In this document: positions 1 to 64,000 of the stretch, one piece after another | Layout of the letters: each line of letters begins with the position of its first letter | Numbering within the stretch: the first letter of the stretch is position 1 | Virus record (IMG/VR): IMGVR_UViG_3300032240_001991 | Location: 186,001-250,000 of that record | Length of the DNA: 64,000 nucleotides | Direction: 5' to 3' (one strand) | Notes under the pieces: generated by a model | Database searches by the model: none | What the model was told of the DNA's origin: nothing | The model's input: only the letters and a program-made list of their open reading frames with translations | Translations under genes and position numbers: made by a program

Positions 1-1
1 G

Positions 2-172
2 GCCCTTTGGTCTATGATTATAGTTGCAATAAGCGGATTTATAGGCAGATTCCTTTATCATCGAACAGGCTGGGAAATTCTATTTAAGTGGTGGCACATA
101 GTGCATTTACCTTTTGTAGGGATGCTAGTTTTAACAGCAATCATACATATTTTCTCAACATTCTATTATTAA
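2..172 (+). CDS. C-terminal fragment (runs off window start) of a His-rich inner-membrane protein, cytochrome b-like partner of porin-cytochrome clusters
   Basis: Hand translation of frame 2: ALWSMIIVAISGFIGRFLYHRTGWEILFKWWHIVHLPFVGMLVLTAIIHIFSTFYY*. Two hydrophobic helices, a WHxxHxP motif and a further intramembrane His; directly upstream of the porin and cytochromes. Confidence 0.7.
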   Translation, partial: ALWSMIIVAISGFIGRFLYHRTGWEILFKWWHIVHLPFVGMLVLTAIIHIFSTFYY

Positions 173-188
173 TGTACATATATTATCC

Positions 189-196
189 TATAAATA
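189..196 (+). promoter_or_regulatory. T4-type late promoter motif TATAAATA
   Basis: Exact TATAAATA in the 53-nt gap, 30 nt upstream of the GTG at 226. AT-rich background makes chance matches possible. Confidence 0.45.
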
Positions 197-225
197 GATA
201 AAAATCTGTCTATAGAGGGAATATT

Positions 226-2415
226 GTGACGCCACAGGCTGTAATAGATTCTACAAATTTTAATGATCTATTTGATGATTTAAATTTTACATCTACTCTG
301 AACAGCCTATTGGATAGTGATCTTGGTGTTCAAGATACGCTTAATAAATTAAAAACTCAAAAAGTATTACCTAAAGAAAATCTTAATTCTTTATTAGAAG
401 AAAATAAAGTTATAACAGATAAAACAGTATTTGTTACAAAAAAACCGCAAAAGAAAAGTAAGACTTTATCTAGGTCAATTGCAGTTATATTAGGGTTAAC
501 ATCTTACGCCGGATATTTTAATTTTAATAATACAGAGCTAGTATCTATACCTGTACCTACTCCAGCAGAACAAAAAAAAACTAATCAAATACCTTTTAAG
601 TTTACTAAACCAATTGTAGAAAATACTCGTACAACAACTCATATTGGTCCTAAAGATATTACTTCTATAGAAACAACAGATAATACTCCAGAACTAGTTC
701 AGCCTACGGTCCAAGAAACTCAAGAAGATCAACAACCAAAAATTTTTTTAGATACTCGAGATCCTCAAATATTAATAGACGAAGCTAGAGCATTATTAAT
801 TAGTGGACCTGAAAATTACGAACAAGCAATAACCAATTTACGAAGTGTTATTTTAAGTCAACCGTTAAAAAGTGATTACGCAAAAACTGCACACGAAATG
901 TTAGGATACGCCTACGAAAAATCAAAAAAGTGGGATAAAGCAATGGGAGAGTATTCTAAGTATCTTGCACTTTATCCAGAAGATAACGAAGATAGAACTA
1001 GAGTCAAACAAAGACTAATGGCGCTAGAAATTTTTAAAACTCCTGAAGGGTTTGATATTAATAAAAGCGCAATAAAACAAAAACCAAGAGAAGGCGATAA
1101 ACAGGAACTAAGTGGTTCAATTTCAGAGTATCTTTACTCAGATTCAAACTCAGATGAATTGAAATTCCTGCAATGGAACAATAAACAGATTAATTCGATT
1201 ACTGGAATTAATCTATTATATCAATGGCAACATAATCAATATTCTCTTACATCTAAAATAAGATTAACAGAAGTAAGAGATTTAACCGGTAAGAAAGGAA
1301 ATAGGAATAATTTAGGATTAGCTTATGTTGATTTTGACGATTCTTGGAAAGAGTATAATATAAGAGCAGGAAGACAATCTCCCGAAGCAGGTGCAATAAG
1401 TAAATTTGATGGTCTTTCTACAACAATTTCTTTAAACGATAAAATTAAAATTAAAGCTGCTGCTGGATCCCCTTACGTTGGCCCAGGAAACAACACAAAT
1501 AGAAAATTTATAGGAACAGAAATATCATACGAACGAGGACCATCTTTAACTCTAGGTGGATATTTAAATAGAGGAACTGCAGATGGATTTTTAGAACGAA
1601 TGGCAATTGGCACCGAAGTATGGTATCATAAAGGAGCAAATACAGGAATTCTAAGAACTGAATACGATACCTTATACCACTCATGGAATTCTATAACTTT
1701 TCAAGGAAGTACAGGAGTTAAAGGATATCGTTTATTTGGTGTTTATGAAAAAAGAAGAAGCCCAATGCCATTTGGAGACGTTGGATTAGGAATAGGATTA
1801 TTAAGTCCTGATAAACAGGTATATAATTCAGTAGGAAGTTTGGTCAGTGAATCAGGATTAAGTTCTTCAGAGATCTATCATTACATTTCTGATACAACCC
1901 CAACTGCTTCAGCTTTGGTATTAGGTATTAGTAAGCCTTTAAATGAAGATTGGACCGCTACTTTTAATTGGCAGAAAACAAATTTATCAACTACACCAGG
2001 GTTTGATCTAACTCCAAACTTTGATAGTGTCCCTGTACAGGTAGGACAAAATAATAACTATTCTTATAATTTACATTTAAGAGCGGAAAATTTTAAAATA
2101 GCAGGCAATACATTTGAAATAGTAATGAATCAAACCACTGGACAGATACAAGCTCGATATATTACACTTGCAGACAGTTTTAAATTTAATGGTAAAAAAG
2201 ATATATTTTTTGGTATTTTAAGAGCGGACGAATATGCGCAAAGTTATGGCACAAATAAATCTTTAAGTTTAATCTTAAGAGAAATACATTCTCTAAGTGA
2301 TCAAACCTCAATTGAAACCCAGTACGGTATATCTATAGGTAAAAACATTTATCTAAATCAATCTTTACCTAATACTAATCAAAATTTCTATATTGGAATA
2401 CGTCATGATTTTTAA
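226..2415 (+). CDS. TPR-containing outer-membrane beta-barrel (porin) protein
   Basis: Hydrophobic segment near residues 85-100; TPR-like HEMLGYAYEKSKKWDKAMGEYSKYLALYPE; long C-terminal region of alternating amphipathic strands ending in IGIRHDF (terminal Phe, BAM-type signal). Confidence 0.75.
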   Translation: MTPQAVIDSTNFNDLFDDLNFTSTLNSLLDSDLGVQDTLNKLKTQKVLPKENLNSLLEENKVITDKTVFVTKKPQKKSKTLSRSIAVILGLTSYAGYFNFNNTELVSIPVPTPAEQKKTNQIPFKFTKPIVENTRTTTHIGPKDITSIETTDNTPELVQPTVQETQEDQQPKIFLDTRDPQILIDEARALLISGPENYEQAITNLRSVILSQPLKSDYAKTAHEMLGYAYEKSKKWDKAMGEYSKYLALYPEDNEDRTRVKQRLMALEIFKTPEGFDINKSAIKQKPREGDKQELSGSISEYLYSDSNSDELKFLQWNNKQINSITGINLLYQWQHNQYSLTSKIRLTEVRDLTGKKGNRNNLGLAYVDFDDSWKEYNIRAGRQSPEAGAISKFDGLSTTISLNDKIKIKAAAGSPYVGPGNNTNRKFIGTEISYERGPSLTLGGYLNRGTADGFLERMAIGTEVWYHKGANTGILRTEYDTLYHSWNSITFQGSTGVKGYRLFGVYEKRRSPMPFGDVGLGIGLLSPDKQVYNSVGSLVSESGLSSSEIYHYISDTTPTASALVLGISKPLNEDWTATFNWQKTNLSTTPGFDLTPNFDSVPVQVGQNNNYSYNLHLRAENFKIAGNTFEIVMNQTTGQIQARYITLADSFKFNGKKDIFFGILRADEYAQSYGTNKSLSLILREIHSLSDQTSIETQYGISIGKNIYLNQSLPNTNQNFYIGIRHDF

Positions 2416-2935
2416 AATTTTATCTACAATCTTTCTTTTATTTTTTTCTTATCAAATTTCAGCAGCAGAGTGCACTGCATATGAAAAATTACATCCATTA
2501 TGGCCATTAACCGGAGCTCATTTAAGTACAGGAAAGTGTACGACCTGTGCATATTGCCATATTCCTGCAGGTAACCCTGTATGGATAGGAACTCCAAGAA
2601 TGTGTATTTCCTGTCATAACGGAGATCCTAGATGGACAACAGTAGGAAGGAGCGCCAAACATTTACCTACGTTGTTATTAGATTGCGCAGGTTGTCATAA
2701 TACCTTAGCTTTTAATAACAAAAACGGAATAACTCAGATGATGATACACAATACTGGATACCCTACGGTCATGTGTAAAGGTTGCCATAATGGTATGTAT
2801 ACCAGCTATGGTGCACAAGGAATGTCAAATGATCATCCTAAAACGGTAACTAGGAATGGTGTAAAAATAACCGTAGCTGCTGTTGACTGTAATTATAGTG
2901 GTTGCCATAACCCTAACCGTAATTCATTTAATTAA
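2393..2935 (+). CDS. Secreted multiheme cytochrome c (4 CxxCH + 1 CX4CH)
   Basis: Signal peptide (start may be ATG 2405); motifs CAYCH, CISCH, CAGCH, CKGCH and CNYSGCH. Confidence 0.88.
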   Translation: MEYVMIFKILSTIFLLFFSYQISAAECTAYEKLHPLWPLTGAHLSTGKCTTCAYCHIPAGNPVWIGTPRMCISCHNGDPRWTTVGRSAKHLPTLLLDCAGCHNTLAFNNKNGITQMMIHNTGYPTVMCKGCHNGMYTSYGAQGMSNDHPKTVTRNGVKITVAAVDCNYSGCHNPNRNSFN

Positions 2936-2943
2936 TATAATCT

Positions 2944-2966
2944 ATGTAGATTTTTAAAATCTACAT
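2944..2966. repeat. Perfect 11-bp inverted repeat ATGTAGATTTT-T-AAAATCTACAT
   Basis: Between the two cytochrome genes, 3 nt upstream of TATAAATA; could be an operator or an RNA hairpin. Confidence 0.6.
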
Positions 2967-2969
2967 TTG

Positions 2970-2977
2970 TATAAATA
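2970..2977 (+). promoter_or_regulatory. T4-type late promoter motif TATAAATA
   Basis: Exact match upstream of the GAGGAG RBS (2988-2993) of the heptaheme gene. Confidence 0.45.
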
Positions 2978-3000
2978 ATGTATATTTGAGGAGAAGAATT

Positions 3001-3807
3001 GTGAATAAGTTTAAAAAGTTAATAACTTCAGTCACTGTAATGTTAGGTTTACTTTTTTCTTTTATTAGTGTGCCAACTGTTGTTACAGGAGCATTATTCT
3101 TTTCTCCTTCAGCAGAAGCTGCTGAATGTACGTTATATGAGACTATACACCCTAACTTTCCGTTAACTGGTGCTCACTTATCTACTGGTAAGTGTAGTAC
3201 GTGTGCGAGTTGCCATGCTGGTGGAATATTCCTAGGAACTCCAAAAATCTGTGCAACCTGTCACAACGGAAATCCTAGTGGTCAAATTTCATCTGCTACT
3301 GTAGGGAAATCAGCATTGCATCCTCCAATTGGAACTACAAGTTGCGATTCTTGCCATAATACTACTAGCTTTACTGCTACATGGAAAATGAATCACGCTA
3401 GCGTGAGTGGACAAAGATGCGACAGCTGTCATAACGGTTCCTACACCACTTATGCGGCCATGGGTAAACCAAGAGATCACATTCCAACCACTGCAGACTG
3501 CGGTACTTGCCACGTTACTAAAGACACTAGCTCACACAATAGCGATGCTTGGGGCATGTCGCTTGCTGAAATACATCGTGGTATCACATCAGGCTGTGTT
3601 ACTTGCCATGACGGTGCGCACCATCCAGCACTAGGTAAGATAGACTATGCCCCCGGACATCCTAGCACCAGCGATGCCTGCGAAACTTGCCACAGCATTA
3701 ATAATACTTTCAAATGTGCGTCGTTGATTCATGACAAGATGTTTATGTATTCGTTAAAACAAGGCCTAGCAGGCTTAATTAAAACTTCAGATAAAAATCG
3801 AATATAA
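3001..3807 (+). CDS. Secreted heptaheme cytochrome c
   Basis: GTG start at 3001 follows GAGGAG (ORF track starts 2986). Signal peptide ending AEA-A; seven CxxCH: CASCH, CATCH, CDSCH, CDSCH, CGTCH, CVTCH, CETCH; extra His residues available as distal ligands. Confidence 0.9.
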   Translation: MNKFKKLITSVTVMLGLLFSFISVPTVVTGALFFSPSAEAAECTLYETIHPNFPLTGAHLSTGKCSTCASCHAGGIFLGTPKICATCHNGNPSGQISSATVGKSALHPPIGTTSCDSCHNTTSFTATWKMNHASVSGQRCDSCHNGSYTTYAAMGKPRDHIPTTADCGTCHVTKDTSSHNSDAWGMSLAEIHRGITSGCVTCHDGAHHPALGKIDYAPGHPSTSDACETCHSINNTFKCASLIHDKMFMYSLKQGLAGLIKTSDKNRI

Positions 3808-3821
3808 TCTATCTAATAACG

Positions 3822-3850
3822 GACGCCCCTTTTATGGGGCGTTCTCTTAT
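3822..3850 (+). terminator. Rho-independent terminator
   Basis: GACGCCCC-TTTTAT-GGGGCGTT followed by a T-rich tail, just after the cytochrome genes. Confidence 0.75.
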
Positions 3851-3919
3851 TTCAAATTTTGATTGCTAAAAAGATTGCATCTTTAATAAAATAGTATATA
3901 TTAGCAAAAATAAAAAAAT

Positions 3920-4014
3920 GCCCCTGTAGTTTAATGGTAGAACACCTGTTTTATACACAGGCTTTGGCGCCAGATTAGCGCACAGTGTCGGTTCGAGTCC
4001 GGCCGGGGGTACCA
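3920..4014 (+). tRNA. tRNA-Ile(UAU) with long variable arm
   Basis: Acceptor GCCCCTG/CGGGGGT + A-CCA; anticodon arm CCTGT-TTTATAC-ACAGG; ~25-nt variable region containing a GCGC/GCGC stem; T arm GTCGG-TTCGAGT-CCGGC. Confidence 0.8.
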
Positions 4015-4072
4015 GATTCTTACAATGCTAAAATATTAATTCTTAAATACCAGCACTAGAAAAGGAGTTATC

Positions 4073-4693
4073 ATGCAATCAACTAGATTAACCTGGCAAA
4101 CACAACAAGTTGGTAGGTTTATGTATCCCTATGCCTTTTGGGATAATTTTTTATCAGAAGATGAATTAAAGGCAATTGAACAGTTTTGCCTTACTAAGCC
4201 ATTAATAGATTCTATGACTATTGGCGGAGCAGAACAGGCTAACCTAACAGATGCCAGAAGATCTAAGAGTGTTATCTATGAATTTAATCCAGACATTTTC
4301 TGGATCTTTGATAGAATGAAGAGTATCACTGAGTATGTTAATTCTGAATGTTTTAACTTTGATCTATTAGGCTTTGATTATTTTCAATATGCCGAATATC
4401 AAGGGGAAGGATCACGGTATGAGTTTCATACTGATTTAATCTACGGTAACGATTTACCTCCTTATATGATATTTCCTCGAAAACTATCGTTTACTCTAGT
4501 TCTTAGTGACAATAGCGAATATACTGGTGGGGAATTACAATTTCAACCAGATACTCAAAATCCAGTTACACTTGATCAACGTAGAGGAAGAATTGTAGCA
4601 TTTCCGTCATGGGTACTGCACAGAGTATGTCCGTTAACATCAGGTACTAGAAGATCAATAGTCTGGTGGGCAACTGGACCTAAATTTAGGTAA
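4073..4693 (+). CDS. 2OG-Fe(II) oxygenase (prolyl-hydroxylase/PKHD type)
   Basis: HxD (FHTD), RKLSFTLVL..Y.GGEL, FPSWVLHRV and RRSIVWW..G motifs. Confidence 0.88.
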   Translation: MQSTRLTWQTQQVGRFMYPYAFWDNFLSEDELKAIEQFCLTKPLIDSMTIGGAEQANLTDARRSKSVIYEFNPDIFWIFDRMKSITEYVNSECFNFDLLGFDYFQYAEYQGEGSRYEFHTDLIYGNDLPPYMIFPRKLSFTLVLSDNSEYTGGELQFQPDTQNPVTLDQRRGRIVAFPSWVLHRVCPLTSGTRRSIVWWATGPKFR

Positions 4694-4699
4694 AAAATT

Positions 4700-5212
4700 A
4701 TGAGTAATCTACAGATTTTTAAAAATGTTTTACGACCAGAAACTCTAGCTGCTGTTTTAGAAGAAAGAACAAATTTCTTAGGACAACCAGTTTGGAGATG
4801 TAGCGATCATTTTTGGGGAGAAGAAATTAAAGTTGGCGTCACTGGAGTGGTTACTTCAACGATGTGCAGCCACAGAATAGGTGAAATGGTCAGAAACGAC
4901 ATATTGCACATTATGCCCCCTTGTACTACAATGGCGGTACAACATTATATGTGGCATAAGCATTCCGCAATTAGTAGTCATAATGATTGGGCGTATGCAT
5001 GGGCAGCTACAATTTACTTAAACGAAAACTGGAATTTAGATTGGGGTGGACTGTTCATGTGGCAAGATTCAGATAACGGAGAAATACACGGGCACGTTCC
5101 TGAATACAATAGCATGGCTCTTAATAAAGGCAAGGTTAATCATTTTGTTACTCCACTAAGTCCTTTAGCTCCAGAAAATAGAATTTCCTTACAAATCTGG
5201 GGTAAGGTATAA
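4700..5212 (+). CDS. 2OG-Fe(II) oxygenase
   Basis: HND, TIYLNENWNLDWGGLF, HFVTP and RISLQIW motifs. Confidence 0.8.
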   Translation: MSNLQIFKNVLRPETLAAVLEERTNFLGQPVWRCSDHFWGEEIKVGVTGVVTSTMCSHRIGEMVRNDILHIMPPCTTMAVQHYMWHKHSAISSHNDWAYAWAATIYLNENWNLDWGGLFMWQDSDNGEIHGHVPEYNSMALNKGKVNHFVTPLSPLAPENRISLQIWGKV

Positions 5213-5297
5213 ACTAGTTGACAGTTTAATAGTTTTTTGTTAAAGTACGAGCATGTTAAGACATAGTTAACATGCTCTTTAAAAAGTTTTTATTTTA

Positions 5298-5373
5298 GCT
5301 CCTTTCATCTAGAGGCCTAGGATGTTGCCCTTTCAAGGCAGGAACACGGGTTCGAATCCCGTAAGGAGCGCCA
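5298..5373 (+). tRNA. tRNA-Glu(UUC)
   Basis: Cloverleaf, loop CT-TTC-AA, CCA end. Confidence 0.93.
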
Positions 5374-5380
5374 GTTTATT

Positions 5381-5457
5381 GGCCCGTTAGCTCAATTGGT
5401 TAGAGCACTGGCCTGTCACGTCAGAGGTTACGGGTTCGAGTCCCGTACGGGTCGCCA
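5381..5457 (+). tRNA. tRNA-Asp(GUC)
   Basis: Cloverleaf, loop CT-GTC-AC, G73-CCA. Confidence 0.95.
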
Positions 5458-5463
5458 GTTTGT

Positions 5464-5539
5464 TGGAGTGTAGCTCAGCGGTAGTAGCGTTCGCCTGTTA
5501 AGCGAATGGTCATAGGTTCGAATCCTATCACTCCAGCCA
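5464..5539 (+). tRNA. tRNA-Asn(GUU)
   Basis: Cloverleaf, loop CT-GTT-AA, G73-CCA. Confidence 0.95.
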
Positions 5540-5544
5540 TTTTT

Positions 5545-5620
5545 AGTAGTGTAGCATAGTGGCTAATGCAGCACCTTCATACGGTGTCTATCATCGGTTC
5601 GAGTCCGATCACTACTACCA
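5545..5620 (+). tRNA. tRNA-CAU (elongator Met or lysidine-type Ile2)
   Basis: AGTAGTG/CACTACT acceptor with paired 1-72; loop TT-CAT-AC; CCA. Confidence 0.85.
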
Positions 5621-5625
5621 GTTTT

Positions 5626-5738
5626 AGGATGCCTACAGCAACGTAAATTACTCATGTCAAGAGAGTGGTCGCGGGTTCAATTCCCGCCTAGTCTTAGGAC
5701 TAGTAGCTCAGTTGGTAGAGCACTAAATTGTGTATCCT
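5626..5738 (+). ncRNA. AGGATGC-CTACAGCAA cassette enclosing a circularly permuted tRNA-Asp(GUC) body
   Basis: Outer stem AGGATGC/GTATCCT. Inside, the tRNA 3' half (5651-5694) precedes the 5' half (5697-5724), joined by TA; the rejoined halves give a 72-nt cloverleaf. Confidence 0.8.
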
Positions 5739-5748
5739 GTTTTATTTT

Positions 5749-5826
5749 GCACCGGTGGCGGAGTGGCCCAACGCAAGAGTCTGCAAAACTCTAAAGCCGT
5801 CAGTTCGAATCTGACCCGGTGCTCCA
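5749..5826 (+). tRNA. tRNA-Cys(GCA)
   Basis: Loop CT-GCA-AA, U73-CCA. Confidence 0.93.
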
Positions 5827-5864
5827 TTTCCTTGTATAAGTAATAAAAACTTTTTGAGGAAATT

Positions 5865-7154
5865 ATGAAAGATTATAAAATTCAAGACATTGGGCTAGCC
5901 GCGTGGGGCCATAAAGAAATTGCTATCGCAGAAACTGAAATGCCAGGATTGGTTGCTATTCGAGAAGAATATCGATCACAACAGCCACTAAAAGGTGCTA
6001 GAATTGCAGGGTCATTACATATGACTATTCAGACTGCTGTTTTAATTAAAACTCTAGTAGAACTAGGTGCCAGTGTACGCTGGTCGAGTTGTAATATCTT
6101 TTCAACGCAAGATCATGCAGCAGCCGCAGTTGCAGACTTAGGTATTCCTGTGTTTGCTTGGAAAGGCGAAACAGAAGAAGAATATTGGTGGTGCATTGAA
6201 CAGACGTTAAAAGGACCTGATGGTTGGTCGCCTAACATGATCCTCGACGACGGCCACGACCTTACTTGGTATGTAATGAATAAGTGTCCACAGCTTGTTG
6301 ATAACATTGTAGGAGTTAGTGAAGAGACCACTACAGGAATACATCGTATTATTGAAGCTATTAATAGAGGTGCGTTTCCATTCCGTGCTATTAACGTTAA
6401 CGACAGTGTAACCAAAAGTAAGTTTGATAATTTATACGGTTGTAGAGAAAGCCTAGTTGATGCAATTAAACGCGCAACTGACGTTATGATTGCAGGTAAG
6501 ACCGCAGTCGTATGTGGGTTCGGCGACGTAGGTAAAGGCTCTGCAGAAGCACTACGTGCACTTAGTGCCCAGGTTTGGGTTACTGAAGTTGATCCTATTT
6601 GCGCACTACAAGCAGCAATGGAAGGTTATCGTGTAGTTACTATGGAATATGCTGCTGATAAGGCAGACATTTTTGTAACCGCTACGGGCAATATCAATGT
6701 TATTACACACGACCATATGCAGGCAATGAAAAATAATGCTATTGTTTGCAACATTGGACATTTTGATAACGAAATTGATATTGCTGGATTAAAGAAATAT
6801 ACCTGGGAAAATATTAAACCTCAGGTAGATCATGTCATCTTCCCAAATGGCAAGCGTATTATTATACTTGCTGAAGGTCGATTAGTTAACTTAGGTTGCG
6901 CTACTGGGCACCCTAGTTATGTAATGAGTAACTCATTTACTAATCAAGTATTAGCCCAAGTTGAATTATGGACTAATTCATCTGCTTATGAAAAAGGCAA
7001 ACTTTACATATTGCCAAAACATCTAGATGAAAAGGTAGCTAGGTTGCATTTAGCACAGATAGGTGCTACAATTACTACATTAACTAAGGAACAGGCTGAA
7101 TACATCGGTGTAACAGTTGATGGTCCATTTAAGTCTGATTCTTATAGATATTAA
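5865..7154 (+). CDS. ahcY: S-adenosyl-L-homocysteine hydrolase
   Basis: [67 protein letters not shown] motifs. Confidence 0.97.
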
Positions 7155-7161
7155 AATTTGA

Positions 7162-7244
7162 GCGAGTGTGGTGGAACGGTATACACGACGGTCTTAGAAG
7201 CCGTTGCCTACGGCGTGGAGGTTCAAATCCTCTCACTCGCACCA
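7162..7244 (+). tRNA. tRNA-Leu(UAG)
   Basis: Loop CT-TAG-AA, long V arm, A73-CCA. Confidence 0.93.
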
Positions 7245-7250
7245 AGTTAT

Positions 7251-7324
7251 GCGGAGTTGGCATATGGGTTGTGCTCAAGCCTTCCAAGCTTGCTAAACGG
7301 GTTCGAGTCCCGTACTCCGCTCCA
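7251..7324 (+). tRNA. tRNA-Gly(UCC)
   Basis: Loop CT-TCC-AA, U73-CCA. Confidence 0.92.
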
Positions 7325-7333
7325 GATTTAAAT

Positions 7334-7409
7334 GGCCTCGTAGCTCAGTGGATAGAGCAGTAGCCTTCTAAGCTATTGGTCGCAGGTTCAAATCCTGCCG
7401 AGGTCGCCA
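7334..7409 (+). tRNA. tRNA-Arg(UCU)
   Basis: Loop CT-TCT-AA, CCA. Confidence 0.95.
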
Positions 7410-7423
7410 GTTATAAAAGTTTT

Positions 7424-7479
7424 AGGATGCCTACAGCAAATAAAAAATCAAACTTTGAAATTTGAAAAATGCGCATCCT
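7424..7479 (+). ncRNA. Second AGGATGC-CTACAGCAA cassette, enclosing a Gln(UUG)-anticodon-like hairpin
   Basis: Same 21-nt 5' flank (GTTTTAGGATGCCTACAGCAA) and ATCCTGTTTTATTTT 3' flank as the 5626 copy; outer stem AGGATGC/GCATCCT; inner TCAAA-CTTTGAAA-TTTGA. Confidence 0.7.
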
Positions 7480-7489
7480 GTTTTATTTT

Positions 7490-7563
7490 GCCGGATTGGT
7501 ATAATGGTATTACAGCGGTCTCCAAAACCGTTAACGGGGGTTCAATTCCCTCATCCGGTGCCA
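7490..7563 (+). tRNA. tRNA-Trp(CCA)
   Basis: Loop CT-CCA-AA, G73-CCA. Confidence 0.93.
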
Positions 7564-7583
7564 GACTTAAAAATAAATAATTT

Positions 7584-8288
7584 GTGAATAACATAATTTC
7601 AGAAGGACTAGAATATAACACCAATATTGGATTAAATTATTCTTTCTTATACATGGAAGTTCCTAAGGTATGTTGCACAGTAATTAAAAGAACCCTTCAA
7701 AAAATAGAAGGTTGCGAAAAAGATATAAGCGAAATCCCAATAAAAAGTATGACGACATTAAAAGGAATAAGCAATTCTGGAATGTCTTTTCATGATATAT
7801 TTCATTCTAAAAAATTATTTAAATTTACATTTATCAGGAATCCTTATACACGAATTTTATCTTGCTACCTTGATAAAATTCAATCAAAAAACATTGTGCC
7901 TGATTCGCAACAATATCACGAATATTACGATGCTTTAAATTTAGATTTTAATAAAGAAATTTCTTTTAAAGAATTTTTACTAGCTCTTAAAAAAGACGAA
8001 AATTTAACTAAAAATACGCATTGGACTCCGCAGTTTCTTTTAATTAAAGATTCTAGAATTTCCTATGATTTTATAGGTAGATTTGAAAATTTTGAAAATG
8101 ATTTTAAATTTGTATTAGAACAGATTGGAAAGCCAGACGCAATTATAGCAAATCATTTTCCTGAAAAAATTAGGACTAATGCTAACTTCAGGATAAAAGA
8201 ATTCTACGGAGAGACAGAAAAAGCCTTAGTTTCTGAACTTTACGAATGTGATTTTCGTAGATACAATTATTCAATAGACAGTATTTAA
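7584..8288 (+). CDS. Carbohydrate sulfotransferase (family 2)
   Basis: PAPS-binding-like VPKVCCT, FTFIRNPYTRILSCY, HWTPQ, YDFIGRFENFEND motifs. Confidence 0.85.
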   Translation: MNNIISEGLEYNTNIGLNYSFLYMEVPKVCCTVIKRTLQKIEGCEKDISEIPIKSMTTLKGISNSGMSFHDIFHSKKLFKFTFIRNPYTRILSCYLDKIQSKNIVPDSQQYHEYYDALNLDFNKEISFKEFLLALKKDENLTKNTHWTPQFLLIKDSRISYDFIGRFENFENDFKFVLEQIGKPDAIIANHFPEKIRTNANFRIKEFYGETEKALVSELYECDFRRYNYSIDSI

Positions 8289-8295
8289 AAAGTAC

Positions 8296-8324
8296 TTGAC
8301 TTTTGCATGGTAAAAGAATATAAT
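8296..8324 (+). promoter_or_regulatory. Sigma70-type promoter
   Basis: TTGACT-N17-TATAAT upstream of tRNA-Gln. Confidence 0.75.
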
Positions 8325-8335
8325 AAGTTAACAAT

Positions 8336-8409
8336 TGAGGGTTCGTCTAAAGGTAGGACCGCGGTCTTTGAAGCCGCTTATCGTGGTTCGAATCCACGAC
8401 CCTCAACCA
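8336..8409 (+). tRNA. tRNA-Gln(UUG)
   Basis: U1-A72, loop CT-TTG-AA, CCA. Confidence 0.92.
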
Positions 8410-8432
8410 AATTATTAAATAAATATGTTCAC

Positions 8433-8506
8433 GGGGATGTAAGCTAACGGGAAACTGGCGCGTTTGCATCGCGCACTTGAGGGTTCGATTCCCTCCATCT
8501 CCACCA
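8433..8506 (+). tRNA. tRNA-Ala(UGC)
   Basis: G3:U70 pair, loop TT-TGC-AT, CCA. Confidence 0.93.
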
Positions 8507-8515
8507 ATCAATTGT

Positions 8516-8589
8516 TGCGCGGTAGTAGAACGGCACTACGCTGGGCTCATAATCCGGAGAACTTGGTTCAACTCCAAGCTGCGCTACCA
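8516..8589 (+). tRNA. tRNA-Met(CAU), probably initiator
   Basis: Unpaired U1/U72, GGG run in the anticodon stem, loop CT-CAT-AA. Confidence 0.85.
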
Positions 8590-8597
8590 TTTTAATA

Positions 8598-9512
8598 ATG
8601 AAAATACTTTATACTAGACATATAGATACTAATCAAGAAAAACGAATGCAACAGGACTATCTTTGTGATGTTGTTATTCACGGCTTACGGAGTTTAGGAG
8701 AAGAAGTTATAGATGTACCAAGACTTTGGTACATGTATAAAAATGAGTTTGGTTCTGGAAAGAATAACCTAAACGATCTCTATGGAAGGGGGTTTACTAT
8801 TTTTGCAACCCTAGACGAAGATTTAATAGATCGCACAGATATAGAATTAAAAATTCGTAATCGATATTTTGATCTTATTGTTATTGCTAGAATAGATTAC
8901 GGAACACCTTATCTATCTTTAATTTTAGAAAATTATCCGCCATCAAAAATTATAATACTTGATGGACAGGATTCTGAAAAAATTTACTCTACGTATCTAA
9001 CAACTTGCGGAACTTACTTCAAAAGAGAATTAAGGTTTTCTGATCCGCATATTTTTCCAATTTCTTTTGCTTTTCCTAAAGAAAAAATTCAACAGGTAAA
9101 TTATAATAAATCTAAAATAATTTCTCAAATTAAACCAAACTATAATAGATCTTATCTATTTGATAACGAAAAAGATTATTATAATGAGTATAACGAATCT
9201 CTATTTGCTTATACACAATGTAAAGTAGGTTGGGACGTCATGAGACATTACGAAATCATGGCTTGTAGATCTATTCCTATATTTTATGGTATAGATGTCT
9301 GTCCAGAATATACTTGTACTACATTGCCAAAAAAAGAGTTGTTAGAAATTTTAAATAAACACCTTCAAGATGGGTTTGATTGGTTTACCCAAAATCTAAG
9401 TTACTGTTACGAAATGGAAGAAAAGATACATCAACATTTCTTAAAACATTGCACTACAGAAGTATTAGCAAAATATATCTTAGATACTCATTTTAGTAGA
9501 GTTAAATTATGA
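8598..9512 (+). CDS. Putative glycosyltransferase-like protein (paralog 1)
   Basis: GWDVMRHYEIMACRSIPIF C-terminal motif resembles CgeB/exostosin-like GT folds; strongly similar to the next ORF. Confidence 0.5.
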   Translation: MKILYTRHIDTNQEKRMQQDYLCDVVIHGLRSLGEEVIDVPRLWYMYKNEFGSGKNNLNDLYGRGFTIFATLDEDLIDRTDIELKIRNRYFDLIVIARIDYGTPYLSLILENYPPSKIIILDGQDSEKIYSTYLTTCGTYFKRELRFSDPHIFPISFAFPKEKIQQVNYNKSKIISQIKPNYNRSYLFDNEKDYYNEYNESLFAYTQCKVGWDVMRHYEIMACRSIPIFYGIDVCPEYTCTTLPKKELLEILNKHLQDGFDWFTQNLSYCYEMEEKIHQHFLKHCTTEVLAKYILDTHFSRVKL

Positions 9513-10408
9513 AGATTTTAATTACACGAAACTGGGTTGATCGATACCAAGATTACCTTTCAGATTCAATATTTCATGGGCTTAAAAGTCTAGGTGAAGA
9601 AGTTGTAGATGTACCGCAACTATGGTACATGTATAAAGATGAGTTTACTTCTGGAAAGCGTAGTTTAGTTAACGACGTATATGGCAGAGGATTTACTTTG
9701 TATTCCTCAATAGATTCTGACAATGTTGATCGAACAGACATAGAACATAAAATACGATCTAGCTACTTTGATATCATCATCTGTTCAAGAGCTGAGTTGC
9801 CAGGACCTTATTATTATCAAATGCTAGAGTCATATCCGCACAATAAAATTATAGTTTTAGATGGTACTGATGAAACTCATCTTTGTGATCAAAATCTTTT
9901 AGGGAAAGCAACATATTTTAAAAGAGAAAATGTTCATCCTTATAATAGATCTGTACATCCTATTTCTTTTTCTTTCCCAAAAGAAAAAATTCAAAAACCT
10001 AATTTTAATAAATCAAAAATGATGGCTGCTCCTGATCCTAGAGCAGCTTCTTCTTTTTCTTTTTTTAAAGAAGAAGATTATTACAATGAATATAATAAAT
10101 CTTGCTTTGGAGTAACAATAAAAAAAGGCGGATGGGACTGTATGCGACATTACGAAATTATGGGTTCGAGAGCCATACCTTTATTTTTAGATATAGATCA
10201 TTGCCCTAATAGTATTCTAACTACGTTACCTAAAAAAGAATTATTTGACATTTTAACTGTATGCCGAGAGAAAGGCGGCGATTGGATTAAAGAAAACATG
10301 GATTATTATTATGAAATGGAAGAAAAGATACATCAACATTTCTTAAAACACTGTACTACAGAAGAATCGGCAAAATATATGTTAGATATTCATCTTAAAA
10401 ATCGTTGA
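9509..10408 (+). CDS. Putative glycosyltransferase-like protein (paralog 2)
   Basis: GGWDCMRHYEIMGSRAIPLF; shares YEMEEKIHQHFLKHCTTE with paralog 1. Confidence 0.5.
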   Translation: MKILITRNWVDRYQDYLSDSIFHGLKSLGEEVVDVPQLWYMYKDEFTSGKRSLVNDVYGRGFTLYSSIDSDNVDRTDIEHKIRSSYFDIIICSRAELPGPYYYQMLESYPHNKIIVLDGTDETHLCDQNLLGKATYFKRENVHPYNRSVHPISFSFPKEKIQKPNFNKSKMMAAPDPRAASSFSFFKEEDYYNEYNKSCFGVTIKKGGWDCMRHYEIMGSRAIPLFLDIDHCPNSILTTLPKKELFDILTVCREKGGDWIKENMDYYYEMEEKIHQHFLKHCTTEESAKYMLDIHLKNR

Positions 10409-10432
10409 CATTTTTTTATATGAATATATAAT
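10405..10432 (+). promoter_or_regulatory. Sigma70-type promoter
   Basis: TTGACA-N16-TATAAT upstream of tRNA-Ser. Confidence 0.65.
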
Positions 10433-10450
10433 TGTTAAATAAATTGTTAA

Positions 10451-10539
10451 GGAAGGTTGGCTGAGCGGTTAAAGCAGCAGGTTGCTAACCTGCCGTCCCT
10501 AATAGGGGCGCATAGGTTCGAATCCTATACCTTCCGCCA
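10451..10539 (+). tRNA. tRNA-Ser(GCU)
   Basis: Loop TT-GCT-AA, long V arm, G73-CCA. Confidence 0.94.
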
Positions 10540-10559
10540 TATTTTTTAAAGGAAACTTT

Positions 10560-10745
10560 GTGTACAAACCAACAGCAAGTTATAAAATGTCTTCAGAATC
10601 TAAGCGTCTTCTTTCAAAGATTCAGGACCCGCATGAGAGGGGAGAAACGAAGCGTTTGATTATTCAAGCGGATATGCATTATCAATCTCGTTCTCGAGTT
10701 CGTAGCGGACGAGAAATTAAGTCTGGTGAGACCGACACAGAGTAA
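10560..10745 (+). CDS. Small basic hypothetical protein
   Basis: GTG start after AAGGAA; fills the gap between two tRNAs. Confidence 0.55.
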   Translation: MYKPTASYKMSSESKRLLSKIQDPHERGETKRLIIQADMHYQSRSRVRSGREIKSGETDTE

Positions 10746-10757
10746 ATAAAGATATAT

Positions 10758-10833
10758 GCCCACTTAGCACAGCTGGTAGTGCAACTGATTTGTAATCAGT
10801 AGGTCGGGAGTTCGAATCTCTCAGTGGGCACCA
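10758..10833 (+). tRNA. tRNA-Thr(UGU)
   Basis: Loop TT-TGT-AA, CCA. Confidence 0.95.
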
Positions 10834-10836
10834 ATC

Positions 10837-10963
10837 GCGACGGCTCCAATGTCGTTAATATTGGCGCATTCTTGGATGCGAGAAAAGTCCTTAGAATTTA
10901 AGATTACTTTGTCCTAATTGCCATAGTCAAACAGAAAATTTTGGCAGTAAAGGTCAAGGTAAT
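10837..10963 (+). ncRNA. Candidate structured RNA (H-type pseudoknot plus two hairpins)
   Basis: GCGAC/GTCGT and CCAAT/ATTGG interleaved; CGCAT/ATGCG hairpin; long hairpin ATTACTTTG/CAAGGTAAT with inner CCT/AGG and TTGCCA/TGGCAG. Confidence 0.45.
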
Positions 10964-11011
10964 AGATATAAAAAATTTACAAAGAGAAATAGTTATTTGC
11001 AAAAATACAAA

Positions 11012-11085
11012 GCCTCGTTAGTTTAATGGTAAAACTCTGCTTTTACACGGCAGCTACGGCAGTTCAATTCTGTCACGAGGTACCA
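11012..11085 (+). tRNA. tRNA-Val(UAC)
   Basis: Loop TT-TAC-AC, A73-CCA. Confidence 0.9.
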
Positions 11086-11090
11086 AGATT

Positions 11091-11167
11091 CGGGAAGTAG
11101 CTCAGCTTGGTAGAGCACCTGCTTTGGGAGCAGGGTGTCGCAGGTTCGAATCCTGTCTTCCCGACCA
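11091..11167 (+). tRNA. tRNA-Pro(UGG)
   Basis: C1-G72, loop TT-TGG-GA, CCA. Confidence 0.95.
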
Positions 11168-11183
11168 ATTATAAGGAAACAAT

Positions 11184-11876
11184 ATGTCGTTAGAAAGATT
11201 ACCCGGAGTAAGTTATGTGTGGCACGAAAGAGACATCTTTACTGTAGTTTACAATAATGGACAATGGGGTAACGGAGTTACCCTGCCTAAAAGCGGAATT
11301 GGATCTACCCTTTGGTATACTGAAAATCTCCGTAAAGAATTACCAAATTTATTAGAAAAATATAATTTAAAAAGAATATACGATGCACCATGTGGTGATA
11401 TGACATGGATGCCCCTAGTATTAGAATCTACTCATTATGAGCAATACATAGGAGCAGATATTGTATCAACACTTATCCAAGATATGAGAGATAAGTTTGA
11501 CAACGATAAATGGTCATTTAGAGTTAATAATATCTGCAATGATCGTTTTCCGGACGCAGATGTTTGGTTTTGTAGAGATTGTTTGTTTCACTTAACTAAC
11601 GAGAATATTCTTAAGGCCCTCAAAAATTTTGTTAATTCTTCTATTCCTTACATACTAACAACTTCACATTGTTTTGATACCGTTGGACCAGATAACGTAG
11701 TATTTCAGGAAAATCAAGACGGATTAAACGGCGATTACAGATTGTTAAATCTAACAGCTAGCCCGTGGAATTTTTCAGAACCGTTAGCTAAAATAGACGA
11801 TACGTATGAAGGGTTTTCTAAAAGATACATGGGTCTTTGGACAAGAGAAAGTGTTGCTAAAGCTCTAAATCTATAA
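11184..11876 (+). CDS. Class I SAM-dependent methyltransferase
   Basis: IYDAPCGD motif I, YIGADIV, DVWFCRDCLFHL. Confidence 0.8.
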   Translation: MSLERLPGVSYVWHERDIFTVVYNNGQWGNGVTLPKSGIGSTLWYTENLRKELPNLLEKYNLKRIYDAPCGDMTWMPLVLESTHYEQYIGADIVSTLIQDMRDKFDNDKWSFRVNNICNDRFPDADVWFCRDCLFHLTNENILKALKNFVNSSIPYILTTSHCFDTVGPDNVVFQENQDGLNGDYRLLNLTASPWNFSEPLAKIDDTYEGFSKRYMGLWTRESVAKALNL

Positions 11877-11922
11877 TAAATACTTTAGTGTTAAGTTAAC
11901 ACAAATAAAAAGGAGATTTACA

Positions 11923-12129
11923 ATGGAAACTCTAAAAGGTGCGGTAAAGTCAAAAACAGTTTGGTTAGGTGTATTAGTAGCTGCTCTTTCAGCTCTTCAG
12001 TCTGGACTAAATGGAGTAGGTATTACTCCTGAACAACTAGGTGTTGTTGGCCCGCTTCTAGGTGTTGTAATTGTTTGGTTACGTTCTATAACAACTGGGT
12101 CTTTAGCTGATAAGAACACATCTAAATAA
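11923..12129 (+). CDS. Small two-TM membrane protein (holin-like)
   Basis: KSKTVW start, two hydrophobic helices, basic tail; strong AAGGAG RBS. Confidence 0.5.
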   Translation: METLKGAVKSKTVWLGVLVAALSALQSGLNGVGITPEQLGVVGPLLGVVIVWLRSITTGSLADKNTSK

Positions 12130-12147
12130 TTTGAGTTTACTGCTATT

Positions 12148-12183
12148 AAAGGGTTAGATCGCAAGGTCTAACCCTTTATTTGT
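12148..12183 (+). terminator. Rho-independent terminator
   Basis: AAAGGGTTAGATC-GCAA-GGTCTAACCCTTT followed by T-rich sequence. Confidence 0.8.
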
Positions 12184-12188
12184 TTATT

Positions 12189-12264
12189 GCCCCTGTAACT
12201 TAACGGATAGAGTGCTTGGCTTCGAACCAAGAAGTTGTGGGTTCAAATCCTGCCAGGGGCGCCA
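12189..12264 (+). tRNA. tRNA-Arg(UCG)
   Basis: Loop CT-TCG-AA, CCA. Confidence 0.88.
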
Positions 12265-12274
12265 TAAATACAAG

Positions 12275-12733
12275 ATGCGTATTACAGAAATACTAGAAGG
12301 TAAATTTGATTATTCAGTAAAGGATTATGAAAACGTACCTTTTGATCCTACAGATTCGTCTGGTCGACTAAGTGTGGGAATTAGTTCAAAAAATCCTAAC
12401 TTAGGACCTCACGAAGGCAAGATACTAAACTTAATGCTTAAAGGTATGAAGCCTGCTGCTGTTATTACACAAAAAGAATTAAATCAATATTTTGCTCCTT
12501 ACATACATGCAAAGAAAATTGTTCTAATTGGTCCTTTTCCTATTACTAGAGGAACACAAACAGACTTTATTGTAACTCTGCCTGGAGAGGAATGGAGAGG
12601 CCGCAAATTATCAAAGATTTGGCCAAAATTACACGCTGCTACTGATCCTAAAGAAATTAAATTGATACATGCTAAAATTGGAAAACTCTTAGGCTATCCA
12701 AAAGAATCAATCAGACATTTCATTGATAAATAA
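12275..12733 (+). CDS. Hypothetical protein (MRITEILE N-terminus, possible internal head protein)
   Basis: ORF-track start lies inside tRNA-Arg; ATG 12275 is the likely start. Confidence 0.6.
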   Translation: MRITEILEGKFDYSVKDYENVPFDPTDSSGRLSVGISSKNPNLGPHEGKILNLMLKGMKPAAVITQKELNQYFAPYIHAKKIVLIGPFPITRGTQTDFIVTLPGEEWRGRKLSKIWPKLHAATDPKEIKLIHAKIGKLLGYPKESIRHFIDK

Positions 12734-12855
12734 TCTCGCCATCCAACCTTTCGGTATAGGACAAGTAGTATGACTACGGCGTATGCAGGGATCTAGAGAC
12801 AGTGCGCACTGTTCTACGATTGACGAACCGAACCAACACTTTTAAGGAGACCTAA

Positions 12856-13215
12856 ATGGCTGTTTACTGGGGATATCATTTGATGCTGGATTGCTCGGGT
12901 TGCAACGATAATATAAAAGATCGTGAGCAAATTTATCGTTTTACCAAAGAATTAGTTAAGCGCATCGACATGACTGCTTTTGGCGAACCAATTATTGAAT
13001 TTTTGCTTCCTGGTGATCCAAAAGAAGGTTACAGCTTAATGCAGCTCATTACCACCAGTAATATTTGTGCACATTTTGTTAACCCTGACAATACTGCCTA
13101 CATCGATATTTTTAGTTGCAAAGATTATAATATAGAAGAAGCCAAGGCTGTAGTCTCTGAATTTTTTGCTCCAACTAAAATGAGAACTAATTACATTACC
13201 CGCAATGCTGATTAA
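12856..13215 (+). CDS. speD: S-adenosylmethionine decarboxylase proenzyme-like (pyruvoyl type)
   Basis: GYHLMLDCSGC, GYSLMQLITTSNICAHF (cleavage-site region), YIDIFSCK. Confidence 0.8.
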   Translation: MAVYWGYHLMLDCSGCNDNIKDREQIYRFTKELVKRIDMTAFGEPIIEFLLPGDPKEGYSLMQLITTSNICAHFVNPDNTAYIDIFSCKDYNIEEAKAVVSEFFAPTKMRTNYITRNAD

Positions 13216-13221
13216 CGTATA

Positions 13222-13299
13222 GCTCCTATCGTCTAGACGGGCCCAGGACTTTCGATTCTCAGTCGGATAACACAGGTTCGAATCCTGTTAGGAGCACCA
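13222..13299 (+). tRNA. tRNA-Glu(CUC)
   Basis: GCTCCTA/TAGGAGC acceptor, loop TT-CTC-AG, CCA. Confidence 0.8.
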
Positions 13300-13306
13300 A
13301 AGATAA

Positions 13307-13936
13307 ATGGAAAACAAGTATATACTGTTTGATATAGGAGCAAATACTGGAACCGATAGCTTGGAAAAAACTAAGCTTAATCCTTATGTTGAAACATATG
13401 CTTTTGAACCAACTCCTTATCTAACCCAATACCTAGCATGGCACAGTAAAGAATTCTCTAATAGATACCATATCATTCCGCACGCTGTTAGTAACTTTGA
13501 CGGAATTTCTAAGTTTAATATTGGAATTGACTGGGGTTGCAGTTCTTTAAATGAAATTAGTGATAACATCAACGAAATATGGCCTGGGTGGCCCGGTGGG
13601 CCAGAATTTCGTACAATAGAAATCATTGACGTTGGAGTAATTAGATTAGATACCTGGTTTAGAAGAAATAATTTAAACATTGATAAAATTGATTTCTTTC
13701 ATTGCGACACGCAAGGCAGTGATTTAAAAGTCCTTCAAGGAATGGGAGATTATATAGAGCTTATTCAAGAAGGAGTAGTAGAGTGTGCTAGAGACGAAAA
13801 TTCTAAATTATATAAAGAAAACCATACTGAACAAGAAATGATTGAATTTTTGTTTTCAAAAGGGTTTGACATTCCTAGAAGAGAATGGAATGACCAATAT
13901 GGTTGCGAAATTAATGTATTCTTTAAAAAACGATAA
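13307..13936 (+). CDS. FkbM-family methyltransferase
   Basis: FDIGANTG, YAFEPTP, IRLD, HCDTQGSDLKVLQG. Confidence 0.88.
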   Translation: MENKYILFDIGANTGTDSLEKTKLNPYVETYAFEPTPYLTQYLAWHSKEFSNRYHIIPHAVSNFDGISKFNIGIDWGCSSLNEISDNINEIWPGWPGGPEFRTIEIIDVGVIRLDTWFRRNNLNIDKIDFFHCDTQGSDLKVLQGMGDYIELIQEGVVECARDENSKLYKENHTEQEMIEFLFSKGFDIPRREWNDQYGCEINVFFKKR

Positions 13937-13940
13937 TTTC

Positions 13941-13969
13941 TTGACATAATAGCAAGTATGATATATACT
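13941..13969 (+). promoter_or_regulatory. Sigma70-type promoter
   Basis: TTGACA-N17-TATACT. Confidence 0.75.
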
Positions 13970-13991
13970 ATATACATTCTAAGGAGTTTAA

Positions 13992-14210
13992 ATGAGTAAG
14001 GGAAGTCGAGCAAGGCCACTATCAGTTTCTCAGGCAGAATTTGATAAGAACTGGGAAGAAATTTTTGGAGGAATGGGTTCTTGCCCTTGCGGCCGTAGCC
14101 CAATTAAACAGTGTGTAGGGTGGCACAATCTTAACGAAGAACAACTGGCTAGAGCAAAAGAAAACTGGGATAAAAGAGAAAAGTTACGTAATGACAAGAG
14201 TTGTAGTTAA
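13992..14210 (+). CDS. Small protein with CDGSH-like Fe-S/Zn motif
   Basis: CPCGRSPIKQCVGWH has the spacing of the CDGSH 3Cys-1His site. Confidence 0.55.
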   Translation: MSKGSRARPLSVSQAEFDKNWEEIFGGMGSCPCGRSPIKQCVGWHNLNEEQLARAKENWDKREKLRNDKSCS

Positions 14211-14592
14211 CGGTTGCTTTGACGTATTACACCTAGGACACCTTAATCTTTTAGCATATGCTAGAGGAATTACTAATTCTTACGTGATGGTACTTATAGA
14301 TAGTGATCGGAGAGTTAAAGAACTTAAAGGATCATCTCGTCCTATTAATCCTCAAGGAGAACGTGCTTTGATGTTATCTGCTCTCAGATATGTTGATCAA
14401 GTTCGTATATTTGATAGTGACGAAGAATTAGCAGATATGATCAAACAATTTGCTCCAGATATAATGGTCAAAGGCAGTGACTATAAAAATAAACCTATCA
14501 TAGGTTCAGAATACTGCAAGGAAATAAAATTTTATGAGTACCTCAATGGATATTCAACAACAGAAAAAATACAGAGTATTATTAATAGGTGA
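14191..14592 (+). CDS. rfaE2: Heptose-phosphate adenylyltransferase (HldE/RfaE domain II) cytidylyltransferase family
   Basis: NGCFDVLHLGH (HxGH), DRRVKELKGSSRPI, VKGSDY, GYSTT. Confidence 0.88.
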   Translation: MTRVVVNGCFDVLHLGHLNLLAYARGITNSYVMVLIDSDRRVKELKGSSRPINPQGERALMLSALRYVDQVRIFDSDEELADMIKQFAPDIMVKGSDYKNKPIIGSEYCKEIKFYEYLNGYSTTEKIQSIINR

Positions 14593-15340
14593 TAGCTGTA
14601 TTGATGTTTATCGATACGGTACTGTAGATAGAATCAGTCCTGAGGCTCCTGTTCCTGTTTTTAAATTTAAAAATATGGAAACAAGACAAGGAATGGCAGC
14701 AAATGTTCAAAAAAATTTAGAAGCATTTGGAATTGACGTCACTTCTTACTTTGGCACAGATTCTACTAAAACCAGAATAGTAGATCTCAAAAGTAAACAA
14801 CATATTCTAAGAATTGACGACGATGTCTCTTCTGACCCTTTAATCTTTGGAGATATAAAAGACCGATTAAAGACCTTTGATGCAATAGTGATCAGCGACT
14901 ACGATAAAGGTTGGGTAAGTTATGAATTGGTTGAAAATATTAGTAGAACTTACCAAGGTCCAATTTTTATCGATACAAAGAAAAGAGATTTATCTAGATT
15001 CGGCCAATGCTACGTTAAGGTTAACGAATTAGAATATAACAACAGATATTCTGTAAACGAAACTCTAATTATTACTTTAGGGGAGCGTGGGGCTGTTTAT
15101 CGAACTTATAATCAAGATGATGGTAAAAAAGAAAAATGGTTCCCTACGGAAAAAGTAGAAGTAGTAGATGTTTGCGGCGCAGGGGATACATTTTTGTCCG
15201 CTATGGTTGCAAATTACTTAAATAGTAGTAATATAGAAGATGCAATCATTTTTGCTAATCGTGCTAGCGGAATTGCAGTACAACATAGCGGAGTGTATGT
15301 ATTAACTGAGGAAGACATTAAAAATATTGAGCGGGTATGA
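14534..15340 (+). CDS. rfaE1: Heptose-phosphate kinase (HldE/RfaE domain I), PfkB family
   Basis: IGDSCID.Y.YG.V.RISPEAPVPV, ISDYDKG, DVCGAGDTF, AN.A.GIAV. Confidence 0.88.
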   Translation: MSTSMDIQQQKKYRVLLIGDSCIDVYRYGTVDRISPEAPVPVFKFKNMETRQGMAANVQKNLEAFGIDVTSYFGTDSTKTRIVDLKSKQHILRIDDDVSSDPLIFGDIKDRLKTFDAIVISDYDKGWVSYELVENISRTYQGPIFIDTKKRDLSRFGQCYVKVNELEYNNRYSVNETLIITLGERGAVYRTYNQDDGKKEKWFPTEKVEVVDVCGAGDTFLSAMVANYLNSSNIEDAIIFANRASGIAVQHSGVYVLTEEDIKNIERV

Positions 15341-15404
15341 TGTAGTGGTAGCCTGCAACCTTGCCAAGGTCGACGTACGAGTTCGATTCTCGTTACCCGC
15401 TCCA
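15331..15404 (+). tRNA. tRNA-Gly(GCC), overlapping the last 10 nt of rfaE1
   Basis: GCGGGTA/TACCCGC acceptor, loop TT-GCC-AA, U73-CCA. Confidence 0.88.
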
Positions 15405-15420
15405 ATTTTATAGGTGATTA

Positions 15421-15780
15421 ATGACAAGACTTGAAGGATATGTAGAAAAAGGTTGGGGCCATGAACTTATATGGGCCACTAACGACAAGTATTGTGGCAA
15501 GATGATGAAGTTTAATAAAGATGCTAAATTTAGCATGCACTTCCATAGTGATAAAGATGAAACTTGGTATATACTCGATGGAAAGTTTTTAGTGCGTTGG
15601 ATTGATACCAAAACTGCTAAAGTTCAAGGAAAGGAATTAAATGCCGGAGACACTTGGCATAATCCTCCGTTATTTCCTCATCAGGTATTATGCATGGAAG
15701 CGGGTACTATTATTGAAGTTAGTACGCCTGACTCAGTTGAAGACAACTATCGTGTGATGCCCGGCGACAGTCAAAAATGA
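15421..15780 (+). CDS. Cupin-domain protein (sugar isomerase-like)
   Basis: VEKGWGHE, SMHFH..KDETWY, PH and EVSTPD cupin motifs. Confidence 0.8.
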   Translation: MTRLEGYVEKGWGHELIWATNDKYCGKMMKFNKDAKFSMHFHSDKDETWYILDGKFLVRWIDTKTAKVQGKELNAGDTWHNPPLFPHQVLCMEAGTIIEVSTPDSVEDNYRVMPGDSQK

Positions 15781-16523
15781 AGGTTGCGATTTGTGTATCT
15801 GGACTACCTAGATTTAGTAGATCCACAACACAACTTATTAAAGATGTAGAAGATCAATTTCAAAACTATGAAGTTGATTGGTTCTTTCATCTTTGGAATC
15901 CTGCTGAACCTGACCCTTATATACACAACTCTTGGACAGAGTTAAATGTAATCAATACTGAAAAAAGATTAAGAACTCGATTACCTAAGCATCATAATTT
16001 ATCTGGGTTAGAAGTTGAAAAATTTAACGGAGAATTTTTAGATACATCGTTAATGCTTAAGCCTAACGGTGCTCCTTTATTTTTATCTCAATATAGGGTA
16101 GACCAAATGAGACAAAATAAAGAAAAAGATCAAAACTTTTTATATGATTTTGTAGTCAGACTAAGACCTGATGTAACATTTGAAGGCATAATGCCTACGA
16201 AGATACCAAAAGACAATGTTTTGGTTGTACACATTGAGTCTTGGGATTCAACAGGTCAAATTTGTTGCATTGGTGACACCTTTGCTGCAGGCGGTAGTGA
16301 AGAGATGACGCGATACTCAAGTTTAATTACTTGTTATCAAAACTATAGACCTTATTTTATTGATCCTCCAATTCACAATGAAATAATATTAGCCTGCCAT
16401 TTTTCTGTACAAGGTCTTATTCCTTACAAAGATCCAAATTTTACTGTTCATCTAAGGCTAAACAACGCTATTAACGAGTCGAGAAGCTTTTATCAAGTTG
16501 ATTATACTGGCTGGGAAAACTAA
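15777..16523 (+). CDS. Hypothetical glycan-related protein
   Basis: MKVAICVSGLPR, YDFVVRLRPD, D.FA.G motifs seen in uncharacterised GT-associated proteins. Confidence 0.5.
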   Translation: MKVAICVSGLPRFSRSTTQLIKDVEDQFQNYEVDWFFHLWNPAEPDPYIHNSWTELNVINTEKRLRTRLPKHHNLSGLEVEKFNGEFLDTSLMLKPNGAPLFLSQYRVDQMRQNKEKDQNFLYDFVVRLRPDVTFEGIMPTKIPKDNVLVVHIESWDSTGQICCIGDTFAAGGSEEMTRYSSLITCYQNYRPYFIDPPIHNEIILACHFSVQGLIPYKDPNFTVHLRLNNAINESRSFYQVDYTGWEN

Positions 16524-16563
16524 GCTGTTGACTTTATCATTGTAGTATGCTATAAAATAGCAT

Positions 16564-16665
16564 GTAGCCGTAAGCGAATGGCATAGCTCCAGCGCAGTCC
16601 GGGCTGTGTTTGGGAACGGGAGAATTTAATTCCCCTTGGAGGTTCAAATCCTCCCGGCTACACCA
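16564..16665 (+). ncRNA. Leu-like tRNA-shaped RNA lacking an anticodon loop
   Basis: Acceptor GTAGCCG/CGGCTAC + A-CCA, Leu-type D loop, long V arm and perfect T arm; anticodon arm replaced by AGCGCAGT-CCGG-GCTGTGTT. Confidence 0.7.
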
Positions 16666-16675
16666 GATTAAACTA

Positions 16676-17110
16676 ATGAAAGAAAAATTTATAAAACTTT
16701 ACATAGACTTTGCTAAACGAGTTTCTGAATTAAGTCAGGCTTGTAGGCTAAAGGTTGGAGCTATCATCGTTAAAGAAGATAGAGTAATATCTATTGGATA
16801 TAACGGTATGCCTGCTGGGTGGGAGAACGATTGCGAAATTAAACTTTACCAATCAAATGGGCAGATAAATTTAACTACAAAACCTGAAGTATTACATGCC
16901 GAAAGCAATGCTCTTGCTAAAGTAGCAAGATCCACAGAAAGTAGCGAAGGAGCTACACTGTTTTGCACTCATGCGCCCTGTATTGAGTGTGCAAAATTAA
17001 TTTATCAATCTGGAATTAGCCAAGTTTATTACGAATTAGATTACAGAAGCGCAGACGGAATTGACTTTTTACGCAAATCTAGAGTAAGAGTAATACAATT
17101 AACTGCGTAG
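16676..17110 (+). CDS. dCMP deaminase
   Basis: KVGAIIVKEDRVISIGYNGMP, LHAESNA, THAPCIECAK. True start is ATG 16676; the ORF-track start lies inside the tRNA-like RNA. Confidence 0.92.
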   Translation: MKEKFIKLYIDFAKRVSELSQACRLKVGAIIVKEDRVISIGYNGMPAGWENDCEIKLYQSNGQINLTTKPEVLHAESNALAKVARSTESSEGATLFCTHAPCIECAKLIYQSGISQVYYELDYRSADGIDFLRKSRVRVIQLTA

Positions 17111-17157
17111 TTAACGGCACATTATTTTAAGATAATTACAGAGTACAAGGAATTTTT

Positions 17158-17889
17158 ATGTCCAAAAGACAATATTATGACTGGTCATCCTTGGATAGAG
17201 ATATGCTGGTAAAAATTTTAGGGCCAGCACGTAAAGATATAGTTGAAAAATCAATTAATGGTGAAAAATTTACCAAAATTATTAGAACCTGTATAAGAAA
17301 CGCAGGACTTCCTATAAGTGTTAAAAGTTTTTACAATAAAGATGCACCTTATAATCATACATGGATTGGAGGCGTATACGAAAGTTATAAAGATAAAAAA
17401 AATCAAAAATCTATTACTATTAGTTTACACTACAAGTCTAAAACTGATAAATTATACTTTAGCTACCCAAAATTTAAAAAGACGTCTACTAATATTGCCG
17501 ATACAATTTTGCACGAAGTAATACATGCTAGGCAATATCGTAGAAGAAATTACAAATATATCCCAGGATACGAAAGTACAGCACAATCAAGTAAGCAACG
17601 CTCTGAGCAAGAGTATCTTGGGCATAATGACGAAATTGACGCATACGCATTTAACATTGCATGTGACTTGTCTGATCAATTTGAAAATAACAAAGAAATA
17701 TTAAAACATATTAACAGCGATTTTTCTGATAAAAGACTTAAAGATTCTACATATAGAATGTACATGAAGGCGTTTGATTTTGATCACAATCATAAGGTAA
17801 TTAAAAAGTTAAAAAAGAAAATAATTCATTACTTGCCTTATGTTAGTCTAGGAAAGCCGTATAAAACATCAGATTGGTTAAAATGGTGA
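17158..17889 (+). CDS. HExxH putative Zn-metalloprotease (paralog 1)
   Basis: ILHEVIHARQ ... EQEYLGHNDEIDAYAFNIA. Confidence 0.55.
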   Translation: MSKRQYYDWSSLDRDMLVKILGPARKDIVEKSINGEKFTKIIRTCIRNAGLPISVKSFYNKDAPYNHTWIGGVYESYKDKKNQKSITISLHYKSKTDKLYFSYPKFKKTSTNIADTILHEVIHARQYRRRNYKYIPGYESTAQSSKQRSEQEYLGHNDEIDAYAFNIACDLSDQFENNKEILKHINSDFSDKRLKDSTYRMYMKAFDFDHNHKVIKKLKKKIIHYLPYVSLGKPYKTSDWLKW

Positions 17890-18584
17890 AAAAATTTAAC
17901 TGTTGTCCCAGAACTAAAAAAGACATTTACGTTCCTTCAAGAAAAGATCTTATACCTATTTTAGAAGAACTATCTGAAGAAATTGTTGATGTTATTTTAC
18001 CGTTAGATGAAATGATTGACAAAATTGGTTACTTTATTAGTAGTCGATTTAGGGTCGATGTAATGCATGCGACATCTACAGGCGCTGTTCCAGGAAGCAT
18101 CATAATTAATGCGGAGTACGATCAAGAAAGAGATGAAAGAAATAAAATTTCAATTAGCCTTATTTTAATTACATGGCCATCAGATCGATCTTATCTATGG
18201 GATCGAGAACAATTTGATTCCATTACAAGACAAATAGCAGATACACTTATACACGAATCTGTACACATGAAACAATGTCGTGCGAGAGACTTTGAAGATT
18301 ATTTCTTAGAAAAGGATGAATTTGACTCAGATAAAGAAGAAGCGCAGTATTATTTAGGCAACTCTGACGAGGTAGATGCTTACGCACATAATATTGCCAG
18401 TGAACTATTAGACTGCGGCGATTTTAATACAGCTAACTTTTATCTATCTAACCCTAATCAAGTTACATTAGAAATAAGCGCAAATCTTTGGTCTTATATG
18501 CAGACCTTTGATCGTAACGTTAATCATCCAATCATAAAAAAATTAATTAAAAAGATATATAAACACTTGACACATTTACACTGA
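17874..18584 (+). CDS. HExxH putative Zn-metalloprotease (paralog 2)
   Basis: LIHESVHMKQ ... YYLGNSDEVDAYAHNIA. Confidence 0.55.
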   Translation: MVKMVKKFNCCPRTKKDIYVPSRKDLIPILEELSEEIVDVILPLDEMIDKIGYFISSRFRVDVMHATSTGAVPGSIIINAEYDQERDERNKISISLILITWPSDRSYLWDREQFDSITRQIADTLIHESVHMKQCRARDFEDYFLEKDEFDSDKEEAQYYLGNSDEVDAYAHNIASELLDCGDFNTANFYLSNPNQVTLEISANLWSYMQTFDRNVNHPIIKKLIKKIYKHLTHLH

Positions 18585-18685
18585 GGTGTTACATTGTGTA
18601 ATGTGTGTTAATGACTTTTTATCAAAATTCTTTAACTACGCAGTTAATTTAGATAATTAAGCATACAACACCTATAGAGGAAAAA

Positions 18686-19420
18686 ATGAAAAACAAAGGC
18701 AAATTAAATATTCCAACTAGGCCAGCACCTAAGCCCATGGCCGCACCTGCATCCGCACCAGTAGTACAACCAAACGGACGTCCGCCATCTATTATGATTG
18801 CAGTTCCTGCAATGGAAACTGTACATACAGAATTTACACAGCACTTAACAATGGCCGCTGCTACTATGGTCGCAAACGGTATTAAAATCAACTGTGCTTT
18901 CAATATTGGAAGTGTTGTTACCATTGCACGACGTAACTTAGTTGATATCTTCCTACAGAGTGGGTTTGATTACATTTGGTGGGTTGATAGCGATATGAAG
19001 TTTCCAACCGATACACCGCTTCGCTTGCTTAAGCGAAACAAAGATATCGTAGGCGTTAACTATCGCAGACGTCGTTTTCCAAATCCAAACTTTACTGGTA
19101 TGAGTGGTGCACCTGGAACTTATACAGAATTTGTAACGACTGACAATAGTCCAGCTATGGAAACTATTGATGTTCTACCACATGGATGCGTCTTAGTTAA
19201 ACGAGAAGTATACGAAAAAATTCCTCAGCCTCATTATCTGCAGGAGTTTATTCCAGAACTTAATTTAGAAATTGGTGAGGACATTTACTTCTGTCAACAG
19301 GCACAAAAGGCAGGCTACACTATATGGTGTGACCAAGAGTTGAGCCGAGAAGTTTCTCACATTGGTGTTTTCCACTTTAATTATAACTTAAGTGTACAAT
19401 CAGCCCAGCCACAGGGTTAA
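18686..19420 (+). CDS. GT-A fold (family 2-like) glycosyltransferase
   Basis: IMIAVP, ARRNLV, YIWWVDSDM (DxD), GCVLVKREVYEKI, GEDIYFC. Confidence 0.75.
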   Translation: MKNKGKLNIPTRPAPKPMAAPASAPVVQPNGRPPSIMIAVPAMETVHTEFTQHLTMAAATMVANGIKINCAFNIGSVVTIARRNLVDIFLQSGFDYIWWVDSDMKFPTDTPLRLLKRNKDIVGVNYRRRRFPNPNFTGMSGAPGTYTEFVTTDNSPAMETIDVLPHGCVLVKREVYEKIPQPHYLQEFIPELNLEIGEDIYFCQQAQKAGYTIWCDQELSREVSHIGVFHFNYNLSVQSAQPQG

Positions 19421-19429
19421 GGAAAAAGC

Positions 19430-19597
19430 ATGTTCGACAGTATCGAAATACGTAAAGTAAGAAACGGTGTTATCGTTACTTTACATACGGAAGATGACGA
19501 AGCGATCGAGTACGTATACGATACTGATCGAAAAGCTATTAAATTTATAAAAGATCTGCTTGATTCACAAGCAGACAAAAACAGAAAGACATCATGA
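19430..19597 (+). CDS. Small hypothetical protein (55 aa, not in ORF track)
   Basis: MFDSIEIRKVRNG...; AGGA upstream; TGA overlaps the next ATG. Confidence 0.65.
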   Translation: MFDSIEIRKVRNGVIVTLHTEDDEAIEYVYDTDRKAIKFIKDLLDSQADKNRKTS

Positions 19598-19974
19598 AAC
19601 AATATTATGACATTAAAGACCAAGTTTGGATTCATCTTGGCGAACAATCGTTAGTAGAAGGTCGAGTAGTTGAAATTGTTGATCTAGAGCATCTAAACGA
19701 AGGACATAGTAGAGAACAAGAGCTATATGTAATCGAAATTCCTACTCCTATTGAACCGGTGTACGAAGTTCGCAATTATGATCAAATTAGTCCAGATGCT
19801 GATGGCCCACTTATGATCTATCGCAATTTACAAGGCGTTGTTGCTGCTAATAGACTGTTAAAAAAAGTAGGTGTAAAACTCCCAGACAATGCAGCAACCG
19901 CATCTGCTATTGAAGAAAATCCTGCTCCAAAGAAGAATAAAGGTCGTTACTACAAATTTAAAAAGAGACGTTAA
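19594..19974 (+). CDS. Hypothetical protein
   Basis: Coupled ORF in operon. Confidence 0.65.
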   Translation: MKQYYDIKDQVWIHLGEQSLVEGRVVEIVDLEHLNEGHSREQELYVIEIPTPIEPVYEVRNYDQISPDADGPLMIYRNLQGVVAANRLLKKVGVKLPDNAATASAIEENPAPKKNKGRYYKFKKRR

Positions 19975-20231
19975 TGCCTGAGATCAACGGAATACATAAA
20001 ATAACCGTAGGCGTATTTTATGCAACATCCTTAGACGAATTACACCAATCTGTTGATTTATGGCAAAAAACTCCGCGCGGAGAATTTCTAACTAAAAACG
20101 GCAGAACTTTTACTTATAAAAGATGGGTTCATCACAATACTTCCCAAATAGCTCATAAGTTAATTGTAGAGTTAGAATCAAAAAAATTAACAGAATATTA
20201 CCTAAAATTTGACAAAATCTCTATTAAATAG
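19974..20231 (+). CDS. Hypothetical protein
   Basis: TAATG coupling. Confidence 0.6.
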   Translation: MPEINGIHKITVGVFYATSLDELHQSVDLWQKTPRGEFLTKNGRTFTYKRWVHHNTSQIAHKLIVELESKKLTEYYLKFDKISIK

Positions 20232-20264
20232 TATAGTACACTTCTTTTAATAGGTAATAAGTAT

Positions 20265-21104
20265 ATGGCGTATCATTCTAATTATTGGTCCTGTAGCCGT
20301 TTTGCAGACTGGTTACGTGGAACACCAAAGCCACAATGGGGTACTGACAAAGAATGGAAAGATTGGCATCAAGAAGAAAAATCTCTGCATGGGTTCCGCT
20401 ATTGGCTTGCGGAAGAAGCACTTGATAAGATTCAAGATTTTGTTACATGGCCTGTAAGGAAATTATATGACATTAAATATTATATTAACAATCGTTACGT
20501 GGGCTGTACTCATGCCCTTGTTGCTCATCCTAGCGATCTTAGCCGCGGGACTTGGCATGACGTTGGTGGCCGTTTTCTTCCTTGTTTATTTGGTGAACTC
20601 GTTGACTTCGTTGAAATCGAACTAGCGTGGTGGCACGTTGCTTGGAATGTGGAAGCTCGTAAAAAGTTTAAATCTCCCTTTTGGTCTTATGGATGGTTTA
20701 AATTTGGTGTATGGCGCTGTCCAGAAGCAGGATTAGAAAACCTTAACTGGCAAGCTAACCTACGGTCCACTGAGGATGAGGTTGGACCTGATAGCCCACA
20801 TCTAGGAGAACTTACTCCGCAAGCTGTTGGAGCAAGAGAAATATTGTCTCTTTATAATTGGTGGACTGAAGTTTATCGTAAACGTCCTGATGCAATGGAT
20901 GCTAGTGGATGGAGTGAATTTTGCAATCGTACATTAGATGAAGGCCCAAATTCATGGCTCTCTATGATCAATAGTACGCCTGAATTAGAAAAAGAATCAA
21001 CCGAGATTCATAAAAAACTTCGTGAAATTGAAGAAGCCTACGAAAAAGAAGATGAGGAAATGTTGATCAGACTAGTTAAAGTTCGCCATTATTTGTGGAC
21101 TTAA
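20265..21104 (+). CDS. Trp-rich hypothetical phage protein
   Basis: Long ORF with RBS; no motif recognised. Confidence 0.7.
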   Translation: MAYHSNYWSCSRFADWLRGTPKPQWGTDKEWKDWHQEEKSLHGFRYWLAEEALDKIQDFVTWPVRKLYDIKYYINNRYVGCTHALVAHPSDLSRGTWHDVGGRFLPCLFGELVDFVEIELAWWHVAWNVEARKKFKSPFWSYGWFKFGVWRCPEAGLENLNWQANLRSTEDEVGPDSPHLGELTPQAVGAREILSLYNWWTEVYRKRPDAMDASGWSEFCNRTLDEGPNSWLSMINSTPELEKESTEIHKKLREIEEAYEKEDEEMLIRLVKVRHYLWT

Positions 21105-21114
21105 GGAGATTTTC

Positions 21115-21345
21115 ATGCCCAACAAAAAAATTAAAATTAGATTTGCACCTGGTTGCTTTGATCAGTTTGACGGAGATCAAAAAGAGTTAGATGAGTTGAT
21201 TGCCGAACTTAACAAGATGGCAGAGGATGGCACTCTCCTTGACCAGTTAGAAATAAACTCAAACGAATATCTTTCAGAAGAAGATCTTGATGATTATATA
21301 GACCAAGAGCATGACCGTGTGTTCTATTCTAGGAGACTGCATTGA
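21115..21345 (+). CDS. Small acidic hypothetical protein
   Basis: AAGGAG RBS. Confidence 0.65.
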   Translation: MPNKKIKIRFAPGCFDQFDGDQKELDELIAELNKMAEDGTLLDQLEINSNEYLSEEDLDDYIDQEHDRVFYSRRLH

Positions 21346-21495
21346 TTCCTACTACAGGTCAATTTAAAATTTTTAGATTTTGGGTAATGCGACTATATGA
21401 AGAGAATCAAAAAGAAAGAGAAGAATGCCGTCAACCGGCAATATCTTTTAAAGATTACTGGAACTTATATAAACATTGGTTAAAGGACAAGTATC

Positions 21496-22008
21496 GTGAA
21501 GAAAGATAAGATTTCAAAAAGCCCAGAGCGCGGCAGCTTTCAAAAATCTAAATACATCCAAAGAAGGTTAGAAGCAAAAGAACCAATTAGCGAAGAATAT
21601 CTAAATTGGTTTGATCTTTTTGATAAACAAAAAGAATCTAACGAATCAGATCCTAATTGGCAAAAGAATAATCTTGAATACGATCTAAGATCTACTTTGT
21701 GGATTTTAAATAAAGTTCGCTCTTCTGAGACTTACTCTCAACATTTATATGCTGCGTTGTGTAATAATAACTTTCAAAAACTAGAAGTTATACCAATTTT
21801 AAAAGAAGAAACCTGGAGTTGTTCCTGGAGATATGCTGGTGGAATTATTGCTGATATGAGAGAAGAAGGCGATTATATTAATTGGTATTGCTCCGGAATG
21901 AATGACGATGCTGATAGTAGTAACTATGTCGCAGAAAGTGTAGTTACAGAAGAAATTAAAGAAGATCTTAAAAAACTAGGATGGATTGTTTTAGAGAACA
22001 ATGATTGA
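21496..22008 (+). CDS. Hypothetical phage protein
   Basis: HLYAALCNN and WSCSWRYAGGIIAD motifs; function unknown. Confidence 0.7.
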   Translation: MKKDKISKSPERGSFQKSKYIQRRLEAKEPISEEYLNWFDLFDKQKESNESDPNWQKNNLEYDLRSTLWILNKVRSSETYSQHLYAALCNNNFQKLEVIPILKEETWSCSWRYAGGIIADMREEGDYINWYCSGMNDDADSSNYVAESVVTEEIKEDLKKLGWIVLENND

Positions 22009-22057
22009 CTTTTACCTATTTTTTGTATATAGTATTTTTTTATAGTAGGTAATTTAA

Positions 22058-22651
22058 ATGCGTGAAGAATTAGATAAAAAGCTGTGCGAGAAATATCCTA
22101 AAATTTTTAGAGATCGTAATTCACCTATGACCCACACTGCTATGTGTTGGGGATTTGATCATGGCGACGGTTGGTACAATATTATTGACGGCCTTTGTGC
22201 AGTTATTGAAAATCATATTTGGAACAATCAACGACATGTTGAAAGTGCAACAAAAGATTTAAAGTATCGTGAGATGGCCGCAGCCGGCAACTGGAGTTTT
22301 CTAGACAATCTTTATGGTGAATCTACTAAAGATTGGTTAGCTAAGGATGACAATCTAGAACAAACCAAGCAGCAATATCTTAGAAAACCGTCTAACTGGA
22401 CTCAAAATGTTAAGACAGTTCCGGAAGTTGTTGCAACCCAGGTTAAAGAAAAGTACGGAACTTTACGTTTCTATTACAATGGCGGTGATGAATATATTAG
22501 CGGTGCTGTTTCGATGGCAGAGTATATGAGTGCTCGCACTTGTGAAGTTTGCGGTTCTGCTGGAAAAACATTAGGCGGAGGTTGGATTCGTACACTATGT
22601 AAAACTCACGCTGAAGAAATTGGCTATAGTTGGGACCAAGAAGTAGAATAA
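22058..22651 (+). CDS. Hypothetical phage protein with C-terminal CxxC
   Basis: QVKEKYGTLRFYY and TCEVCG...TLC, a recurrent phage domain. Confidence 0.7.
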   Translation: MREELDKKLCEKYPKIFRDRNSPMTHTAMCWGFDHGDGWYNIIDGLCAVIENHIWNNQRHVESATKDLKYREMAAAGNWSFLDNLYGESTKDWLAKDDNLEQTKQQYLRKPSNWTQNVKTVPEVVATQVKEKYGTLRFYYNGGDEYISGAVSMAEYMSARTCEVCGSAGKTLGGGWIRTLCKTHAEEIGYSWDQEVE

Positions 22652-22653
22652 AA

Positions 22654-22902
22654 ATGACTCTACCTGACGAAAGATATCGTGCTATAAAGGCAGCGGAAGC
22701 ATTTATGGCGGATTTAATGAATCCTAAGAAAACTCCCCGTATACCTAAATCAATAAGAGCTCGAGCTAGGGCTGTTCTTAGACATTATCCTAGTGGCTGG
22801 GATTTAAAACAACTTGAAGTTGCAGCACCTCATATTTTACAAGAAGAAATGGAACCGTTATACAGAATGGTTAAAGAACACGAATTAAAGGAAAACAAAT
22901 GA
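22654..22902 (+). CDS. Hypothetical phage protein
   Basis: MTLPDERYRA...TPRIPKSIR..A...LRHYP; ATG 22654 is the likely start. Confidence 0.65.
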   Translation: MTLPDERYRAIKAAEAFMADLMNPKKTPRIPKSIRARARAVLRHYPSGWDLKQLEVAAPHILQEEMEPLYRMVKEHELKENK

Positions 22903-23312
22903 AAATTGGACTTAGTTTTAGTCGATGTATCCTAGATATCATCGAAGGACGAGTAGAAGAAGAAGATGTTCTGGTTATTATTTCTCGAACAAATTTTGAC
23001 CCTACTAAAGACGAACATTGGTCAGAAATTTGGACGGGATATCTTTTTGGAGGATCTAGTGCTGCTGAATGGTACCGTCATATAAACGATGAAGAAAAGT
23101 TTAGAGAATTAACCGTCAGATTATACAAAGATGGTAAATTACATCAACCTAGACAGTTTGGCGCACACCCGTCTCGTAGAAATGAGTATTGGTTAGAAAC
23201 AGTACTGCCAAGCAGTGAATTAGATCGTAATCCTGCTGCTAAGAAAGCATGGGATCACTTTCAAATGGTTGCAGGATTAACAAACGTAAATCTCGATAAG
23301 GAATATAATTAA
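22899..23312 (+). CDS. Hypothetical protein
   Basis: Coupled ORF. Confidence 0.65.
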
Positions 23313-23313
23313 C

Positions 23314-23913
23314 ATGTATAATACTTTGGTGCCGATGGTTGTAGAAAAAACTGGTCAGGGCGAACGTGCTTTTGATATCTTTTCTAGGCTTTTAAATGAG
23401 CGAATTGTATTTCTAAATGGTCCAGTTGACGACTATAGTGCAAATCTTGTTGTAGCGCAGATTTTACATTTAGAAAGCGTAGATAGCGAAAAGGATATTA
23501 ATTTTTACATTAATAGTCCTGGAGGCGTAATTACTTCTGGTATGGCAATTTATGATGTTATGCAGTTTGTTAAGCCAGATGTAGCTACTTTTGTTATGGG
23601 TCAGGCATGTAGTATGGGTAGTTTTTTAGCTCAGGCAGGAACGCCAGGAAAACGATTTATGCTTCCCAATGCACGACACATGATTCATCAGCCAAGTGGC
23701 GGGGCGCAGGGTATGGCTTCTGATATTGAAATTTCATACAAGGAGATTATGTATCTAAAGAAGCGTCTAACTGAGCTCTACGTTAAGCACAATAGCGCCG
23801 GTAAAACATATGAAGAATTTGAGGAAGATATGGATCGTGATACATTTATGAGTGCTGAAGAGGCTCTAGGATACGGTCTAGTTGATCAAATTTTAGAAAA
23901 GCGCAGCCAGTAA
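23314..23913 (+). CDS. clpP: ATP-dependent Clp protease proteolytic subunit
   Basis: [25 protein letters not shown] (Ser nucleophile), MIHQP, DMDRD.FMSAEEA..YGLVD. Confidence 0.96.
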
Positions 23914-23971
23914 TGATCTGCTAAATAGTAGAAACGCCTATTTTGAGCGTTTCTACTATACGGATCATATC

Positions 23972-24991
23972 ATGGTAAAAGCATTTGTAGTCGAAGGAAG
24001 TTCAATTGTAGGGCCAATCAGTAACTTTTCTAGTACTGGTATTAAGGACCTATCCTCTGTCCAGACAGTAACCGTAACTGACGGTAAACTTACTGTAGAC
24101 AATATTGCAGTTAAAAATCTTGACGGAAATGTAACTGTAAGAGGAGATTTTAAGATCTACGGCGTACTTGATGCAGGGTTTGTACGCACTACAGAATTAG
24201 TTACTAATCAACGTTACGAAAAACAATTTTTAGAATTTTCTAGTCCAGATGGCGATTCTATTGGTACAGGATTTTTATGGCTTGGCGGACGTCCAAGTCG
24301 TCAGTTTGTTTTAAAAGCTGACCCACTTCGCTTTTGGTTAACAGAGCATGTTGACATTCCTGAAGAAAAGTCATTTATGATCGGAACTGCTCCAGTTCTT
24401 TCATTTGATACATTAGGAACAGGAGTTGTAAATAGCAGCCTAAAAAAGGTTGGAACATTACAAAGTCTTACAGTTGACGGCGAGTTTACTTTAGACAATC
24501 ATATATTTTATAGCCCAGATTCTCAAAAATTAGGTATTGGAACTGATCGACCAAACGGAGTGGTCAGTATTTTAGATCATAATACCAGTGTTGAATTTAT
24601 TATAACCGGCGATTTGAGTAACGGTTATGGAAAACTTGGGACCTTTAATACAAAAGGTGTTTCTATCGTTACTGACGATACTCCAAGAATCAGCATAACT
24701 GAAACCGGACATATTACATTAGGCCAAGAATACCGAGATAGCACTATCATACGAGCTTACGGAAAAATGGGAATTGGCGTTAAAAATCCTTCAGAACAAT
24801 TAGAAGTTGCAGGAAATATTAAATTTGGCAACCGTATGTTTGCCAATGGTAACCAAGCGCCAACAGATGGTTCATATCAAGTAGGCGATATTGTTTGGAA
24901 TTCAAAACCTCGTTCTGGTAACTTTGTAGGTTGGGTTTGTATTTCTACAGGATCTCCCGGAAGCTGGCGCGGATTTGGACTAATCGAATAA
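23972..24991 (+). CDS. Putative virion/tail-associated beta-rich protein
   Basis: LGIGTDRP and MGIGVKNP repeats typical of fibre proteins; C-terminal GWVC..TG.PG.W..FG module. Confidence 0.55.
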   Translation: MVKAFVVEGSSIVGPISNFSSTGIKDLSSVQTVTVTDGKLTVDNIAVKNLDGNVTVRGDFKIYGVLDAGFVRTTELVTNQRYEKQFLEFSSPDGDSIGTGFLWLGGRPSRQFVLKADPLRFWLTEHVDIPEEKSFMIGTAPVLSFDTLGTGVVNSSLKKVGTLQSLTVDGEFTLDNHIFYSPDSQKLGIGTDRPNGVVSILDHNTSVEFIITGDLSNGYGKLGTFNTKGVSIVTDDTPRISITETGHITLGQEYRDSTIIRAYGKMGIGVKNPSEQLEVAGNIKFGNRMFANGNQAPTDGSYQVGDIVWNSKPRSGNFVGWVCISTGSPGSWRGFGLIE

Positions 24992-25053
24992 AATAAGATA
25001 ACATAATATCACAGGTCTCTTGAGTAAATAAAATTACTCATGGAGCAGCTATT

Positions 25054-25344
25054 ATGGCAAAAAAATATCTTAATAAAGACCAACTTAAATCATTTAAATT
25101 TCAATCACAAATATGGATATCTCTAGCAGTAGTAATGCTAGTAGTATTAAGTTTAGAAATTAATAAACACGGATTAAACAGTCCTCTTATTTTCTGGTAT
25201 TCTATTACAATTGGAACCAGTTGGTGGAGTTGGACAATGTATGTAATTAACGCATTGATAAACCAACGCATTGCCGAAACGGAATTACTAGACGATCTAA
25301 AAAATGATGTCAAGTTAATAAGAACTGATATTATAGACAAATAA
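25054..25344 (+). CDS. Small membrane protein
   Basis: Two hydrophobic segments. Confidence 0.6.
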   Translation: MAKKYLNKDQLKSFKFQSQIWISLAVVMLVVLSLEINKHGLNSPLIFWYSITIGTSWWSWTMYVINALINQRIAETELLDDLKNDVKLIRTDIIDK

Positions 25345-25370
25345 ATACTGTCCTTAAGTAATTCGGTCTT

Positions 25371-25430
25371 GGCGTCATCCCGGTTGATAAATTCTGCCGC
25401 CTATGCTATTATATACCATAGGAGGTTAAA
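25371..25430 (+). promoter_or_regulatory. Candidate riboswitch-like leader of queD
   Basis: GGCGTCA/TGCCGCC helix overlaps an alternative CCTATG/CATAGG hairpin that covers the AGGAGG RBS. Confidence 0.5.
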
Positions 25431-25961
25431 ATGTATACTAGTACTAAGTTTTTTAAAGAAATTGGACCTTGCGCTTATCGCAATTGGAAGTCAGATACAG
25501 ACTGTTATATGCTTCACGGCTACGATCGTAGCTTTCGATTTGTATTTGGAGCATCTCACCTAGATAAGCAAGGGTTTGTTGTAGATTTTGGTGGCCTAAA
25601 AGCCATCAAGCGTCAACTGGAAGATTGGTTTGATCACACAGTAATCTTACAGGCTGACGATCCTTTGGTTCATACATTCAGACATTTAACCAAGTTAGGC
25701 CACTGCAAACTTCAGACGTTTCCGTTGATTAGTTGCGAAGGGTTGTCTGAGTATGTAGGAGAATACGTAGATCACATGCTTTACGAAGCCAATGGGGGTC
25801 GTAATTGGGTCATTAGCTGTGAAATGATTGAAGCTGAAAAGAATAGTGCTATCTACACTATACAGCATGACAATCCAGATCGCATGCGTTGGCACGATCT
25901 ACAGGCTTTCAACAAAGAGATGGAAGAAGAAGCTGGTAAGATTGAATTTAAGGATCTATGA
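25431..25961 (+). CDS. queD: 6-carboxy-tetrahydropterin synthase (QueD/PTPS family)
   Basis: CAYR..C..LHGYD (QueD-type CxxxHG), [25 protein letters not shown]. Confidence 0.85.
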
Positions 25962-26893
25962 TGAAGAAAATTTTAGTTACCGGCGGTGCTGGATTTCTAG
26001 GTAGTCATTTGTGTGATAAATTAGTAACACAAGGCCATCATGTGCTTTGTGTTGATAATTATTTTACAGGTAGTAAAAAAAACATTGAACCATTACTTCG
26101 TTATCCTAATTTTGAAGTAATTCGTCAGGATGTCTGTTTTCCCCTCTATGTTGAAGTAGATGAAATTTACAATCTCGCTTGTCCTGCAAGTCCTGTTCAC
26201 TATCAGCACGACCCTATTCAAACTACTAAAACCAGTATCTTAGGTGCATATAATCTATTAGGTTTGGCTAAACGCACTGGCGCTAAAATCTTACAAGCAT
26301 CTACTAGCGAAGTGTACGGTGATCCGTTGGAACATCCGCAGCGCGAAGAATACTGGGGAAATGTAAACCCAATTGGAATTCGTAGTTGTTACGACGAAGG
26401 TAAAAGAGCAGCAGAAACTTTGTTCTTTGATTATCACCGTCAGCATAAAGTTCGTATCAAAGTTGCGCGTATTTTTAATACTTATGGTCCTCGTATGGCA
26501 GCAAACGACGGGCGAGTAGTTAGCAACTTTATTGTGCAGGCACTTAAAGATAAAGATATTACTATATACGGAGATGGAACACAAACACGAAGTTTTTGTT
26601 ATGTTGACGATCTAGTATATGGGTTAATGTCGTTAATGAATAGCAAAGATTCTATTACTGGGCCAATTAATTTAGGAAACCCAGGTGAGTTTACTATTTT
26701 AGAATTAGCAGAAAAAGTTATTGAAAAAACTGGATCTTCTAGCAAAATTGTATTCAAACCTCTTCCGGGAGATGATCCAAAACAGCGGCAACCGGATATC
26801 ACAAGGGCGCAGGTATTATTGGATTGGAATCCAGAGATTATTTTAGATAATGGACTTGCAGACACTATTAATTATTTTAAAAATGTTGTATAA
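25958..26893 (+). CDS. UDP-glucuronate decarboxylase (UDP-xylose synthase), SDR family
   Basis: [53 protein letters not shown]. Confidence 0.95.
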
Positions 26894-26901
26894 TTTACCA
26901 C

Positions 26902-27939
26902 ATGACACAACACATTAAACGTATTGGATTTGCTTGTAAGTGGATTGATCGTCCAGATCAATGCGATGGTATTTCTGCTAAGGATGATGCCAAACAATAT
27001 AATACCGCTGGTACCACTGTAGCATGGCTCAATCGACAAAGTCGAGATGTTGCAGAGCAAAAGCTTTGGGACATTATGGTTTACAACATTAATGCAACTA
27101 AACGGCTAGTAGAAAGGGTAGGATCGCTAGATAATCATCTACGTATGGTAAGGTTGTCTAGTGATTTACTGCCAGTGTATACTGAATCAAATTGGTGCTA
27201 CTACTGGCGTAAACCGGATGTGATACAATACTGCGAACAAGGATTTGCAGAGATTGGTAATATTGCTAGGCAATTAGGTGTTCGTCTTAGTTTCCATCCA
27301 GGCCAGTTTACTGTACTAGCTAGCGACAATCCTGATATTGTTAATCGGTCAATAGAAGAATTTGAGTATCATGCAGATATGGTGCGGTGGATGGGTTATG
27401 GTCAACAATTTCAAGACTTTAAGATTAATGTGCATATCGCTGGTCGACTAGGCGCACAAGGTATTCGTGATGTGTACCCTCGGCTAAGTACTGAGGCTCG
27501 TAACACCATCACTATTGAGAACGAGGAGATGGCGCATGGGTTGGATGATTGTCTTGAGTTGGCGGATTTGGTTCCTATCGTGCTTGATATTCATCATCAC
27601 TGGATTCGTGAAGGGGAATACATACGAGCCACTGATCCGCGTGTGGGAATGGTGGTGGACAGCTGGCGTATGGTTAGGCCTGTTATCCATTATAGTGTGT
27701 CTCGTGAGGACATTCTTCTAGATCATTGTAGCGAAACATTGCCTGATCATGCAAGTCTATTAGAATCCGGTCATAAAAAACAAAAGCTCCGTGCCCATAG
27801 TGACTTCTATTGGAATAGATCTGTCAACAAATGGGCATTAAGCTTTTTAGATCAATTTGATCTAATGTGCGAAGCAAAGGGCAAGAATCTTGCTAGCTTT
27901 GCTTTGCACACACAGGCAAAAGAATTAAACCTGCTTTGA
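26902..27939 (+). CDS. uvsE: UV-damage endonuclease (UVDE)
   Basis: RIGFACK, MVRLSSDLLP, RLSFHPGQF..LAS, IENEE, VLDIHHH, RAHSD, MCEAKGK. Confidence 0.93.
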   Translation: MTQHIKRIGFACKWIDRPDQCDGISAKDDAKQYNTAGTTVAWLNRQSRDVAEQKLWDIMVYNINATKRLVERVGSLDNHLRMVRLSSDLLPVYTESNWCYYWRKPDVIQYCEQGFAEIGNIARQLGVRLSFHPGQFTVLASDNPDIVNRSIEEFEYHADMVRWMGYGQQFQDFKINVHIAGRLGAQGIRDVYPRLSTEARNTITIENEEMAHGLDDCLELADLVPIVLDIHHHWIREGEYIRATDPRVGMVVDSWRMVRPVIHYSVSREDILLDHCSETLPDHASLLESGHKKQKLRAHSDFYWNRSVNKWALSFLDQFDLMCEAKGKNLASFALHTQAKELNLL

Positions 27940-28215
27940 AGCTTTACGCTTCTTAGCTTTCTTAACTTTATCAGTTGATGAAACAACTTCGAGTGTAGGT
28001 TTTCTCGGCTTGCGAGTTTTCTTAACTGGAGCAACTTCTACAACTGGTGTTACTTTTACTTTTTCAACTAATGCTGCAGGTGGAGCTTCAACTTCAGGAG
28101 CTAGCACCACTGGTTCATCCTCAACAGATTTTTTACTCCTGCCTGAGAAAGCCCAAACAATTATTCCAAGAAATAATACCACTCCGCCAACAACATATAC
28201 TAATGTTTCGTCCAT
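27925..28215 (-). CDS. Small single-TM protein with basic tail
   Basis: N-terminal TM helix, Pro/Lys-rich tail; GGAG-like RBS on the minus strand. Confidence 0.6.
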   Translation of the reverse strand: MDETLVYVVGGVVLFLGIIVWAFSGRSKKSVEDEPVVLAPEVEAPPAALVEKVKVTPVVEVAPVKKTRKPRKPTLEVVSSTDKVKKAKKRKASKQV

Positions 28216-28309
28216 ATAGGATCTCCTTTATATACCTACATATTTAATCTCAATAAATACCTAGATAAAAAAATGTTGATCTTAAACAAAAAAATAACCA
28301 TAATAAGCA

Positions 28310-29038
28310 ATGCTTAAAATAAAAAATATAACAGCAAAGATAAGAGACAATAACGTATTAGAAAAAATTGATCTAGAGGTTAATAGCGGTGAAATACACG
28401 CTATTTTAGGTCCAAAACATTCTGGTAAATCAAGCCTAGTGCAAGTTATTGCAGGCAATCCTTTGTTAGAAATCAAAGAAGGGTCAGTTCTTTTTAAAAG
28501 AAAAGCAATCCTTAAAAAAACGCCAGATCAACGAAGCGTGACTGGAATTTTCACTGCATTTCAATACCCTCCTGTGTTAGATGGGATAAGCAATTTTGAA
28601 ATGTCTAAAGAAATACTTAAGGCGCATAAAGACACTCGTAACCTTGTTGAAGTTGAAAAGGAATACAAGTCTTTACTTAAAAAATTAGGTTTGAGCTCAA
28701 ATCACGGAAGCAAGTGGGTTAACGACGAAACTGTCACCATTACAGAAAGTAAAAAGAACGAGCTACTACAAATGCTATTGTTAAACCCTGATTTGGTTGT
28801 TCTTGACGAAATTGATCAAGAAGTTGAAACAGAAGAACTTGAGTCAATCGCAGAACATATAAAAAACTTCTTAAGTAAGAAAAATAAAGCTGCTATTGTA
28901 GTTACTCAAAATATAGATTTCTTAAAAATGCTTAATCCAACCCATGTAAATGTAATAGTTGACGGGTCTATTAAGACGCAAGGATCAAAAGAATTAATTA
29001 AAAGGATCGTAAAAGATGGCTATTCACAGTTTTCTTAA
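28310..29038 (+). CDS. sufC: SufC-like ABC ATPase (degenerate signature)
   Basis: GEIHAILGPKHSGKSS Walker A, AFQYP, KKNELLQMLLLNP.LVVLDEID, PTHVNVIVDG.I...G. Confidence 0.8.
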   Translation: MLKIKNITAKIRDNNVLEKIDLEVNSGEIHAILGPKHSGKSSLVQVIAGNPLLEIKEGSVLFKRKAILKKTPDQRSVTGIFTAFQYPPVLDGISNFEMSKEILKAHKDTRNLVEVEKEYKSLLKKLGLSSNHGSKWVNDETVTITESKKNELLQMLLLNPDLVVLDEIDQEVETEELESIAEHIKNFLSKKNKAAIVVTQNIDFLKMLNPTHVNVIVDGSIKTQGSKELIKRIVKDGYSQFS

Positions 29039-29840
29039 AGCCGAAAAAGGTGATCCTGATTGGCAATTTAGCCCCGAAGATTACTTTGGAAAAGAATTTA
29101 AAATCATTGATGCTAATATGATTGAGATTGAAGAAAATCAATCCGAGCGTGTGGTACTACGTCAAAACCCTACTGAGAAAGATTTACTAGCTAAAAGACT
29201 AAACATAGTTCTGCAGAAAAATTCTATTTTAGATTTAATCATCCTCAATGAAGTTGACAGTTGCTTACAGCAGGTATTTCTATACGATGTGCATCTAAAA
29301 CCTGGAGCATCTTTGTCGTTAGGCATGTTTGTTAAAGACGGAAAATTAAATAAGCACATTATACAAGTATACTGTGAAGATAATGCCGTTCTTACAGTAT
29401 ACGGACTAATCTCTAATGATGTAGAAGGTGATTCTGAAATAATCACCAAAGTAATACAAAATGGAGAATCTTCAATTAGCAATCAGCTTGTGCTATCATT
29501 AGCAGGCAATAAAGCACAGACAGTATGTCAAGGAACTGTAATTGCTAACGAGTCTGCAGTTGGCAGTCATATTAATCTTGAAAATTCTAATTTAGTAACT
29601 GGAGAAGGCGGCCGTTGTTTTTCTAAGCCCGAAACTTATCATAGTGCGGAGTATATTACATCAAATATAGGTAATGAAACTAGCACAATAAGTGAAGAAA
29701 AAATTGGATACCTACAGAGTCGAGGGATAAGTGAAAAGATTGCTAGAAATCTTATAATCACTAGTTTTAGAAATCAAGTCATTGATCTAGTAACCCAAGC
29801 ACAAATTAAAGAAGAAATAAAAGAAATGTATGTAGATTAA
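29016..29840 (+). CDS. sufD: SufD/SufBD-superfamily beta-helix protein
   Basis: Follows sufC; YLQSRGISEKIARNLII C-terminal motif. Confidence 0.7.
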   Translation: MAIHSFLKAEKGDPDWQFSPEDYFGKEFKIIDANMIEIEENQSERVVLRQNPTEKDLLAKRLNIVLQKNSILDLIILNEVDSCLQQVFLYDVHLKPGASLSLGMFVKDGKLNKHIIQVYCEDNAVLTVYGLISNDVEGDSEIITKVIQNGESSISNQLVLSLAGNKAQTVCQGTVIANESAVGSHINLENSNLVTGEGGRCFSKPETYHSAEYITSNIGNETSTISEEKIGYLQSRGISEKIARNLIITSFRNQVIDLVTQAQIKEEIKEMYVD

Positions 29841-29932
29841 TCTGTCCAAATTGCTAGGGTGTTTTTTAGGTAAATACCTTAGCAATTATTAAAAGCCAAA
29901 TTTCAGGTAAATATGGCTAATAAGGGACAGCT

Positions 29933-31042
29933 ATGACAACTACTTCCACTTTTTTACCTATCGATATAGGATCGGGACCTAATGACGGAACCGGTGATAA
30001 TATACGCGATGCATTTAATAAGATAAATGCAAACTTTGCGTCTCTCTTTACTGCTGTTGGTTCAACTGGAACCTACGGTATTACTTATACTAGCTTAGTT
30101 GACGGACCTGGTAGTTATAGCACCGGTACCTCTAAAGTAGGAACTGGACCCATATTAGTTGGTGTTAATAATTCTGGAACATTAGTACAAAATTGGCTAG
30201 TTAACGGAATTAACGGAGTAACTGTTACTGCGGATCCACATGTTAATGTTGTGTCTATTAGCGGAACTGGTATCAGTGGATATAACGGAAGTAAAGGCAG
30301 CATTGGTTACTCAGGATCCGTAGGCAGGATTGGTCCATTAGGCTATGTAGGTTCAATAGGCTATGTAGGTAGTTCTTCTGGGTTTACAGGATCAGCAAGC
30401 ACCTATAGAGGGTTTAACGGTAGTCAAGGAGCAACTGGATATACAGGAAGCACCGGAGTAGGATATAACGGTTCTAAAGGCGATATTGGTAGCATTGGAT
30501 ATATAGGAAGTCTAGGAAATCCAGGTTATTTTGGATCAGCTAGTACAATTGGCGGATACACTGGATCGGGTGCTGGATTTACTGGAAGTATAGGGTACAC
30601 CGGCTCGTACGGTACTATAGGAGCGTATGCTTCAGGAACTTACTATCCTACGTTATCATCTGGTGCTGGATCTCTAGCTCTAGTTATAGATACAGCAAAC
30701 TTAACTTATAACGGCGGAACTCTTACCGCACCAACTATCAATGCTTCGTCAGATTTAAGACTTAAAAATGTAGTAGGACCAATTTCTAATGCATTAGAAA
30801 AAGTTAATAATATAAACGGCGTAGAATTCTACTGGAATGACTCTGCTAAATCTAGGGGTATTACTGTTGACAGTTTACAGCTAGGTGTTATTGCACAAGA
30901 AATTAGAGAAATTATACCTGGCGTAGTATCAGAAAATTCTGATGGACAATTAACTGTTAATTATATTCAATTGGTTCCTCTATTAATTGAGGCAGTTAAA
31001 GAGTTAAGCAAGAAGGTTAATGATCTAAGCGGAGTAAATTAA
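29933..31042 (+). CDS. Tail fibre with collagen-like G-X-Y region and C-terminal intramolecular chaperone (peptidase S74)
   Basis: IDIGSGPNDGTGDNIRDAF.KIN.NF N-terminal anchor; GYxGS repeats; SDLRLKN...GVIAQE...VNY..LVPLLIEAVKEL. Confidence 0.85.
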   Translation: MTTTSTFLPIDIGSGPNDGTGDNIRDAFNKINANFASLFTAVGSTGTYGITYTSLVDGPGSYSTGTSKVGTGPILVGVNNSGTLVQNWLVNGINGVTVTADPHVNVVSISGTGISGYNGSKGSIGYSGSVGRIGPLGYVGSIGYVGSSSGFTGSASTYRGFNGSQGATGYTGSTGVGYNGSKGDIGSIGYIGSLGNPGYFGSASTIGGYTGSGAGFTGSIGYTGSYGTIGAYASGTYYPTLSSGAGSLALVIDTANLTYNGGTLTAPTINASSDLRLKNVVGPISNALEKVNNINGVEFYWNDSAKSRGITVDSLQLGVIAQEIREIIPGVVSENSDGQLTVNYIQLVPLLIEAVKELSKKVNDLSGVN

Positions 31043-32139
31043 TGGACGCTCCGGTATGGCAGACATCAGCAGGATTTTTAGGCACTGTTACAGAAAGAAC
31101 ATTGTCTACCTTTACGCTTTCAGCTGAAAATGCCAATTCTTTTCTAGTAATAAGTGGAGAGTTGCCAACTGGTCTAACTATTTCAAACGATGGCGTAATT
31201 TCTGGAATTACAGCAAGTATTGGTGGAATATTACGTAAACAATTTGTTGTAAGAGCATCTAACACTACAGGTATAACAGACAGAACATTTATTATAGATG
31301 TTACTGGATTGAGTTCTTTATCTTGGGTTACTCCAGGAACAGAAAATACATCTACAAACGGATTTTTACAAGTAGGCAGAGGAAATGAATTTTACGTAAT
31401 TAATAGAGAATATGTTGATTTTCAGTTTGAAGCTAACTTAGGTGAAGTAGAAGTAGGTCTATCTAGTCCATCTCCTGCTAAAAAAAGTAAAATCTATGTT
31501 AGCACGTTAACAAATGTAGATATGGGACAGCCTGGTACTTGGAGGATTGTTTCTGCTAATGGTCTACAACTAGGCACAACTATTACCGGCATTTCTACTG
31601 TTTTTAATCCAACCTATTTAGGATATGGAGTGAGCATAAGTTTGCCTACAACATCCTTAGTAACCGGTCCTATTACACTTTATGATCCTTTGCCGTTTGG
31701 ACAAGAAATTGTATACTACATTGAAAGCGGCGCTGGACAACTCCCGCCTGGACTAACGTTGAACAAGCATGGCAAATTATACGGTTATCTTATGGACAAT
31801 CTTGGAATTGATACTAGAGTGTCTACCGGTGGGTATGACTCAGATCAGTTCTCTGGATACCCGTATGATCATGGAACATTAGTAGACGGACAGTATGTTA
31901 CTTCACTTACAAAATTTGTTCCTAAAATTTATCAATTCATTGTTACTGCATATAATGGAGTTAATACTGCAAAGAGAACATTTAAAATACTAGTTGTTGA
32001 CCCATCAAATTTAACTACAGACATCAACCAGTCGTATGCATCAGGTCCTTTATCGGTAGAGTCGTCATACTTGGTAACACCAACATGGTTAAAGCCAGTG
32101 TGGTTTGGATTTACATCAACAATAGGAATCGTATACTAA
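31042..32139 (+). CDS. Putative baseplate/structural protein with Ig-like repeats
   Basis: ISGELPTGLTIS.DGVISG and GQLPPGLTL..HGKLYG repeats. Confidence 0.65.
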   Translation: MDAPVWQTSAGFLGTVTERTLSTFTLSAENANSFLVISGELPTGLTISNDGVISGITASIGGILRKQFVVRASNTTGITDRTFIIDVTGLSSLSWVTPGTENTSTNGFLQVGRGNEFYVINREYVDFQFEANLGEVEVGLSSPSPAKKSKIYVSTLTNVDMGQPGTWRIVSANGLQLGTTITGISTVFNPTYLGYGVSISLPTTSLVTGPITLYDPLPFGQEIVYYIESGAGQLPPGLTLNKHGKLYGYLMDNLGIDTRVSTGGYDSDQFSGYPYDHGTLVDGQYVTSLTKFVPKIYQFIVTAYNGVNTAKRTFKILVVDPSNLTTDINQSYASGPLSVESSYLVTPTWLKPVWFGFTSTIGIVY

Positions 32140-32140
32140 A

Positions 32141-33856
32141 ATGTCAATCATTGATCTAGGTGCGATAAGAGCATCCGACAAACACATAATACAATTAAAC
32201 AGTTACGATCCTTATCCAACAACTGGTCCTTCATATTATAGATTTACCGCTGACAATATTTGGAGACCGTTTACTAACTACAACGAAGGGGATTGGGTAG
32301 TTTACTTTCCTTCATCGGCCGGTGGAGTTTTTTATGGCGGTCAATGGAGTGCTGCAAGTAATACACCAACTTTAGCAGACGGGATGTCTCTTCAAAGTGG
32401 CACTTTTTATACAGTAAATGCTACAGCTACTCTTAGTTTAGGATCTGGTTTAATTACTTTTGAAATTGGAGATATCGTAGTCTACAACGGTGCTACATGG
32501 AGTAAGGTAGCCGGTAAAGACGTTACACGCATATGCTTAACTTCCCACTATTCTGGAAATAGTTACAATCCAGCACTTTGGACTAATAATGCTCTTCCTC
32601 CTTATTACAACCTTGATGCAAGTTCTGGAGCACTATACGCAGACCTGCCTTATCTTCCTTTTTATAGTCAAACATATAATTTTACTATTAGAATAGATAA
32701 ACATGATGCATTAACAGCACAGATTGCATACGTTAATCAGCAATTTAAGTTAGTTATTAAAGGTCAAATTGATAATGCAATTAGTTTTATCACACCATCT
32801 AACTTAGGCTCTTTAAACACGGGATACCTAAGTGAACTAGCTGTAGTTGCTACCCATCAATACGATACGCTTTCAATTACATATACTATTATTGCCGGCG
32901 AACTACCACCAGGATTATCATTAGGGTTTGACGGATCAATTATTGGAAGAGTTGACTACGGAGCCGACTTAGGTCAATACAACTTTAGTGTAAGAGCTAC
33001 TGACTTATATAACCAAATTATAGAAAAAGATTTTTATATCAATGTAACTAAGTATGACGATTTAACATATACACAAATTTACGTAAGACCGTTTTTATTA
33101 AAAGATTCTAGATACGACTATTCGGTTTTTATCACAGATCCGTCAATCTTTGAATCTTCAAAAATGTATCGACCAGCTGATCCAAATTTTGGTGTACAAA
33201 GAGAAATAAAAATGTATCTTGAATATGGGATACAAAGAGTTAGACTATCAGATTATGTTGAAGCAATGGTCAAGTGCTTTACAAAAAAGAAAGTATTTTT
33301 TGGAGAAGTTAAAACTGTACCTGCTCAAGACGAATATGGAGATTATGTATACGATGTTGTTTACGTTGAGATTATTGATCCTTTAGAAAATGCTAACGGA
33401 GACTTTGTGGAAAGCTTCGTAGAAGCAAACACATTAGTATACCCTAACAGCATCGGAAACATGAGAAGAGCACTAGAATTAATTGAAATAGATGGAGCAA
33501 TTGTTAAAACTGATGAATATCAGTTACCAAAATGGATGAGAACTCCGCAATCTTCTGGCGTACCATTAAATTATGTAACTGCTGTTGTATTATGTTATAC
33601 ATCACCTAATATGGGATCGGCAATTGTGAAGAACATTAGAGATAGCGGGTTTAGTTTTAACACCATTAACTTTGACATTGATCGATTAGTTATTGAGGAT
33701 AATCTTAGTGTTAGTGGTGTAAGATATATGCCATTCTTTGAAACTGCTAGTACACAAGTTAACTTAGCAACATCAAACCAAGACGTACTAACAACGTTTG
33801 TACTAGGAACTGCTGGACCACTTACTGGAGACGACGGATCTCCAATTACAATATAA
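32141..33856 (+). CDS. Putative baseplate wedge/structural protein with Ig-like repeats
   Basis: AGELPPGLSLGFDGSIIG, YRPADPNFGVQ, YPNSIGNMR, LPKWMRTPQ, FDIDRLVI. Confidence 0.65.
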   Translation: MSIIDLGAIRASDKHIIQLNSYDPYPTTGPSYYRFTADNIWRPFTNYNEGDWVVYFPSSAGGVFYGGQWSAASNTPTLADGMSLQSGTFYTVNATATLSLGSGLITFEIGDIVVYNGATWSKVAGKDVTRICLTSHYSGNSYNPALWTNNALPPYYNLDASSGALYADLPYLPFYSQTYNFTIRIDKHDALTAQIAYVNQQFKLVIKGQIDNAISFITPSNLGSLNTGYLSELAVVATHQYDTLSITYTIIAGELPPGLSLGFDGSIIGRVDYGADLGQYNFSVRATDLYNQIIEKDFYINVTKYDDLTYTQIYVRPFLLKDSRYDYSVFITDPSIFESSKMYRPADPNFGVQREIKMYLEYGIQRVRLSDYVEAMVKCFTKKKVFFGEVKTVPAQDEYGDYVYDVVYVEIIDPLENANGDFVESFVEANTLVYPNSIGNMRRALELIEIDGAIVKTDEYQLPKWMRTPQSSGVPLNYVTAVVLCYTSPNMGSAIVKNIRDSGFSFNTINFDIDRLVIEDNLSVSGVRYMPFFETASTQVNLATSNQDVLTTFVLGTAGPLTGDDGSPITI

Positions 33857-33868
33857 TAGGAAATTAAC

Positions 33869-35557
33869 ATGCCAACAATTAACGACTTACCTAGAGTTTC
33901 AACTACTACAGATCTTTCGGCGGTTTTAATTCCAGTTCAAGAAATAGTTGGAGGTGTTCCTGTAACTAAAAGTGCAGTTGCATCTTATCTTTTTGGAAAA
34001 GGATACATGGGAAGTCAAGGACCATCAGGTTCGATTGGGTACGTAGGTAGTTTTGGTGTTGCAGGCTATACCGGTAGTAGCGGTGGGGGCGGCGGGGGAG
34101 GTGGCGGATACACTGGGTCAACTGGTTACATAGGAAGCGGAGGATTTTCAGGCTATAATGGAAGTCAAGGCGTTATCGGTTACATTGGTAGCAGAGGGAA
34201 TGCTGGTCCAGCAGGAGGATATACCGGCAGTGCAAGTACAGCAGCCGGCTATACAGGTAGTACTGGCGGAGGGATTAATCCGACCGTTCCAACTGTAGAC
34301 CAATCTATTGCATATTGGGTAGGAACTGACGGCAGTTCACTTAATAACGCCGGAAATATATTAGTAGCGGTGGATGGAAATAACTTAACAATTTCAGGAG
34401 CAACATTTGGGGTTGGCCAAACTCCGGGAAATCTTAATGTTGCGGTCGGATTTCAGGCCTTAACAGTTGCAGGACTTGCTGAAGTTAGCAGCCTAGAAAA
34501 TGTTGCAGTCGGCGCCGGAGCAATGTACAATAATGGGACCAGCTCATATTGTGTTGCTGTAGGATCCGGAGCAATGTCTAATTCTTACACAGGCAACGGA
34601 AACGTTGCAGTCGGAGCAAATAGTCTTGCTAACAACCAAGGTGCAAATAATGTTGCAGTTGGTAGTAACGGGTTGATTTATAATGTAACTGGTAACAGCA
34701 ACATTTCATTAGGAACCTATTCTTTACAGAACAACATCAACGGATCTAATAACGTTGGTATCGGATACGGCGCATTAATAGCTAACGTTGGGAGACTGGG
34801 CGGGCTAAACTATTACGGAAGCGATAACATTGCTATTGGACATTCGGCATTAAATTCGTCTGTACACGGCGACGGACATATAGCAATTGGAGCAAGTTCA
34901 TTATACACTAATACTGCAATCCCTGATCCTAATGGTTATTACGGCGACCCAACATTTGGAAATGTAGGTATTGGACTTCAATCGTTGTATAATGTTACTA
35001 CCGGAACAAGTAATATTGGTATTGGAGCATTTGCCGGATATAGCCTAGTTGATACAGGTAATAACATTATTATTGGTAATAATGCCGATGTTTCTGCTCC
35101 TGGTACAACTTCTGAAATTGTTATTGGAAACTGGGCATACGGAATGGGGGCATCTACTGCATTTATCGATGGTGTTAGCGGAGTTTATAATGGTGCTAAT
35201 TCTGCAAATTGGACGGTAGTTTCGGATTTAAGAATTAAGAAAAATATTGTAGACAGTACTAAAGGCCTCGATGTAGTTAAATTGTTAAATGTAAAGAACT
35301 TTAATTATAAGTCTGATTTTGAAATACCAACCGACAGTAACGGTAAATCTTTAATTACTAGACTTAATACTACTACAACAGTTACCGGGGTTATTGCACA
35401 AGATGTACAGTCTGCGATTCCCGAGGCGATTAATGTAGGAACAAATGGTCTTTTATCAGTCAATGCAGATCCAATCTTTTGGGCAATGCTAAATGCAATT
35501 AAAGAACTATCTGCTAAAGTGGATGCGCTCGAGGCAATAGTTAATCCCAAGGTTTAA
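33869..35557 (+). CDS. Tail fibre/adhesin with collagen-like and NxAxG repeats and S74 chaperone
   Basis: GYxGS repeats, tandem N.AVG...L..N repeats (trimeric adhesin-head like), SDLRIKKNI...GVIAQDV...LNAIKEL. Confidence 0.85.
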   Translation: MPTINDLPRVSTTTDLSAVLIPVQEIVGGVPVTKSAVASYLFGKGYMGSQGPSGSIGYVGSFGVAGYTGSSGGGGGGGGGYTGSTGYIGSGGFSGYNGSQGVIGYIGSRGNAGPAGGYTGSASTAAGYTGSTGGGINPTVPTVDQSIAYWVGTDGSSLNNAGNILVAVDGNNLTISGATFGVGQTPGNLNVAVGFQALTVAGLAEVSSLENVAVGAGAMYNNGTSSYCVAVGSGAMSNSYTGNGNVAVGANSLANNQGANNVAVGSNGLIYNVTGNSNISLGTYSLQNNINGSNNVGIGYGALIANVGRLGGLNYYGSDNIAIGHSALNSSVHGDGHIAIGASSLYTNTAIPDPNGYYGDPTFGNVGIGLQSLYNVTTGTSNIGIGAFAGYSLVDTGNNIIIGNNADVSAPGTTSEIVIGNWAYGMGASTAFIDGVSGVYNGANSANWTVVSDLRIKKNIVDSTKGLDVVKLLNVKNFNYKSDFEIPTDSNGKSLITRLNTTTTVTGVIAQDVQSAIPEAINVGTNGLLSVNADPIFWAMLNAIKELSAKVDALEAIVNPKV

Positions 35558-35588
35558 TAGGTATATAAATAAAATAAAGAGATAAAAT

Positions 35589-36170
35589 ATGGCAAGCACA
35601 GTTACAAATTATAGCAGTAAAATTGATACCGGATACCCAAAGGCTGGGCAAAACAACGATAGCCAAGGTTTTAGAACTAATTTTTCTAATATTCAAAATG
35701 CATTAAGTGTTGCAGCAAATGAAATTAGTACATTACAAGTTAACGGTGTTAATCTTAATAAACCTACAAACGACCTTGGATGGGCTAGTGTTTTAACTAG
35801 AACACAGTTACAGAATAGCGGACTAGTTGCATATTCAGCATCGAGTGCTACTAATATTAATAATAATATTGAAATTGACTTTACACAGGGTTCTTACCAA
35901 GATGTTTCTGTTTCTACTGCTACTTCAATCTTTAAAGTAACAAATTGGGCGCCAACTGGCGTATATGGTTCGTTGCGTCTTGCTGTGAATTCTCTTGTTA
36001 CAGGTACTATTAGCTTTAACGCCGGAGACGGTAATATCCTGAGTGTTAGAGACGAACTTCCGCTAACAGGATATGAGACAACAACCACTGCTGTAACTGT
36101 ATGGGATCTTTGGTCTGCAGACGGCGGAGCTAATGTCTACGTTAAATTTGCTGGTGGTCCGTTTGTTTAA
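35589..36170 (+). CDS. Putative structural protein
   Basis: YPKAGQNNDSQGFRTNF motif; TATAAATA at 35564-35571 upstream. Confidence 0.6.
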   Translation: MASTVTNYSSKIDTGYPKAGQNNDSQGFRTNFSNIQNALSVAANEISTLQVNGVNLNKPTNDLGWASVLTRTQLQNSGLVAYSASSATNINNNIEIDFTQGSYQDVSVSTATSIFKVTNWAPTGVYGSLRLAVNSLVTGTISFNAGDGNILSVRDELPLTGYETTTTAVTVWDLWSADGGANVYVKFAGGPFV

Positions 36171-36412
36171 TGTTTAATCCATTGTTACCTGATCTAACTC
36201 AAATTAAAGATCAAGATCTAGAAACTACTATTTCTGATCTAACACGTAAATATTTTATTGCGGCTAGATCTGGATATGGCAGTGTATGTGATCAAATCTC
36301 AGTTACATTAGAACAGTATAGAGATGAGCAAAAGCGTAGATTAATAGAAAAATCAAGAGCCACTTTAAAAAGTCAGAACAAAGGCTTAGACGATCTAATC
36401 AATATTTCTTGA
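36170..36412 (+). CDS. Hypothetical protein
   Basis: TAATG-coupled ORF. Confidence 0.6.
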   Translation: MFNPLLPDLTQIKDQDLETTISDLTRKYFIAARSGYGSVCDQISVTLEQYRDEQKRRLIEKSRATLKSQNKGLDDLINIS

Positions 36413-36444
36413 CTTTTTCTAAAATATCTTTATAATCACAGTTT

Positions 36445-37008
36445 ATGAAGATTAACGAATATAGTGAAGTCATCTTAAATGGTAAGGATATAATAAACGG
36501 GCTATATTCTGAAAAAATTAAATCACTCAAATACATAAATTTTGAAGATAACAACTTAGTAGAACAGTTTAATAAAAGCATAGAACTAAACGCTGATAAC
36601 ATTGAACTAGCATCAACATACGTACAGCCGACATGTACTGTAGAAGAGTTTGATAAAATAAATCAATCTCAGTGGTTTATTCCAGAATTTTATAAAAAAT
36701 TTGATATTGCAGATTGGTTATTAAGCCAATGTAAAACTCAAATTGAAACAGATCGAGTAGTAGAAGAACTAGAATTATTTGTTCAATACGAAATGATTGA
36801 TGTTCTTGTATGTCTTAAATACTTAGTTGACTTTATGAGAGAAAACAAAATAGTTTGGGGACTTGGTAGAGGAAGTTCAGTTGCGAGCTATTGTCTGTTT
36901 TTAATTGGAGTACATAAAATTGATTCATTGAAATTCTCTTTAGATATTAGAGAGTTTCTTAAAGGAGATAAAAATGAGCAAGAAAGTTTACAGATCGATG
37001 CAGGGTAG
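36445..37008 (+). CDS. Stand-alone fragment homologous to DNA polymerase III alpha (DnaE)
   Basis: RVVEELELF ... IVWGLGRGSSVASYCLFLIGVHKID matches the DnaE GRGS region; the protein ends before the catalytic DxD. Confidence 0.75.
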   Translation: MKINEYSEVILNGKDIINGLYSEKIKSLKYINFEDNNLVEQFNKSIELNADNIELASTYVQPTCTVEEFDKINQSQWFIPEFYKKFDIADWLLSQCKTQIETDRVVEELELFVQYEMIDVLVCLKYLVDFMRENKIVWGLGRGSSVASYCLFLIGVHKIDSLKFSLDIREFLKGDKNEQESLQIDAG

Positions 37009-37246
37009 AGAAGTTGACCTTGATGCATTAAGAATGAAAAACGAGCTAACTGTTGCTGTAGGAAATGCTGACATGAATGCCCGTGGTGATAAAATTGGCC
37101 AAGGTGGTAAAATTCTTAAAAAGAGAGAAGAAGCGGTAGCGGAATATTATGAAGGAAATCCTAACGCCAAGCCAAGAGAAAATGCTATCTCTGAAGTTGC
37201 ACCAAAAGTAACAGCAACAACTAAATCTGAAGGTAAGAAAAAGTAA
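36974..37246 (+). CDS. Hypothetical phage protein
   Basis: YRSMQGREVD...AVGNADMNARGDKIG.GG motif. Confidence 0.65.
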   Translation: MSKKVYRSMQGREVDLDALRMKNELTVAVGNADMNARGDKIGQGGKILKKREEAVAEYYEGNPNAKPRENAISEVAPKVTATTKSEGKKK

Positions 37247-37629
37247 TGAATATTGTAGAAGGAAACCTAAGACCGTTACATGACAATATAATTGTCACTG
37301 ACATGGAATTTGGATTAGAAAAAACTGCGGCTGGAATCTTACTTCGATCAGATGACGGTAAAAGCTCAGGAGTGCACCCTCGCTGGGCAAAAGTGTATGC
37401 GCTTGGACCGGAACAAAATTCAGTTGAAATTGGAGAATGGATTTTACTTGAACACGGTCGATGGGGAAGAGGTATTAAACACATTGATGCAAACGGCGAA
37501 GAAAAAGTTATACATCTAGCCGATAAAAATGCTATACTAATGGTCAGCGATGAGAAGCCAGCCGATGTATTAAGATCTGATACAGTAGGCGCAGGTAGTA
37601 ACGTAAATTTTAATATCCCAGGTGCTTAA
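37246..37629 (+). CDS. groES: GroES-like co-chaperonin
   Basis: LRPLHDNIIV, KTAAGILL mobile loop, V.A.GPE, VEIGEWILL. Confidence 0.75.
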   Translation: MNIVEGNLRPLHDNIIVTDMEFGLEKTAAGILLRSDDGKSSGVHPRWAKVYALGPEQNSVEIGEWILLEHGRWGRGIKHIDANGEEKVIHLADKNAILMVSDEKPADVLRSDTVGAGSNVNFNIPGA

Positions 37630-38000
37630 TGACAAATCCATTCCGTGATCAAGAAAAGTTTATGAAAGCTTGTGATCAGTCAGTTAACGAGTATAATGAT
37701 AAACAGTACGCCATGTATCGTACATTAATTGAAGAAGAGATAGATGAGTTGTTTCATGCTGTTGCAAACAATGATCAAGTTGAACAATTAGATGCTTTAA
37801 TAGATATCTTAGTTGTTACTATTGGTGCAATACATAGTATGGGGGCAGATGCTGAAGGCGCATGGAAAGAAGTTATGCGCACTAACTTTGCTAAAATTGA
37901 TAAAGAAACTGGAAAAGTACGTAAACGAGAAGATGGTAAAGTTCTCAAGCCCGTTGGCTGGAGCCCACCTAATTTAAAAAATTACATTAATGGAGTATAA
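37629..38000 (+). CDS. MazG-like all-alpha NTP pyrophosphohydrolase
   Basis: LIEEEIDE, DALIDILVV, EVMRTNFAK, REDGKVLKP.GW.PP. Confidence 0.85.
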   Translation: MTNPFRDQEKFMKACDQSVNEYNDKQYAMYRTLIEEEIDELFHAVANNDQVEQLDALIDILVVTIGAIHSMGADAEGAWKEVMRTNFAKIDKETGKVRKREDGKVLKPVGWSPPNLKNYINGV

Positions 38001-38001
38001 C

Positions 38002-38166
38002 ATGGACCAACACACGCCAGATCCAAAAGCACACAAGCAAATTAGTCTTATCAAAAGTGGAATTCGTATTTTAGCAGGTATTGCATTCTGCTTTGGTGGA
38101 ATTTCAATTGGAGGATTTTTGCTCATTATTGCTGAAGCAGCAGGAATTGCCGAAGAACTTGTATGA
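38002..38166 (+). CDS. Small membrane protein (54 aa, not in ORF track)
   Basis: MDQHTPDPKAHKQISLIKSGIRILAG...LIIAEAAGIAEELV*; GGAG RBS. Confidence 0.65.
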   Translation: MDQHTPDPKAHKQISLIKSGIRILAGIAFCFGGISIGGFLLIIAEAAGIAEELV

Positions 38167-38633
38167 TTTTTAACAAAGTTAGAGATCTTAAAGAAAAAGG
38201 TCTCAAGATTGGTATCACATTTAGCACATTTGATATTCTTCATGCTGGACATATTGCTATGTTAGCAGAAGCTAAAAATCATTGCGATTACTTAATTGCT
38301 GCTCTACAAACAGATCCAACTATTGATCGACCTGATACTAAAAATAAACCAGTACAGACAATTGTAGAACGGCAAATACAATTGGCCGCAACTCGTTATG
38401 TAGACGAAGTTGTTGTTTATCAAACAGAAAAAGACCTTGAAGACCTATTGCTTATACTACCAATTGATGTTAGAATACTAGGTATTGAGTATAAAGATCA
38501 TGCCTTTACAGGAAAGGAAATTTGTGCTAAAAGGAATATTGAAATTATTTATAACTCTAGGGATCATAGCTTTAGCAGTTCTACTTTGCGTAAACGTGTG
38601 GCGGAAGCAGAACGAGTTAAGGTAAAAAAATGA
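38163..38633 (+). CDS. Cytidylyltransferase (TagD-like)
   Basis: FSTFDILHAGH, KNKPVQTIVER, LGIEY, SFSSSTLR. Confidence 0.88.
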   Translation: MIFNKVRDLKEKGLKIGITFSTFDILHAGHIAMLAEAKNHCDYLIAALQTDPTIDRPDTKNKPVQTIVERQIQLAATRYVDEVVVYQTEKDLEDLLLILPIDVRILGIEYKDHAFTGKEICAKRNIEIIYNSRDHSFSSSTLRKRVAEAERVKVKK

Positions 38634-38920
38634 AATTCATTAAACGTTGGATTTATAATATAGTTAAGTCTTACGAAACTAAAGCAAGATCTCCCATCTC
38701 AGTTCTTAACGGCGGAGTATCAGTTGACGCTGATCACTTAGATAGCCAATCAGCTCTAAACTTTAGAGTACATTTTGCCGCTGGCGGCAGAGTAGTGCAA
38801 ATAAATCATTACGATCATAAAATAGATCGCAACTTTCAAAGATTATACATTATTACCGAAGATAAAAACTTTGGTGAAGAGTTAGACAAAATTATTACCT
38901 TAGAAGGAATTCGTCGATGA
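38630..38920 (+). CDS. Hypothetical protein
   Basis: Coupled ORF. Confidence 0.6.
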   Translation: MKFIKRWIYNIVKSYETKARSPISVLNGGVSVDADHLDSQSALNFRVHFAAGGRVVQINHYDHKIDRNFQRLYIITEDKNFGEELDKIITLEGIRR

Positions 38921-39843
38921 GCAAACAGTTGTGGGTCGAAAAGTATAGACCAACTACTCTTGACGGTTACGTATTTCGTGATGAGAATCAACGTAAACAA
39001 ATTCAGAACTGGATCAAAGAAAAATCAATCCCTCATCTATTGTTAAGCGGTAGTCCGGGCATAGGTAAAACAACACTTGCAAAAGTTCTACTGAATGAAA
39101 TTGGAATTGAAGAGTATGATATACTAGAACTCAATGCTAGTCGTAATAACGGTGTTGATGTTCTTAAAGACACTATTGTTAACTTTATCAGTATGATTCC
39201 TTTTGGACCTTTTAAAGTTGTACTACTGGACGAGGCTGATTATCTAACCCATACTGCACAGGCTGTAATGCGCGGTGTTATGGAAGAATATCATGAAACT
39301 GCAAGATTTATCTTAACTTGTAATTTGCCTAACCGCATTATGCCAGCGATACATAGTCGTTGTCAGGCATTCCATATTTTAAAAACTGATCCTGTAGAAT
39401 ATACTGCTCGCGTAGCTACTATTTTAGTTAGTGAGAACGTAGAATTTGATCTAGATACGCTAGATACATTTGTGAAGGCATGTTATCCAGATTTACGCAA
39501 ATGTATCAATATGGTACAACAGAATATTGTTGACGGACATCTAGTAGCACCTAACGTAGCAGATACAGGGTCTATGGATTATAAAATTGAAATGGTTGAA
39601 CTGTTTAAGAAAGGTCGAATTGTAGAAGCAAGGAAGCTGTTGTGTTCGTCAGCTCGCCCTGAAGAAATTGAAGAAATTTATCGATGGATGTACGATAATT
39701 TAGATCTTTTTGGGCAAGATGACGAAACAAAAGATTCTGCGTTATTGATTATTAAGCAGGGACTTGTAGATCATGCAATCATTGCTGATCCAGAAATTAA
39801 TCTTGCTGCGGTACTTGTTAAACTAGCTAGACTTCAAAAATAG
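38917..39843 (+). CDS. Clamp-loader AAA+ subunit (RFC small / T4 gp44-like)
   Basis: LWVEKYRP, GSPGIGKTT, LELNAS, VVLLDEAD, FILTCN, IHSRC. Confidence 0.93.
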   Translation: MSKQLWVEKYRPTTLDGYVFRDENQRKQIQNWIKEKSIPHLLLSGSPGIGKTTLAKVLLNEIGIEEYDILELNASRNNGVDVLKDTIVNFISMIPFGPFKVVLLDEADYLTHTAQAVMRGVMEEYHETARFILTCNLPNRIMPAIHSRCQAFHILKTDPVEYTARVATILVSENVEFDLDTLDTFVKACYPDLRKCINMVQQNIVDGHLVAPNVADTGSMDYKIEMVELFKKGRIVEARKLLCSSARPEEIEEIYRWMYDNLDLFGQDDETKDSALLIIKQGLVDHAIIADPEINLAAVLVKLARLQK

Positions 39844-39878
39844 GCGACGTGTCATTGTGCAGGTGTATACGTCGCCTA
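39841..39878. terminator. Hairpin between convergent genes
   Basis: TAGGCGACGT/ACGTCGCCTA 10-bp stem. Confidence 0.6.
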
Positions 39879-39892
39879 CTCTTTAATCAATA

Positions 39893-40645
39893 TTAATCAA
39901 AATCTTTATAAATCGATAAAATCTCCTTGACAACTGGATGTCTTTCAATGTCTTGTGTTTCAAACCAAACCATATCAACTAATTTATGGCTTTCTACTCC
40001 GTCGTATAGTTCTACGAAATCTAATAAACCATTTTCTCTTGGCCTATCTGCCTGATTTAAGTCTCCGGTTACAACCATTCTGCTATTTTCTCCAAGTCTA
40101 GTAAGTAGCATCTTCATTTGACTCGGTGTTGCATTTTGCATCTCGTCTGCTACTACAAATGCATTTTTGAAAGTACGACCACGCATGTATGCCAAAGGAC
40201 TGATTTCTATAATACCGTCATCTAACATCGATGCAATTTCTTTTGGATGATAATACTCTTCAAATACATCCATAATAGGACGGGTCCACGGTTCCATCTT
40301 TTGATTTAATGTACCAGGCAAAAACCCATGTTCTTCGTCTACACTTACTGCTGGCCTTGTGATAACAATCTTGCTAACCACCCCTTCTTTATATAATTTA
40401 ATGGCCATCTGTACACCTAACATAGTTTTACCTGTGCCCGCAGGCCCAATAGCAAAAACAATGTATTTTTTAGGATTTTTTAATAGTTCTAAGTAATTTT
40501 CTTGACTTATATTACGAGGAATTATCTGTACTTGTGTTTTTTTACGATACTTTTGCTTAAACTCTAGCAAATTCTGATTATCTTGTGAAAAACGAGGATC
40601 ATGATTTAAGTGGACTACTCGGTCTCTTCTCTTTGCTTTAGGCAA
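39893..40645 (-). CDS. phoH: PhoH-family ATPase
   Basis: GPAGTGKT, ITRPAV, GFLPG, LAYMRGRTF, DEMQN, TGDLNQ.D, IERHP.V. Confidence 0.95.
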   Translation of the reverse strand: MPKAKRRDRVVHLNHDPRFSQDNQNLLEFKQKYRKKTQVQIIPRNISQENYLELLKNPKKYIVFAIGPAGTGKTMLGVQMAIKLYKEGVVSKIVITRPAVSVDEEHGFLPGTLNQKMEPWTRPIMDVFEEYYHPKEIASMLDDGIIEISPLAYMRGRTFKNAFVVADEMQNATPSQMKMLLTRLGENSRMVVTGDLNQADRPRENGLLDFVELYDGVESHKLVDMVWFETQDIERHPVVKEILSIYKDFD

Positions 40646-40766
40646 ATTTATTCTCCTTAACGTTGGTTAATAAACACACCTGCATGAATATTTACATGAT
40701 ATTTCAAAAAACCTATTCAAACAGGTTTATTTTACTTCGTATAAATATGTAAGAGAGAAACATAAT

Positions 40767-41315
40767 ATGCACGATATAATCGATCTTATTAAAAACCTGC
40801 AAACGTTAACAGTTAACGACTCTGCCTTTAAAATTCTAAAGGATTTTGAGCGTGTTTTTGACGAACTTGACCTATATGTCTATGAAAACTGGCTTGATGG
40901 TGAGCTATTTGCAGGCCCAGAAGTTGGAAGATACGGAGTTACATGTAAATTTGTTTGGCCTTCTAAAAAAATGCCAAATCCGGCAGGAGCAGCAATGCTC
41001 ACTGATTATGGATGTGAAGTATCGTATCAACGTTCATATCTAATGATTCCTCGAAAGGTTCATAAGCCTAGCGACTTTCGACCAGGTACCAAAAAAGGAA
41101 AAATTGACGCGCATCCTATTTGGATTGTGAGCGTTAAGATGCCTAAGAAACTAATGCAAGACATTTATCAAGGGTACAAAGAAAAAGACAGTAATCGCAT
41201 GGCAAATCTTATGAAGTATGATAAGTCTAGTATGGACACAGGTCAAGTTGCAACAGAAGCAGGATTAGAGGCAGAAACAAATGCTCCACCACCAGCACCA
41301 GAACAACCAGTCTAA
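40767..41315 (+). CDS. Conserved hypothetical jumbo-phage protein
   Basis: Preceded by TATAAATA (40740-40747). Confidence 0.65.
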   Translation: MHDIIDLIKNLQTLTVNDSAFKILKDFERVFDELDLYVYENWLDGELFAGPEVGRYGVTCKFVWPSKKMPNPAGAAMLTDYGCEVSYQRSYLMIPRKVHKPSDFRPGTKKGKIDAHPIWIVSVKMPKKLMQDIYQGYKEKDSNRMANLMKYDKSSMDTGQVATEAGLEAETNAPPPAPEQPV

Positions 41316-42048
41316 TTTGTCTGAAGGGCTGCGTAGCGGCGATCTTCAAGGATTCATTCTGGAAAAATTTACTATTGATCAGTTTAAAAGCAAAATGGGT
41401 GCTGATGACGAAGTCATTGTAGTAGCTTTCAAGGTTAAAGAAAAATATCCTGCAGTTGATGCTGTAGAATTTATTGAAAAAAATTATACATTTGTACTTG
41501 ATGCAGACATGAGTACCGGAGAAGAAAGCGACGGGAAATATTCGCTATTTGTAGAATTTGAAAGAAATAATAAATTTCCGTATCATCTAGAACAGATGCT
41601 AGATGGATTAAGCAAACTATGCGATTCTGAAACATGGAAATTTAAATATTTTAAAGATGCTGAAAGTCATACAGTTTCAACAGAAGCACTGGAACAATTT
41701 GTACCTCTTACAGCAGAAGAATATCGATTAAGAGTCAAAGAACAAAAAATAAATGATGTTTCTGAAATTCTTAATCAAGGCCCAACAGAAATAATCGATG
41801 TAGACGAAAGTAATAATTTCACTATTGGAAAACCATTTGGCGGAAATCTTGTATTAAACGTAGAAAGCATTGGCTTTTATGATGAAATAATTGATACATT
41901 ACCAGGCGCGATACAATTAGACGAAGCGTCAAACGGTGAGATACTATTTTTAGAAAAGTATCTTGGTAATTACGAAATACATAAAATTGACAATAGATTT
42001 ATAATCAGAAATGGTGACAAGGCTATAATAGTCAAAAGGAGGGAATAA
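41281..42048 (+). CDS. Conserved hypothetical jumbo-phage protein
   Basis: IDQFKSKMG.D.E.IVVAF motif. Confidence 0.65.
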   Translation: MLHHQHQNNQSNLSEGLRSGDLQGFILEKFTIDQFKSKMGADDEVIVVAFKVKEKYPAVDAVEFIEKNYTFVLDADMSTGEESDGKYSLFVEFERNNKFPYHLEQMLDGLSKLCDSETWKFKYFKDAESHTVSTEALEQFVPLTAEEYRLRVKEQKINDVSEILNQGPTEIIDVDESNNFTIGKPFGGNLVLNVESIGFYDEIIDTLPGAIQLDEASNGEILFLEKYLGNYEIHKIDNRFIIRNGDKAIIVKRRE

Positions 42049-42050
42049 CT

Positions 42051-42713
42051 ATGTGGGGATGGATACTACACTTTACCCCGGAAAAAATATTATCCCTGCT
42101 TGTATTTGGAATTTTTAGTTTAGGAATTTTACTAACAGTTGTTGGCTTCTTAGGAAAAAAAATTCCATTCTTATCAGCATTAATCCCTGGCGGTTCTATG
42201 GGTGTGTTAGCCGCTAAAATTTTAGGAATATTACTTTTATTTGGCGGTTCTTGGTTTAAAGGCTGTTTTGATGTAGAGATGGTTTGGCGAGATCAAGCAG
42301 CCAAAATAGAAGCAAAATTAAAAATTGCTGAATTAAAAAGTAAAGAAAAAAATATTGAGATACAAAAAGAATACATTCATGATACACAGATAGTGCATGA
42401 TGTAAAAATTGTAGTACAAGAAAAAATTAAAGAAGTTGAAAAAATTATAGATGGTAAATGCACTGTAGATCAGTCTGCTATAGATATATTAAACCAATCA
42501 GCACTTAATCTTCCACCAGATCGATCAAGCGAAGTAACGGTTCCTAAAATTTCATCAATTGAAAAATTAGAAATGCCTAATTTACCTAAAGAAAAGATTG
42601 TAGCAACTGTAGAAAATAAGATAATTACAAGACCAAAAGTAGAACCTATTTTGTTTAGAGACGAATCAGGTCCAGGTTGGGCTCGCGGAAATATAGACAG
42701 AAATAAGAGTTAA
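42051..42713 (+). CDS. Probable inner-membrane spanin (Rz-like)
   Basis: N-terminal TM helices followed by a coiled coil with Cys; adjacent to a lipoprotein gene. Confidence 0.6.
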   Translation: MWGWILHFTPEKILSLLVFGIFSLGILLTVVGFLGKKIPFLSALIPGGSMGVLAAKILGILLLFGGSWFKGCFDVEMVWRDQAAKIEAKLKIAELKSKEKNIEIQKEYIHDTQIVHDVKIVVQEKIKEVEKIIDGKCTVDQSAIDILNQSALNLPPDRSSEVTVPKISSIEKLEMPNLPKEKIVATVENKIITRPKVEPILFRDESGPGWARGNIDRNKS

Positions 42714-42716
42714 TTT

Positions 42717-42983
42717 ATGAAAATCTTAACGTTAATTCCATTAATACTTTTAACTGGGTGCGTTGCTACGCCAGTGCCTCAAAAATTTCCAGAGGCTGTT
42801 CCGGAATTAGTAGAGCCATGTCCAGAACAACTACACCAGCACCCTAACAGTGAAAAATTAAGCGATCAACTTAAAGTAGTAACTGAAAATTATGCTGAAT
42901 ATCACACCTGTAAAAATAAAGTTAAAGGCTGGATTAAATGGTATAACGAACAAAAAAAGATATTTGACGAATCTAATAAATGA
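42717..42983 (+). CDS. Probable outer-membrane spanin lipoprotein (Rz1-like)
   Basis: Lipobox LLTG-C, Pro-rich segment, NYAEYHTC. Confidence 0.75.
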   Translation: MKILTLIPLILLTGCVATPVPQKFPEAVPELVEPCPEQLHQHPNSEKLSDQLKVVTENYAEYHTCKNKVKGWIKWYNEQKKIFDESNK

Positions 42984-43025
42984 TTCTTCTTTACATCTTT
43001 AGATAGGTATGGTATAATACCACTA

Positions 43026-43838
43026 ATGAGTGACCATTATAAAACTTTAGGCATTGACCGCACAGCTACCGCAGATGATATCAAAAAAGCTTATCGCAAA
43101 TTAGCGATGAAGTACCATCCTGACCGTGGCGGGGATCAGGCAGAATTTCAAAAAATTCAAGAAGCCTATTCTGTGTTAAGTGATCTTGAAAAAAAGAATC
43201 AATACGATAATCCTCAACAGTTCCATGGTCCTCCTCCAGGCTTTGAAGAAATGTTTAGAAATTTCTCGTTTAATGGTGGCATTAATATTGACGAACTGTT
43301 TGGCAGAGCAAGAACTGTTAGAAATCGAAATATTAATTTGCAAACTACAATATCTTTAGAAGACGCTTTTGCAGGAAAAGAACTTGTTGCAAATGTACAA
43401 CTTCCAAACAGTAAAGAGCACATTATTAATGTAAAGATTCCTGCTGGAATACAAGACGGAATGACATTGAGATTGAGAGGTATTGGCGATAGTACATTTG
43501 CAAATGTTCCGCCAGGTGATGTTCATTTAACTGTATCAGTAATGCCGCATCCTGAATTTCAAAGAAACGGTGACAATCTTTTTAAAGAAGTGCAAATTTC
43601 TGCATTTGATGCTATACTAGGTACAAGTTTATTAATTTCTACAATAGATAACAAAACCCTTAATGTAACTATACCTCCAGGTACTCAACCAGGAACAACA
43701 TTAAAGATTCATGGCTATGGCATGCCAAACGTTAATGATCCAAGATTTAAAGGACAATTACTGTTATCAGTAAAGGTTGTTATTCCAACAAACTTAACTG
43801 AAGAACAAAAAGTTACAATACAAAAATTAAGAACGTAA
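43026..43838 (+). CDS. dnaJ: DnaJ/CbpA-type co-chaperone (no Zn finger)
   Basis: YKTLG...IKKAYRKLAMKYHPDRGG J-domain; C-terminal IPPGTQPGT.L.I.G.GMP. Confidence 0.93.
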   Translation: MSDHYKTLGIDRTATADDIKKAYRKLAMKYHPDRGGDQAEFQKIQEAYSVLSDLEKKNQYDNPQQFHGPPPGFEEMFRNFSFNGGINIDELFGRARTVRNRNINLQTTISLEDAFAGKELVANVQLPNSKEHIINVKIPAGIQDGMTLRLRGIGDSTFANVPPGDVHLTVSVMPHPEFQRNGDNLFKEVQISAFDAILGTSLLISTIDNKTLNVTIPPGTQPGTTLKIHGYGMPNVNDPRFKGQLLLSVKVVIPTNLTEEQKVTIQKLRT

Positions 43839-43864
43839 ATATCTGAGAGTTAAAAGGAAATAGA

Positions 43865-46138
43865 ATGTTAGAACCAGATAAAGAATTGTCAAGCATGTTT
43901 GAACATGCAATACATACAGCAATTGAATATAATCACGAATACATTACATTGGAACATTTTCTTTACGGAATGATTTCTAACGATTCGTTTAGCGAAATGC
44001 TTACACAGTACGGTGCAGACGTACCAGGATTAAAAAATAATTTAGAAAATTATATCGATACTAATTTAGCGTCAATTGCAACTTTGCAAAAAAACGAAAG
44101 GCCACAAAAAACAAATACTGTAGAAAGAATGCTTAACAGAGCATTTACACAGGTACTATTCAGTGGGCGTCAGCAAATCTCTCCTATAGATTGTTTGATT
44201 AGTTTTTTCTCAGAAAAGAACAGTCATGCAAACTTTTTTATGAGAAAGGCTAAGATTGAAAAAGAAACATTTTTGGAATTTGCTATGAATAATAGTTCTT
44301 CGTCTGAAGAAAAAGAACAGTCTACAGTAAACGAAAAACAGATCGAAAAGTTTTTAATTCAGTACTGTGCTAATCTAACAGAAAAAGCCAAAAACAAAAA
44401 AATTGACCCGGTAATTGGTCGAGAAAAAGAAATTGAGGATTTAATATTGATCCTTGCTCGTCGTAATAAGAGCAATGTTATGCTTATTGGCGACCCGGGT
44501 GTAGGCAAAACAGCTATTGCTGAAGGAGTTGCTCGTAAAATTGTTGAAGGCGACGTTCCTACTTTTATACAGAATCATAGTGTATATTCACTGGATATCA
44601 GTGCAATGTTGGCGGGTAGTAAGTACCGCGGTGATTTTGAAGAGCGTTTGAAAAATGTTCTTACCGCATTAGAAAAGAAAAAGAATTGCATTCTTTTTAT
44701 TGATGAAGCTCACATGATGAGCGGTGCTGGAGCGGTCAATGGCAATAGTAACGATATGAGTAATATGCTCAAACCTGCACTTGCTAAAGGTAGCATTAAA
44801 GTTATAGCTAGCACAACCTGGGAAGATTTCCGCAAGAACTTTGAAAAAGATCGTGCACTTATGCGGCGATTCCAGCGAGTTATGGTCAACGAACCAAATG
44901 AAGAAACTGCTATTAAGATCGTTAAGGGTGTAAAAAAGTATTACGAAAAGCATCACAAGGTAAAGATTACTAATCAAGCAGTGATTGACAGCGTAAAATA
45001 CAGTATTAAGTATATTTCAGATAAAAAATTACCTGATAAGGCATTGGATCTTATTGATTGTGCTAGTGCAAGATTTAAATTGCGTGACGAAGACGGGGGC
45101 GTTGTTGACCACGACGAAATTGTTTTTGAAGTTGCAAAGATTACAGGGTTGCCACTAGATCAAATTGCTGCCAAAGAAAGCAATAATCTTAAGGATCTTG
45201 AAAAAAACATGCGGGCAAAAGTGTATGGTCAAGATAAAGCCATCGAAGCATTGCTTGATAAGATCTTTATTGCACAGGCGGGGCTAAAATCAGTCAATCG
45301 TCCAATTGGTAATTTCTTGTTTGTTGGCCCAACTGGTGTTGGAAAAACTGAAGCGGCGAAACAACTTGCAGCCAACATGGGAGTAAAGTTGATTCGATTT
45401 GATATGAGTGAATATCAAGAACAACATTCAGTAGCTAAATTTATTGGTAGCCCCCCAGGATATGTTGGGTTTGATGATAATGCAGGACAGTTGATTACAC
45501 GTCTACAGGAAAATCCAAACGGAATCTTACTGTTTGATGAAGTTGAAAAGGCACACCCTAGTGTGTTAACTATTCTACTTCAGTTAATGGATAATGGATT
45601 TGTTACTGGTAGTAATGGAAAAACTGCAGACGGTCGTAATGCTATCATTATCATGACTAGTAACTTAGGTGCAGCAGATTCTGAAAAGAATTCAGTTGGA
45701 TTTGGTAGTTTAGAACGAGATAGTGATCCTAAGGATGCTGTTAACAAGTTCTTTGCACCAGAATTTCGTAATCGTTTAGACGGAACTATTAAGTTTGATC
45801 GACTAGATCATAGTACTATGGCATTAATTGTTAAGAAATTTATCGACGATCTTAACGGTTTGGTCAAAGATCGAAATGTACATGTTCGGTTAAGTACCGA
45901 AGCTGTTGAACATTTGATCAAAAAAGGATTTGATCGAAAGATGGGAGCTCGTCCGCTACAGCGTACAATTGATGAACACATAAAAAAGCCGTTAAGTAAG
46001 GAAATACTATTTGGTAATCTTATTAACGGAGGTATTGTTGAAATTACCATTGTAGATGACGCGCTTACCTTTAAATTTGTAGATGTATTGCCAATTAAAG
46101 AAATAAAAGAAAATGAGCATCAAAGTTCTAGCAACTAA
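43865..46138 (+). CDS. clpA: ClpA-type double AAA+ unfoldase
   Basis: HEYITLEH, DPVIGRE.E, GDPGVGKTAIAEG, GSKYRGDFEER, LPDKALDLID, GPTGVGKTE, IGSPPGYVGFD, VGFG ClpP-docking loop, MGARP. Confidence 0.95.
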   Translation: MLEPDKELSSMFEHAIHTAIEYNHEYITLEHFLYGMISNDSFSEMLTQYGADVPGLKNNLENYIDTNLASIATLQKNERPQKTNTVERMLNRAFTQVLFSGRQQISPIDCLISFFSEKNSHANFFMRKAKIEKETFLEFAMNNSSSSEEKEQSTVNEKQIEKFLIQYCANLTEKAKNKKIDPVIGREKEIEDLILILARRNKSNVMLIGDPGVGKTAIAEGVARKIVEGDVPTFIQNHSVYSLDISAMLAGSKYRGDFEERLKNVLTALEKKKNCILFIDEAHMMSGAGAVNGNSNDMSNMLKPALAKGSIKVIASTTWEDFRKNFEKDRALMRRFQRVMVNEPNEETAIKIVKGVKKYYEKHHKVKITNQAVIDSVKYSIKYISDKKLPDKALDLIDCASARFKLRDEDGGVVDHDEIVFEVAKITGLPLDQIAAKESNNLKDLEKNMRAKVYGQDKAIEALLDKIFIAQAGLKSVNRPIGNFLFVGPTGVGKTEAAKQLAANMGVKLIRFDMSEYQEQHSVAKFIGSPPGYVGFDDNAGQLITRLQENPNGILLFDEVEKAHPSVLTILLQLMDNGFVTGSNGKTADGRNAIIIMTSNLGAADSEKNSVGFGSLERDSDPKDAVNKFFAPEFRNRLDGTIKFDRLDHSTMALIVKKFIDDLNGLVKDRNVHVRLSTEAVEHLIKKGFDRKMGARPLQRTIDEHIKKPLSKEILFGNLINGGIVEITIVDDALTFKFVDVLPIKEIKENEHQSSSN

Positions 46139-46757
46139 TAAACTTTACTATAGAAAATGGATTTATAAAGTTGAATGCGTAGTTGAAGCTCGCGTTTATT
46201 CTTTAAAATATCATTGGTATAAATCATTTGCCGAGCTTGGCCCTGCCCTTAAAGCATTTGCAAAAGATATAGAATTTCTTGAAGGACAAGATATACAAAC
46301 ACGGGTAGAAAATCGTACATATACTATTTTTTGTAGAGATGAGAATCTTTTAAAAGAGATTGTAACTAGATTAGAAAAATGGATCTATGCTATATACCGT
46401 CCAGAAAGCGAAGCTGAAAAACAGTTTCTTTTAGAAAAAGGACATACAAAAATACTACGCGATGAGTACTTTAAAGGTACTTATCGCTATCGTGTGTACA
46501 TTAATAATCGGTTAGACTTTGATAACAGGCATCGTTTTTGGGAATGGTTACAAAAATACGACGAATCTTTAATATATCTAAACGGAAGTACAAAAACATG
46601 GCTTTCAGGAACTTTGCCGTATCTTTATAGTCCCTTTATCTATATTGCTGATCCGTCAATGCTTTCAATGGTTTATCTATATTTAGGAAATAATATCAAA
46701 TCAACAGACGAATTTATACTAAAGGATAATATAAATAACATATCATGTCAGCCCTAA
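46113..46757 (+). CDS. Hypothetical protein
   Basis: Long ORF overlapping the clpA end. Confidence 0.6.
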   Translation: MSIKVLATNKLYYRKWIYKVECVVEARVYSLKYHWYKSFAELGPALKAFAKDIEFLEGQDIQTRVENRTYTIFCRDENLLKEIVTRLEKWIYAIYRPESEAEKQFLLEKGHTKILRDEYFKGTYRYRVYINNRLDFDNRHRFWEWLQKYDESLIYLNGSTKTWLSGTLPYLYSPFIYIADPSMLSMVYLYLGNNIKSTDEFILKDNINNISCQP

Positions 46758-47164
46758 GCAGTCAATTTTTATTCGCACTTGGTACAGGAACACTAACAGC
46801 TACTTCTGTAGCTATTCCTTCAGCAGCAGTAGCTCCAGATGGCTCTGCTGATTTTAAATCAGTTCCGCAGCAAGGAGACGGATACTACGGCACCGCCGAC
46901 GGATTACATACTGTAACATATACAGTTACACCTAATTTTGCCGGCAACCTTTGCATGGAAGCAACACTTGCTAGCAACCCTGTTGAAAGTGACTGGTTTA
47001 CTGCAACTAATTCTACCGTAACATACACATTTCCAGTTGTTCCAGCATCTACAACCACAAACTATGTTAACTTTACAGGTAACTTTGTATGGGTTCGAGC
47101 TCGTGTAAGAAGAACGCCCGATCAACCAAACGGGTCTGTACTGTTTATCAACTACAATCACTAA
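46745..47164 (+). CDS. Putative structural protein
   Basis: GDGYYGTADGLHTV and FTGNFVWVRA motifs; TATAAATA at 46730-46737. Confidence 0.6.
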   Translation: MSALSSQFLFALGTGTLTATSVAIPSAAVAPDGSADFKSVPQQGDGYYGTADGLHTVTYTVTPNFAGNLCMEATLASNPVESDWFTATNSTVTYTFPVVPASTTTNYVNFTGNFVWVRARVRRTPDQPNGSVLFINYNH

Positions 47165-47205
47165 TAAAAATTACATAAATACTACACAATTAGTGGAGTA
47201 TTTTT

Positions 47206-48018
47206 ATGCGAATTACTGAGATCATAACTGAGGCTAAAGCAACTAAAACACGCTTAGACCCTAAATGTTGGAAGGGTAAAAAGATTGGTAACCCTAAGAC
47301 TAAAGTTAAGGGCGGAGTTCGCGTAAACAATTGTGTACCTAAAGAAAGCGTAGCAGAAGGTGACGTATTCTTCATTGAAGCAGGCGATACACTAATTGAA
47401 ACTACAGTAGTATATGAATCAAATGGTAGAATTATCATTGATCTAGACGATACTGCATTAAAAATTATCGAATCTGCTGCCCAAATTAACGAAGTAAGTG
47501 CAGGAAAAGCAGCGGCCGCAGCAGGTAAGAGAGCATTACAAGCTGTGGGTAACGTAGCTAAAGTACCAATTGGAGCTGCACTATCTGGCACAGCAGCAGT
47601 AGCTGCTGGCCTGCAACCAAGTCGAGAAAAAGGCGCAGAATGGTTAAAGCGTTCAGATTATGCAAGAGATAAAACCCTTGGTCTAGTAAAGAAAGCTGGT
47701 AAACGTGCTGGACAGGCTGCTACTAATCTAGGCCGTGCAGTAACAAAGGGGCTAGGCGAAGATGCTTCTAGCTTAGAAGAAGCCAAATATCACGGCAAAG
47801 AAGTTCCACTAGGCAAAAGACTTCCGGGCGATGTTAAGAAATCAAAAGTCTATGTACGCAAGCCAAACGGAAAAATTGTCAAAGTAAATTTTGGCGATAA
47901 AAATATGCGTATTAAAAAATCTAATCCTAAGCGTCGTAAATCATTTAGAGCTAGACATAACTGCAAAAATCCAGGTCCTCGTTGGAAAGCACGTTACTGG
48001 TCTTGCAGAGCGTGGTAA
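47206..48018 (+). CDS. Basic mosaic protein, probable internal head protein
   Basis: MRITEIITEA N-terminus; CWKG..NCVP and VNFGD..MRIKK.NP.RRKSFRARHNC modules. Confidence 0.6.
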   Translation: MRITEIITEAKATKTRLDPKCWKGKKIGNPKTKVKGGVRVNNCVPKESVAEGDVFFIEAGDTLIETTVVYESNGRIIIDLDDTALKIIESAAQINEVSAGKAAAAAGKRALQAVGNVAKVPIGAALSGTAAVAAGLQPSREKGAEWLKRSDYARDKTLGLVKKAGKRAGQAATNLGRAVTKGLGEDASSLEEAKYHGKEVPLGKRLPGDVKKSKVYVRKPNGKIVKVNFGDKNMRIKKSNPKRRKSFRARHNCKNPGPRWKARYWSCRAW

Positions 48019-48021
48019 ACT

Positions 48022-48420
48022 ATGAAATTATTTGAATTTTTTGGAAAGACTGTTCTAGATCTCAATGGCGAGAAAAAAGAAGATCAGCTATCAGAGAAAC
48101 ATAAACCGTCAGATCAAGAGCTAGCGGATGAAGTTTATTGGTTTATATTAGACCACGATCGATTGCACAAAGAATGTTTTATGCCTATAGCAAGAGAAAT
48201 TTATGTTGGGCATAAAAAGAAAGGATTTGATAAAGGAAAATACACAAAGAAATGGATGCCAATGGTAAACAAAGGTTGTTTAGAATTCTATAAAAATAAA
48301 AAGATGTCAGGCGATCCTGCAGATATTTTTACTAAGGAAATGAGACGAGACCTTTGCCACAGACTTTCAGAACAAAATTACGAAGATATTGTCAAAGGCG
48401 AGTACCGGTTAGGGGATTAA
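48022..48420 (+). CDS. Hypothetical protein (MKLFEF N-terminus)
   Basis: Coupled ORF in the late-type block. Confidence 0.6.
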   Translation: MKLFEFFGKTVLDLNGEKKEDQLSEKHKPSDQELADEVYWFILDHDRLHKECFMPIAREIYVGHKKKGFDKGKYTKKWMPMVNKGCLEFYKNKKMSGDPADIFTKEMRRDLCHRLSEQNYEDIVKGEYRLGD

Positions 48421-48422
48421 CA

Positions 48423-48743
48423 ATGTCCAATATATTATCTTTTGCAAACGGACATCCAAACGAAATTAAGCTTCTAAAAATTAGAATACGTCAGATCTTA
48501 TACGATCGCAAAATATCTGGAACAAAAAGCAACGAGACCGAATTACGGTTATTAAAGAAAAGATTAAAAGAACTAGAGCCAACGGCTGAAACTGGCCAAT
48601 CACAAATGGCAGGACCATCTGGTCCTGCATATGACACTACTGGTAACCAAAGATTAGAAAGTAAGTACGTTAAAGTAGGTGAAGCTTGGGAATCTGAAAT
48701 TGCCAAGCTGGTAAAACTTTTGGAAAACAATAATAATAAATAA
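48423..48743 (+). CDS. Hypothetical protein
   Basis: ATG 48423 after GGGGA; ORF track starts 48354. Confidence 0.55.
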   Translation: MSNILSFANGHPNEIKLLKIRIRQILYDRKISGTKSNETELRLLKKRLKELEPTAETGQSQMAGPSGPAYDTTGNQRLESKYVKVGEAWESEIAKLVKLLENNNNK

Positions 48744-48749
48744 CATATC

Positions 48750-49199
48750 ATGGAAAAACTAGTTAACGCAGCAAAAATAGGACTCGCTAGCTCTTTTAGT
48801 TTCTATCTAAAGGCGCAGCACTTTCACTGGAACGTTGAGGGTCCAGACTTTTTAGAATATCACGATTTGTTTGGTAAAATTTACGACGAAGTTTATGGTA
48901 GCATTGATTCATATGCCGAAAAAATTCGAGCATTGGGTGGGTACGCTCCGTCTAGCTTAAGTGAATTTGCCAAAATAACACAAATTGAAGATCAGTTAGA
49001 AGTATTACCTAAAGAACAAATGGTACTAGTTCTGCTAGAAGATAATAGAAAAATGCTAAAGATATTTAAAATAGTTTATGATTTTGCTGAAGCTGAAGGT
49101 GAACATGGGTTTAGCAACTTTTTAGCAGAACGAATGGATGCACATCGCAAGCACGGATGGATGTTATCTGCTAGCATGAAAGGCCAAGGGCAGCTATGA
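48750..49199 (+). CDS. dps: Dps ferritin-like DNA-protection protein
   Basis: FYLKAQHFHWNVEGPDF..YH.LF, D..AEKIRALG, H.KH.WML.A. Confidence 0.93.
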   Translation: MEKLVNAAKIGLASSFSFYLKAQHFHWNVEGPDFLEYHDLFGKIYDEVYGSIDSYAEKIRALGGYAPSSLSEFAKITQIEDQLEVLPKEQMVLVLLEDNRKMLKIFKIVYDFAEAEGEHGFSNFLAERMDAHRKHGWMLSASMKGQGQL

Positions 49200-49825
49200 G
49201 AGCTAGAGAATTCATGCGAGAAGCCAGGGACGCTGCTGCTGATTTAAGCCGCGCTGCTCCAGACGTTGATGCTGCTATTAGAGGAGCTCTAAGTATTCCT
49301 GATATCAGTCAAAATAAAGCTAACGGCAGTTCATACCTACAATATCGATTTGGTATAGCAATGGCGGGTGCTCCAGATTATCCTACCAAAGCCGCAGGTG
49401 CTATGGCAGGAGATCCTTTGTTAACATGTTATACAGATGCTGAATTACAGATTATTAATGCCGCTGCTCAAATGGTAGGCGCAGGTACTGTAAAGAAATT
49501 AAGCAGTAATCGTAGCGAAGAATTAAGTAATACCAATACAACTAGCCCAGTTAATGACTGGAATAAGCATACTGTTAAGAAAAAGAAGAAAAAAGTAAAG
49601 GAAGCTGCGACGGCCGGCGCAACCAGCTCGGCCAATATTGGCGTTGTTCCTAATCCTCATTTAAGTCCCGGTAAAGCTAGAGGTAAAAAGTCCTACACTG
49701 GTACACCAGGACATAGCGGATGGAAATCTCCGCCGCAGCCAAAGCCTAAAAAACAAAAACCAACCGATAATGCTTTAAATAAAAAAGGCGTAAGTTTATT
49801 TGGTGGTCCAGCAATTAAGAGATAA
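49196..49825 (+). CDS. Hypothetical protein, probable internal head protein
   Basis: MRAREFMREA N-terminus; KEAATAGATSS.NI module; basic tail. Confidence 0.55.
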   Translation: MRAREFMREARDAAADLSRAAPDVDAAIRGALSIPDISQNKANGSSYLQYRFGIAMAGAPDYPTKAAGAMAGDPLLTCYTDAELQIINAAAQMVGAGTVKKLSSNRSEELSNTNTTSPVNDWNKHTVKKKKKKVKEAATAGATSSANIGVVPNPHLSPGKARGKKSYTGTPGHSGWKSPPQPKPKKQKPTDNALNKKGVSLFGGPAIKR

Positions 49826-49827
49826 TC

Positions 49828-50457
49828 ATGAAAAAGAAAGTAAACGAAATCAGTCTTAGCGCCGACAGAGCTAAAAAGATAGCCAATATGCGCAGGTTAC
49901 AAGCTGGAGTGTCAACGTTAAAAGGCGTTGCCTCACCACACGGTGACGATGTTCGTCGTCATGCAGATGATGCTACACGCTATGAAAAGAAGGCAGCGTT
50001 AGCTTCTCGTTACGCCAATAGAAAAAGAGAAAAAGAAAAAGGACAGAATGTAGTCCCGTTTAGAGAAGAATTTGATGGTGGGGAAGAATATAACGACGAA
50101 GTAGGAATGGTTAAAAATAACCTACATACATTGATGCGTGCTACTAAAGGCCTACATAATATGTTAGAGCCTAACGAAAATATGCCGGAATGGGTACAAG
50201 AAAAAATTGCTGCTGCAAAAGGCATGCTAGTTGCTGCTTGGGATTACATGTTGAGTCAGCATGAAGAAGGTAATGTCTATACCAACGAAGCAGCAAAAAC
50301 ACCAGCAAAAACCCATCCGTGGAGAGGTTCTAAAGCTATTGCAGATAAAAATCGAGCAAAAACTGAAAAAAAGAAATCGCCTCCAGTTAGCGAATCAACA
50401 CGTAGAATAGAAAAAAGCTTAATGGAAGATCTCCAAAACTTTAAGAAAAATACTTGA
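49828..50457 (+). CDS. Hypothetical protein, probable internal head protein
   Basis: Repeated VNE/TNE/VSE putative protease sites; MPEWVQEKI module. Confidence 0.55.
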   Translation: MKKKVNEISLSADRAKKIANMRRLQAGVSTLKGVASPHGDDVRRHADDATRYEKKAALASRYANRKREKEKGQNVVPFREEFDGGEEYNDEVGMVKNNLHTLMRATKGLHNMLEPNENMPEWVQEKIAAAKGMLVAAWDYMLSQHEEGNVYTNEAAKTPAKTHPWRGSKAIADKNRAKTEKKKSPPVSESTRRIEKSLMEDLQNFKKNT

Positions 50458-50502
50458 TTATTATTTTATTCTGTGTATAATTGATAGACACAGGAGAATA
50501 AT

Positions 50503-50772
50503 ATGAGTAAAGTATTTGGTGATCCAGAAAAGGCAAAGATTCGTCAAATCGTTTCCGAAGGTGTAACTGTAATGCAAGAAATTACAGATTTGACCGAAGG
50601 TCTTAACGATACAATCAAAGCTGTAGCCGAAGAATTGGAAGTTAAGCCTGGTGTTATTAAGAAAGCAATTCGTATTGCTCTTAAGGACCAGTGGGATCAG
50701 GTATTCCGTGAGTTTGATGATCTAGAAACAATCGTTGATATCAGCGGCCATGCTAATCGCAGGGAAGACTAA
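50503..50772 (+). CDS. Small helical DNA-binding protein (T4 DsbA/GapR-like)
   Basis: Size, helical pattern IKAVAEELEVKPGVIKKAIRIA and position before the polymerase. Confidence 0.5.
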   Translation: MSKVFGDPEKAKIRQIVSEGVTVMQEITDLTEGLNDTIKAVAEELEVKPGVIKKAIRIALKDQWDQVFREFDDLETIVDISGHANRRED

Positions 50773-50790
50773 GGACCTCCTTAGTCTTTC
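50766..50790 (+). terminator. Terminator hairpin
   Basis: AGACTAAGG-ACCT-CCTTAGTCT followed by TTC. Confidence 0.65.
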
Positions 50791-50806
50791 TATAAATAAT
50801 AAAAAT

Positions 50807-50861
50807 AAGGTTAGACCAGCCATAAATGGTCATGTAAAGGTTAGTGAGCCACAAATCACTA
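50807..50861 (+). promoter_or_regulatory. Tandem hairpin operator in the DNA polymerase leader
   Basis: AAGGTTA-GACCA-GCCATAAA-TGGTC and AAGGT-TAGTGA-GCCACAAA-TCACTA; the second abuts the AGGAG RBS. Confidence 0.65.
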
Positions 50862-50871
50862 GGAGACGAGT

Positions 50872-53559
50872 ATGAGTTACGTTGATGCCATCTGGGATCG
50901 CGACGACGATGTTATTAGAGTCGTTGAAAGAGATCCAAAAAAAGGTCGTATATTCCACGACTATCCCGCAAAATATATTTTTTATTACCCTGACCAAAAG
51001 GGCAAGTATAGAAGTATTTTCAGTGAAACCCTTACAAAGGTAACTTCTAAAAGTTTTAAAGAACATCAAAAAGAACAAAGAATACACAGCGGTCATCGAC
51101 TCTACGAAAGCGATATCAATCCTATATTTCGTTGTCTAGAAGAAAACTATCTTGGCCAAGATTCGCCCAAATTAAACGTAGCATTTTTTGACATCGAAGT
51201 GGACTTTGATCCAGAAAGAGGATATGCAAGTCCAGATGATGCGTTTATGCCTATTACTGCTATTGCGGTACATTTACAGTGGCTTGATACTCTAGTATGT
51301 TTGGCTATTCCTCCAAAATCTCTTTCTATGAGTCAGGCACAGGAATTAGTTAAAGATATACCTAATACAGTACTGTTTGAAACAGAGCACGAACTGTTAG
51401 ATACGTTTCTTAATCTAATTGAAGATGCAGATGTTCTAAGCGGCTGGAACAGTGAAGGTTTTGACGTTCCTTATACTGTTAATCGAGTTACTAAAGTCCT
51501 TAGCAAAGAAGACACTAAGAGATTTTGTCTTTGGAATCAATTACCAAAAAAGAGAGAATACGAAAAATATGGTAAGCAGGCAGTAACATACGACTTTGTT
51601 GGTCGTGTACATTTGGACAGTCTTGAACTATATCGAAAATATACCTATGAAGAGCGACACAGCTACCGACTTGACGCGATAGGCGAAATGGAGATTGGTG
51701 AAACTAAGACTGTTTATGAAGGTACCCTAGATCAGTTATACAACAGCGATTTTCGTAAATTTGTTGAGTACAACAGACAAGACTGTGCCCTATTGGACAA
51801 GTTAGATAAAAAGTTAAAATTTCTTGACCTAGCTAGTACTATTGCTCACGAAAATACAGTTCTACTTAAAACTGTTATGGGAGCTGTAGCAGTTACTGAG
51901 CAGGCTATTGTAAATGAAGCACATCGTTTAGGTATGATAGTTCCTAGTCGTAAACGCAGAAGCGACAGTGACGATCCTGAAGATGAAAACGACGATAAGG
52001 CAGCAGGTGCATATGTAGCATATCCTAAAAAAGGATTGCATGATTGGATTGGTTCGATGGACATTAATAGTCTGTATCCGTCTGTTATTCGTGCACTAAA
52101 CATGGGACCCGAAACTATCATTGGACAATTACGCCCAGACTATACCAAAGCAGAAATTGACAGTAAGATAGCTAAAAAGATGAGCTTTGCAGGTGCATGG
52201 GAAGGTAAGTTTGGCAGTAACGAATATGAAATGGTTATTAACAAAGATCGTGTTCGTGAAATTACTGTTGATTGGGAAGATGGACGCAATGATGTATTGA
52301 GCGGAGCGCAACTGTATGAATTGATTTACGAAAGTAATCATCCATGGATGCTCAGTGCTAACGGTACTATTTTTACCTACGAAAAAGAAGGAATTATTCC
52401 TGGACTTCTAGCTCGATGGTACAAGGAACGCAAAGAGCTACAAAAGAAACTTAAAGAAGCAATTGACGCAGGTAATAAAACTGATGAAGAATATTGGGAT
52501 AAGCGGCAGCTAGTTAAGAAAATTAATCTAAACAGCTTGTACGGTGCTATTCTTAACGCTGGTTGTAGATTCTTTGACAATCGAATTGGACAATCAACTA
52601 CGCTAACTGGGCGTCGTATTGCTAAACATATGGCTAGTAAAATTAACGAAATTATTACTGGGGAATACAACCATTTAGGTAAAGCAATTATTTACGGCGA
52701 TACTGACAGTGCATACTTCAGTGCTTACACTACGTTAAAGAACGAAATTGAAAAAGGTCTTATCCCTTGGGACAAAGAAACAGTAATTCAACTTTATAAT
52801 ACTGTAGCAGAAGAAGTTAATAGTACATTTCCTCAAATGATGTTAGATGAATTTCATTGTCCAAAGAAGAGAGGGGATGTTATTCGCGCAGGACGAGAGA
52901 TTGTAGCCAGTAAAGGCTTGTTTATTACTAAAAAGCGTTATGCGGTGTTGTATTACGACAAAGAAAACAAGCGACAAGATATTAACGGCAAGCCCGGTAA
53001 GATCAAGGCAATGGGTCTAGATCTAAAACGCAGCGATACTCCAGAATTTATGCAGGACTTCTTAAGTGAAATTCTAAATAGCGTACTAACTGGTTCTCAA
53101 GAAAAAGAAATTCTTGATCGTATTACAGAATTTCGTACTGAGTTTAAGTCTCGAGCAGGATGGGAAAAGGGTACACCTAAGCGTGTTAACAATCTTACAG
53201 AATATCAAGCTAAGGAAGAAAAGCAAGGTAAAGCTAATATGCCCGGACATGTTCGTGCGTCAATTAATTGGAATACATTACGTCGTATGAATGGCGACAA
53301 ATATTCTATGCAAATTGTAGACGGAATGAAAGTAATTGTTTGCAAAGTAAAAGATAATCCGTTAGGGTTTACTAGTGTTGCCTACCCAACAGACGAGTTA
53401 CGACTTCCCAAATGGTTTCAAGATTTGCCATTTGATCACGACGAAATGGAAGCTGTTATTATTAACAATAAGGTAGAAAATCTTATCGGTGTTCTTGAAT
53501 ATGATCTAGAATCAACAGTTCGAGATACAACATTTAACAAACTATTCAGCTTTGAATAA
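50872..53559 (+). CDS. polB: Family B DNA polymerase (T4 gp43-like)
   Basis: Exo FFDIEVD, GWNSEGFDVPY, YN.QDC; Pol SMDINSLYPS, KINLNSLYG, YGDTDS, KKRY. Confidence 0.97.
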   Translation: MSYVDAIWDRDDDVIRVVERDPKKGRIFHDYPAKYIFYYPDQKGKYRSIFSETLTKVTSKSFKEHQKEQRIHSGHRLYESDINPIFRCLEENYLGQDSPKLNVAFFDIEVDFDPERGYASPDDAFMPITAIAVHLQWLDTLVCLAIPPKSLSMSQAQELVKDIPNTVLFETEHELLDTFLNLIEDADVLSGWNSEGFDVPYTVNRVTKVLSKEDTKRFCLWNQLPKKREYEKYGKQAVTYDFVGRVHLDSLELYRKYTYEERHSYRLDAIGEMEIGETKTVYEGTLDQLYNSDFRKFVEYNRQDCALLDKLDKKLKFLDLASTIAHENTVLLKTVMGAVAVTEQAIVNEAHRLGMIVPSRKRRSDSDDPEDENDDKAAGAYVAYPKKGLHDWIGSMDINSLYPSVIRALNMGPETIIGQLRPDYTKAEIDSKIAKKMSFAGAWEGKFGSNEYEMVINKDRVREITVDWEDGRNDVLSGAQLYELIYESNHPWMLSANGTIFTYEKEGIIPGLLARWYKERKELQKKLKEAIDAGNKTDEEYWDKRQLVKKINLNSLYGAILNAGCRFFDNRIGQSTTLTGRRIAKHMASKINEIITGEYNHLGKAIIYGDTDSAYFSAYTTLKNEIEKGLIPWDKETVIQLYNTVAEEVNSTFPQMMLDEFHCPKKRGDVIRAGREIVASKGLFITKKRYAVLYYDKENKRQDINGKPGKIKAMGLDLKRSDTPEFMQDFLSEILNSVLTGSQEKEILDRITEFRTEFKSRAGWEKGTPKRVNNLTEYQAKEEKQGKANMPGHVRASINWNTLRRMNGDKYSMQIVDGMKVIVCKVKDNPLGFTSVAYPTDELRLPKWFQDLPFDHDEMEAVIINNKVENLIGVLEYDLESTVRDTTFNKLFSFE

Positions 53560-53567
53560 AAATTTAT

Positions 53568-53596
53568 TTGACTATTTGTATTTTTCTAAATATAAT
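53568..53596 (+). promoter_or_regulatory. Sigma70-type promoter
   Basis: TTGACT-N17-TATAAT. Confidence 0.7.
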
Positions 53597-53614
53597 CACT
53601 AAAAGGAAACTAAA

Positions 53615-54349
53615 ATGAAAGAAATTCTCAAAGACATTGTAAGTCATACGTATAACCTAGGCTTTCTCAATATTGTTAAGGTTACCGGCGAAGAAACATC
53701 AACTAAAATTGACTCTATGAGTGATGACCGTTCAGTTATTATGTACGGCGAAACCGCTAACCCATATCCAGATATGATTGGTGTATTTGGCATGCCGCAA
53801 CTTAACAAACTTAAGTATCTAGTTGAAGGTAATGAATACAAGGAAGATGCGACTATTGATATTGTTAAAGCAGAAATTAATGGCGTAACTGTTCCAGTTG
53901 GTATTCACTTTGAAAATGCAAGCGGTGACTTTAAAAACGATTATCGTTTTATGAATACTGCAATCATTAACGAAAAACTTAAGACTGTAAAATTCCGTGG
54001 TGCAAGTTGGGATGTTGAAGTTACTCCAAGCCTACAGGCTGTACAGAGATTTGGGTTCCAAGCTGGTGCTAACAGCGAACATACTACCTTCCTTGTTAAG
54101 ACTGAAGGCGGAAACCTAAAGTTTATCTTTGGCGATCAAAGTACTCACGGTGGTGAATTTGTGTTTGCTACTAATGTTACTGGCAAGCTAACTCGTTCAC
54201 ATACTTGGCCAGTTGCTTCTATTCTCAGCATTTTAAAAATTGCTGATGTTAACAACTGCAAATTGAGTATTAGCGATGCTGGTGCATTGCAGATTACTAT
54301 GGATAGCGGATTAGCCACATACAAGTATATTATTCCAGCGCAGGCTTAA
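53615..54349 (+). CDS. DNA sliding clamp (gp45/PCNA-like)
   Basis: Size about 245 aa, position after the polymerase, C-terminal ..G.LQI..DSGLATYKYIIPA. Confidence 0.65.
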   Translation: MKEILKDIVSHTYNLGFLNIVKVTGEETSTKIDSMSDDRSVIMYGETANPYPDMIGVFGMPQLNKLKYLVEGNEYKEDATIDIVKAEINGVTVPVGIHFENASGDFKNDYRFMNTAIINEKLKTVKFRGASWDVEVTPSLQAVQRFGFQAGANSEHTTFLVKTEGGNLKFIFGDQSTHGGEFVFATNVTGKLTRSHTWPVASILSILKIADVNNCKLSISDAGALQITMDSGLATYKYIIPAQA

Positions 54350-54354
54350 TTATA

Positions 54355-55983
54355 ATGAAATCATCAGTTAATTTAACTCCTTTGCAGAAAGACTATGCGG
54401 TATATCTTCCAGCTATATCCTCTTTCTATAGCACCTATGTTGCTAAACAAAGACTAGAAGAATTTGTACCTGCTGATCGTATTCCTAAAGGATTTGATCG
54501 AGGTATTGAAGGTATGAACTTCTTAGATCCTGAACAAGGCTATTTTAGCTACAAATACGCCTTGTATTCTGCAGGTCATGCACAGCTAGATCTTAATAAA
54601 AGTCTAGTACAGGAATCTATGATTCAACAGCGAGATCGAGCTAATACTATGATACTTGGTGACTCTGGTGGTTACCAGATTGGTAAGGGTGTCTTAAAAT
54701 TTGACTGGTTAGACTTTGAAGGTGCTAGTGCAAATAAAACTCGTCAGCAGATCTTAGAATGGCTCGAACTTACTGCTGATTGGAGCATGTTCCTTGACGT
54801 TCCAACCTGGGCATGCGATCATATACATAGTCCAAAGACAGGTTTAAAAACATTTGATGACTGTTTGAATAAAACTAAGTTCAACAACGAATATTTCCTA
54901 AAGAATCGATTAGGGCAAACTAAATTCCTAAACGTACTACAGGGCAGCGATTGGGATACTGCTGAAAAGTGGTATAACGGCGTTAAGGAATTTAGTGATT
55001 CTAAAGTATGGGGAGATAAGGCTGCAGAAGGATGGGCGTTTGGTGGCGCTAACATGTGTAAAATGGATATTACACTAAAGCGTCTAATGACCATGCGCGA
55101 TGACAACATGCTCAAAGGTAAGGATTGGATTCACTTCCTAGGCACAGCACAGCTAGACTGGAGTTGTTATCTAACGTCAATACAGCGTCAGATTCGTAAA
55201 CATATTAACGAAAATCTTACTATTAGCTTTGACTGTGCAAGTCCATTTATTGCTACTGCACACGGATTGGTTTACACAAATGCACAGCATAATCCAAAGC
55301 GTTGGTCAGTTATCATGGATAAGGCGCCAGATAATAAAGCACTCGCAGGAAGCGATATTCCATTTCCGTTTGAGTCAGAAATTGGTAGACGCTTAACGAT
55401 GGGCGATATTGCTTACTACAATATTGGAGTTCCTAAAACTCAAGAAGAATTGGGTGCTAGCGTTAAATTTGATCATTTAAATCCAGATCATTATAATGAG
55501 GTTCCTAAACTTAACAAATTAGGAAAAATTCCTAATAAAACTTCTTGGGATAGTTTTAGCTACGCATTAATGATGGGTCATAATGTCTATTGTCATATTG
55601 TTGCAGTACAAAGAGCGCAGCATTTAATGGACATTGAATGTGCTAAATTTAAACCAGATTGGCGTATGTGGGGACTAGAAGGAAAGAAAGAACGCGAATT
55701 GAGCGATTGGGTTCCAAGAAAGATCTTGTACTTTGATAGATTTATCAAAGAACTATTTGAAACCTCAACGAAGAAAGAAGCATTTGAAATGATCGATGCT
55801 GCTCGAGATAATGGTTTCCTTAAGAATCTTGAAGGCGCTCGATTACAAGGTGGTCCGGCTCAAAATCAATTTGGTACTTTCTTTGAGATAGAACAGGAAT
55901 CTTTCAAACAAGAAGAAATTGATCTAGCAAATCCAGATGACGATGAACTAAGAGCACTAGAAGAAAGTGTTGACAAAACCTAA
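54355..55983 (+). CDS. dpdA: TGT-superfamily 7-deazaguanine DNA transglycosylase (DpdA-like)
   Basis: ILGDSGGYQ, MFLDVP, LNVLQG, GWAFGG, IHFLG, SFDCASPF motifs; adjacent to folE/queE. Confidence 0.7.
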   Translation: MKSSVNLTPLQKDYAVYLPAISSFYSTYVAKQRLEEFVPADRIPKGFDRGIEGMNFLDPEQGYFSYKYALYSAGHAQLDLNKSLVQESMIQQRDRANTMILGDSGGYQIGKGVLKFDWLDFEGASANKTRQQILEWLELTADWSMFLDVPTWACDHIHSPKTGLKTFDDCLNKTKFNNEYFLKNRLGQTKFLNVLQGSDWDTAEKWYNGVKEFSDSKVWGDKAAEGWAFGGANMCKMDITLKRLMTMRDDNMLKGKDWIHFLGTAQLDWSCYLTSIQRQIRKHINENLTISFDCASPFIATAHGLVYTNAQHNPKRWSVIMDKAPDNKALAGSDIPFPFESEIGRRLTMGDIAYYNIGVPKTQEELGASVKFDHLNPDHYNEVPKLNKLGKIPNKTSWDSFSYALMMGHNVYCHIVAVQRAQHLMDIECAKFKPDWRMWGLEGKKERELSDWVPRKILYFDRFIKELFETSTKKEAFEMIDAARDNGFLKNLEGARLQGGPAQNQFGTFFEIEQESFKQEEIDLANPDDDELRALEESVDKT

Positions 55984-55998
55984 AAACTGTGTTAGAGT
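55970..55998 (+). promoter_or_regulatory. Sigma70-type promoter
   Basis: TTGACA-N17-TAGAGT with an upstream TG. Confidence 0.55.
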
Positions 55999-56004
55999 TA
56001 ATTC

Positions 56005-56541
56005 ATGAATAGAGATTACACAACTGGCAAAGCTGAAAACGTTACATTCTTCCTAGGCAAGGAGGTCGAAAAGACCCCTGCCTACGGAATGAAGACATTG
56101 TTTGTAACAGGATTGCAACCTGTTGAAGAAATTGAAAAAGTTCTTAACGATTCTTTTACTAACATTAATGAGCCAGTTAATCATATCTTCTTTGGTGCAA
56201 ATCACAGTTTTAAACCAGAAGAATATGACGAATGGCTTTCTTGGGATGAAATGATTCTTTTTTTCTTAGAAAAGGATTATTTTTGTAGTTTAGATATTCC
56301 TCTTAGTCATGCAGACGACTTTTTAGAGAGTGGGCTTTGCGAAAAAGAAAACTTTATTCCTCAAATTCGTGTACCAATTCCGTATACTAAATTATGGAAT
56401 TACAATACAATGATTAAGATTGATGATAAGGGATTTAAGGCAACCAATCCTGGCGTATGGTGCCACAGTTTACACGATCTAATGGATCGCGATAAGTTTA
56501 CAGATTGGTCACAATACAAAAACGATACGGTGATTAAATGA
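56005..56541 (+). CDS. Hypothetical protein in the deazaguanine cluster
   Basis: GKEVEKTPAYGMKTLFV, HIFFGANHSF, TNPGVWCH. Confidence 0.65.
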   Translation: MNRDYTTGKAENVTFFLGKEVEKTPAYGMKTLFVTGLQPVEEIEKVLNDSFTNINEPVNHIFFGANHSFKPEEYDEWLSWDEMILFFLEKDYFCSLDIPLSHADDFLESGLCEKENFIPQIRVPIPYTKLWNYNTMIKIDDKGFKATNPGVWCHSLHDLMDRDKFTDWSQYKNDTVIK

Positions 56542-56909
56542 ACACTGAGAAATCAATGATTTGGGTTACTTTTCAAAAGGAAGGAATTCATTGTTATCCT
56601 GCAGCGGCCTCTGATCCAAAATTAGCAGATGTCAGCTTTTTAGGTACACCTCATCGACACATTTTTCATTTTAAAGTCTATATTGAAGTATTTCACGATG
56701 ACCGTGATTTAGAATTTATTCAGTTTAAGCGTTGGCTTGAGCAGTGCTACAACAATGGTACTCTTGAGCTAAACCACAAATCCTGCGAAATGATTGCAAG
56801 AGATTTACATGCAACCATTATAGCAAGATATCCAATCCGCGAGGTTTGGATTGACGTTAGTGAAGACAACGAGAACGGTTGCTTCATTAAATTTCCAACA
56901 ACACTTTGA
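56538..56909 (+). CDS. dpdL: QueD-like T-fold protein with LxxxHRHxF motif (DpdL-like, proposed CDG decarboxylase)
   Basis: FLGTPHRHIF, RDLEFI, SCEMIA, VSEDNENG. Confidence 0.65.
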   Translation: MNTEKSMIWVTFQKEGIHCYPAAASDPKLADVSFLGTPHRHIFHFKVYIEVFHDDRDLEFIQFKRWLEQCYNNGTLELNHKSCEMIARDLHATIIARYPIREVWIDVSEDNENGCFIKFPTTL

Positions 56910-56928
56910 TTTAAAGGTATATTAGATA

Positions 56929-57135
56929 ATGGCTAATTTTAAAATTCGTTCTATGAAGCCCGAAGTTATTCGGATCTTTGACGACCTTGAAGCTTGGTTG
57001 AACCACTGTCGGTTTAATCTTCTTCCGTTTGATCCAGCTGACCTTTATAGGTCGCGCGAATGGCGAGAGTTTGCCGGAAAAGGCAACGATCGCAGGCATT
57101 ATAAGAGAGATCGTGCATCAAGGAATCGAGGATGA
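56929..57135 (+). CDS. Small hypothetical protein
   Basis: TGA overlaps the next ATG. Confidence 0.6.
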   Translation: MANFKIRSMKPEVIRIFDDLEAWLNHCRFNLLPFDPADLYRSREWREFAGKGNDRRHYKRDRASRNRG

Positions 57136-58229
57136 CAGTATACCTCATAGATCTTGAGGCAGTTGAAACCCGGTACACTGGCCAATGGAAGGCCAGTGTA
57201 CCTTCTTTGTTAAGGAGTAAAGGGCACGATGTTAACGTTATTAGCGGTCCTGCTGATATTCCCGCTGCTACCACACCTGGTGCTTTTCTTAACTTTGGTG
57301 GTACAAACATATATAAGTCAGCGCAAGTTGAAGAAATAGCTCGACTGTTTACCGCAGGAAAAATTCAGACCGGAGATCATTTTCTGTTTACTGACGCTTG
57401 GCACCCAGGTATTCTTAATTTAAAGTATATGAGTGAGTTATTGCAGATACCAGTGACGATTCACGCGCTCTGGCATGCAGGTAGTTACGATCCGCAGGAT
57501 TTTTTAGGTCGATTAATTGGCGCTAAAGGTTGGGTTCGACATGCTGAAAAAAGTTTCTTTCATGCGATCGATCACAATTATTTTGCTACAGACTTTCATA
57601 TCGAGATGTTTAATAATAACTTGTTAAATGATGGTGTATTTGAAAATCCGTGGAAAGAAATAGATCTAGAAGATTTCAAGAATGAAGGAAAAATTGTAAG
57701 AACTGGATGGCCGATGGAATATATGGAGGACACTCTTCTTCCGTATAAAAACATGGAAAAACGTAACCTTATCGTATTTCCGCATCGTATTGCTCCGGAA
57801 AAACAAGTTGGTATATTCCGTAGTTTAAAAGATCATTTGCCTCAGTACGAATTTGTAGTTTGTCAAGATCAGCAATTAACTAAGAACGAGTATCACAACT
57901 TATTGGGCGAGGCTAAAATAGTATTCAGTGCTAATTTGCAAGAAACATTAGGCATTAGCTGTTATGAAGGCGCATTACTTGATGCTATTCCAATGGTGCC
58001 GGATAGATTAAGCTATTCTGAAATGTATCATGAGGTCTTTAAGTATCCTAGTAAATGGGCTGAGAGTTGGGAATTACATGAACAATATCTGCCAGAACTA
58101 ATGCATACCATTATCATGCATATGGAAAATTACGATGATCGTATTCTGGAGATTAGAAAACAAACAAACTTTCTAAAAAGTAACTTCTTTAACGCAGATA
58201 ATCTACTAAAAAATATCAGGCAAGGTTGA
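57132..58229 (+). CDS. GT-B fold glycosyltransferase
   Basis: FPHRIAPEKQ, EYHNLLGEAKIVFSANLQETLGIS.YEG, PMVPDRLSYSEM resemble the GT-B nucleotide-sugar-binding half. Confidence 0.75.
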   Translation: MTVYLIDLEAVETRYTGQWKASVPSLLRSKGHDVNVISGPADIPAATTPGAFLNFGGTNIYKSAQVEEIARLFTAGKIQTGDHFLFTDAWHPGILNLKYMSELLQIPVTIHALWHAGSYDPQDFLGRLIGAKGWVRHAEKSFFHAIDHNYFATDFHIEMFNNNLLNDGVFENPWKEIDLEDFKNEGKIVRTGWPMEYMEDTLLPYKNMEKRNLIVFPHRIAPEKQVGIFRSLKDHLPQYEFVVCQDQQLTKNEYHNLLGEAKIVFSANLQETLGISCYEGALLDAIPMVPDRLSYSEMYHEVFKYPSKWAESWELHEQYLPELMHTIIMHMENYDDRILEIRKQTNFLKSNFFNADNLLKNIRQG

Positions 58230-58296
58230 TATTGCCTAAATAAAGTTGTACAATATGTACATGTCATCCACGACAATAACTCGGAGAATTAAAATA

Positions 58297-59139
58297 ATGA
58301 ATGATAAAACTTGGACACTCCCTGTAGAAGAAGATCCCGCTACTGGAGACAGCATTATCATCTTCCCACCTGATCTTCTTGAGGAAACCGGATGGAAAGA
58401 AGGAGATACATTAAACTGGATCGAAAATAACGACGGATCATTTACACTACAAAGGAAAGACATGAAACCAATAAGTTCTCAAATTAGAGAAAGATTAGAA
58501 CAAGCTAAACATCGTTATCACAGCAATGATAACATTTCTGCTTTTATAAACGACGGCGAACTTGAACAACTGCAAGAAGAAGTTGCTCTTAAATTAGAAG
58601 ATGTACTACAAAGTCTTGTAATTGATACAGTTCACGATCACAATACACAAGATACTGCAAATCGAGTAGCTAAGATGTTTATTAAGGAAACATTTAGCGG
58701 GCGTTACCGTCCAGTTCCTAAGGTTACAGCATTTCCTAACATGGGCTATAAGAGTCTTTATACTACAGGTCCAATTAGTATTCGTAGCACCTGTGCTCAT
58801 CACTTTCAAAATATTGTAGGACGTTGTTGGGTAGGCATTGTTCCTGAAGGCGAAGTAATTGGTCTTAGTAAGTTTAATCGAATCGTTCATCATATTTGCG
58901 AACGTCCGCAGATTCAAGAAGAGATGACTACGCAGATTGCAGAGGCACTTAAGGAATACGCTAAAACTGAGCATATCGCCGTTGTAGTCAAAGCAGAGCA
59001 TCATTGTATGACCATGCGCGGTGTACGTGAGCACGAAAGTGATATGACTACTGCAATTATGCTGGGCGCATTTAGTACAGATCCTGCACTAAAGCAAGAA
59101 TTCTATGATATTTGTCTTTCAATGAAGGGTCATCGGTAA
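58297..59139 (+). CDS. folE: GTP cyclohydrolase I with in-frame N-terminal AbrB/MazE-like domain
   Basis: TANRVAKMF, IRSTCAHHF, IGLSKFNRIV, RPQIQEEMT, AEHHCMTMRGV; N-terminal IIIFPPDLLEETGWKEGDTLNW. Likely start ATG 58297 (GGAG), internal ATG 58462 (AAGGA). Confidence 0.93.
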   Translation: MNDKTWTLPVEEDPATGDSIIIFPPDLLEETGWKEGDTLNWIENNDGSFTLQRKDMKPISSQIRERLEQAKHRYHSNDNISAFINDGELEQLQEEVALKLEDVLQSLVIDTVHDHNTQDTANRVAKMFIKETFSGRYRPVPKVTAFPNMGYKSLYTTGPISIRSTCAHHFQNIVGRCWVGIVPEGEVIGLSKFNRIVHHICERPQIQEEMTTQIAEALKEYAKTEHIAVVVKAEHHCMTMRGVREHESDMTTAIMLGAFSTDPALKQEFYDICLSMKGHR

Positions 59140-59140
59140 T

Positions 59141-59701
59141 ATGAAAAAATTAACAATCAATGATCGTATGCTTAAGAATCTAGTGGCTAAGATCTGTAGA
59201 GATATTACTAATAGTGGATGGCGTCCTGAATATGTTGTTGGTATTAGTCGTGGAGGGCTATTGCCTGCGATTATGATCAGTCATTATTTTAATGTGCCTA
59301 TGAAACCGTTAACGGTTAGCTTAAGAGACGGCGGAGAATGTGTTAGTGACTTAGGAATGGCTGAAGATGCATACGGGCACTGCGATCGAACTATTGATAT
59401 TTTAGAAGAAGATCCAATGGATTTAATCAATGAAGGCATGCCTGCTGATATTTTGATTGTTGACGACATTAATGATACTGGCGCTACATTTAACTGGATC
59501 ATGAAAGACTGGCCAGCAGGATGCTATCCGTCAGATCCTGTTTGGAATGAAGTTTGGGGCAATACTGTACGATTCGCTGTTCTTGTAGATAATCTTGCCA
59601 GCAAGTGCGATATAGGAATGTATTATCACGGAATGGAAATTAACAAAGAAGAAGAAGATGTTTGGGTTGAGTTCCCTTGGGAGAATTGGTGGCAAGAATG
59701 A
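59141..59701 (+). CDS. Type I purine phosphoribosyltransferase
   Basis: VVGISRGGLLPA..ISH, LIVDDINDTGATF PRPP loop, WVEFPWE. Confidence 0.88.
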   Translation: MKKLTINDRMLKNLVAKICRDITNSGWRPEYVVGISRGGLLPAIMISHYFNVPMKPLTVSLRDGGECVSDLGMAEDAYGHCDRTIDILEEDPMDLINEGMPADILIVDDINDTGATFNWIMKDWPAGCYPSDPVWNEVWGNTVRFAVLVDNLASKCDIGMYYHGMEINKEEEDVWVEFPWENWWQE

Positions 59702-60150
59702 TTTTAAAACTCTTAGAAAAACTAGGACGAAAACGCATTATAATGGATAGGATTAATAATAAACCCTATTTAGAGCGTTATTATCTTTTTTTAAAAGAAC
59801 GAAAAAAATTTCCCTTTAACATCTTTCTACATAAATTCTTAAAAGGAGACCCTGACGATGTACACGATCATCCCTGGCCTTATGCAACGCTTATACTTAA
59901 AGGTGGCTATTATGAATGGATTCCCCAATTTCGTCAAGACGGTACAAAATCTTGTGAAGTTCGCTACTGGCGTGGGCCCGGACATTTTCGCATTTGCAGC
60001 CCTAATAGCTACCATCGAATTGAACTAAAAGAAGGCGTCACCTGTTGGACATTGTTTATGCCTGGACCTCATCGCAGAGATTGGGGATTCCTTGTTAAAG
60101 ATCAATGGGTGCAGCATGAAAAATATCTTATATCAAGGGCTAAAGCATGA
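59698..60150 (+). CDS. Cupin-like protein
   Basis: [39 protein letters not shown]. Confidence 0.7.
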
Positions 60151-61169
60151 GAATTGAAACAGATATTAAATTAGATTTCAAAGACGTATTAATCCGTCCT
60201 AAGCGTAGTACATTGGCTAGCCGAAAAGATGTAAGTTTATATAGGAATTACACTTTCAAATGGAGCCAAAAAGAATGGGGCGGTGTCCCTATTATGGCTG
60301 CAAATATGGACGGCGTTGGAACATTTGCAATGGGCAATGCTTTGCATGAATATGAGATGTTTACCTGCCTTGTAAAGAGTTACGAAAAAGAAGACTGGGA
60401 TAGCTATTACGACCCCAGTCTGACTGCTGTAAGTACCGGTATTAGTTCTTGGGATTACGTCAAACTACAAAATATTTTAGAAAATTTTGAATTAGATTTT
60501 ATCTGCATTGACGTTGCTAATGGATACAGCGAACACTTTGGTGATTTTGTTGCTAAGGTTAGAAAAGAGTATCCAACAAAAACTATTATTGCAGGTAATG
60601 TTGTTACCGCAGACATGACACAGGAGTTAATCTTACGTGGGGCAGACATTGTTAAAGTTGGCATTGGTCCCGGTAGTGTATGTACTACTCGTATTCAAAC
60701 CGGCGTTGGATATCCTCAGCTCTCAGCCATCATCGAATGTGCAGACGCTGCTCATGGCCTTGGCGGTCATATTATTGCAGATGGGGGATGTACTTGCCCA
60801 GGTGATGTCGCTAAGGCATTTGGGGGCGGTGCTGATTTTGTAATGCTAGGAGGAATGCTGGCTGGACACGACGAAGGCGGAGGAGAAATTAAAGACGGAA
60901 TGGTCACCTTTTATGGTATGAGTTCTAATACCGCAATGGAAAAAAATAATGGTAGTGTTGCAGAATATCGTAGTAGTGAAGGGCGCACAGTTCAAGTTCT
61001 GTACCGCGGACCTGTAAAGAATACGGTCAATGACCTGCTAGGCGGATTACGTAGTGCCTGTACGTATGTAGGAGCACCATCTCTTAAACAGTTAAGTAAA
61101 TGCACTACATTTATTAGAGTGAATGACACGCATAATCGTGTTTACGAATCAAATACTGTAAGGAAATAA
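60147..61169 (+). CDS. guaC: GMP reductase
   Basis: [72 protein letters not shown]. Confidence 0.95.
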
Positions 61170-61171
61170 TT

Positions 61172-61561
61172 ATGGATAATATTTTTAATGGACCAGATAC
61201 ATTGTCAGCTGCAGATGTTCCTTGGACAAACCCTATAAAAGAAGACTTTCAAATAAAAGTATTTCAAGATAAATTTCCAGTTACTTCAGGTCACTTGCTT
61301 TTTGTACCAAAGTATAATAGTATTCCAGTATTAATGGAAGCTATCGAGGATGCAATTCGACATGGTAAAAATATGGTCCTTAATCATGAATATGATGGAT
61401 TCAACATTGGAATTAATTATGGAGAGGCCGCTGGTCAAACTATTCAATGGCCTCATGTCCATCTCATTCCACGAAGACTAGGCGATGTTCCGGATCCTAC
61501 CGGAGGAGTAAGGCATGTTATTCCAGGTAAAGGAAATTATCGCGATCCAAATTTTAGGTAA
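61172..61561 (+). CDS. HIT-family nucleotide hydrolase
   Basis: FPVTSGHLLFVPK, GFNIGIN.GEAAGQT..WPHVHLIPRR.GD. Confidence 0.9.
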   Translation: MDNIFNGPDTLSAADVPWTNPIKEDFQIKVFQDKFPVTSGHLLFVPKYNSIPVLMEAIEDAIRHGKNMVLNHEYDGFNIGINYGEAAGQTIQWPHVHLIPRRLGDVPDPTGGVRHVIPGKGNYRDPNFR

Positions 61562-61566
61562 ACATT

Positions 61567-62421
61567 ATGAGTAAAATTAAAATAGCAGAATTGTTTTATA
61601 GCATTCAAGGAGAAGGAAGGTACATGGGTGTCCCTTCTATTTTCTTGCGTACATTTGGATGTAATTTCCAATGTGCAGGATTTGGAATGCCCAAAGGTGA
61701 ACGCAGCACAGAAGCTGTTGATATAGACCCTAGCAAGTATAAGTCTTATGGCGAATTGCCTCTAGTTAGTACAGGTTGTGACAGCTATGCTAGTTGGGAT
61801 ACTAGATTTAAAAATCTTAGTCCTATGATGACTACTGATAATCTTGCAGAACAGATTGTTAGTCTATTACCGTACGGTGAATGGCGAGATGAGCATTTGG
61901 TTATTACTGGTGGCGAACCACTACTAGGATGGCAACGTGCTTATCCGGATTTGCTAGAACATCCTAAGATGCAGGGATTAAAGGAGATTACGTTTGAAAC
62001 AAACGGTACTCAAGAACTGCACACAGATTTTAAGCAATATCTAAAAAAATGGAATCAGTCTCAATGGCCACATGGGGGGTTTGGAGAAATTACATTTAGT
62101 GTCAGCGCAAAACTAAGTTGCAGTGGAGAAAGCAGAGAAGATGCAATTAAGCCAGACATTGTCTGTGAATATGAAGATGTAGGGTTTACATATCTTAAGT
62201 TTGTTGTGGCAAGCGAAGAAGATGCACAAGAAGCAATTGAAACTGTAAAAGTCTATCGAGATGCTGGATTTCAAGGTCCAGTATATCTCATGCCTGTGGG
62301 CGGTGTAGAAAGTGTGTATTCACTAAATAATCGCCGTGTTGCTGAATTAGCAATGCGTAACGGACTAAGATATAGCGATAGATTGCAGGTACCGTTATTC
62401 AAGAACGCATGGGGAACATGA
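61567..62421 (+). CDS. queE: 7-carboxy-7-deazaguanine synthase (radical SAM)
   Basis: ELFYSIQGEG, FLRTFGCNFQC...GCDSY, ITGGEPL, FETNGT, RLQV. Confidence 0.9.
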   Translation: MSKIKIAELFYSIQGEGRYMGVPSIFLRTFGCNFQCAGFGMPKGERSTEAVDIDPSKYKSYGELPLVSTGCDSYASWDTRFKNLSPMMTTDNLAEQIVSLLPYGEWRDEHLVITGGEPLLGWQRAYPDLLEHPKMQGLKEITFETNGTQELHTDFKQYLKKWNQSQWPHGGFGEITFSVSAKLSCSGESREDAIKPDIVCEYEDVGFTYLKFVVASEEDAQEAIETVKVYRDAGFQGPVYLMPVGGVESVYSLNNRRVAELAMRNGLRYSDRLQVPLFKNAWGT

Positions 62422-62422
62422 T

Positions 62423-62935
62423 ATGAACAAATGGATTAAAAAGTTACTAGGGGTTGATAAAATTGAAGCCGATGTTGCTGCTGCAATTAAAGCCAAGACT
62501 GAGTCTGAACAAGCGGCAAAAGAGGCACAAGAACTAGCTGCACAAGCTAGAGCTCTTGCTGAACAAGCTGTAAAAGAATCAGCGGAAGTTGCTGAAACTG
62601 CCAAAGCCGCACAGCAGCAAGCTAAAGAATATGCAAAGATGTTGCCTAAAGAAAGAGCAACAGCTAATAAAGAACCTTACGTAGCTGTGCTCGAAACGCA
62701 TGTTAATGATCAAAATCCTCGCAACGGATTCTTTGAACTAGATTGGAATGAATATTTTATTATCCAATTAAAGGCCGAAGGATACTTTGGAGAAACAGAC
62801 GAAGAAATCATTGACAAATGGTGGCGAGAGATTTGTCGTAATGTTGCAGCAGAAGAAGGAGTTAACATGGATCGACGGGGAAGCGGCTATATTAATGTTA
62901 ACGATCTTGGAAACGGAAAATCTGAGATAAGCTAA
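62423..62935 (+). CDS. Hypothetical protein with Ala/Glu-rich coiled coil
   Basis: NGFFELDWNEYFI motif. Confidence 0.65.
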   Translation: MNKWIKKLLGVDKIEADVAAAIKAKTESEQAAKEAQELAAQARALAEQAVKESAEVAETAKAAQQQAKEYAKMLPKERATANKEPYVAVLETHVNDQNPRNGFFELDWNEYFIIQLKAEGYFGETDEEIIDKWWREICRNVAAEEGVNMDRRGSGYINVNDLGNGKSEIS

Positions 62936-63657
62936 TGAACAATTACCATACATATCTAAAATCAAAAGGGCTAGCATCAGATAAAGGACCAGAGCAAGAT
63001 TTAATTACATATCTTAGCTTTTTAAAAAATCAAGGTTTACAAATTGACGTTGTTTATGATATTGGCGCTTGGATGGGCTACTGGAGTCCGCTAATTAAAC
63101 ACAGTGTTTTGCACGATGCAAAGTTTATTATGTTTGAAGCAAACAGCAAATATATTCCCTCTTTGTCTGCATCTGGATTTCCGTTTTTCAATCTTCTTTT
63201 AAGCAACCCTGGAAGAGAATACGTTGAGTTTTATAACGGAACGAATTCGGGCGATAGCTACTATAAAGAAACTACTACTATATATGACAACCAAACAAGT
63301 ATTAAATTACCTTGCACAACACTAGATGAAGTTATTAGGAAGTTTCAGCTCCCATATCCTAATTTCATTAAAATTGATACCCAGGGTTCTGAACTGGACA
63401 TTCTTGCAGGAGCAACTTCAGTACTAGGGTATGTTGATTTAATATATGTAGAATGCCCAATATTAAATTATAATTCAGGTGCGCCCAAAATCCAAGATTA
63501 TCTTGAATTTTTTAAGAAACACGAATTTTTACCAGTTCAACTAATTGAACAACATGTTTCAGAAGATATGTTGATTCAGGTTGACATAATGTTCATGAGA
63601 AAGCAAACTAAGGATCGTATATTGCAGCCTAACGCTACGATTAGACCTTGGGGATAA
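62935..63657 (+). CDS. FkbM-family methyltransferase
   Basis: YDIGAWMG, FEAN, TTLDE, FIKIDTQGSELDILAGA. Confidence 0.88.
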   Translation: MNNYHTYLKSKGLASDKGPEQDLITYLSFLKNQGLQIDVVYDIGAWMGYWSPLIKHSVLHDAKFIMFEANSKYIPSLSASGFPFFNLLLSNPGREYVEFYNGTNSGDSYYKETTTIYDNQTSIKLPCTTLDEVIRKFQLPYPNFIKIDTQGSELDILAGATSVLGYVDLIYVECPILNYNSGAPKIQDYLEFFKKHEFLPVQLIEQHVSEDMLIQVDIMFMRKQTKDRILQPNATIRPWG

Positions 63658-63658
63658 A

Positions 63659-64000
63659 ATGACATACATCTTAGTTGATACTGCGAACACATTTTTTAGA
63701 GCTCGTCACGTTGTTCGAGGAGAACTTAACGATAAGATTGGTATGAGTATTCATACTGTGTTAAGCAGCATCCGTAAAGCATGGAAAGATTTTGACGGTA
63801 AGCATATTGTTTTTTGCCTTGAAGGACGCAGTTGGCGTAAGGATATATATGCACCTTATAAACGACAACGGGCAGAATCTCAAGCAGCTCTGTCTCCTAA
63901 AGAAGCAGAAGAAGAAAGAGTGTTTTGGGAAACCTTTGATGAATTTAAGAATTTTATCAAAGATAAAACTAACTGCACAGTACTCCAGCATCCTCGACTT
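63659..64000 (+). CDS. rnh: T4 RNase H / 5'-3' exonuclease (partial, runs off window end)
   Basis: Hand translation MTYILVDTANTFFRARHV...FCLEGRSWRKDIYAPYKRQR. Confidence 0.85.
   Translation, partial: MTYILVDTANTFFRARHVVRGELNDKIGMSIHTVLSSIRKAWKDFDGKHIVFCLEGRSWRKDIYAPYKRQRAESQAALSPKEAEEERVFWETFDEFKNFIKDKTNCTVLQHPRL

Follow-up and report, generated by a model that had tools for sequence, protein, structure and literature searches.

A tRNA-Leu-like RNA family lacking an anticodon in the tRNA arrays of T4-type jumbo phages

Known tRNA mimics and the RNA gene of the window

The tRNA genes of phages are commonly attributed to codon supply or to the replacement of tRNAs that host nucleases have cut. 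Non-decoding mimics of tRNA are known from other settings. The mascRNA and the tRNA-like structures of plant viruses, found 3′-terminally on long RNAs of eukaryotic or viral origin, are targets for recognition by RNase P, RNase Z, the CCA-adding enzyme or synthetases. The tRNA-like domain of tmRNA mimics an acceptor and T arm without an anticodon and has a long helix leaving its core, and the full molecule carries G3:U70 for AlaRS, pseudoknots and a tag reading frame; Bessho et al. (2007) reportedly described tmRNA as a mimic of a tRNA with a long variable arm. In Y RNAs of the YrlA type, the free ends form a Ro-binding stem and the gene adjoins a Ro/TROVE gene. These Y RNAs, which include a tRNA-like domain, occur in bacteria and also in jumbo phages (PMC7824862).

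Within the T4-type phages, the closest known analogue of the RNA reported here is RNA C of phage T4 (species 1 RNA, rnaC), a stable RNA of still unknown function that was reported to be late and not promoter-proximal (PMC9697503). Like the present element it lies in the tRNA region of a T4-type phage, and its 3′ 95 nt, which have no anticodon arm, fold into an acceptor stem of 7 bp, a D region containing GG, a hairpin of 10 bp at the variable-arm position and a T arm (CCGGG-TTCGAAT-CCCGG).

The element lies in a window of 64,000 nucleotides, the whole stretch of DNA that was analysed (positions 186,001 to 250,000 of IMG/VR virus record IMGVR_UViG_3300032240_001991). It is an anticodon-less tRNA-Leu-like gene of 102 nt. 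Its features and those of its surroundings are listed below, with scores from Rfam and from R1, a covariance model built from 24 relatives on other contigs with the window copy left out.

16528–16533, + strand: TTGACT, putative −35 hexamer of a sigma70-type promoter; TTGnnn equally spaced from the gene in 42 of 48 relatives
16551–16556, + strand: TATAAA, putative −10 hexamer; spacer of 17 nt, and 7 nt to nucleotide 1 (G16564)
16564–16665, + strand: whole tRNA-like RNA gene; R1 73 bits, E ~1e-17; Rfam tRNA 31.0 bits
16564–16570, + strand: 5′ strand of the acceptor stem, GTAGCCG, in 7 perfect pairs with 16655–16661
16571–16588, + strand: U8, A9, then the D arm AGC / GAATGGCATA / GCT (16573–16588), including G18 G19
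16589–16613, + strand: hairpin 1 at the anticodon-arm position, including two outer C:G pairs (from sequence and fold)
16591–16598 and 16603–16610, + strand: stem of hairpin 1, with its CCGG cap at 16599–16602
16614–16617, + strand: junction GAAC, its G invariant and its A nearly so in the family
16618–16635, + strand: long variable arm GGG(A)GAAT-TTA-ATTCCCC, with the triloop TTA at 16626–16628
16636–16654, + strand: UU (positions 47 and 48) and the T arm GGAGG-TTCAAAT-CCTCC (16638–16654)
16655–16665, + strand: 3′ strand of the acceptor stem, CGGCTAC (16655–16661), A73 (16662) and encoded CCA (16663–16665)
16676–17110, + strand: dCMP deaminase gene, starting 10 nt after CCA with no terminator between

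Re-reading of the sequence found the structural description of this gene in the first-pass annotation to be correct in every part. The core of hairpin 1, AGCGCAGT-CCGG-GCTGTGTT (16591–16610), forms 8 pairs, 3 of them G:U, and is without a 7-nt loop. The 5-bp stem and 7-nt loop with U33 and an anticodon are not present in the window copy, and neither in this copy nor in its relatives is there a leucine anticodon (NAG or NAA), the anticodon loop being missing. In the minimum-energy fold (−39.7 kcal/mol, z = −2.9) both hairpins appeared, together with the acceptor stem and the T arm. When the region was scanned alone its score with the Rfam tRNA model (RF00005) exceeded the gathering score of 29, and the acceptor, D and T arms and the elbow nucleotides of the RF00005 cloverleaf were all found; in a scan of the whole window the copy was not listed. 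ARAGORN called 20 tRNAs in the window, and 16564–16665 was not among them.

Comparison with the described systems revealed likenesses and differences in each case. T4 RNA C differs in a 5′ extension of ~45 nt, a U at the discriminator position and the lack of an encoded CCA; R1 gives its 3′ domain only 19.1 bits, against at least 70.7 bits for members of the family, and it is therefore classed as an analogue and not as a member. G3:U70, pseudoknots and a tag reading frame, which tmRNA has, are all lacking in the element, and no tmRNA match was found at the site. With YrlA it shares the design of a non-coding tRNA-elbow mimic and, putatively, handling by tRNA enzymes, but the free ends of the element form the acceptor stem, no Y RNA family of Rfam was matched, and the 326-kb record encodes no TROVE/Ro protein (PF05731) and no CCA-adding enzyme. 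Unlike mascRNA and the plant-virus structures, it would start a bacterial-type transcript, and it is a free-standing gene in a DNA phage. From bacterial and phage type II tRNA-Leu it differs in having no anticodon loop and in having its own putative promoter with a start at nucleotide 1; the two agree in A73-CCA, in an acceptor stem of 7 bp, in a D stem of 3 bp with a loop of the GAAYGGYATA type, in UU at 47/48 (consistent with an A15-U48 pair) and in a hairpin as variable arm. No description of an anticodon-less tRNA-Leu-like family was found in the literature searched.

A conserved phage RNA family of tRNA-Leu kinship

The first homologues were obtained by nhmmer on IMG/VR contigs carrying relatives of the neighbouring dCMP deaminase, and more were obtained by pattern scans. 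R1 matched exactly the 102 nt of the window copy, and its next matches in the 326,658-bp genome were the two tRNA-Leu genes of the phage, at 42.1 and 37.3 bits. The same scan found a single copy of the element in this genome. At least 49 distinct sequences were collected from viral and metagenome contigs of uncultured phages; the metagenome pattern matches all scored at least 81.6 bits with R1 (48 of 48), and a clear gap separates family members (at least 70.7 bits) from tRNA-Leu (up to about 44 bits). The window copy belongs to an RNA family that is conserved among phages.

The search was extended to other collections. A near-identical pattern, two 3′ bases shorter, gave three matches in 185,579 species genomes, none of them a family member: all three arose by chance, lack a T loop and do not fit R1. 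The exact 28-nt T-arm/acceptor pattern had no match in IMG/VR. Among cultured phages no close relatives were found by blastn or tblastn, and the whole records of Caulobacter phage Cr30, Erwinia phage Huxley and T4 contain no family member. The Huxley gene gp18, annotated as ‘tRNA-Ile(aat)’, is an odd long-arm tRNA-like gene with only 24.7 bits in R1. Of four near-complete relatives (331–355 kb), two carry one copy each and two carry none, which makes the element an accessory gene. Where present, it occurs as one copy per genome, and it lies inside the tRNA arrays of only a subset of T4-type jumbo myoviruses.

An alignment of the 49 distinct members (A7) was used to analyse covariation at 23 scored pairs. 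Standard pairs occupied 97.0% of pair cells, compared with 23.5–44.4% when partners were slid, in an alignment that was fitted to the model and so favours the structure. Double, compensatory changes were observed in 15 of the 23 pairs, including 6 of 7 in the acceptor stem and all 6 scored in the variable arm, and none of 500 shuffles reached the observed values. The acceptor stem was paired in 99.7% of cells, and its compensatory changes were likewise visible in an earlier plain MAFFT alignment.

The invariant positions are concentrated outside hairpin 1. G7, U8, A10, G11, C24, U25, C26 and C66 are invariant or nearly so, as are the G-A junction 3′ of hairpin 1, the UU before the T stem and the T-arm motif G-K-AGG / TTC-R-A-NN / CCT-M-C. 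U8, G18G19, TTC-R-A and A58 are invariant in the 49 members, as are the D-loop A at the A14/A15 position (raw nucleotide 15 of the window copy) and the D-loop A at the A21 position. These conserved nucleotides are the ones that build the elbow and core of a tRNA, and we infer that they make the corresponding tertiary pairs. All 48 full-length distinct members have A73. CCA is encoded in 37 of 48 members (77%) but in 252 of 261 ordinary tRNAs of the same DNA (97%), so the 3′ end may be less constrained than one would predict from a role as decoy or acceptor. At pair 3:70, 43 members have G-C and 6 have A-U.

Hairpin 1 is of free sequence, ranges from 8 to 28 nt and shows no conserved 7-nt loop; its caps include GAAA, UUCG, UCCG, GGGA, CCGG and UUUAU, and its shortest forms, in two members, are CC-GAAA-GG (L131) and CC-UUCG-GG. 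The variable arm has ~9 pair levels, with the three apical pairs 100% paired and all covarying, a triloop (UUA in 41 members, AUA in the other 8), and in most members an A-rich 3x3 internal loop. Structural selection on the family is clear, and it is directed at the acceptor end with its discriminator, at the elbow and at the long variable arm, and not at all at the anticodon end. The homologue comparison proposed in the first-pass annotation thus gave conserved acceptor and T arms with a variable hairpin at the anticodon position. Because hairpin 1 varies so widely in length and ends in tetraloop-type caps, the RNA is unable to read a codon, and very probably it is a functional non-decoding tRNA mimic. 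The design is found again, together with a putative promoter of its own, in at least 49 distinct forms, which argues for a working tRNA look-alike and against a broken gene. Neither codon supply nor the replacement of cut tRNAs can apply to a family without an anticodon. The family is a well-defined case of a tRNA put to non-decoding use in a DNA phage, and its 49 natural variants reveal the parts that matter (acceptor end, A73, elbow and variable arm) and the one that does not, the anticodon arm.

Several observations place the element next to tRNA-Leu. The D loop of the phage's own tRNA-Leu genes, GAACGGTATA, has the same length as the GAATGGCATA of the element and is identical to it at 8 of 10 positions, and the element's T arm differs little from that of the phage tRNA-Leu(UAG). 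The best nine non-family R1 matches in seven other contigs were all tRNA-Leu (44.1–35.2 bits); the scores of tRNA-Ser did not exceed 33.1 bits, nor those of tRNA-Tyr 28.8 bits. In phage T4, too, the best R1 match was a tRNA-Leu. The element descends from type II tRNA-Leu or is closest to it. The D loop, these matches and the variation of hairpin 1 bear out the earlier view of the RNA as tRNA-like, Leu-like and non-decoding. The variable arm is a point of difference: that of the phage's own tRNA-Leu has 3 bp, and that of the element ~9 bp with a fixed triloop.

Known determinants of LeuRS bear on whether such an RNA would be charged. For LeuRS of Aquifex aeolicus A73, U8-A14, G18-U55 and G19-C56 are critical, and similar determinants are cited for the E. 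coli enzyme; removal of the entire anticodon stem-loop cost the Aquifex enzyme only 2.5-fold in affinity, and a variable arm of tRNA-Ser size considerably lowered both its kcat and its affinity (PMC2377443). The Leu-type core nucleotides (U8-A14, G18-U55, G19-C56, A15-U48) are present in the element and invariant in the family, and its variable arm is longer than one of tRNA-Ser size. With the LeuRS determinants kept and the variable arm over-long, leucine charging is plausible but far from certain, and we would put leucylation in vivo at somewhat under even odds.

The putative promoter and the genomic setting

The upstream region could be scored for a promoter in 48 distinct members, those with enough upstream sequence. 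TTGnnn, a spacer of 16–18 nt and TAnnn(T/A) ending 4–8 nt (mode 6) before nucleotide 1 were found in 42 of them, and most of the six that fail this pattern show near-matches. Every member starts with a purine (G or A) at nucleotide 1, preceded in 39 of 48 by a T at nucleotide −1; a pyrimidine followed by a purine is the usual site of transcription start. Among ordinary tRNAs of the same DNA, such a site precedes only 5 of 202. Four further apparent cases proved to be members of the family that ARAGORN had miscalled as tRNA-Pro(GGG) or tRNA-His(AUG); since the program either misses family genes or gives them these names, they are mis-annotated in viral catalogues.

It is conservation at a fixed position, and not the window site taken alone, that is the evidence for the predicted promoter: the window site showed no excess, promoter-like sites being as common in shuffled sequence. 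The promoter scan misses TATAAA because it requires T at the sixth position. The earlier claim of a promoter with TTGACT at 16528 is nonetheless upheld by the comparison, in which the site is conserved at a fixed distance. Transcription by the host sigma70 RNA polymerase is likely to start exactly at nucleotide 1, and a primary transcript beginning at the mature 5′ end would have a triphosphate there and would not depend on RNase P.

The virus record, of 326,658 bp and 38% G+C, has 31 genes for tRNAs and one for a permuted tmRNA. A T4-type major capsid protein (Gp23), ClpP and Clp ATPases, among them a two-domain, ClpA-like protein of 763 aa, are encoded in it, and it is accordingly assigned to a T4-like jumbo myovirus. 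The sequencing runs that contain the stretch are all DNA runs. The record may be incomplete (CheckV 36%), yet relatives of similar size are rated 93–100% complete. It contains no class Ia synthetase and no class II synthetase of the Ser/Thr/Pro/His type.

In the window, the element and the dCMP deaminase gene are probably co-transcribed. Relatives of this deaminase in cultured phages are all below 60% identity, and it is not a conserved partner, since the downstream gene differs among relatives. A same-strand ORF follows the element at 6–22 nt in ~11 distinct loci, often without a Shine-Dalgarno sequence, and these genes encode methyltransferases, 2OG-Fe(II) oxygenases, a glycosyltransferase and, in the window, the dCMP deaminase. 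Elsewhere the element is followed by ordinary tRNAs (L016, L067, L126, L142) or by a fresh promoter (L131, L133, L100). No conserved partner protein was found beside the element, its neighbours being syntenic phage genes of unrelated function.

Candidate functions

The best explanation overall, to which we assign a probability of roughly 0.4, is a conserved phage RNA family whose products act in trans as mimics of the tRNA acceptor end and elbow. The host sigma70 polymerase would make the RNA from the first moments of infection, from a private promoter, and the product would carry a 5′ triphosphate and need no RNase P. Host tRNA enzymes would then process it, by 3′ trimming, CCA repair and probably recognition by LeuRS. 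As a more tentative and rather doubtful step, the RNA could be a harmless decoy or sink in the early phase of infection, occupying host factors that bind tRNA 3′ ends or tRNAs with long variable arms, or that attack them, such as nucleotidyltransferase toxins of the MenT/AbiEii type; decoding would be left undisturbed, since the RNA has no anticodon. The DUF1814 family includes abortive-infection toxins. MenT3, whose family is DUF1814 (PMC7450476), adds CMP to the CCA end and picks its tRNA by the long variable arm (PMC11162799). None of the results presented here links a toxin, a defence system or a binding protein to the RNA. The internal loop and the triloop of the variable arm are features for which the decoy reading does not account.

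The main rival, though an unlikely one, is a role in cis, with the element forming the 5′ module of an early mRNA and the promoter serving the downstream gene. The tRNA-shaped leader, paired from its first nucleotide, could protect the 5′ end of the mRNA; or tRNA 3′-end enzymes could cut after A73/CCA and free a near-leaderless mRNA, in the manner of mascRNA. A start at nucleotide 1 would indeed place the 5′ end inside a helix, and no terminator separates CCA from the deaminase gene. The ~11 loci with a closely following ORF also fit a role in cis. The genes in question are mutually unrelated, however, and in other loci ordinary tRNAs or a fresh promoter come next; a stabilising hairpin, moreover, has no need for an invariant G18G19, T-loop and A73.

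A more specific version of action in trans makes the RNA an anti-defence or host-takeover factor: a 5′-triphosphate, non-decoding tRNA-Leu mimic made from the first second of infection without RNase P, with T4 RNA C as a remote functional classmate. Its targets would be MenT/AbiEii-type nucleotidyltransferases, tRNA pyrophosphokinase toxins or LeuRS. We consider this improbable in its full form. If it were true, T4 RNA C, unexplained for about fifty years, would fall in the same functional class, and in any case the family may give a handle on the role of that RNA.

The first-pass annotation had proposed that the leucylated RNA could feed non-ribosomal aminoacyl transfer, with L/F-transferase making N-degrons for the phage ClpAP; donation to another aminoacyl-tRNA transferase is a variant of the same idea. 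The RNA does have the set of Leu-like identity elements, the anticodon arm is disregarded by LeuRS (PMC2377443), and the phage does encode ClpP and the 763-aa Clp ATPase. Against this, neither Aat (PF03588) nor FemAB is encoded in the 326-kb record, although the host might encode an Aat; the element is missing from two of the four near-complete relatives; and an ordinary Leu-tRNA encoded by the phage could already serve. The E. coli L/F-transferase prefers G3:C70, C72, A4:U69 and C68 (PMC4105747), and of these five preferred nucleotides the window copy has one, C72, the others being replaced by A3:U70, G4:C69 and G68. The donor reading as a whole is thus quite improbable. With no Aat gene in the record the link to L/F-transferase and ClpAP is unsupported: the part of the earlier claim that concerned the Clp proteins stands, as ClpP and a ClpA-like ATPase are encoded, but nothing ties them to the RNA. 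A chargeable non-decoding RNA is kept as one possibility in general terms, and the specific pathway is dropped.

Very improbable, too, is a target in the ribosome or among translation factors, whether by tmRNA-like entry with SmpB or EF-Tu or by sequestration of EF-Tu or LeuRS. The architecture does resemble the tRNA-like domain of tmRNA, and the T stem is highly conserved. The family nevertheless has no G3:U70 in any of its 49 members and no coding part, hairpin 1 fills the place that SmpB would take, and a tmRNA is encoded by a separate gene of the phage.

Decay of a tRNA-Leu gene into a pseudogene can be practically discounted, as can a tRNA that regains its anticodon through splicing: ARAGORN and the default Rfam scan do miss the element, but the compensatory changes and invariant tertiary nucleotides of 49 distinct members, most of them with a conserved promoter of their own, exclude the decay that had been named as one way for the first reading to fail, and the other, an intron, is ruled out by Rfam scans that matched no intron family and by a hairpin 1 that shrinks to the 8 nt of CC-GAAA-GG in L131, with no room for an intron or an anticodon.

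A hidden anticodon in the loop of the variable arm or in hairpin 1 was also considered and rejected, as the arm ends in a 3-nt loop and hairpin 1 can be as short as 8 nt. Forcing the 5-nt UUUAU and UCUAU loops, which sit on 5-bp stems, into loops of 7 nt is conceivable, yet it would yield a pyrimidine at position 37 and a C32-G38 pair.

Annotation and downstream sequence of family members

Four members of the anticodon-less tRNA-Leu mimic family were called by ARAGORN as tRNA-Pro(GGG) or tRNA-His(AUG), and the same mis-annotation of family genes is likely in viral catalogues. The miscalled copies lie on four of the compared contigs:

L010:340-440, family member
L124:2037-2135, family member
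L133:5291-5388, family member
L134:9901-9999, family member

In seven relatives (L114, L117, L121, L123, L127, L128 and L130), the sequence 3' of the element's CCA contains a small hairpin or ATAAGTAG motif that is conserved, and after it an AAGGA(A/G) ribosome-binding site and an ORF approximately 100-260 nt away. The hairpin or motif could be a late-promoter-like or processing site.

Other irregular tRNA-like genes

ARAGORN analysis identified a tRNA-Ile with anticodon UAU, reading AUA codons, and with a long hairpin as its variable arm, a short arm being the normal state for tRNA-Ile. This form is kept in at least three contigs, with the loop of the arm conserved as CAGATTA or TAGATGA. These and the other irregular genes are as follows:

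window 3920-4014 (+), long-variable-arm tRNA-Ile(UAU), 95 nt
L019:562-655 (+), the same tRNA-Ile(UAU) form
L082:5312-5406 (-), the same tRNA-Ile(UAU) form
window 13222-13299, tRNA-Glu(CUC), 78 nt
L160:356-452, Erwinia phage Huxley gp18, 97 nt, annotated tRNA-Ile(aat)
L159:2907-3001 (-), tRNA-like domain of T4 species 1 RNA (NC_000866, within rnaC, 70908-71046)

The anticodon of the tRNA-Glu(CUC) was placed at position 37, later than usual, suggesting that its D region is irregular. Huxley gp18 is another irregular long-arm tRNA-like gene from a jumbo phage. Its score with R1, the covariance model of the family, is 24.7 bits, and it was therefore rejected as a member. In T4 species 1 RNA, the 95 nt at the 3' end fold into a tRNA-like domain with a 7-bp acceptor stem and a T arm, carrying a 10-bp hairpin at the variable-arm position and lacking an anticodon arm.

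Clp genes, record completeness and permuted tmRNA

Clp genes of the phage were noted at window 23356-23901, about window 44465-45781 and genome 133306-133887. Among its proteins are ClpP (261 bits), a 763-aa Clp ATPase with two AAA domains and a 415-aa ClpX-like ATPase. CheckV estimated the completeness of the 326-kb record at 36%, and that of relatives of 331-355 kb at 93-100%, which would mean that the record is only part of a larger sequence or that the estimate is inaccurate.

ARAGORN also detected permuted tmRNA genes. They are of the two-piece type, which may be a clue to the group of the host:

genome 121241-121629 (outside the window), permuted tmRNA
L006:4426-4847, permuted tmRNA

The tags predicted for the virus record and L006 are ANDDVYAMELAA and ANDSQFALAA, and in L006 the tmRNA gene lies directly 3' of the dCMP deaminase gene.

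What the first reader, a model, noticed from the sequence alone, without database searches (positions are those of the whole stretch)
25345..25433. Riboswitch-like switch in front of queD
Seen: helix A GGCGTCA(25371-77)/TGCCGCC(25395-401) (6 of 7 pairs) and helix B CCTATG(25400-05)/CATAGG(25417-22) compete for the CC at 25400-01; helix B buries half of the AGGAGG RBS (25420-25). That is the logic of a translational expression platform. Established: preQ1 and THF-type riboswitches control queuosine and folate genes in bacteria; this leader does not look like preQ1-I. Inference: a new aptamer on a phage sensing a pterin/deazaguanine intermediate or GTP, tuning supply of the DNA-modifying base.
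Basis: partly seen in the sequence, partly recalled or inferred. Interest (0 to 1): 0.65.

Follow-up and report, generated by a model that had tools for sequence, protein, structure and literature searches.

The report
Phage pseudoknot switch before QueD-like gene
The 86-base leader in front of this jumbo phage's QueD-like gene belongs to a widespread RNA pseudoknot that I could not find in Rfam or the searchable literature, that always precedes this gene family in uncultured phages, and that is built like a riboswitch turning translation on, although its ligand is unknown.

Summary
On its own the leader looks unremarkable: its fold is no better than shuffles, Rfam has no match, and it resembles a sigma-70 promoter. 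Comparison with other phages changes that.

The same roughly 45-nt core precedes QueD-like T-fold genes in hundreds of uncultured phage contigs. It was found in 69 of 75 protein-anchored loci, and in 142 of 142 loci found through the core the operon contains the T-fold gene.

Across 144 distinct copies:
It joins the P1 loop to 25395-401, so it is an H-type pseudoknot. All six of its pairs covary.
- 0 of 500 shuffles reach the observed values.
- The unpaired nucleotides U25375, C25379 and the A-rich loop 3 are invariant.

The pseudoknot's 3' strand can instead pair with the ribosome-binding site (helix B, as here) or, in a second variant, with the start codon. This implies an ON switch.

In this variant the helix B loop also holds a conserved extended -10 element (TG-n-TAnnnT in 116 of 120 copies), probably an internal promoter.

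Ligand binding is untested.

The parts
25340..25347 (+). AATAAATA, a T4-late-type promoter-like motif overlapping the stop codon of the upstream 96-aa ORF. The expected transcript start, about 25354, would put the pseudoknot at the 5' end of the mRNA.
   Evidence: In the 326-kb genome, 32 of 34 AATAAATA copies are non-coding and 30 lie within 120 nt upstream of a same-strand gene. TAAATA or TAAGTA lies within 30 nt upstream of P1 in 117 of 144 relatives, most often 5-8 nt before it. Promoter activity is inferred, not shown.
25362..25366 (+). P1 5' strand (UUCGG here; consensus AGCGG).
   Evidence: Pairs with 25380-84. 99.9% of cells are paired in 144 sequences and 3 of 5 pairs covary (GC 127, CG 12, UA 3, UG 2; CG 135, AU 6, UA 3). 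RNAalifold predicts this stem independently. The window's copy is weak: 4 pairs, one of them U.G.
25367..25370 (+). L1 (UCUU). Its length varies among relatives; C25368 is nearly invariant.
   Evidence: Alignment A2.
25371..25377 (+). U25375 is an invariant unpaired base.
25378..25379 (+). L2 (UC). C25379 is invariant and sits immediately 5' of the P1 3' strand.
   Evidence: Invariant column in A2.
25380..25384 (+). P1 3' strand (CCGGU; consensus CCGCU).
25385..25394 (+). L3, A-rich (UGAUAAAUUC). A25387, A25389, A25391, U25393 and C25394 are invariant. On the DNA, 25384-89 (TTGATA) is the -35-like hexamer.
25395..25401 (+). Its last two C also begin helix B.
   Evidence: All 6 pairs covary. 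Pair 25374-25398 shows AU 56, GC 31, UA 23, CG 8, GU 7. 17 of 37 distinct haplotypes are fully paired, against a mean of 5 when the halves are re-paired at random.
25400..25422 (+). Helix B hairpin: CCUAUG/CAUAGG plus an inner UAU/AUA (25407-09/25413-15). It sequesters AGG of the ribosome-binding site.
   Evidence: The arms are conserved in 109 of 120 variant-I relatives, with 8 wobble-compatible changes and 3 mismatches. Different but still complementary arms occur in L003 (CCTGATG/CATCAGG) and L024 (TCTATGC/GCATAGG).
25404..25412 (+). TG-c-TATTAT, an extended -10-like element in the helix B loop, 17 bp after TTGATA. The predicted transcript start, about 25418-20, gives an mRNA lacking both the pseudoknot and the 5' arm of helix B.
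   Evidence: It is the best promoter-like site within 3 kb. TAnnnT at 17-18 bp with TG is kept in 116 of 120 variant-I relatives. Activity is not shown.
25420..25425 (+). Shine-Dalgarno sequence AGGAGG.
25431..25961 (+). QueD-like T-fold protein (176 aa, P0001), the regulated gene.
   Evidence: Pfam PTPS 1.2e-12. PHROG 2389 'QueD-like' 2.4e-32. Best PDB match is 6-carboxytetrahydropterin synthase 7V0F. The NCBIfam QueD equivalog scores 32.7 bits, below its cut-off of 89.
25958..26893 (+). NAD-dependent sugar epimerase/dehydratase (SDR). It overlaps the QueD-like stop codon by 4 nt and is probably co-translated.

Best explanation
The leader encodes a cis-regulatory RNA. It has a compact H-type pseudoknot aptamer: P1, then helix A joining the P1 loop to the segment after an A-rich loop 3. 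This is followed by an expression platform in which the pseudoknot's 3' strand has a second possible partner in the translation initiation region. With the pseudoknot unformed, C25400-01 complete helix B and AGG of the ribosome-binding site is buried. With the pseudoknot formed, presumably stabilised by a bound ligand, helix B loses its two C-G pairs, collapses and frees the ribosome-binding site. Translation of the QueD-like gene is then ON. Shown by comparison: the two pairings, the invariant unpaired core, the exclusive link to QueD-like genes, and the same competition logic in two unrelated platforms. Inferred: that the trigger is a small molecule, most plausibly one with a guanine-like face from the GTP to pterin to 7-deazaguanine route; that long transcripts start at the upstream late-type promoter; and that the -10-like element in the helix B loop is a second promoter producing unregulated mRNA.
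For: Distribution. The 17-18-nt core occurs exactly in more than 200 IMG/VR contigs. 135 of 142 distinct downstream proteins are P0001 homologues at 29-100% identity. In the other 7, a small ORF is inserted before a T-fold gene. In a protein-anchored sample, 69 of 75 loci carry the motif.

Structure. In an unfitted MAFFT alignment of 144 distinct cores, 94.1% of cells are paired, against 81.4% in shuffles and 31-56% when partners are slid. 9 of 11 pairs change on both sides, and 0 of 500 shuffles reach any of the five measures. RNAalifold finds P1. 17 of 37 helix A haplotypes are fully paired, against a mean of 5.0 and maximum of 11 on random re-pairing. Unpaired nucleotides are invariant.

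Platform logic. In variant II, which has no helix B and no -10, the end of the pseudoknot 3' strand forms 7-9 contiguous pairs with the start-codon region in 15 of 17 distinct leaders, with compensating changes such as TGCCATC/GATGGCA, TGTCATC/GATGACA and TGCCATTG/CAATGGCA. Duplex energy is -7.2 against -5.1 for shuffles.

Window energies. P1 plus full helix B is -8.0 kcal/mol. The pseudoknot helix is -5.1 to -6.1, and helix B without the two C-G pairs is -0.3.

Transcript context. Promoter-like motifs lie just 5' of P1 in 124 of 144 copies.
Against: There is no ligand-binding data and no transcript data; no RNA run holds this phage. The window's own P1 is weak: 4 pairs, one U.G, -1.5 kcal/mol. 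The single-sequence fold is not better than shuffles. The same bases read as a good sigma-70 promoter, and transcripts from it would bypass the switch. Close relatives at 82-83% protein identity (L003-5, L024/25) have lost the aptamer but keep the hairpin and the -10, so the gene can do without it. G.U pairs do not outnumber A.C pairs in the strict helix A register (26 against 36). Most of the A.C cases could instead be read as one-base bulges. The sequences are related, so shuffle statistics overstate independence. ON logic would be unusual for end-product control of a biosynthetic gene.
Confidence: 0.65

Rival explanations
1. The region is only a promoter: a sigma-70-type extended -10 promoter (TTGATA, 17 bp, TG-c-TATTAT), with the inverted repeats acting as DNA operators for a repressor. 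No RNA structure is involved.
For: It is the best promoter-like site within 3 kb, matching 10 of 12 positions plus TG. TAnnnT with TG and 17-18 bp spacing is kept in 116 of 120 variant-I relatives, with variation only at the inner -10 positions. The phage uses TTGAC-17-TATAAT promoters elsewhere. L024/25 keep the promoter and hairpin without the upstream part.
Against: P1 and helix A are interleaved (a-b-a'-b'), which double-stranded DNA cannot form. Both covary with many pair types, and L1 varies in length. Invariant bases such as U25375 and C25379 lie upstream of the -35. The 24 variant-II leaders keep the core but have no -10 at the right spacing. I therefore treat the promoter as an additional overlapping feature, not as the explanation of the conserved core.
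Confidence: 0.08
2. It is a structured leader that switches, but the trigger is a protein or another trans-factor rather than a metabolite. Candidates are the T-fold protein regulating itself or a phage translational repressor in the manner of T4 RegA or gp32 operators.
For: The structural evidence is the same as for the best explanation. The exclusive link to one protein family is what autoregulation predicts. T4-like phages, to which this one belongs, are known to use protein-RNA translational operators (established knowledge).
Against: The compact pseudoknot, with an invariant unpaired core and an A-rich loop 3 next to a conserved C, is typical of small-molecule aptamers. The proteins diverge to about 30% identity while the RNA core stays nearly fixed, which fits a fixed small ligand better than a co-evolving protein surface. 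This rival was not tested directly.
Confidence: 0.17
3. It is a constitutive structure with no sensing. The pseudoknot stabilises the 5' end of the late mRNA. Helix B merely silences read-through transcripts, and the internal promoter makes the translatable mRNA, as with the T4 gene e, soc and I-TevI hairpins.
For: The predicted start of the internal promoter (about 25418-20) lies inside the 3' arm of helix B, so its mRNA lacks the sequestering arm. Relatives without the aptamer keep the hairpin and the -10. The pseudoknot sits at the predicted 5' end of the upstream transcript.
Against: A 5' stabiliser does not need invariant unpaired nucleotides, and it does not need a 3' strand that is always complementary to the initiation region. 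Variant II shows the same competition without any internal promoter. The motif is restricted to a single gene family.
Confidence: 0.1

Closest known systems
preQ1-I riboswitch (Rfam RF00522)
   Same: Both are small H-type pseudoknots with a 5-bp P1. In both, a conserved C lies immediately 5' of the P1 3' strand (here the invariant C25379; from memory, the ligand-pairing C in preQ1-I). An A-rich loop 3 of about 10 nt is followed by the second helix. Both are associated with queuosine/7-deazaguanine pathway genes and act on translation. One relative (L319) even has the P1 AGAGG/CCUCU that I recall from the Bacillus subtilis queC aptamer.
   Different: No Rfam match appears even when only 81-106 nt are searched at E up to 10. 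The second helix has 6 pairs around an invariant U.C instead of 3-4 pairs. L1 is 4-9 nt and L2 is 2-3 nt, the reverse of preQ1-I. The ribosome-binding site is not part of the pseudoknot. The 3' strand instead acts as an anti-sequestor, so the logic is ON rather than OFF. The motif is known only from uncultured phages.
T4 RBS-sequestering hairpins with an internal promoter (gene e, soc, 49, I-TevI)
   Same: This phage is T4-like. A hairpin buries the ribosome-binding site in long transcripts, and a promoter element inside the hairpin should give transcripts that lack the 5' arm and are translatable.
   Different: In T4 the internal promoter is a late promoter. Here it is sigma-70-like, and the late-type motif lies upstream. 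Here the hairpin's 5' arm is also shared with a covarying pseudoknot.
PeSL cassettes of T4-type phages (stem-loop plus early promoter; Arbiol et al. 2010, cited from memory)
   Same: A conserved intergenic cassette with a stem-loop followed by a sigma-70-type promoter, located in a plastic genome region with variable neighbouring genes.
   Different: There is one copy per genome, not a repeat family. It is tied to a single gene family. It contains a pseudoknot with covariation.
Other pseudoknot riboswitches (SAM-II/SAM-V, preQ1-II/III, NAD+-II, guanidine-III, fluoride)
   Same: Compact pseudoknot aptamers that control access to the ribosome-binding site.
   Different: None is matched by cmscan, and the gene context differs.

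Membership tests
preQ1-I riboswitch | Match to the Rfam covariance model RF00522 | tested here: not met
   No hit at E up to 10 on the window leader or on 20 diverse relatives, including searches of 81 and 106 nt.
preQ1-I riboswitch | H-type pseudoknot with a 5-bp P1, an A-rich L3, and a conserved C just 5' of the P1 3' strand | tested here: met
   C25379 and the L3 adenines are invariant.
preQ1-I riboswitch | The 3' strand of P2 includes or abuts the Shine-Dalgarno sequence, so that ligand binding turns expression OFF | tested here: not met
   The Shine-Dalgarno sequence lies 19 nt after the pseudoknot. The pseudoknot 3' strand competes with a sequestor helix, which implies ON.
preQ1-I riboswitch | Binds preQ1 | not testable with these tools
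   Needs in-line probing or ITC.
Riboswitch (general) | Conserved structured aptamer supported by covariation, with conserved unpaired nucleotides | tested here: met
Riboswitch (general) | Located in the 5' UTR of functionally related genes | tested here: met
   142 of 142 operons hold a QueD-like T-fold gene, and 69 of 75 protein-anchored loci carry the motif. That it lies in a 5' UTR is inferred from promoter-like motifs just upstream of P1.
Riboswitch (general) | Expression platform with mutually exclusive pairings | tested here: met
   Helix B shares C25400-01 with the pseudoknot. The variant-II sequestor overlaps the pseudoknot 3' strand by 3-4 nt.
Riboswitch (general) | Direct, selective binding of a small molecule that changes expression | not testable with these tools
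Sigma-70 extended -10 promoter | TTGACA-like hexamer, 17 +/- 1 bp, TG-n-TAnnnT | tested here: met
   (116 of 120 variant-I relatives).
Sigma-70 extended -10 promoter | Transcript 5' ends about 7 nt downstream of the -10 | not testable with these tools
   No RNA run holds this sequence.
PeSL-type mobile promoter cassette | Many near-identical copies within one genome, flanking variable ORFs | tested here: not met
   A single copy in the 326-kb record.
QueD (6-carboxytetrahydropterin synthase), for the downstream gene | Score above the NCBIfam equivalog cut-off; CxxxHGH zinc/catalytic motif | tested here: inconclusive
   TIGR03367 scores 32.7 bits against a cut-off of 89.25. Pfam PTPS and PHROG 2389 'QueD-like' are clear matches. 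The motif reads CxxxHGY, and the first zinc histidine of 7V0F aligns with a Cys. Homologues at 45-54% identity are annotated QueD in cultured phages that carry queC/queE/folE clusters.

The most novel reading that the evidence does not exclude
This is a new riboswitch class confined to phages. It would be a preQ1-I-like but distinct pseudoknot aptamer that senses a guanine-faced metabolite of the GTP/pterin/7-deazaguanine route, such as H2NTP, CPH4, CDG, preQ0, or guanine/GTP itself. It would switch translation of the phage QueD-like enzyme ON, and it would carry an embedded promoter that lets the phage bypass the sensor at another stage of infection.
Probability: 0.4. Interest if true: 0.88.

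Novelty: new member of a known kind. Interest (0 to 1): 0.78.

Why it matters
To my knowledge, few if any riboswitch classes are known only from viruses. This motif has hundreds of natural variants, clean covariation, two independent expression platforms with the same logic, and a single associated enzyme family. That is the profile of a strong orphan riboswitch candidate.

Identifying its ligand would show which metabolite T4-like freshwater phages monitor when they deploy QueD-like enzymes, which may serve 7-deazaguanine or pterin chemistry. It would also give a compact (about 45 nt) ON-type aptamer for engineering, and it would test whether the preQ1-I fold has been reused for a new ligand or a new logic.

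The overlap of an aptamer with a promoter is also a neat example of two codes written in one 40-bp stretch.

Tried and rejected
- **Single-sequence folding.** The fold is no better than shuffles, so it is uninformative here.
- **Rfam.** Four cmscan runs, including on the bare leader, found nothing relevant. The only hits score 10-22 bits, all well below their families' gathering scores (34-83 bits).
- **Promoter plus operator only.** This was my first reading. I rejected it as the whole story after seeing the covariation and variant II.
- **Intrinsic terminator of the upstream gene.** P1 has only 4-5 bp, a 13-nt loop and no U tract.
- **PeSL-like repeat.** There is a single copy in the genome.
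- **Pistol or other ribozymes.** No Rfam hit, and variant II lacks the second hairpin.
- **Transcript evidence.** The look-up of sequencing runs listed only DNA runs.
- **Cultured-phage example.** blastn of a consensus-like leader against 50,697 GenBank phages gave nothing. QueD homologues in Synechococcus phage BUCT-ZZ01, Pseudanabaena phage Pan1 and Achromobacter phage Motura lack the motif.
- **Bacterial genomes.** An exact-core scan gave 13 hits. Twelve are chance matches and one is a 183-kb contig in a Haliscomenobacter MAG.
- **Literature.** Four full-text searches and two papers checked gave no description of this motif. Most subscription-journal papers are not in the library.
- **Strand asymmetry (G.U against A.C).** Not informative: 26 against 36, confounded by one-base register shifts.
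- **Not done.** I did not build a covariance model or run a tree-aware test.

Full report
**The observation.** The window is bases 186001-250000 of a 326,658-bp IMG/VR virus record. The phage is T4-like, with a family B DNA polymerase, long tail fibre and baseplate wedge proteins. Nearly all long ORFs in the window lie on the + strand and it holds 20 tRNA genes. Region 25345-25430 is an 86-nt spacer between a 96-aa ORF without family matches (25054-25344) and a 176-aa ORF (25431-25961). Helix A is GGCGTCA 25371-77 with TGCCGCC 25395-401, pairing in 6 of 7 positions. Helix B is CCTATG 25400-05 with CATAGG 25417-22. AGGAGG lies at 25420-25.

The downstream protein is a T-fold protein. It matches Pfam PTPS at 1.2e-12 and PHROG 2389 'QueD-like' at 2.4e-32. 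Its best solved relative is 6-carboxytetrahydropterin synthase 7V0F. It falls below NCBIfam's QueD equivalog cut-off and reads CxxxHGY where canonical QueD has HGH. 'QueD-like' is therefore the fair label. The record encodes a GTP cyclohydrolase I. I found no QueC and no TGT/DpdA, but the record is estimated to be only about 36% complete.

**First impression: ordinary.** The fold of 25345-25445 is -16.1 kcal/mol with z = +0.99. Rfam gives nothing at E up to 10. The best sigma-70-like site within 3 kb lies exactly here: TTGATA 25384-89, then 17 bp, then TG-c-TATTAT 25404-12. This puts the -10 in the loop of helix B and the expected start at about 25418-20, inside its 3' arm. The genome also has a strongly oriented motif, [AT]ATAAATA. 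Of 34 AATAAATA copies, 32 are non-coding and 30 lie within 120 nt upstream of a same-strand gene. This resembles the T4 late promoter consensus TATAAATA (established knowledge). One copy sits at 25340-47.

**What changed the picture.** Relatives of the protein showed that the leader is conserved. Of the 142 distinct proteins encoded just downstream, 135 are homologues of P0001 at 29-100% identity, median 39%. In the other 7, a small ORF is inserted in front of a T-fold gene. In a sample anchored on the protein rather than the RNA (alignment A1; at least 592 viral loci exist, of which the best 80 were fetched), 69 of 75 loci with enough upstream DNA carry the motif. The genes after the T-fold gene vary: MazG-like, QueE-like radical SAM, SDR, aldolase, cupin, PRTase and PsiE. 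The RNA goes with the T-fold gene, not with the neighbourhood. There is one copy in this genome.

**Structure.** P1 has the consensus AGCGG/CCGCU. In the window it is 25362-66/25380-84, reading UUCGG/CCGGU, so it is weak here. The fold is therefore an H-type pseudoknot: P1, L1 (4-9 nt, variable length), helix A 5' strand, L2 (2-3 nt ending in an invariant C), P1 3' strand, L3, helix A 3' strand.

On a plain MAFFT alignment of 144 distinct cores (A2), the named structure gives these results:
- 94.1% of cells are paired, against 81.4 +/- 0.5% in shuffles and 31-56% when partners are slid by 1-3 columns.
- 9 of 11 pairs show changes on both sides.
- 165 cells are doubly changed, against 42 in shuffles.
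- There are 25 further pair types, against 19 in shuffles.
- None of 500 shuffles reaches any of these measures.
- P1 is 99.9% paired.
- All six helix A pairs covary. Pair 25374-25398 shows AU 56, GC 31, UA 23, CG 8 and GU 7. Pair 25377-25395 shows AU 135 and GC 9.

RNAalifold finds P1 unaided. Helix A occurs as 37 distinct haplotypes, and 17 are fully paired in strict register, against a mean of 5.0 and a maximum of 11 in 2000 random re-pairings. Most of the rest differ by a one-base bulge or insertion at the internal mismatch.

The invariant unpaired positions are U25375, C25379, A25387, A25389, A25391, U25393 and C25394. U25375 faces C25397 as U.C in 142 of 144 copies. C25368 is nearly invariant. 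Interleaved pairings of this kind cannot form in duplex DNA, and L1 varies in length. A DNA operator therefore does not explain the core.

**Expression platform.** The leaders fall into two groups.

Variant I has 120 members, including the window. The last two C of helix A begin helix B, which pairs with CAUAGG of the ribosome-binding site. In the window, helix B is worth -6.5 kcal/mol but only -0.3 without those two C-G pairs. Helix A is worth -5.1 to -6.1. The two states are close in energy.

Variant II has 24 members, with no helix B and no -10-like element. Instead, the last 3-4 nt of the helix A 3' strand plus the next few bases form 7-9 contiguous pairs with the start-codon region in 15 of 17 distinct leaders. 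The changes compensate: TGCCATC/GATGGCA, TGTCATC/GATGACA, TGCCATTG/CAATGGCA, TGTCATCT/AGATGACA. Across all 144, the duplex between this segment and the initiation region averages -7.2 kcal/mol, against -5.1 for shuffles.

Two unrelated platforms with the same logic are the strongest argument for a true switch. Forming the pseudoknot frees the initiation region, so expression is ON. This is inferred from sequence. No ligand and no in vivo behaviour was tested.

**Transcripts.** A late-like TAAATA or TAAGTA lies within 30 nt upstream of P1 in 117 of 144 copies, most often 5-8 nt before it. A -10-like hexamer lies 4-11 nt before P1 in 22 copies. In all, 124 of 144 have one or the other. The pseudoknot is therefore predicted to sit at the very 5' end of an mRNA. 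No RNA-seq run holds this phage.

**The overlapping promoter.** In variant I, TAnnnT is kept 17 bp (107 copies) or 18 bp (9 copies) after the L3 hexamer, always with TG at -15/-14. Variation is only at the inner positions: TATAAT 60, TAAAAT 24, TATTAT 8. Relatives that have lost the aptamer (L024/25 and L003-5, at 82-83% protein identity) keep a hairpin and a -10. I therefore think an internal promoter is real, with a probability of about 0.5-0.6. Its mRNA would start inside the 3' arm of helix B and escape the switch. This recalls the arrangement I remember from T4 genes e, soc and I-TevI.

**Comparison with known families.** The 3' half resembles preQ1-I: a conserved C next to the P1 3' strand, an A-rich L3, and a second helix following. 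The gene association also fits. However, the Rfam preQ1 model and all other models fail to match even on 81-106-nt inputs. The loop and helix lengths differ, the ribosome-binding site lies outside the pseudoknot, and the logic is ON. Four full-text searches and two checked papers did not turn up this motif. It is absent from 50,697 GenBank phage records by blastn. QueD homologues in cultured phages sit inside que/folE clusters without it. An exact-core scan of 185,579 species genomes found a single true copy, on a 183-kb contig in a Haliscomenobacter MAG. I cannot exclude a description in a paper outside the searchable library.

**Verdict.** This is a conserved RNA switch in front of a phage QueD-like gene that matches nothing in Rfam or in the literature I could search. 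The fold should be corrected to a pseudoknot, and a promoter signature overlaps it. Ligand sensing remains to be shown.

My confidence for each part:
- Real conserved RNA pseudoknot: about 0.9.
- Acts through competing pairings on translation initiation: about 0.7.
- Trigger is a small molecule: about 0.5.

Noticed in passing
whole genome G000; for example window 25340-47, 2970-77 (G000 188970) and 11875-82 (G000 197875): [AT]ATAAATA occurs 56 times in the 326-kb record, almost always 4-90 nt upstream of a same-strand start codon. This looks like a T4-type late promoter set. Several copies lie only 4-8 nt from the ATG, which would give nearly leaderless mRNAs.
   Followed up: partly
G000 about 64,000-73,000, minus strand (outside the window): There is a cluster of about 12 near-identical early-type promoters, TTGAC(t/a)-ttttggtaaaacctg-c-TATAAT, in front of short ORFs. 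The conserved spacer resembles the PeSL-like repeated promoter cassettes of T4-type phages.
   Followed up: no
window 3920-15404: Twenty tRNA genes are interspersed with ORFs. They include a 95-nt tRNA-Ile(TAT) call at 3920-4014, which is unusually long and could contain an intron or be miscalled.
   Followed up: no
window 58246-59139: The GTP cyclohydrolase I gene is 297 aa long. Its FolE domain covers residues 108-290, and the N-terminal part matches PHROG 661, of unknown function. It lies about 33 kb from the QueD-like gene and has no copy of the pseudoknot motif.
   Followed up: partly
window 23314-23913 and 43865-46138: The phage encodes both ClpP and a 757-aa Clp-type ATPase (PHROG 4871, 'ATP-dependent protease'), which together would make a complete phage-encoded Clp protease.
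   Followed up: no
window 25431-25961 (P0001) and alignment A1: Most motif-associated T-fold proteins read CxxxHGY. The first zinc histidine of the solved QueD 7V0F aligns with Cys or Phe/Tyr in them. One motif-associated member (L258) keeps the canonical HGH. The phage enzymes may differ in metal site or chemistry from canonical QueD.
   Followed up: partly
L197:3262-3531 (minus strand): One viral contig carries two copies of the motif about 220 nt apart. A variant-I copy precedes a short ORF, and a variant-II copy precedes the T-fold gene.
   Followed up: no
L352 (NZ_JBBAKG010000001.1, MAG Haliscomenobacter sp., 183-kb contig): This is the only true copy of the motif found in the bacterial and archaeal species genome set. 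The contig may be a jumbo phage binned with the MAG, or it may hint at the host.
   Followed up: no
window 26902-27939: A UvdE-type UV damage endonuclease gene follows the QueD-like and SDR gene pair.
   Followed up: no

What the first reader, a model, noticed from the sequence alone, without database searches (positions are those of the whole stretch)
50807..50874. Tandem covarying hairpins with a conserved GCCAYAAA loop at the DNA polymerase RBS
Seen: two copies 30 nt apart keep AAGGTTAG upstream and an 8-nt loop GCCA(T/C)AAA, while their stems differ yet stay paired (GACCA/TGGTC vs TAGTGA/TCACTA), which is internal covariation. The second stem ends on the first A of the AGGAG RBS. Established: T4/RB69 gp43 represses its own translation by binding a hairpin operator beside its RBS. 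Inference: a doubled autogenous operator, or a tandem mini-aptamer for a (modified) deoxynucleotide that couples polymerase synthesis to dNTP or deazaguanine supply.
Basis: partly seen in the sequence, partly recalled or inferred. Interest (0 to 1): 0.62.

Follow-up and report, generated by a model that had tools for sequence, protein, structure and literature searches.

The report
Tandem pseudoknot leader of phage polymerase
The short untranslated leader in front of a giant phage's DNA polymerase gene folds into two near-identical miniature RNA pseudoknots. Hundreds of uncultivated relatives keep them, always glued to that gene, which makes this a new, well-supported regulatory RNA that most likely lets a protein (probably the polymerase itself) throttle its own synthesis.

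Summary
Window 50807-50865 holds two tandem hairpins, each with a 5-bp stem and an 8-nt loop (GCCAUAAA, GCCACAAA). The second hairpin abuts the AGGAG ribosome-binding site of an 895-aa gp43-type family-B DNA polymerase.

- **Conservation:** more than 100 distinct leaders from uncultivated jumbo-phage contigs (polB 52-81% identical) keep both hairpins. All ten stem pairs show compensatory changes: 94% of cells are paired and 0 of 500 shuffles reach that.
- **New structural point:** the GGU upstream of each hairpin pairs with the loop's GCC, so each unit is a ~24-nt H-type pseudoknot. All three GCU loops have an AGY partner; none of the 194 other loops does.
- **Specificity:** the element occurs once per genome, only before polB. 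It is absent from 185,579 prokaryote species genomes and from Rfam.
- **Function:** not shown. The best reading is a translational operator for a phage protein, probably the polymerase, working like the T4/RB69 gene 43 operator but with a different architecture.
- **Rivals:** a self-sufficient stabiliser or enhancer, another RNA-binding protein, or (unlikely) a tiny tandem riboswitch.

The parts
50762..50791 (+). Strong terminator-like hairpin (13 bp) spanning the stop codon of the upstream DsbA-like gene. It separates that gene from the polB unit.
   Evidence: -18.6 kcal/mol, z = -5.35, 0 of 200 shuffles fold as well. The simple terminator scan did not call it because the T-run is weak.
50791..50798 (+). 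TATAAATA, a T4-late-type promoter-like octamer. It predicts an mRNA 5' end a few nt before AAGGU.
   Evidence: 22 copies in the 326-kb record, mostly intergenic and just upstream of genes. Relatives keep a TAAATA-like or TATAAT-like box at the same place. The start site is inferred, not shown.
50807..50865 (+). The whole conserved leader element: two tandem mini-pseudoknot units plus the Shine-Dalgarno sequence.
   Evidence: Covariance model R1 hits here at 73.7 bits, E 3e-16, and it is the only strong hit in the genome.
50809..50811 (+). GGU, the 5' strand of pseudoknot helix S1 of unit 1. It pairs with GCC at 50819-50821.
   Evidence: 97% paired. G-C changes to A-U in L021 and L036, and U-G changes to C-G or U-A in several lineages.
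50814..50831 (+). Hairpin 1: stem 50814-50818 / 50827-50831 and loop 50819-50826 (GCCAUAAA).
   Evidence: all 5 pairs show compensatory double changes.
50839..50841 (+). GGU, the 5' strand of pseudoknot helix S1 of unit 2. It pairs with GCC at 50848-50850.
   Evidence: contingency table over 197 units. In L262 the unit-2 loop ACC keeps a GGU partner (U-A).
50843..50860 (+). Hairpin 2: core stem 50843-50847 / 50856-50860 and loop 50848-50855 (GCCACAAA). As a plain hairpin it can extend to 50841/50862, which would take in the first two bases of the SD.
50861..50865 (+). Shine-Dalgarno AGGAG, 6 nt before the start codon.
   Evidence: across the 100 leaders, the end of the longest hairpin-2 stem lies -1 to +4 nt from the SD core (GGAG or a near variant) in 92.
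50872..53559 (+). polB: a gp43-type family-B DNA polymerase of 895 aa, the regulated gene.
   Evidence: PF00136 3e-37, PF03104 1.5e-17; 26% identity to T4 gp43, E 1e-53.

Best explanation
Shown: the 5' untranslated leader of the polB mRNA folds into two tandem, homologous mini-pseudoknots. Each unit has a 3-bp helix S1 (GGY paired with the loop's GCC), 1-3 linker nt, and a 4-6-bp helix S2 (the visible hairpin stem). No nucleotide separates S2's 5' strand from GCC, and a 5-nt A-containing strand (N N A A N) crosses S1. The two loops start a nearly fixed 28-30 nt apart, and unit 2 ends 0-4 nt before the Shine-Dalgarno sequence. Inferred: the element is a translational operator. A phage protein, most probably the DNA polymerase itself when it is in excess over its DNA substrate, binds and stabilises the marginally stable pseudoknots. 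Unit 1 would be the more constrained, primary site. Unit 2 would be the site whose occupancy sterically blocks 30S access to the adjacent SD. This would limit polymerase synthesis in the way T4 and RB69 gp43 limit theirs.
For: Structure:
- Both stems covary heavily.
- G-U pairs occur on the sense strand only, with almost no A-C, so the structure is RNA of the polB strand.
- S1 is supported by GCU loops always having an AGY partner (3 of 3, in lineages that are far apart on the polB tree), against 0 of 194 other loops. GGC:GCC and GGU:ACC variants also fit.

Specificity for polB:
- There is one tandem hit per genome in 5 phage records. In a second set of 5 records, two of them 93-99% complete, the only unit hits are those of the polB leader.
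- A polB-blind pattern scan of IMG/VR gave 113 of 115 loci directly upstream of polB.
- The scan of prokaryote genomes gave 0 true hits.
- The upstream neighbour varies, yet the motif stays attached to polB.

Regulatory position:
- Unit 2 abuts the SD without sequestering its core.
- Loop-to-loop spacing is held at 28-30 nt in 97 of 100 leaders, although its components vary and compensate (r = -0.89). This suggests the two units are read together.

Precedent:
- T4, RB69 and RB49 gp43 repress their own translation through a leader hairpin with a 5-bp stem and 8-nt loop, in which UAA(C/A) loop bases matter (PMC3014915; T4 sequence).
- The polymerase here is of the gp43 type.

Losses:
- The motif is lost exactly where another ORF has been placed within about 12 nt of polB, removing the free leader.
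Against: - No binding or expression data exist, and no RNA-seq run holds this phage.
- The loop sequence and register differ from the T4 operator, and T4's hairpin is not a pseudoknot. Homology therefore cannot be invoked, only analogy.
- Every invariant base (GGY, GCC, AA) can be explained by the pseudoknot fold alone, so a trans-acting reader is not strictly required.
- T4-type polymerases are monomers, so the need for two sites is unexplained.
- Some T4 relatives' polymerases do not autoregulate.
- One leader (L312) has a U-U mismatch in S1.
Confidence: 0.45

Rival explanations
1. A self-sufficient cis element with no dedicated regulator. A compact pseudoknot at the very 5' end protects the polB mRNA from 5'-end-dependent decay. 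The SD-proximal unit keeps the ribosome-binding site open, or acts as a standby or enhancer platform, which sets a fixed translation level.
For: - All invariant bases are explained by the fold itself.
- A promoter-like TATAAATA sits so that the transcript would begin 2-3 nt before the first GGU, making unit 1 a 5'-terminal structure.
- The SD core is left unpaired in nearly all members.
- In the plain-hairpin form the stem can take in the first 1-2 SD bases, and the pseudoknot would free them.
Against: - 5'-end protection needs only a stem, not an invariant S1 sequence, invariant loop adenines, a second copy and a fixed 28-30-nt spacing.
- No other gene in these 330-350-kb genomes uses it, which is odd for a general stability or translation device.
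- Unit 1 keeps A4 and Y5 of the loop, which the fold does not obviously require.
Confidence: 0.25
2. An operator for a different RNA-binding protein: a phage-encoded RegA-like or dimeric repressor, or a host protein. It would work like dimeric ThrRS on the two anticodon-arm mimics of the thrS leader, or S15 on the rpsO pseudoknot.
For: - Two equivalent sites at fixed spacing suit a dimer.
- A pseudoknot next to an SD is the classic S15/rpsO arrangement (PMC3985624, listed).
- A small conserved gene (DsbA-like, 89 aa) lies upstream of polB in 78 of 78 relatives.
Against: - There is only a single target in the whole genome, whereas general repressors such as RegA have many.
- No RegA family member was found in the record (not conclusive).
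- The DsbA-like neighbour is annotated as a double-stranded-DNA binder. It is also present next to polB in Phosso, Atu_ph07 and Vibrio phage 2.275.O, which lack the motif.
- A host protein would predict copies in host genomes, and none were found.
Confidence: 0.15
3. A tandem miniature riboswitch. Each ~24-nt pseudoknot, or the pair together as in guanidine-II, binds a small molecule such as a dNTP, a nucleotide or a 7-deazaguanine precursor, and tunes polB translation.
For: - S1 has only 3 bp, so it is the kind of helix that ligands stabilise in preQ1-I.
- Tandem small modules next to an SD recall guanidine-II.
- The phage carries FolE and QueD genes.
Against: - No Rfam family matches, even at E<=10.
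- There is no joining strand between S1 and S2, and the L1 linker is not conserved, which leaves little for a pocket.
- The two units are unequally constrained.
- The element is restricted to one gene of one phage clade and is absent from 185,579 prokaryote species genomes. Known riboswitch classes, by contrast, span several gene contexts and hosts (background knowledge).
- No TGT/DpdA was found.
- Pseudoknot formation does not sequester the SD.
Confidence: 0.08
4. A DNA-level element: two direct repeats three helical turns apart serve as binding sites for a transcription factor, or as an origin or primase hairpin.
For: - The repeats are direct, 29-30 bp apart and close to a promoter-like box.
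- A DsbA-like DNA-binding protein is encoded next door.
Against: - The stems change freely while pairing is kept, which double-stranded DNA recognition does not require.
- G-U pairs are common, whereas the A-C pairs expected on the other strand are nearly absent.
- The upstream GGY covaries with the loop triplet.
Confidence: 0.03

Closest known systems
T4 / RB69 / RB49 gene 43 autogenous translational operator
   Same: - It sits in the 5' leader of a gp43-type family-B DNA polymerase gene, beside the ribosome-binding site.
- The hairpin unit has a 5-bp stem and an 8-nt loop (18 nt).
- The loop contains a UAA/AA element, which in T4, RB69 and RB49 matters for binding.
   Different: - There are two copies instead of one.
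- Each is a pseudoknot, whereas the review states there is no evidence of one for gene 43.
- The loop is GCCAYAAN with the invariant AA at loop positions 6-7, whereas T4's AAUAACUC has UAA at 3-5.
- Unit 2 touches the SD, while T4's hairpin ends 10 nt before its AAGGA.
- There is no sequence similarity, and polymerase binding is untested here.
T4/T2 gene 32 leader pseudoknot (gp32 autoregulation)
   Same: A small H-type pseudoknot with coaxial helices in the leader of a phage replication gene, used for autogenous translational control.
   Different: The gene 32 system has a single pseudoknot far upstream that nucleates cooperative binding along an unstructured A/U-rich stretch. It belongs to a different gene and protein (the single-strand DNA-binding protein) and has different helix and loop sizes.
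E. coli rpsO (S15) and thrS (ThrRS) translational operators
   Same: rpsO has a pseudoknot next to the SD that is stabilised by the gene's own product (PMC3985624). thrS has two similar stem-loops read by a dimer, one of them adjacent to the SD (background knowledge).
   Different: These are host genes with unrelated sequences. rpsO switches between a double hairpin and a single pseudoknot, whereas here each hairpin forms its own local pseudoknot.
Guanidine-II (mini-ykkC) and preQ1-I riboswitches
   Same: Guanidine-II has two small tandem hairpins with conserved loops just upstream of an SD. preQ1-I is a very small H-type pseudoknot with an A-rich strand in the minor groove of the first helix.
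   Different: - The loops are 8 nt (GCCAYAAN), not ACGR tetraloops.
- The helix sizes are reversed relative to preQ1-I (3 bp then 5 bp).
- There is no joining strand carrying a ligand-pairing base.
- There is no Rfam match.
- The distribution is limited to a single gene of one phage clade.

Membership tests
T4-type gene 43 translational operator | Lies in the 5' leader of a gp43-type family-B DNA polymerase gene, at or overlapping the ribosome-binding site | tested here: met
T4-type gene 43 translational operator | A single hairpin of about 16-18 nt (5-bp stem, 8-nt loop) and no pseudoknot | tested here: not met
   The unit geometry matches. However, there are two units, and each forms a covariation-supported pseudoknot. 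The review states no pseudoknot is known for gene 43.
T4-type gene 43 translational operator | Loop with -UAAC- / -UAAA- in the T4/RB69/RB49 register, and sequence relatedness to those operators | tested here: not met
   The T4 loop is AAUAACUC, against GCCAYAAN here. Only an AA/UAA element is shared, and in a different register.
T4-type gene 43 translational operator | Specific binding by the cognate polymerase and repression of its translation | not testable with these tools
   No RNA-protein prediction tool and no expression data were available.
H-type RNA pseudoknot | Two helices in the order a-b-a'-b', with covariation in both and loop lengths compatible with coaxial stacking | tested here: met
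   S2: all 5 pairs show double changes. S1: G-C to A-U three times, U-G to C-G or U-A, and one violation. L1 is 1-3 nt, L2 is 0 nt and L3 is 5 nt.
Known riboswitch / cis-regulatory RNA families (Rfam 15, including preQ1-I/II/III, guanidine-II, fluoride) | A match to the family covariance model | tested here: not met
   No non-tRNA family reaches its gathering score in the window. There is no match at E<=10 in 50700-50950.
Guanidine-II (mini-ykkC) | Two hairpins, each capped by a conserved ACGR tetraloop | tested here: not met
   The loops are 8-9 nt of the form GCC-N-N-A-A-N.
Riboswitch (general) | The same aptamer is used in several gene contexts and lineages, with conserved unpaired pocket nucleotides | tested here: not met
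   polB is the only context. The motif is absent from prokaryote genomes. The conserved bases are accounted for by S1 and the two L3 adenines.

The most novel reading that the evidence does not exclude
The two ~24-nt pseudoknots together form the smallest natural tandem riboswitch yet seen. It would be encoded only by a clade of jumbo phages, would sense a nucleotide-pool or 7-deazaguanine-pathway metabolite, and would couple DNA polymerase synthesis to precursor supply.
Probability: 0.08. Interest if true: 0.9.

Novelty: new variant of a known kind. Interest (0 to 1): 0.6.

Why it matters
Autogenous translational control of a replicative DNA polymerase is known only from T4-like phages, where it gave rise to the first SELEX experiment, and no structure of that RNA-protein complex exists.

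This finding is an independent, architecturally different leader RNA on a distant gp43-type polymerase. It comes with more than 100 natural sequence variants that already map which bases may vary.

- **If the polymerase binds it:** this gives a second, richly sampled system for asking how a B-family polymerase recognises RNA. It is also a compact protein-responsive translational switch.
- **If nothing binds it:** it is a minimal, modular pseudoknot used as an mRNA 5' cap or translation element.

Either way it is a new, strongly supported RNA family that is missing from Rfam, and it marks a large clade of uncultivated ~330-350-kb phages.

Tried and rejected
- **Single-sequence statistics:** octamer counts and the fold z-score in the window are not significant on their own.
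- **Rfam:** only tRNAs at gathering thresholds, and nothing at E<=10 around the site.
- **Nucleotide similarity to 50,697 phage records:** none. The cultured relatives by protein (Phosso, Atu_ph07, Vibrio 2.275.O, 121Q; 43-51% polB identity) lack the motif.
- **Other copies in the genome:** none. A permissive regex scan, the tandem model and the unit model find only the polB leader.
  - The look-alike hairpin at G000:8714 lies inside a minus-strand 480-aa ORF.
  - G000:144710 is a bare GCCG[GCCATAAA]CGGC hairpin without GGU (E 0.085).
  - The weak hit in G002 (E 0.46) has no motif.
- **Prokaryote genomes:** 117 pattern hits. None has both stems (two passes at slightly different cut-offs), so they look like chance matches.
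- **RegA (PF01818):** not found, but the control also rang nowhere, so this says little.
- **TGT/DpdA:** not found. QueC gave only a sub-threshold hit.
- **Expression data:** no RNA run holds this phage, so read laying was not used and the transcription start stays inferred.
- **Literature:** Petrov and Karam 2002 (PMC137073) is not held, so the T4 review was used instead. Three further full-text searches found no description of this motif.
- **Alternative pairing:** pairing of the hairpin-1 loop with the downstream GGU was considered and set aside, because AGY:GCU covaries with the upstream triplet while the downstream GGU stays unchanged.
- **Complex prediction:** not used, because it does not take RNA.
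- **Correction:** The correct position is 50791-50798.
Full report
**What is there.** The window is G000:C1:186001-250000 of a 326,658-bp IMG/VR virus record.

At 50872-53559 it encodes an 895-aa family-B DNA polymerase:
- Pfam matches are PF00136 and PF03104.
- It is 26% identical to T4 gp43 over 724 residues, E 1e-53.
- It is 43-51% identical to the polymerases of the jumbo phages Phosso, Atu_ph07, Vibrio phage 2.275.O and the 121Q/Rak2 group.

Upstream, an 89-aa gene (50503-50772) ends inside a very stable 13-bp hairpin at 50762-50791 (-18.6 kcal/mol, z -5.35). Then comes TATAAATA at 50791-50798, and then the finding:
- AAGGU, 2 nt, GACCA, the loop GCCAUAAA, UGGUC.
- A 5-nt spacer.
- AAGGU, 1 nt, AGUGA, the loop GCCACAAA, UCACU.
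- AGGAG, 6 nt, AUG.

RNAfold returns exactly these two hairpins.

**Is it more than chance?** From this sequence alone, barely. The fold z-score is -2.06 and neither octamer is significantly enriched in the window.

The comparative evidence settles it:
- A protein-anchored search of IMG/VR returned 80 contigs with polB 72-81% identical. Every one has the two hairpins in front of polB, with different stem sequences.
- On a MAFFT alignment of 56 distinct leaders, 92.4% of cells are paired against 73.9% in shuffles (0 of 500 reach it). All ten stem pairs have double compensatory changes, and RNAalifold predicts the same helices.
- On 100 leaders (99 distinct rows) aligned by a covariance model, 94.1% are paired, again 0 of 500. 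Sliding the partner by one to three columns drops pairing to 21-46%.
- G-U pairs are frequent, while the A-C combinations that would mark a structure on the other strand are nearly absent.

The structure therefore belongs to the sense-strand RNA, not to duplex DNA.

**A pseudoknot, not just a hairpin.** The conserved GGU a few nucleotides upstream of each stem is complementary to the first three loop bases, GCC.

In 197 units taken from polB-anchored (hence unbiased) leaders, the pairs of loop triplet and upstream triplet are:

| Loop triplet | Upstream triplet | Count | Loci |
|---|---|---|---|
| GCC | GGU | 179 | |
| GCC | GGC | 12 | |
| GCU | AGU | 2 | L021, L036 |
| GCU | AGC | 1 | L237 |
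| ACC | GGU | 2 | L031, L262 |
| UCC | GGU | 1 | L312, the only mismatch |

- An A at the first upstream position occurs in 3 of 3 GCU loops and in 0 of 194 others.
- L021, L036 and L237 lie in different parts of the polB tree.
- In L021 and L036 the GGU that follows hairpin 1 is unchanged, so the partner is the upstream triplet.
- The count tool gives 95-97% pairing for this helix on alignments that were not fitted to it.

The strand order is GGY, then 1-3 nt, then the stem's 5' strand, then 0 nt, then GCC, then N-N-A-A-N, then the stem's 3' strand. That is a textbook H-type pseudoknot of about 24 nt. The two helices can stack, and the two invariant adenines sit on the strand that crosses the minor groove of the 3-bp helix. 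This last point follows from general pseudoknot geometry and was not tested.

The two units differ in loop constraint:
- Unit 1 is almost always GCCA(U/C)AA(A/G/U).
- Unit 2 is GCC-N-N-AA-(A/G), sometimes with a 9-nt loop.

**Anatomy that bears on function.**
- The two loops start 28-30 nt apart in 97 of 100 leaders. Yet the pieces in between vary from 3 to 9 nt and compensate one another (r = -0.89).
- The end of the longest hairpin-2 stem lies -1 to +4 nt from the SD core in 92 of the 100 leaders. The SD core is almost never inside the conserved pairing.
- As a plain hairpin, unit 2 in the window can extend to 7 bp and take in the first two SD bases. In the pseudoknot form those partners are used elsewhere.
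- TATAAATA occurs 22 times in the record, mostly in intergenic DNA just before genes.
- The upstream 89-aa protein is the homologue of phage proteins annotated as DsbA-like double-stranded-DNA-binding proteins. The T4 protein of that name acts in late transcription (background knowledge).
- A T4-late-type start would put the mRNA 5' end 2-3 nt before the first AAGGU. This is inferred, because no RNA-seq run holds this phage.

**Where else is it?** Nowhere but before polB.
- The tandem model gives one strong hit (E 1e-15 to 1e-19) in each of five phage records, and nothing else below E 0.4.
- In a second set of five records, two of them 93% and 99% complete, the single-unit model finds only the polB-leader units.
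- A permissive regex scan of the whole record agrees.
- A DNA pattern that knows nothing about polB hit more than 115 IMG/VR contigs. In 113 of the 115 loci examined, a polB homologue (52-81% identical) starts right after it. The other two have no stems.
- The same pattern in one genome for each of 185,579 bacterial and archaeal species gave 117 hits, none with both stems.
- Rfam 15 has nothing like it, even at E<=10, and four full-text literature searches found no description.

**Evolution.** On a polB tree of 139 sequences (FastTree):
- A well-supported clade of 122 holds 113 tandem leaders, 4 with a single canonical unit next to the SD, and 5 without.
- Its sister clade of 12 holds 3 single-unit leaders and 9 without.
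- Phosso, Vibrio phage 2.275.O, 121Q, T4 and one further contig have none. Atu_ph07, whose polB gene is split, was left out of the tree and also lacks the motif.

Where flanking sequence was examined, the losses inside the clade coincide with an ORF placed within about 12 nt of polB, or overlapping its start.

The DsbA-like gene lies upstream of polB in 78 of 78 relatives with enough flank, sometimes with an extra small gene in between. The motif always stays with polB.

In one contig (L149) a 53-aa Cys-rich ORF has been inserted between the motif and polB, and it is coupled to polB by an ATGA overlap.

**How it most likely works.** A structure with an invariant 3-bp helix, invariant loop adenines, two copies at fixed spacing and a single target gene per genome, found only in phages, points to a phage-encoded reader.

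The one protein guaranteed to accompany the polB leader is the polymerase. T4, RB69 and RB49 gp43 are known to repress their own translation through a leader hairpin of the same 5-bp/8-nt size, whose UAA(C/A) loop bases matter (PMC3014915; T4 sequence).

I therefore rank 'autogenous, or at least protein-mediated, translational operator with SD occlusion from unit 2' first, at 0.45.

This is analogy, not membership. The T4 loop is AAUAACUC in another register, T4 has one hairpin and no pseudoknot, and it lies 10 nt from the SD.

The rivals are:
- A self-sufficient 5'-terminal stabiliser or translation platform (0.25), because the fold explains all invariant bases.
- Another RNA-binding protein (0.15).
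- A miniature tandem riboswitch (0.08).
- A DNA-level site (0.03).

**On the deazaguanine idea.** The record encodes GTP cyclohydrolase I (window about 58600-59112) and a QueD/PTPS-like protein (window about 25470-25859). It has no detectable TGT/DpdA and only a sub-threshold QueC-like hit. Nothing connects these genes to the leader.

**Verdict.** The feature is real, strongly conserved and structurally better defined than first described: tandem mini-pseudoknots. It is an undescribed cis-regulatory RNA family specific to the polymerase gene of a large clade of uncultivated jumbo phages. Its function is inferred by position and precedent only.

Noticed in passing
window 3920-15401: A cluster of 20 tRNA genes on the + strand, all well above the Rfam tRNA threshold.
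   Followed up: no
window 50503-50772: The 89-aa gene just upstream is a homologue of phage proteins annotated as DsbA-like double-stranded-DNA-binding proteins (PA5oct group, Phosso). It lies upstream of polB in 78 of 78 relatives, and also in three distant phages that lack the RNA motif.
   Followed up: partly
window 50762-50791: A very stable 13-bp hairpin (-18.6 kcal/mol, z -5.35) spans the stop codon of the DsbA-like gene. It is terminator-like but has a weak T-run, and its stem contains CCUCCU.
   Followed up: partly
G000 whole record; window 50791-50798: TATAAATA, the T4 late-promoter octamer, occurs 15 times on the + strand and 7 on the - strand. That is fewer than base composition predicts (about 29 per strand), yet most copies are intergenic and just before genes, which suggests T4-like late transcription.
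   Followed up: partly
window 53568-53596: A near-consensus sigma-70-type promoter (TTGACT, 17 nt, TATAAT) sits in the 55-nt gap between polB and the next gene. That gene (53615-54349) is 36% identical to Phosso's annotated sliding clamp, so the clamp probably has its own promoter.
   Followed up: partly
window 48750-49199: A ferritin-like protein (PF00210, E 1.8e-19) is encoded three genes upstream of polB.
   Followed up: no
window ~25470-25859 and ~58600-59112: QueD/PTPS-like and GTP cyclohydrolase I (FolE) genes are present. No TGT/DpdA was found in the record, and only a sub-threshold QueC-like hit at G000:95497-95748. This is a partial 7-deazaguanine precursor pathway.
   Followed up: partly
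L149:930-1091: In one relative a 53-aa Cys-rich ORF sits between the leader motif and polB. Its stop overlaps the polB start (ATGA), so the leader there controls the small ORF first.
   Followed up: partly
L324-L326, L329, L237, L242 (polB leaders): A subfamily has only one canonical unit next to the SD, preceded by a different hairpin flanked by GAGUCG and CAUG. In L237 and L242 its loop starts with ACU and an AGU lies upstream, so it may be a diverged pseudoknot of the same type.
   Followed up: partly
G000 (whole record): CheckV completeness is given as 36% for this 326,658-bp record. Relatives of 331-353 kb are rated 93-99% complete, so the estimate for this record looks unreliable.
   Followed up: no
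G000:C1:144710-144725 (outside the window): A lone hairpin GCCG[GCCATAAA]CGGC with the same loop but no upstream GGU (unit model E 0.085). It is probably chance.
   Followed up: partly
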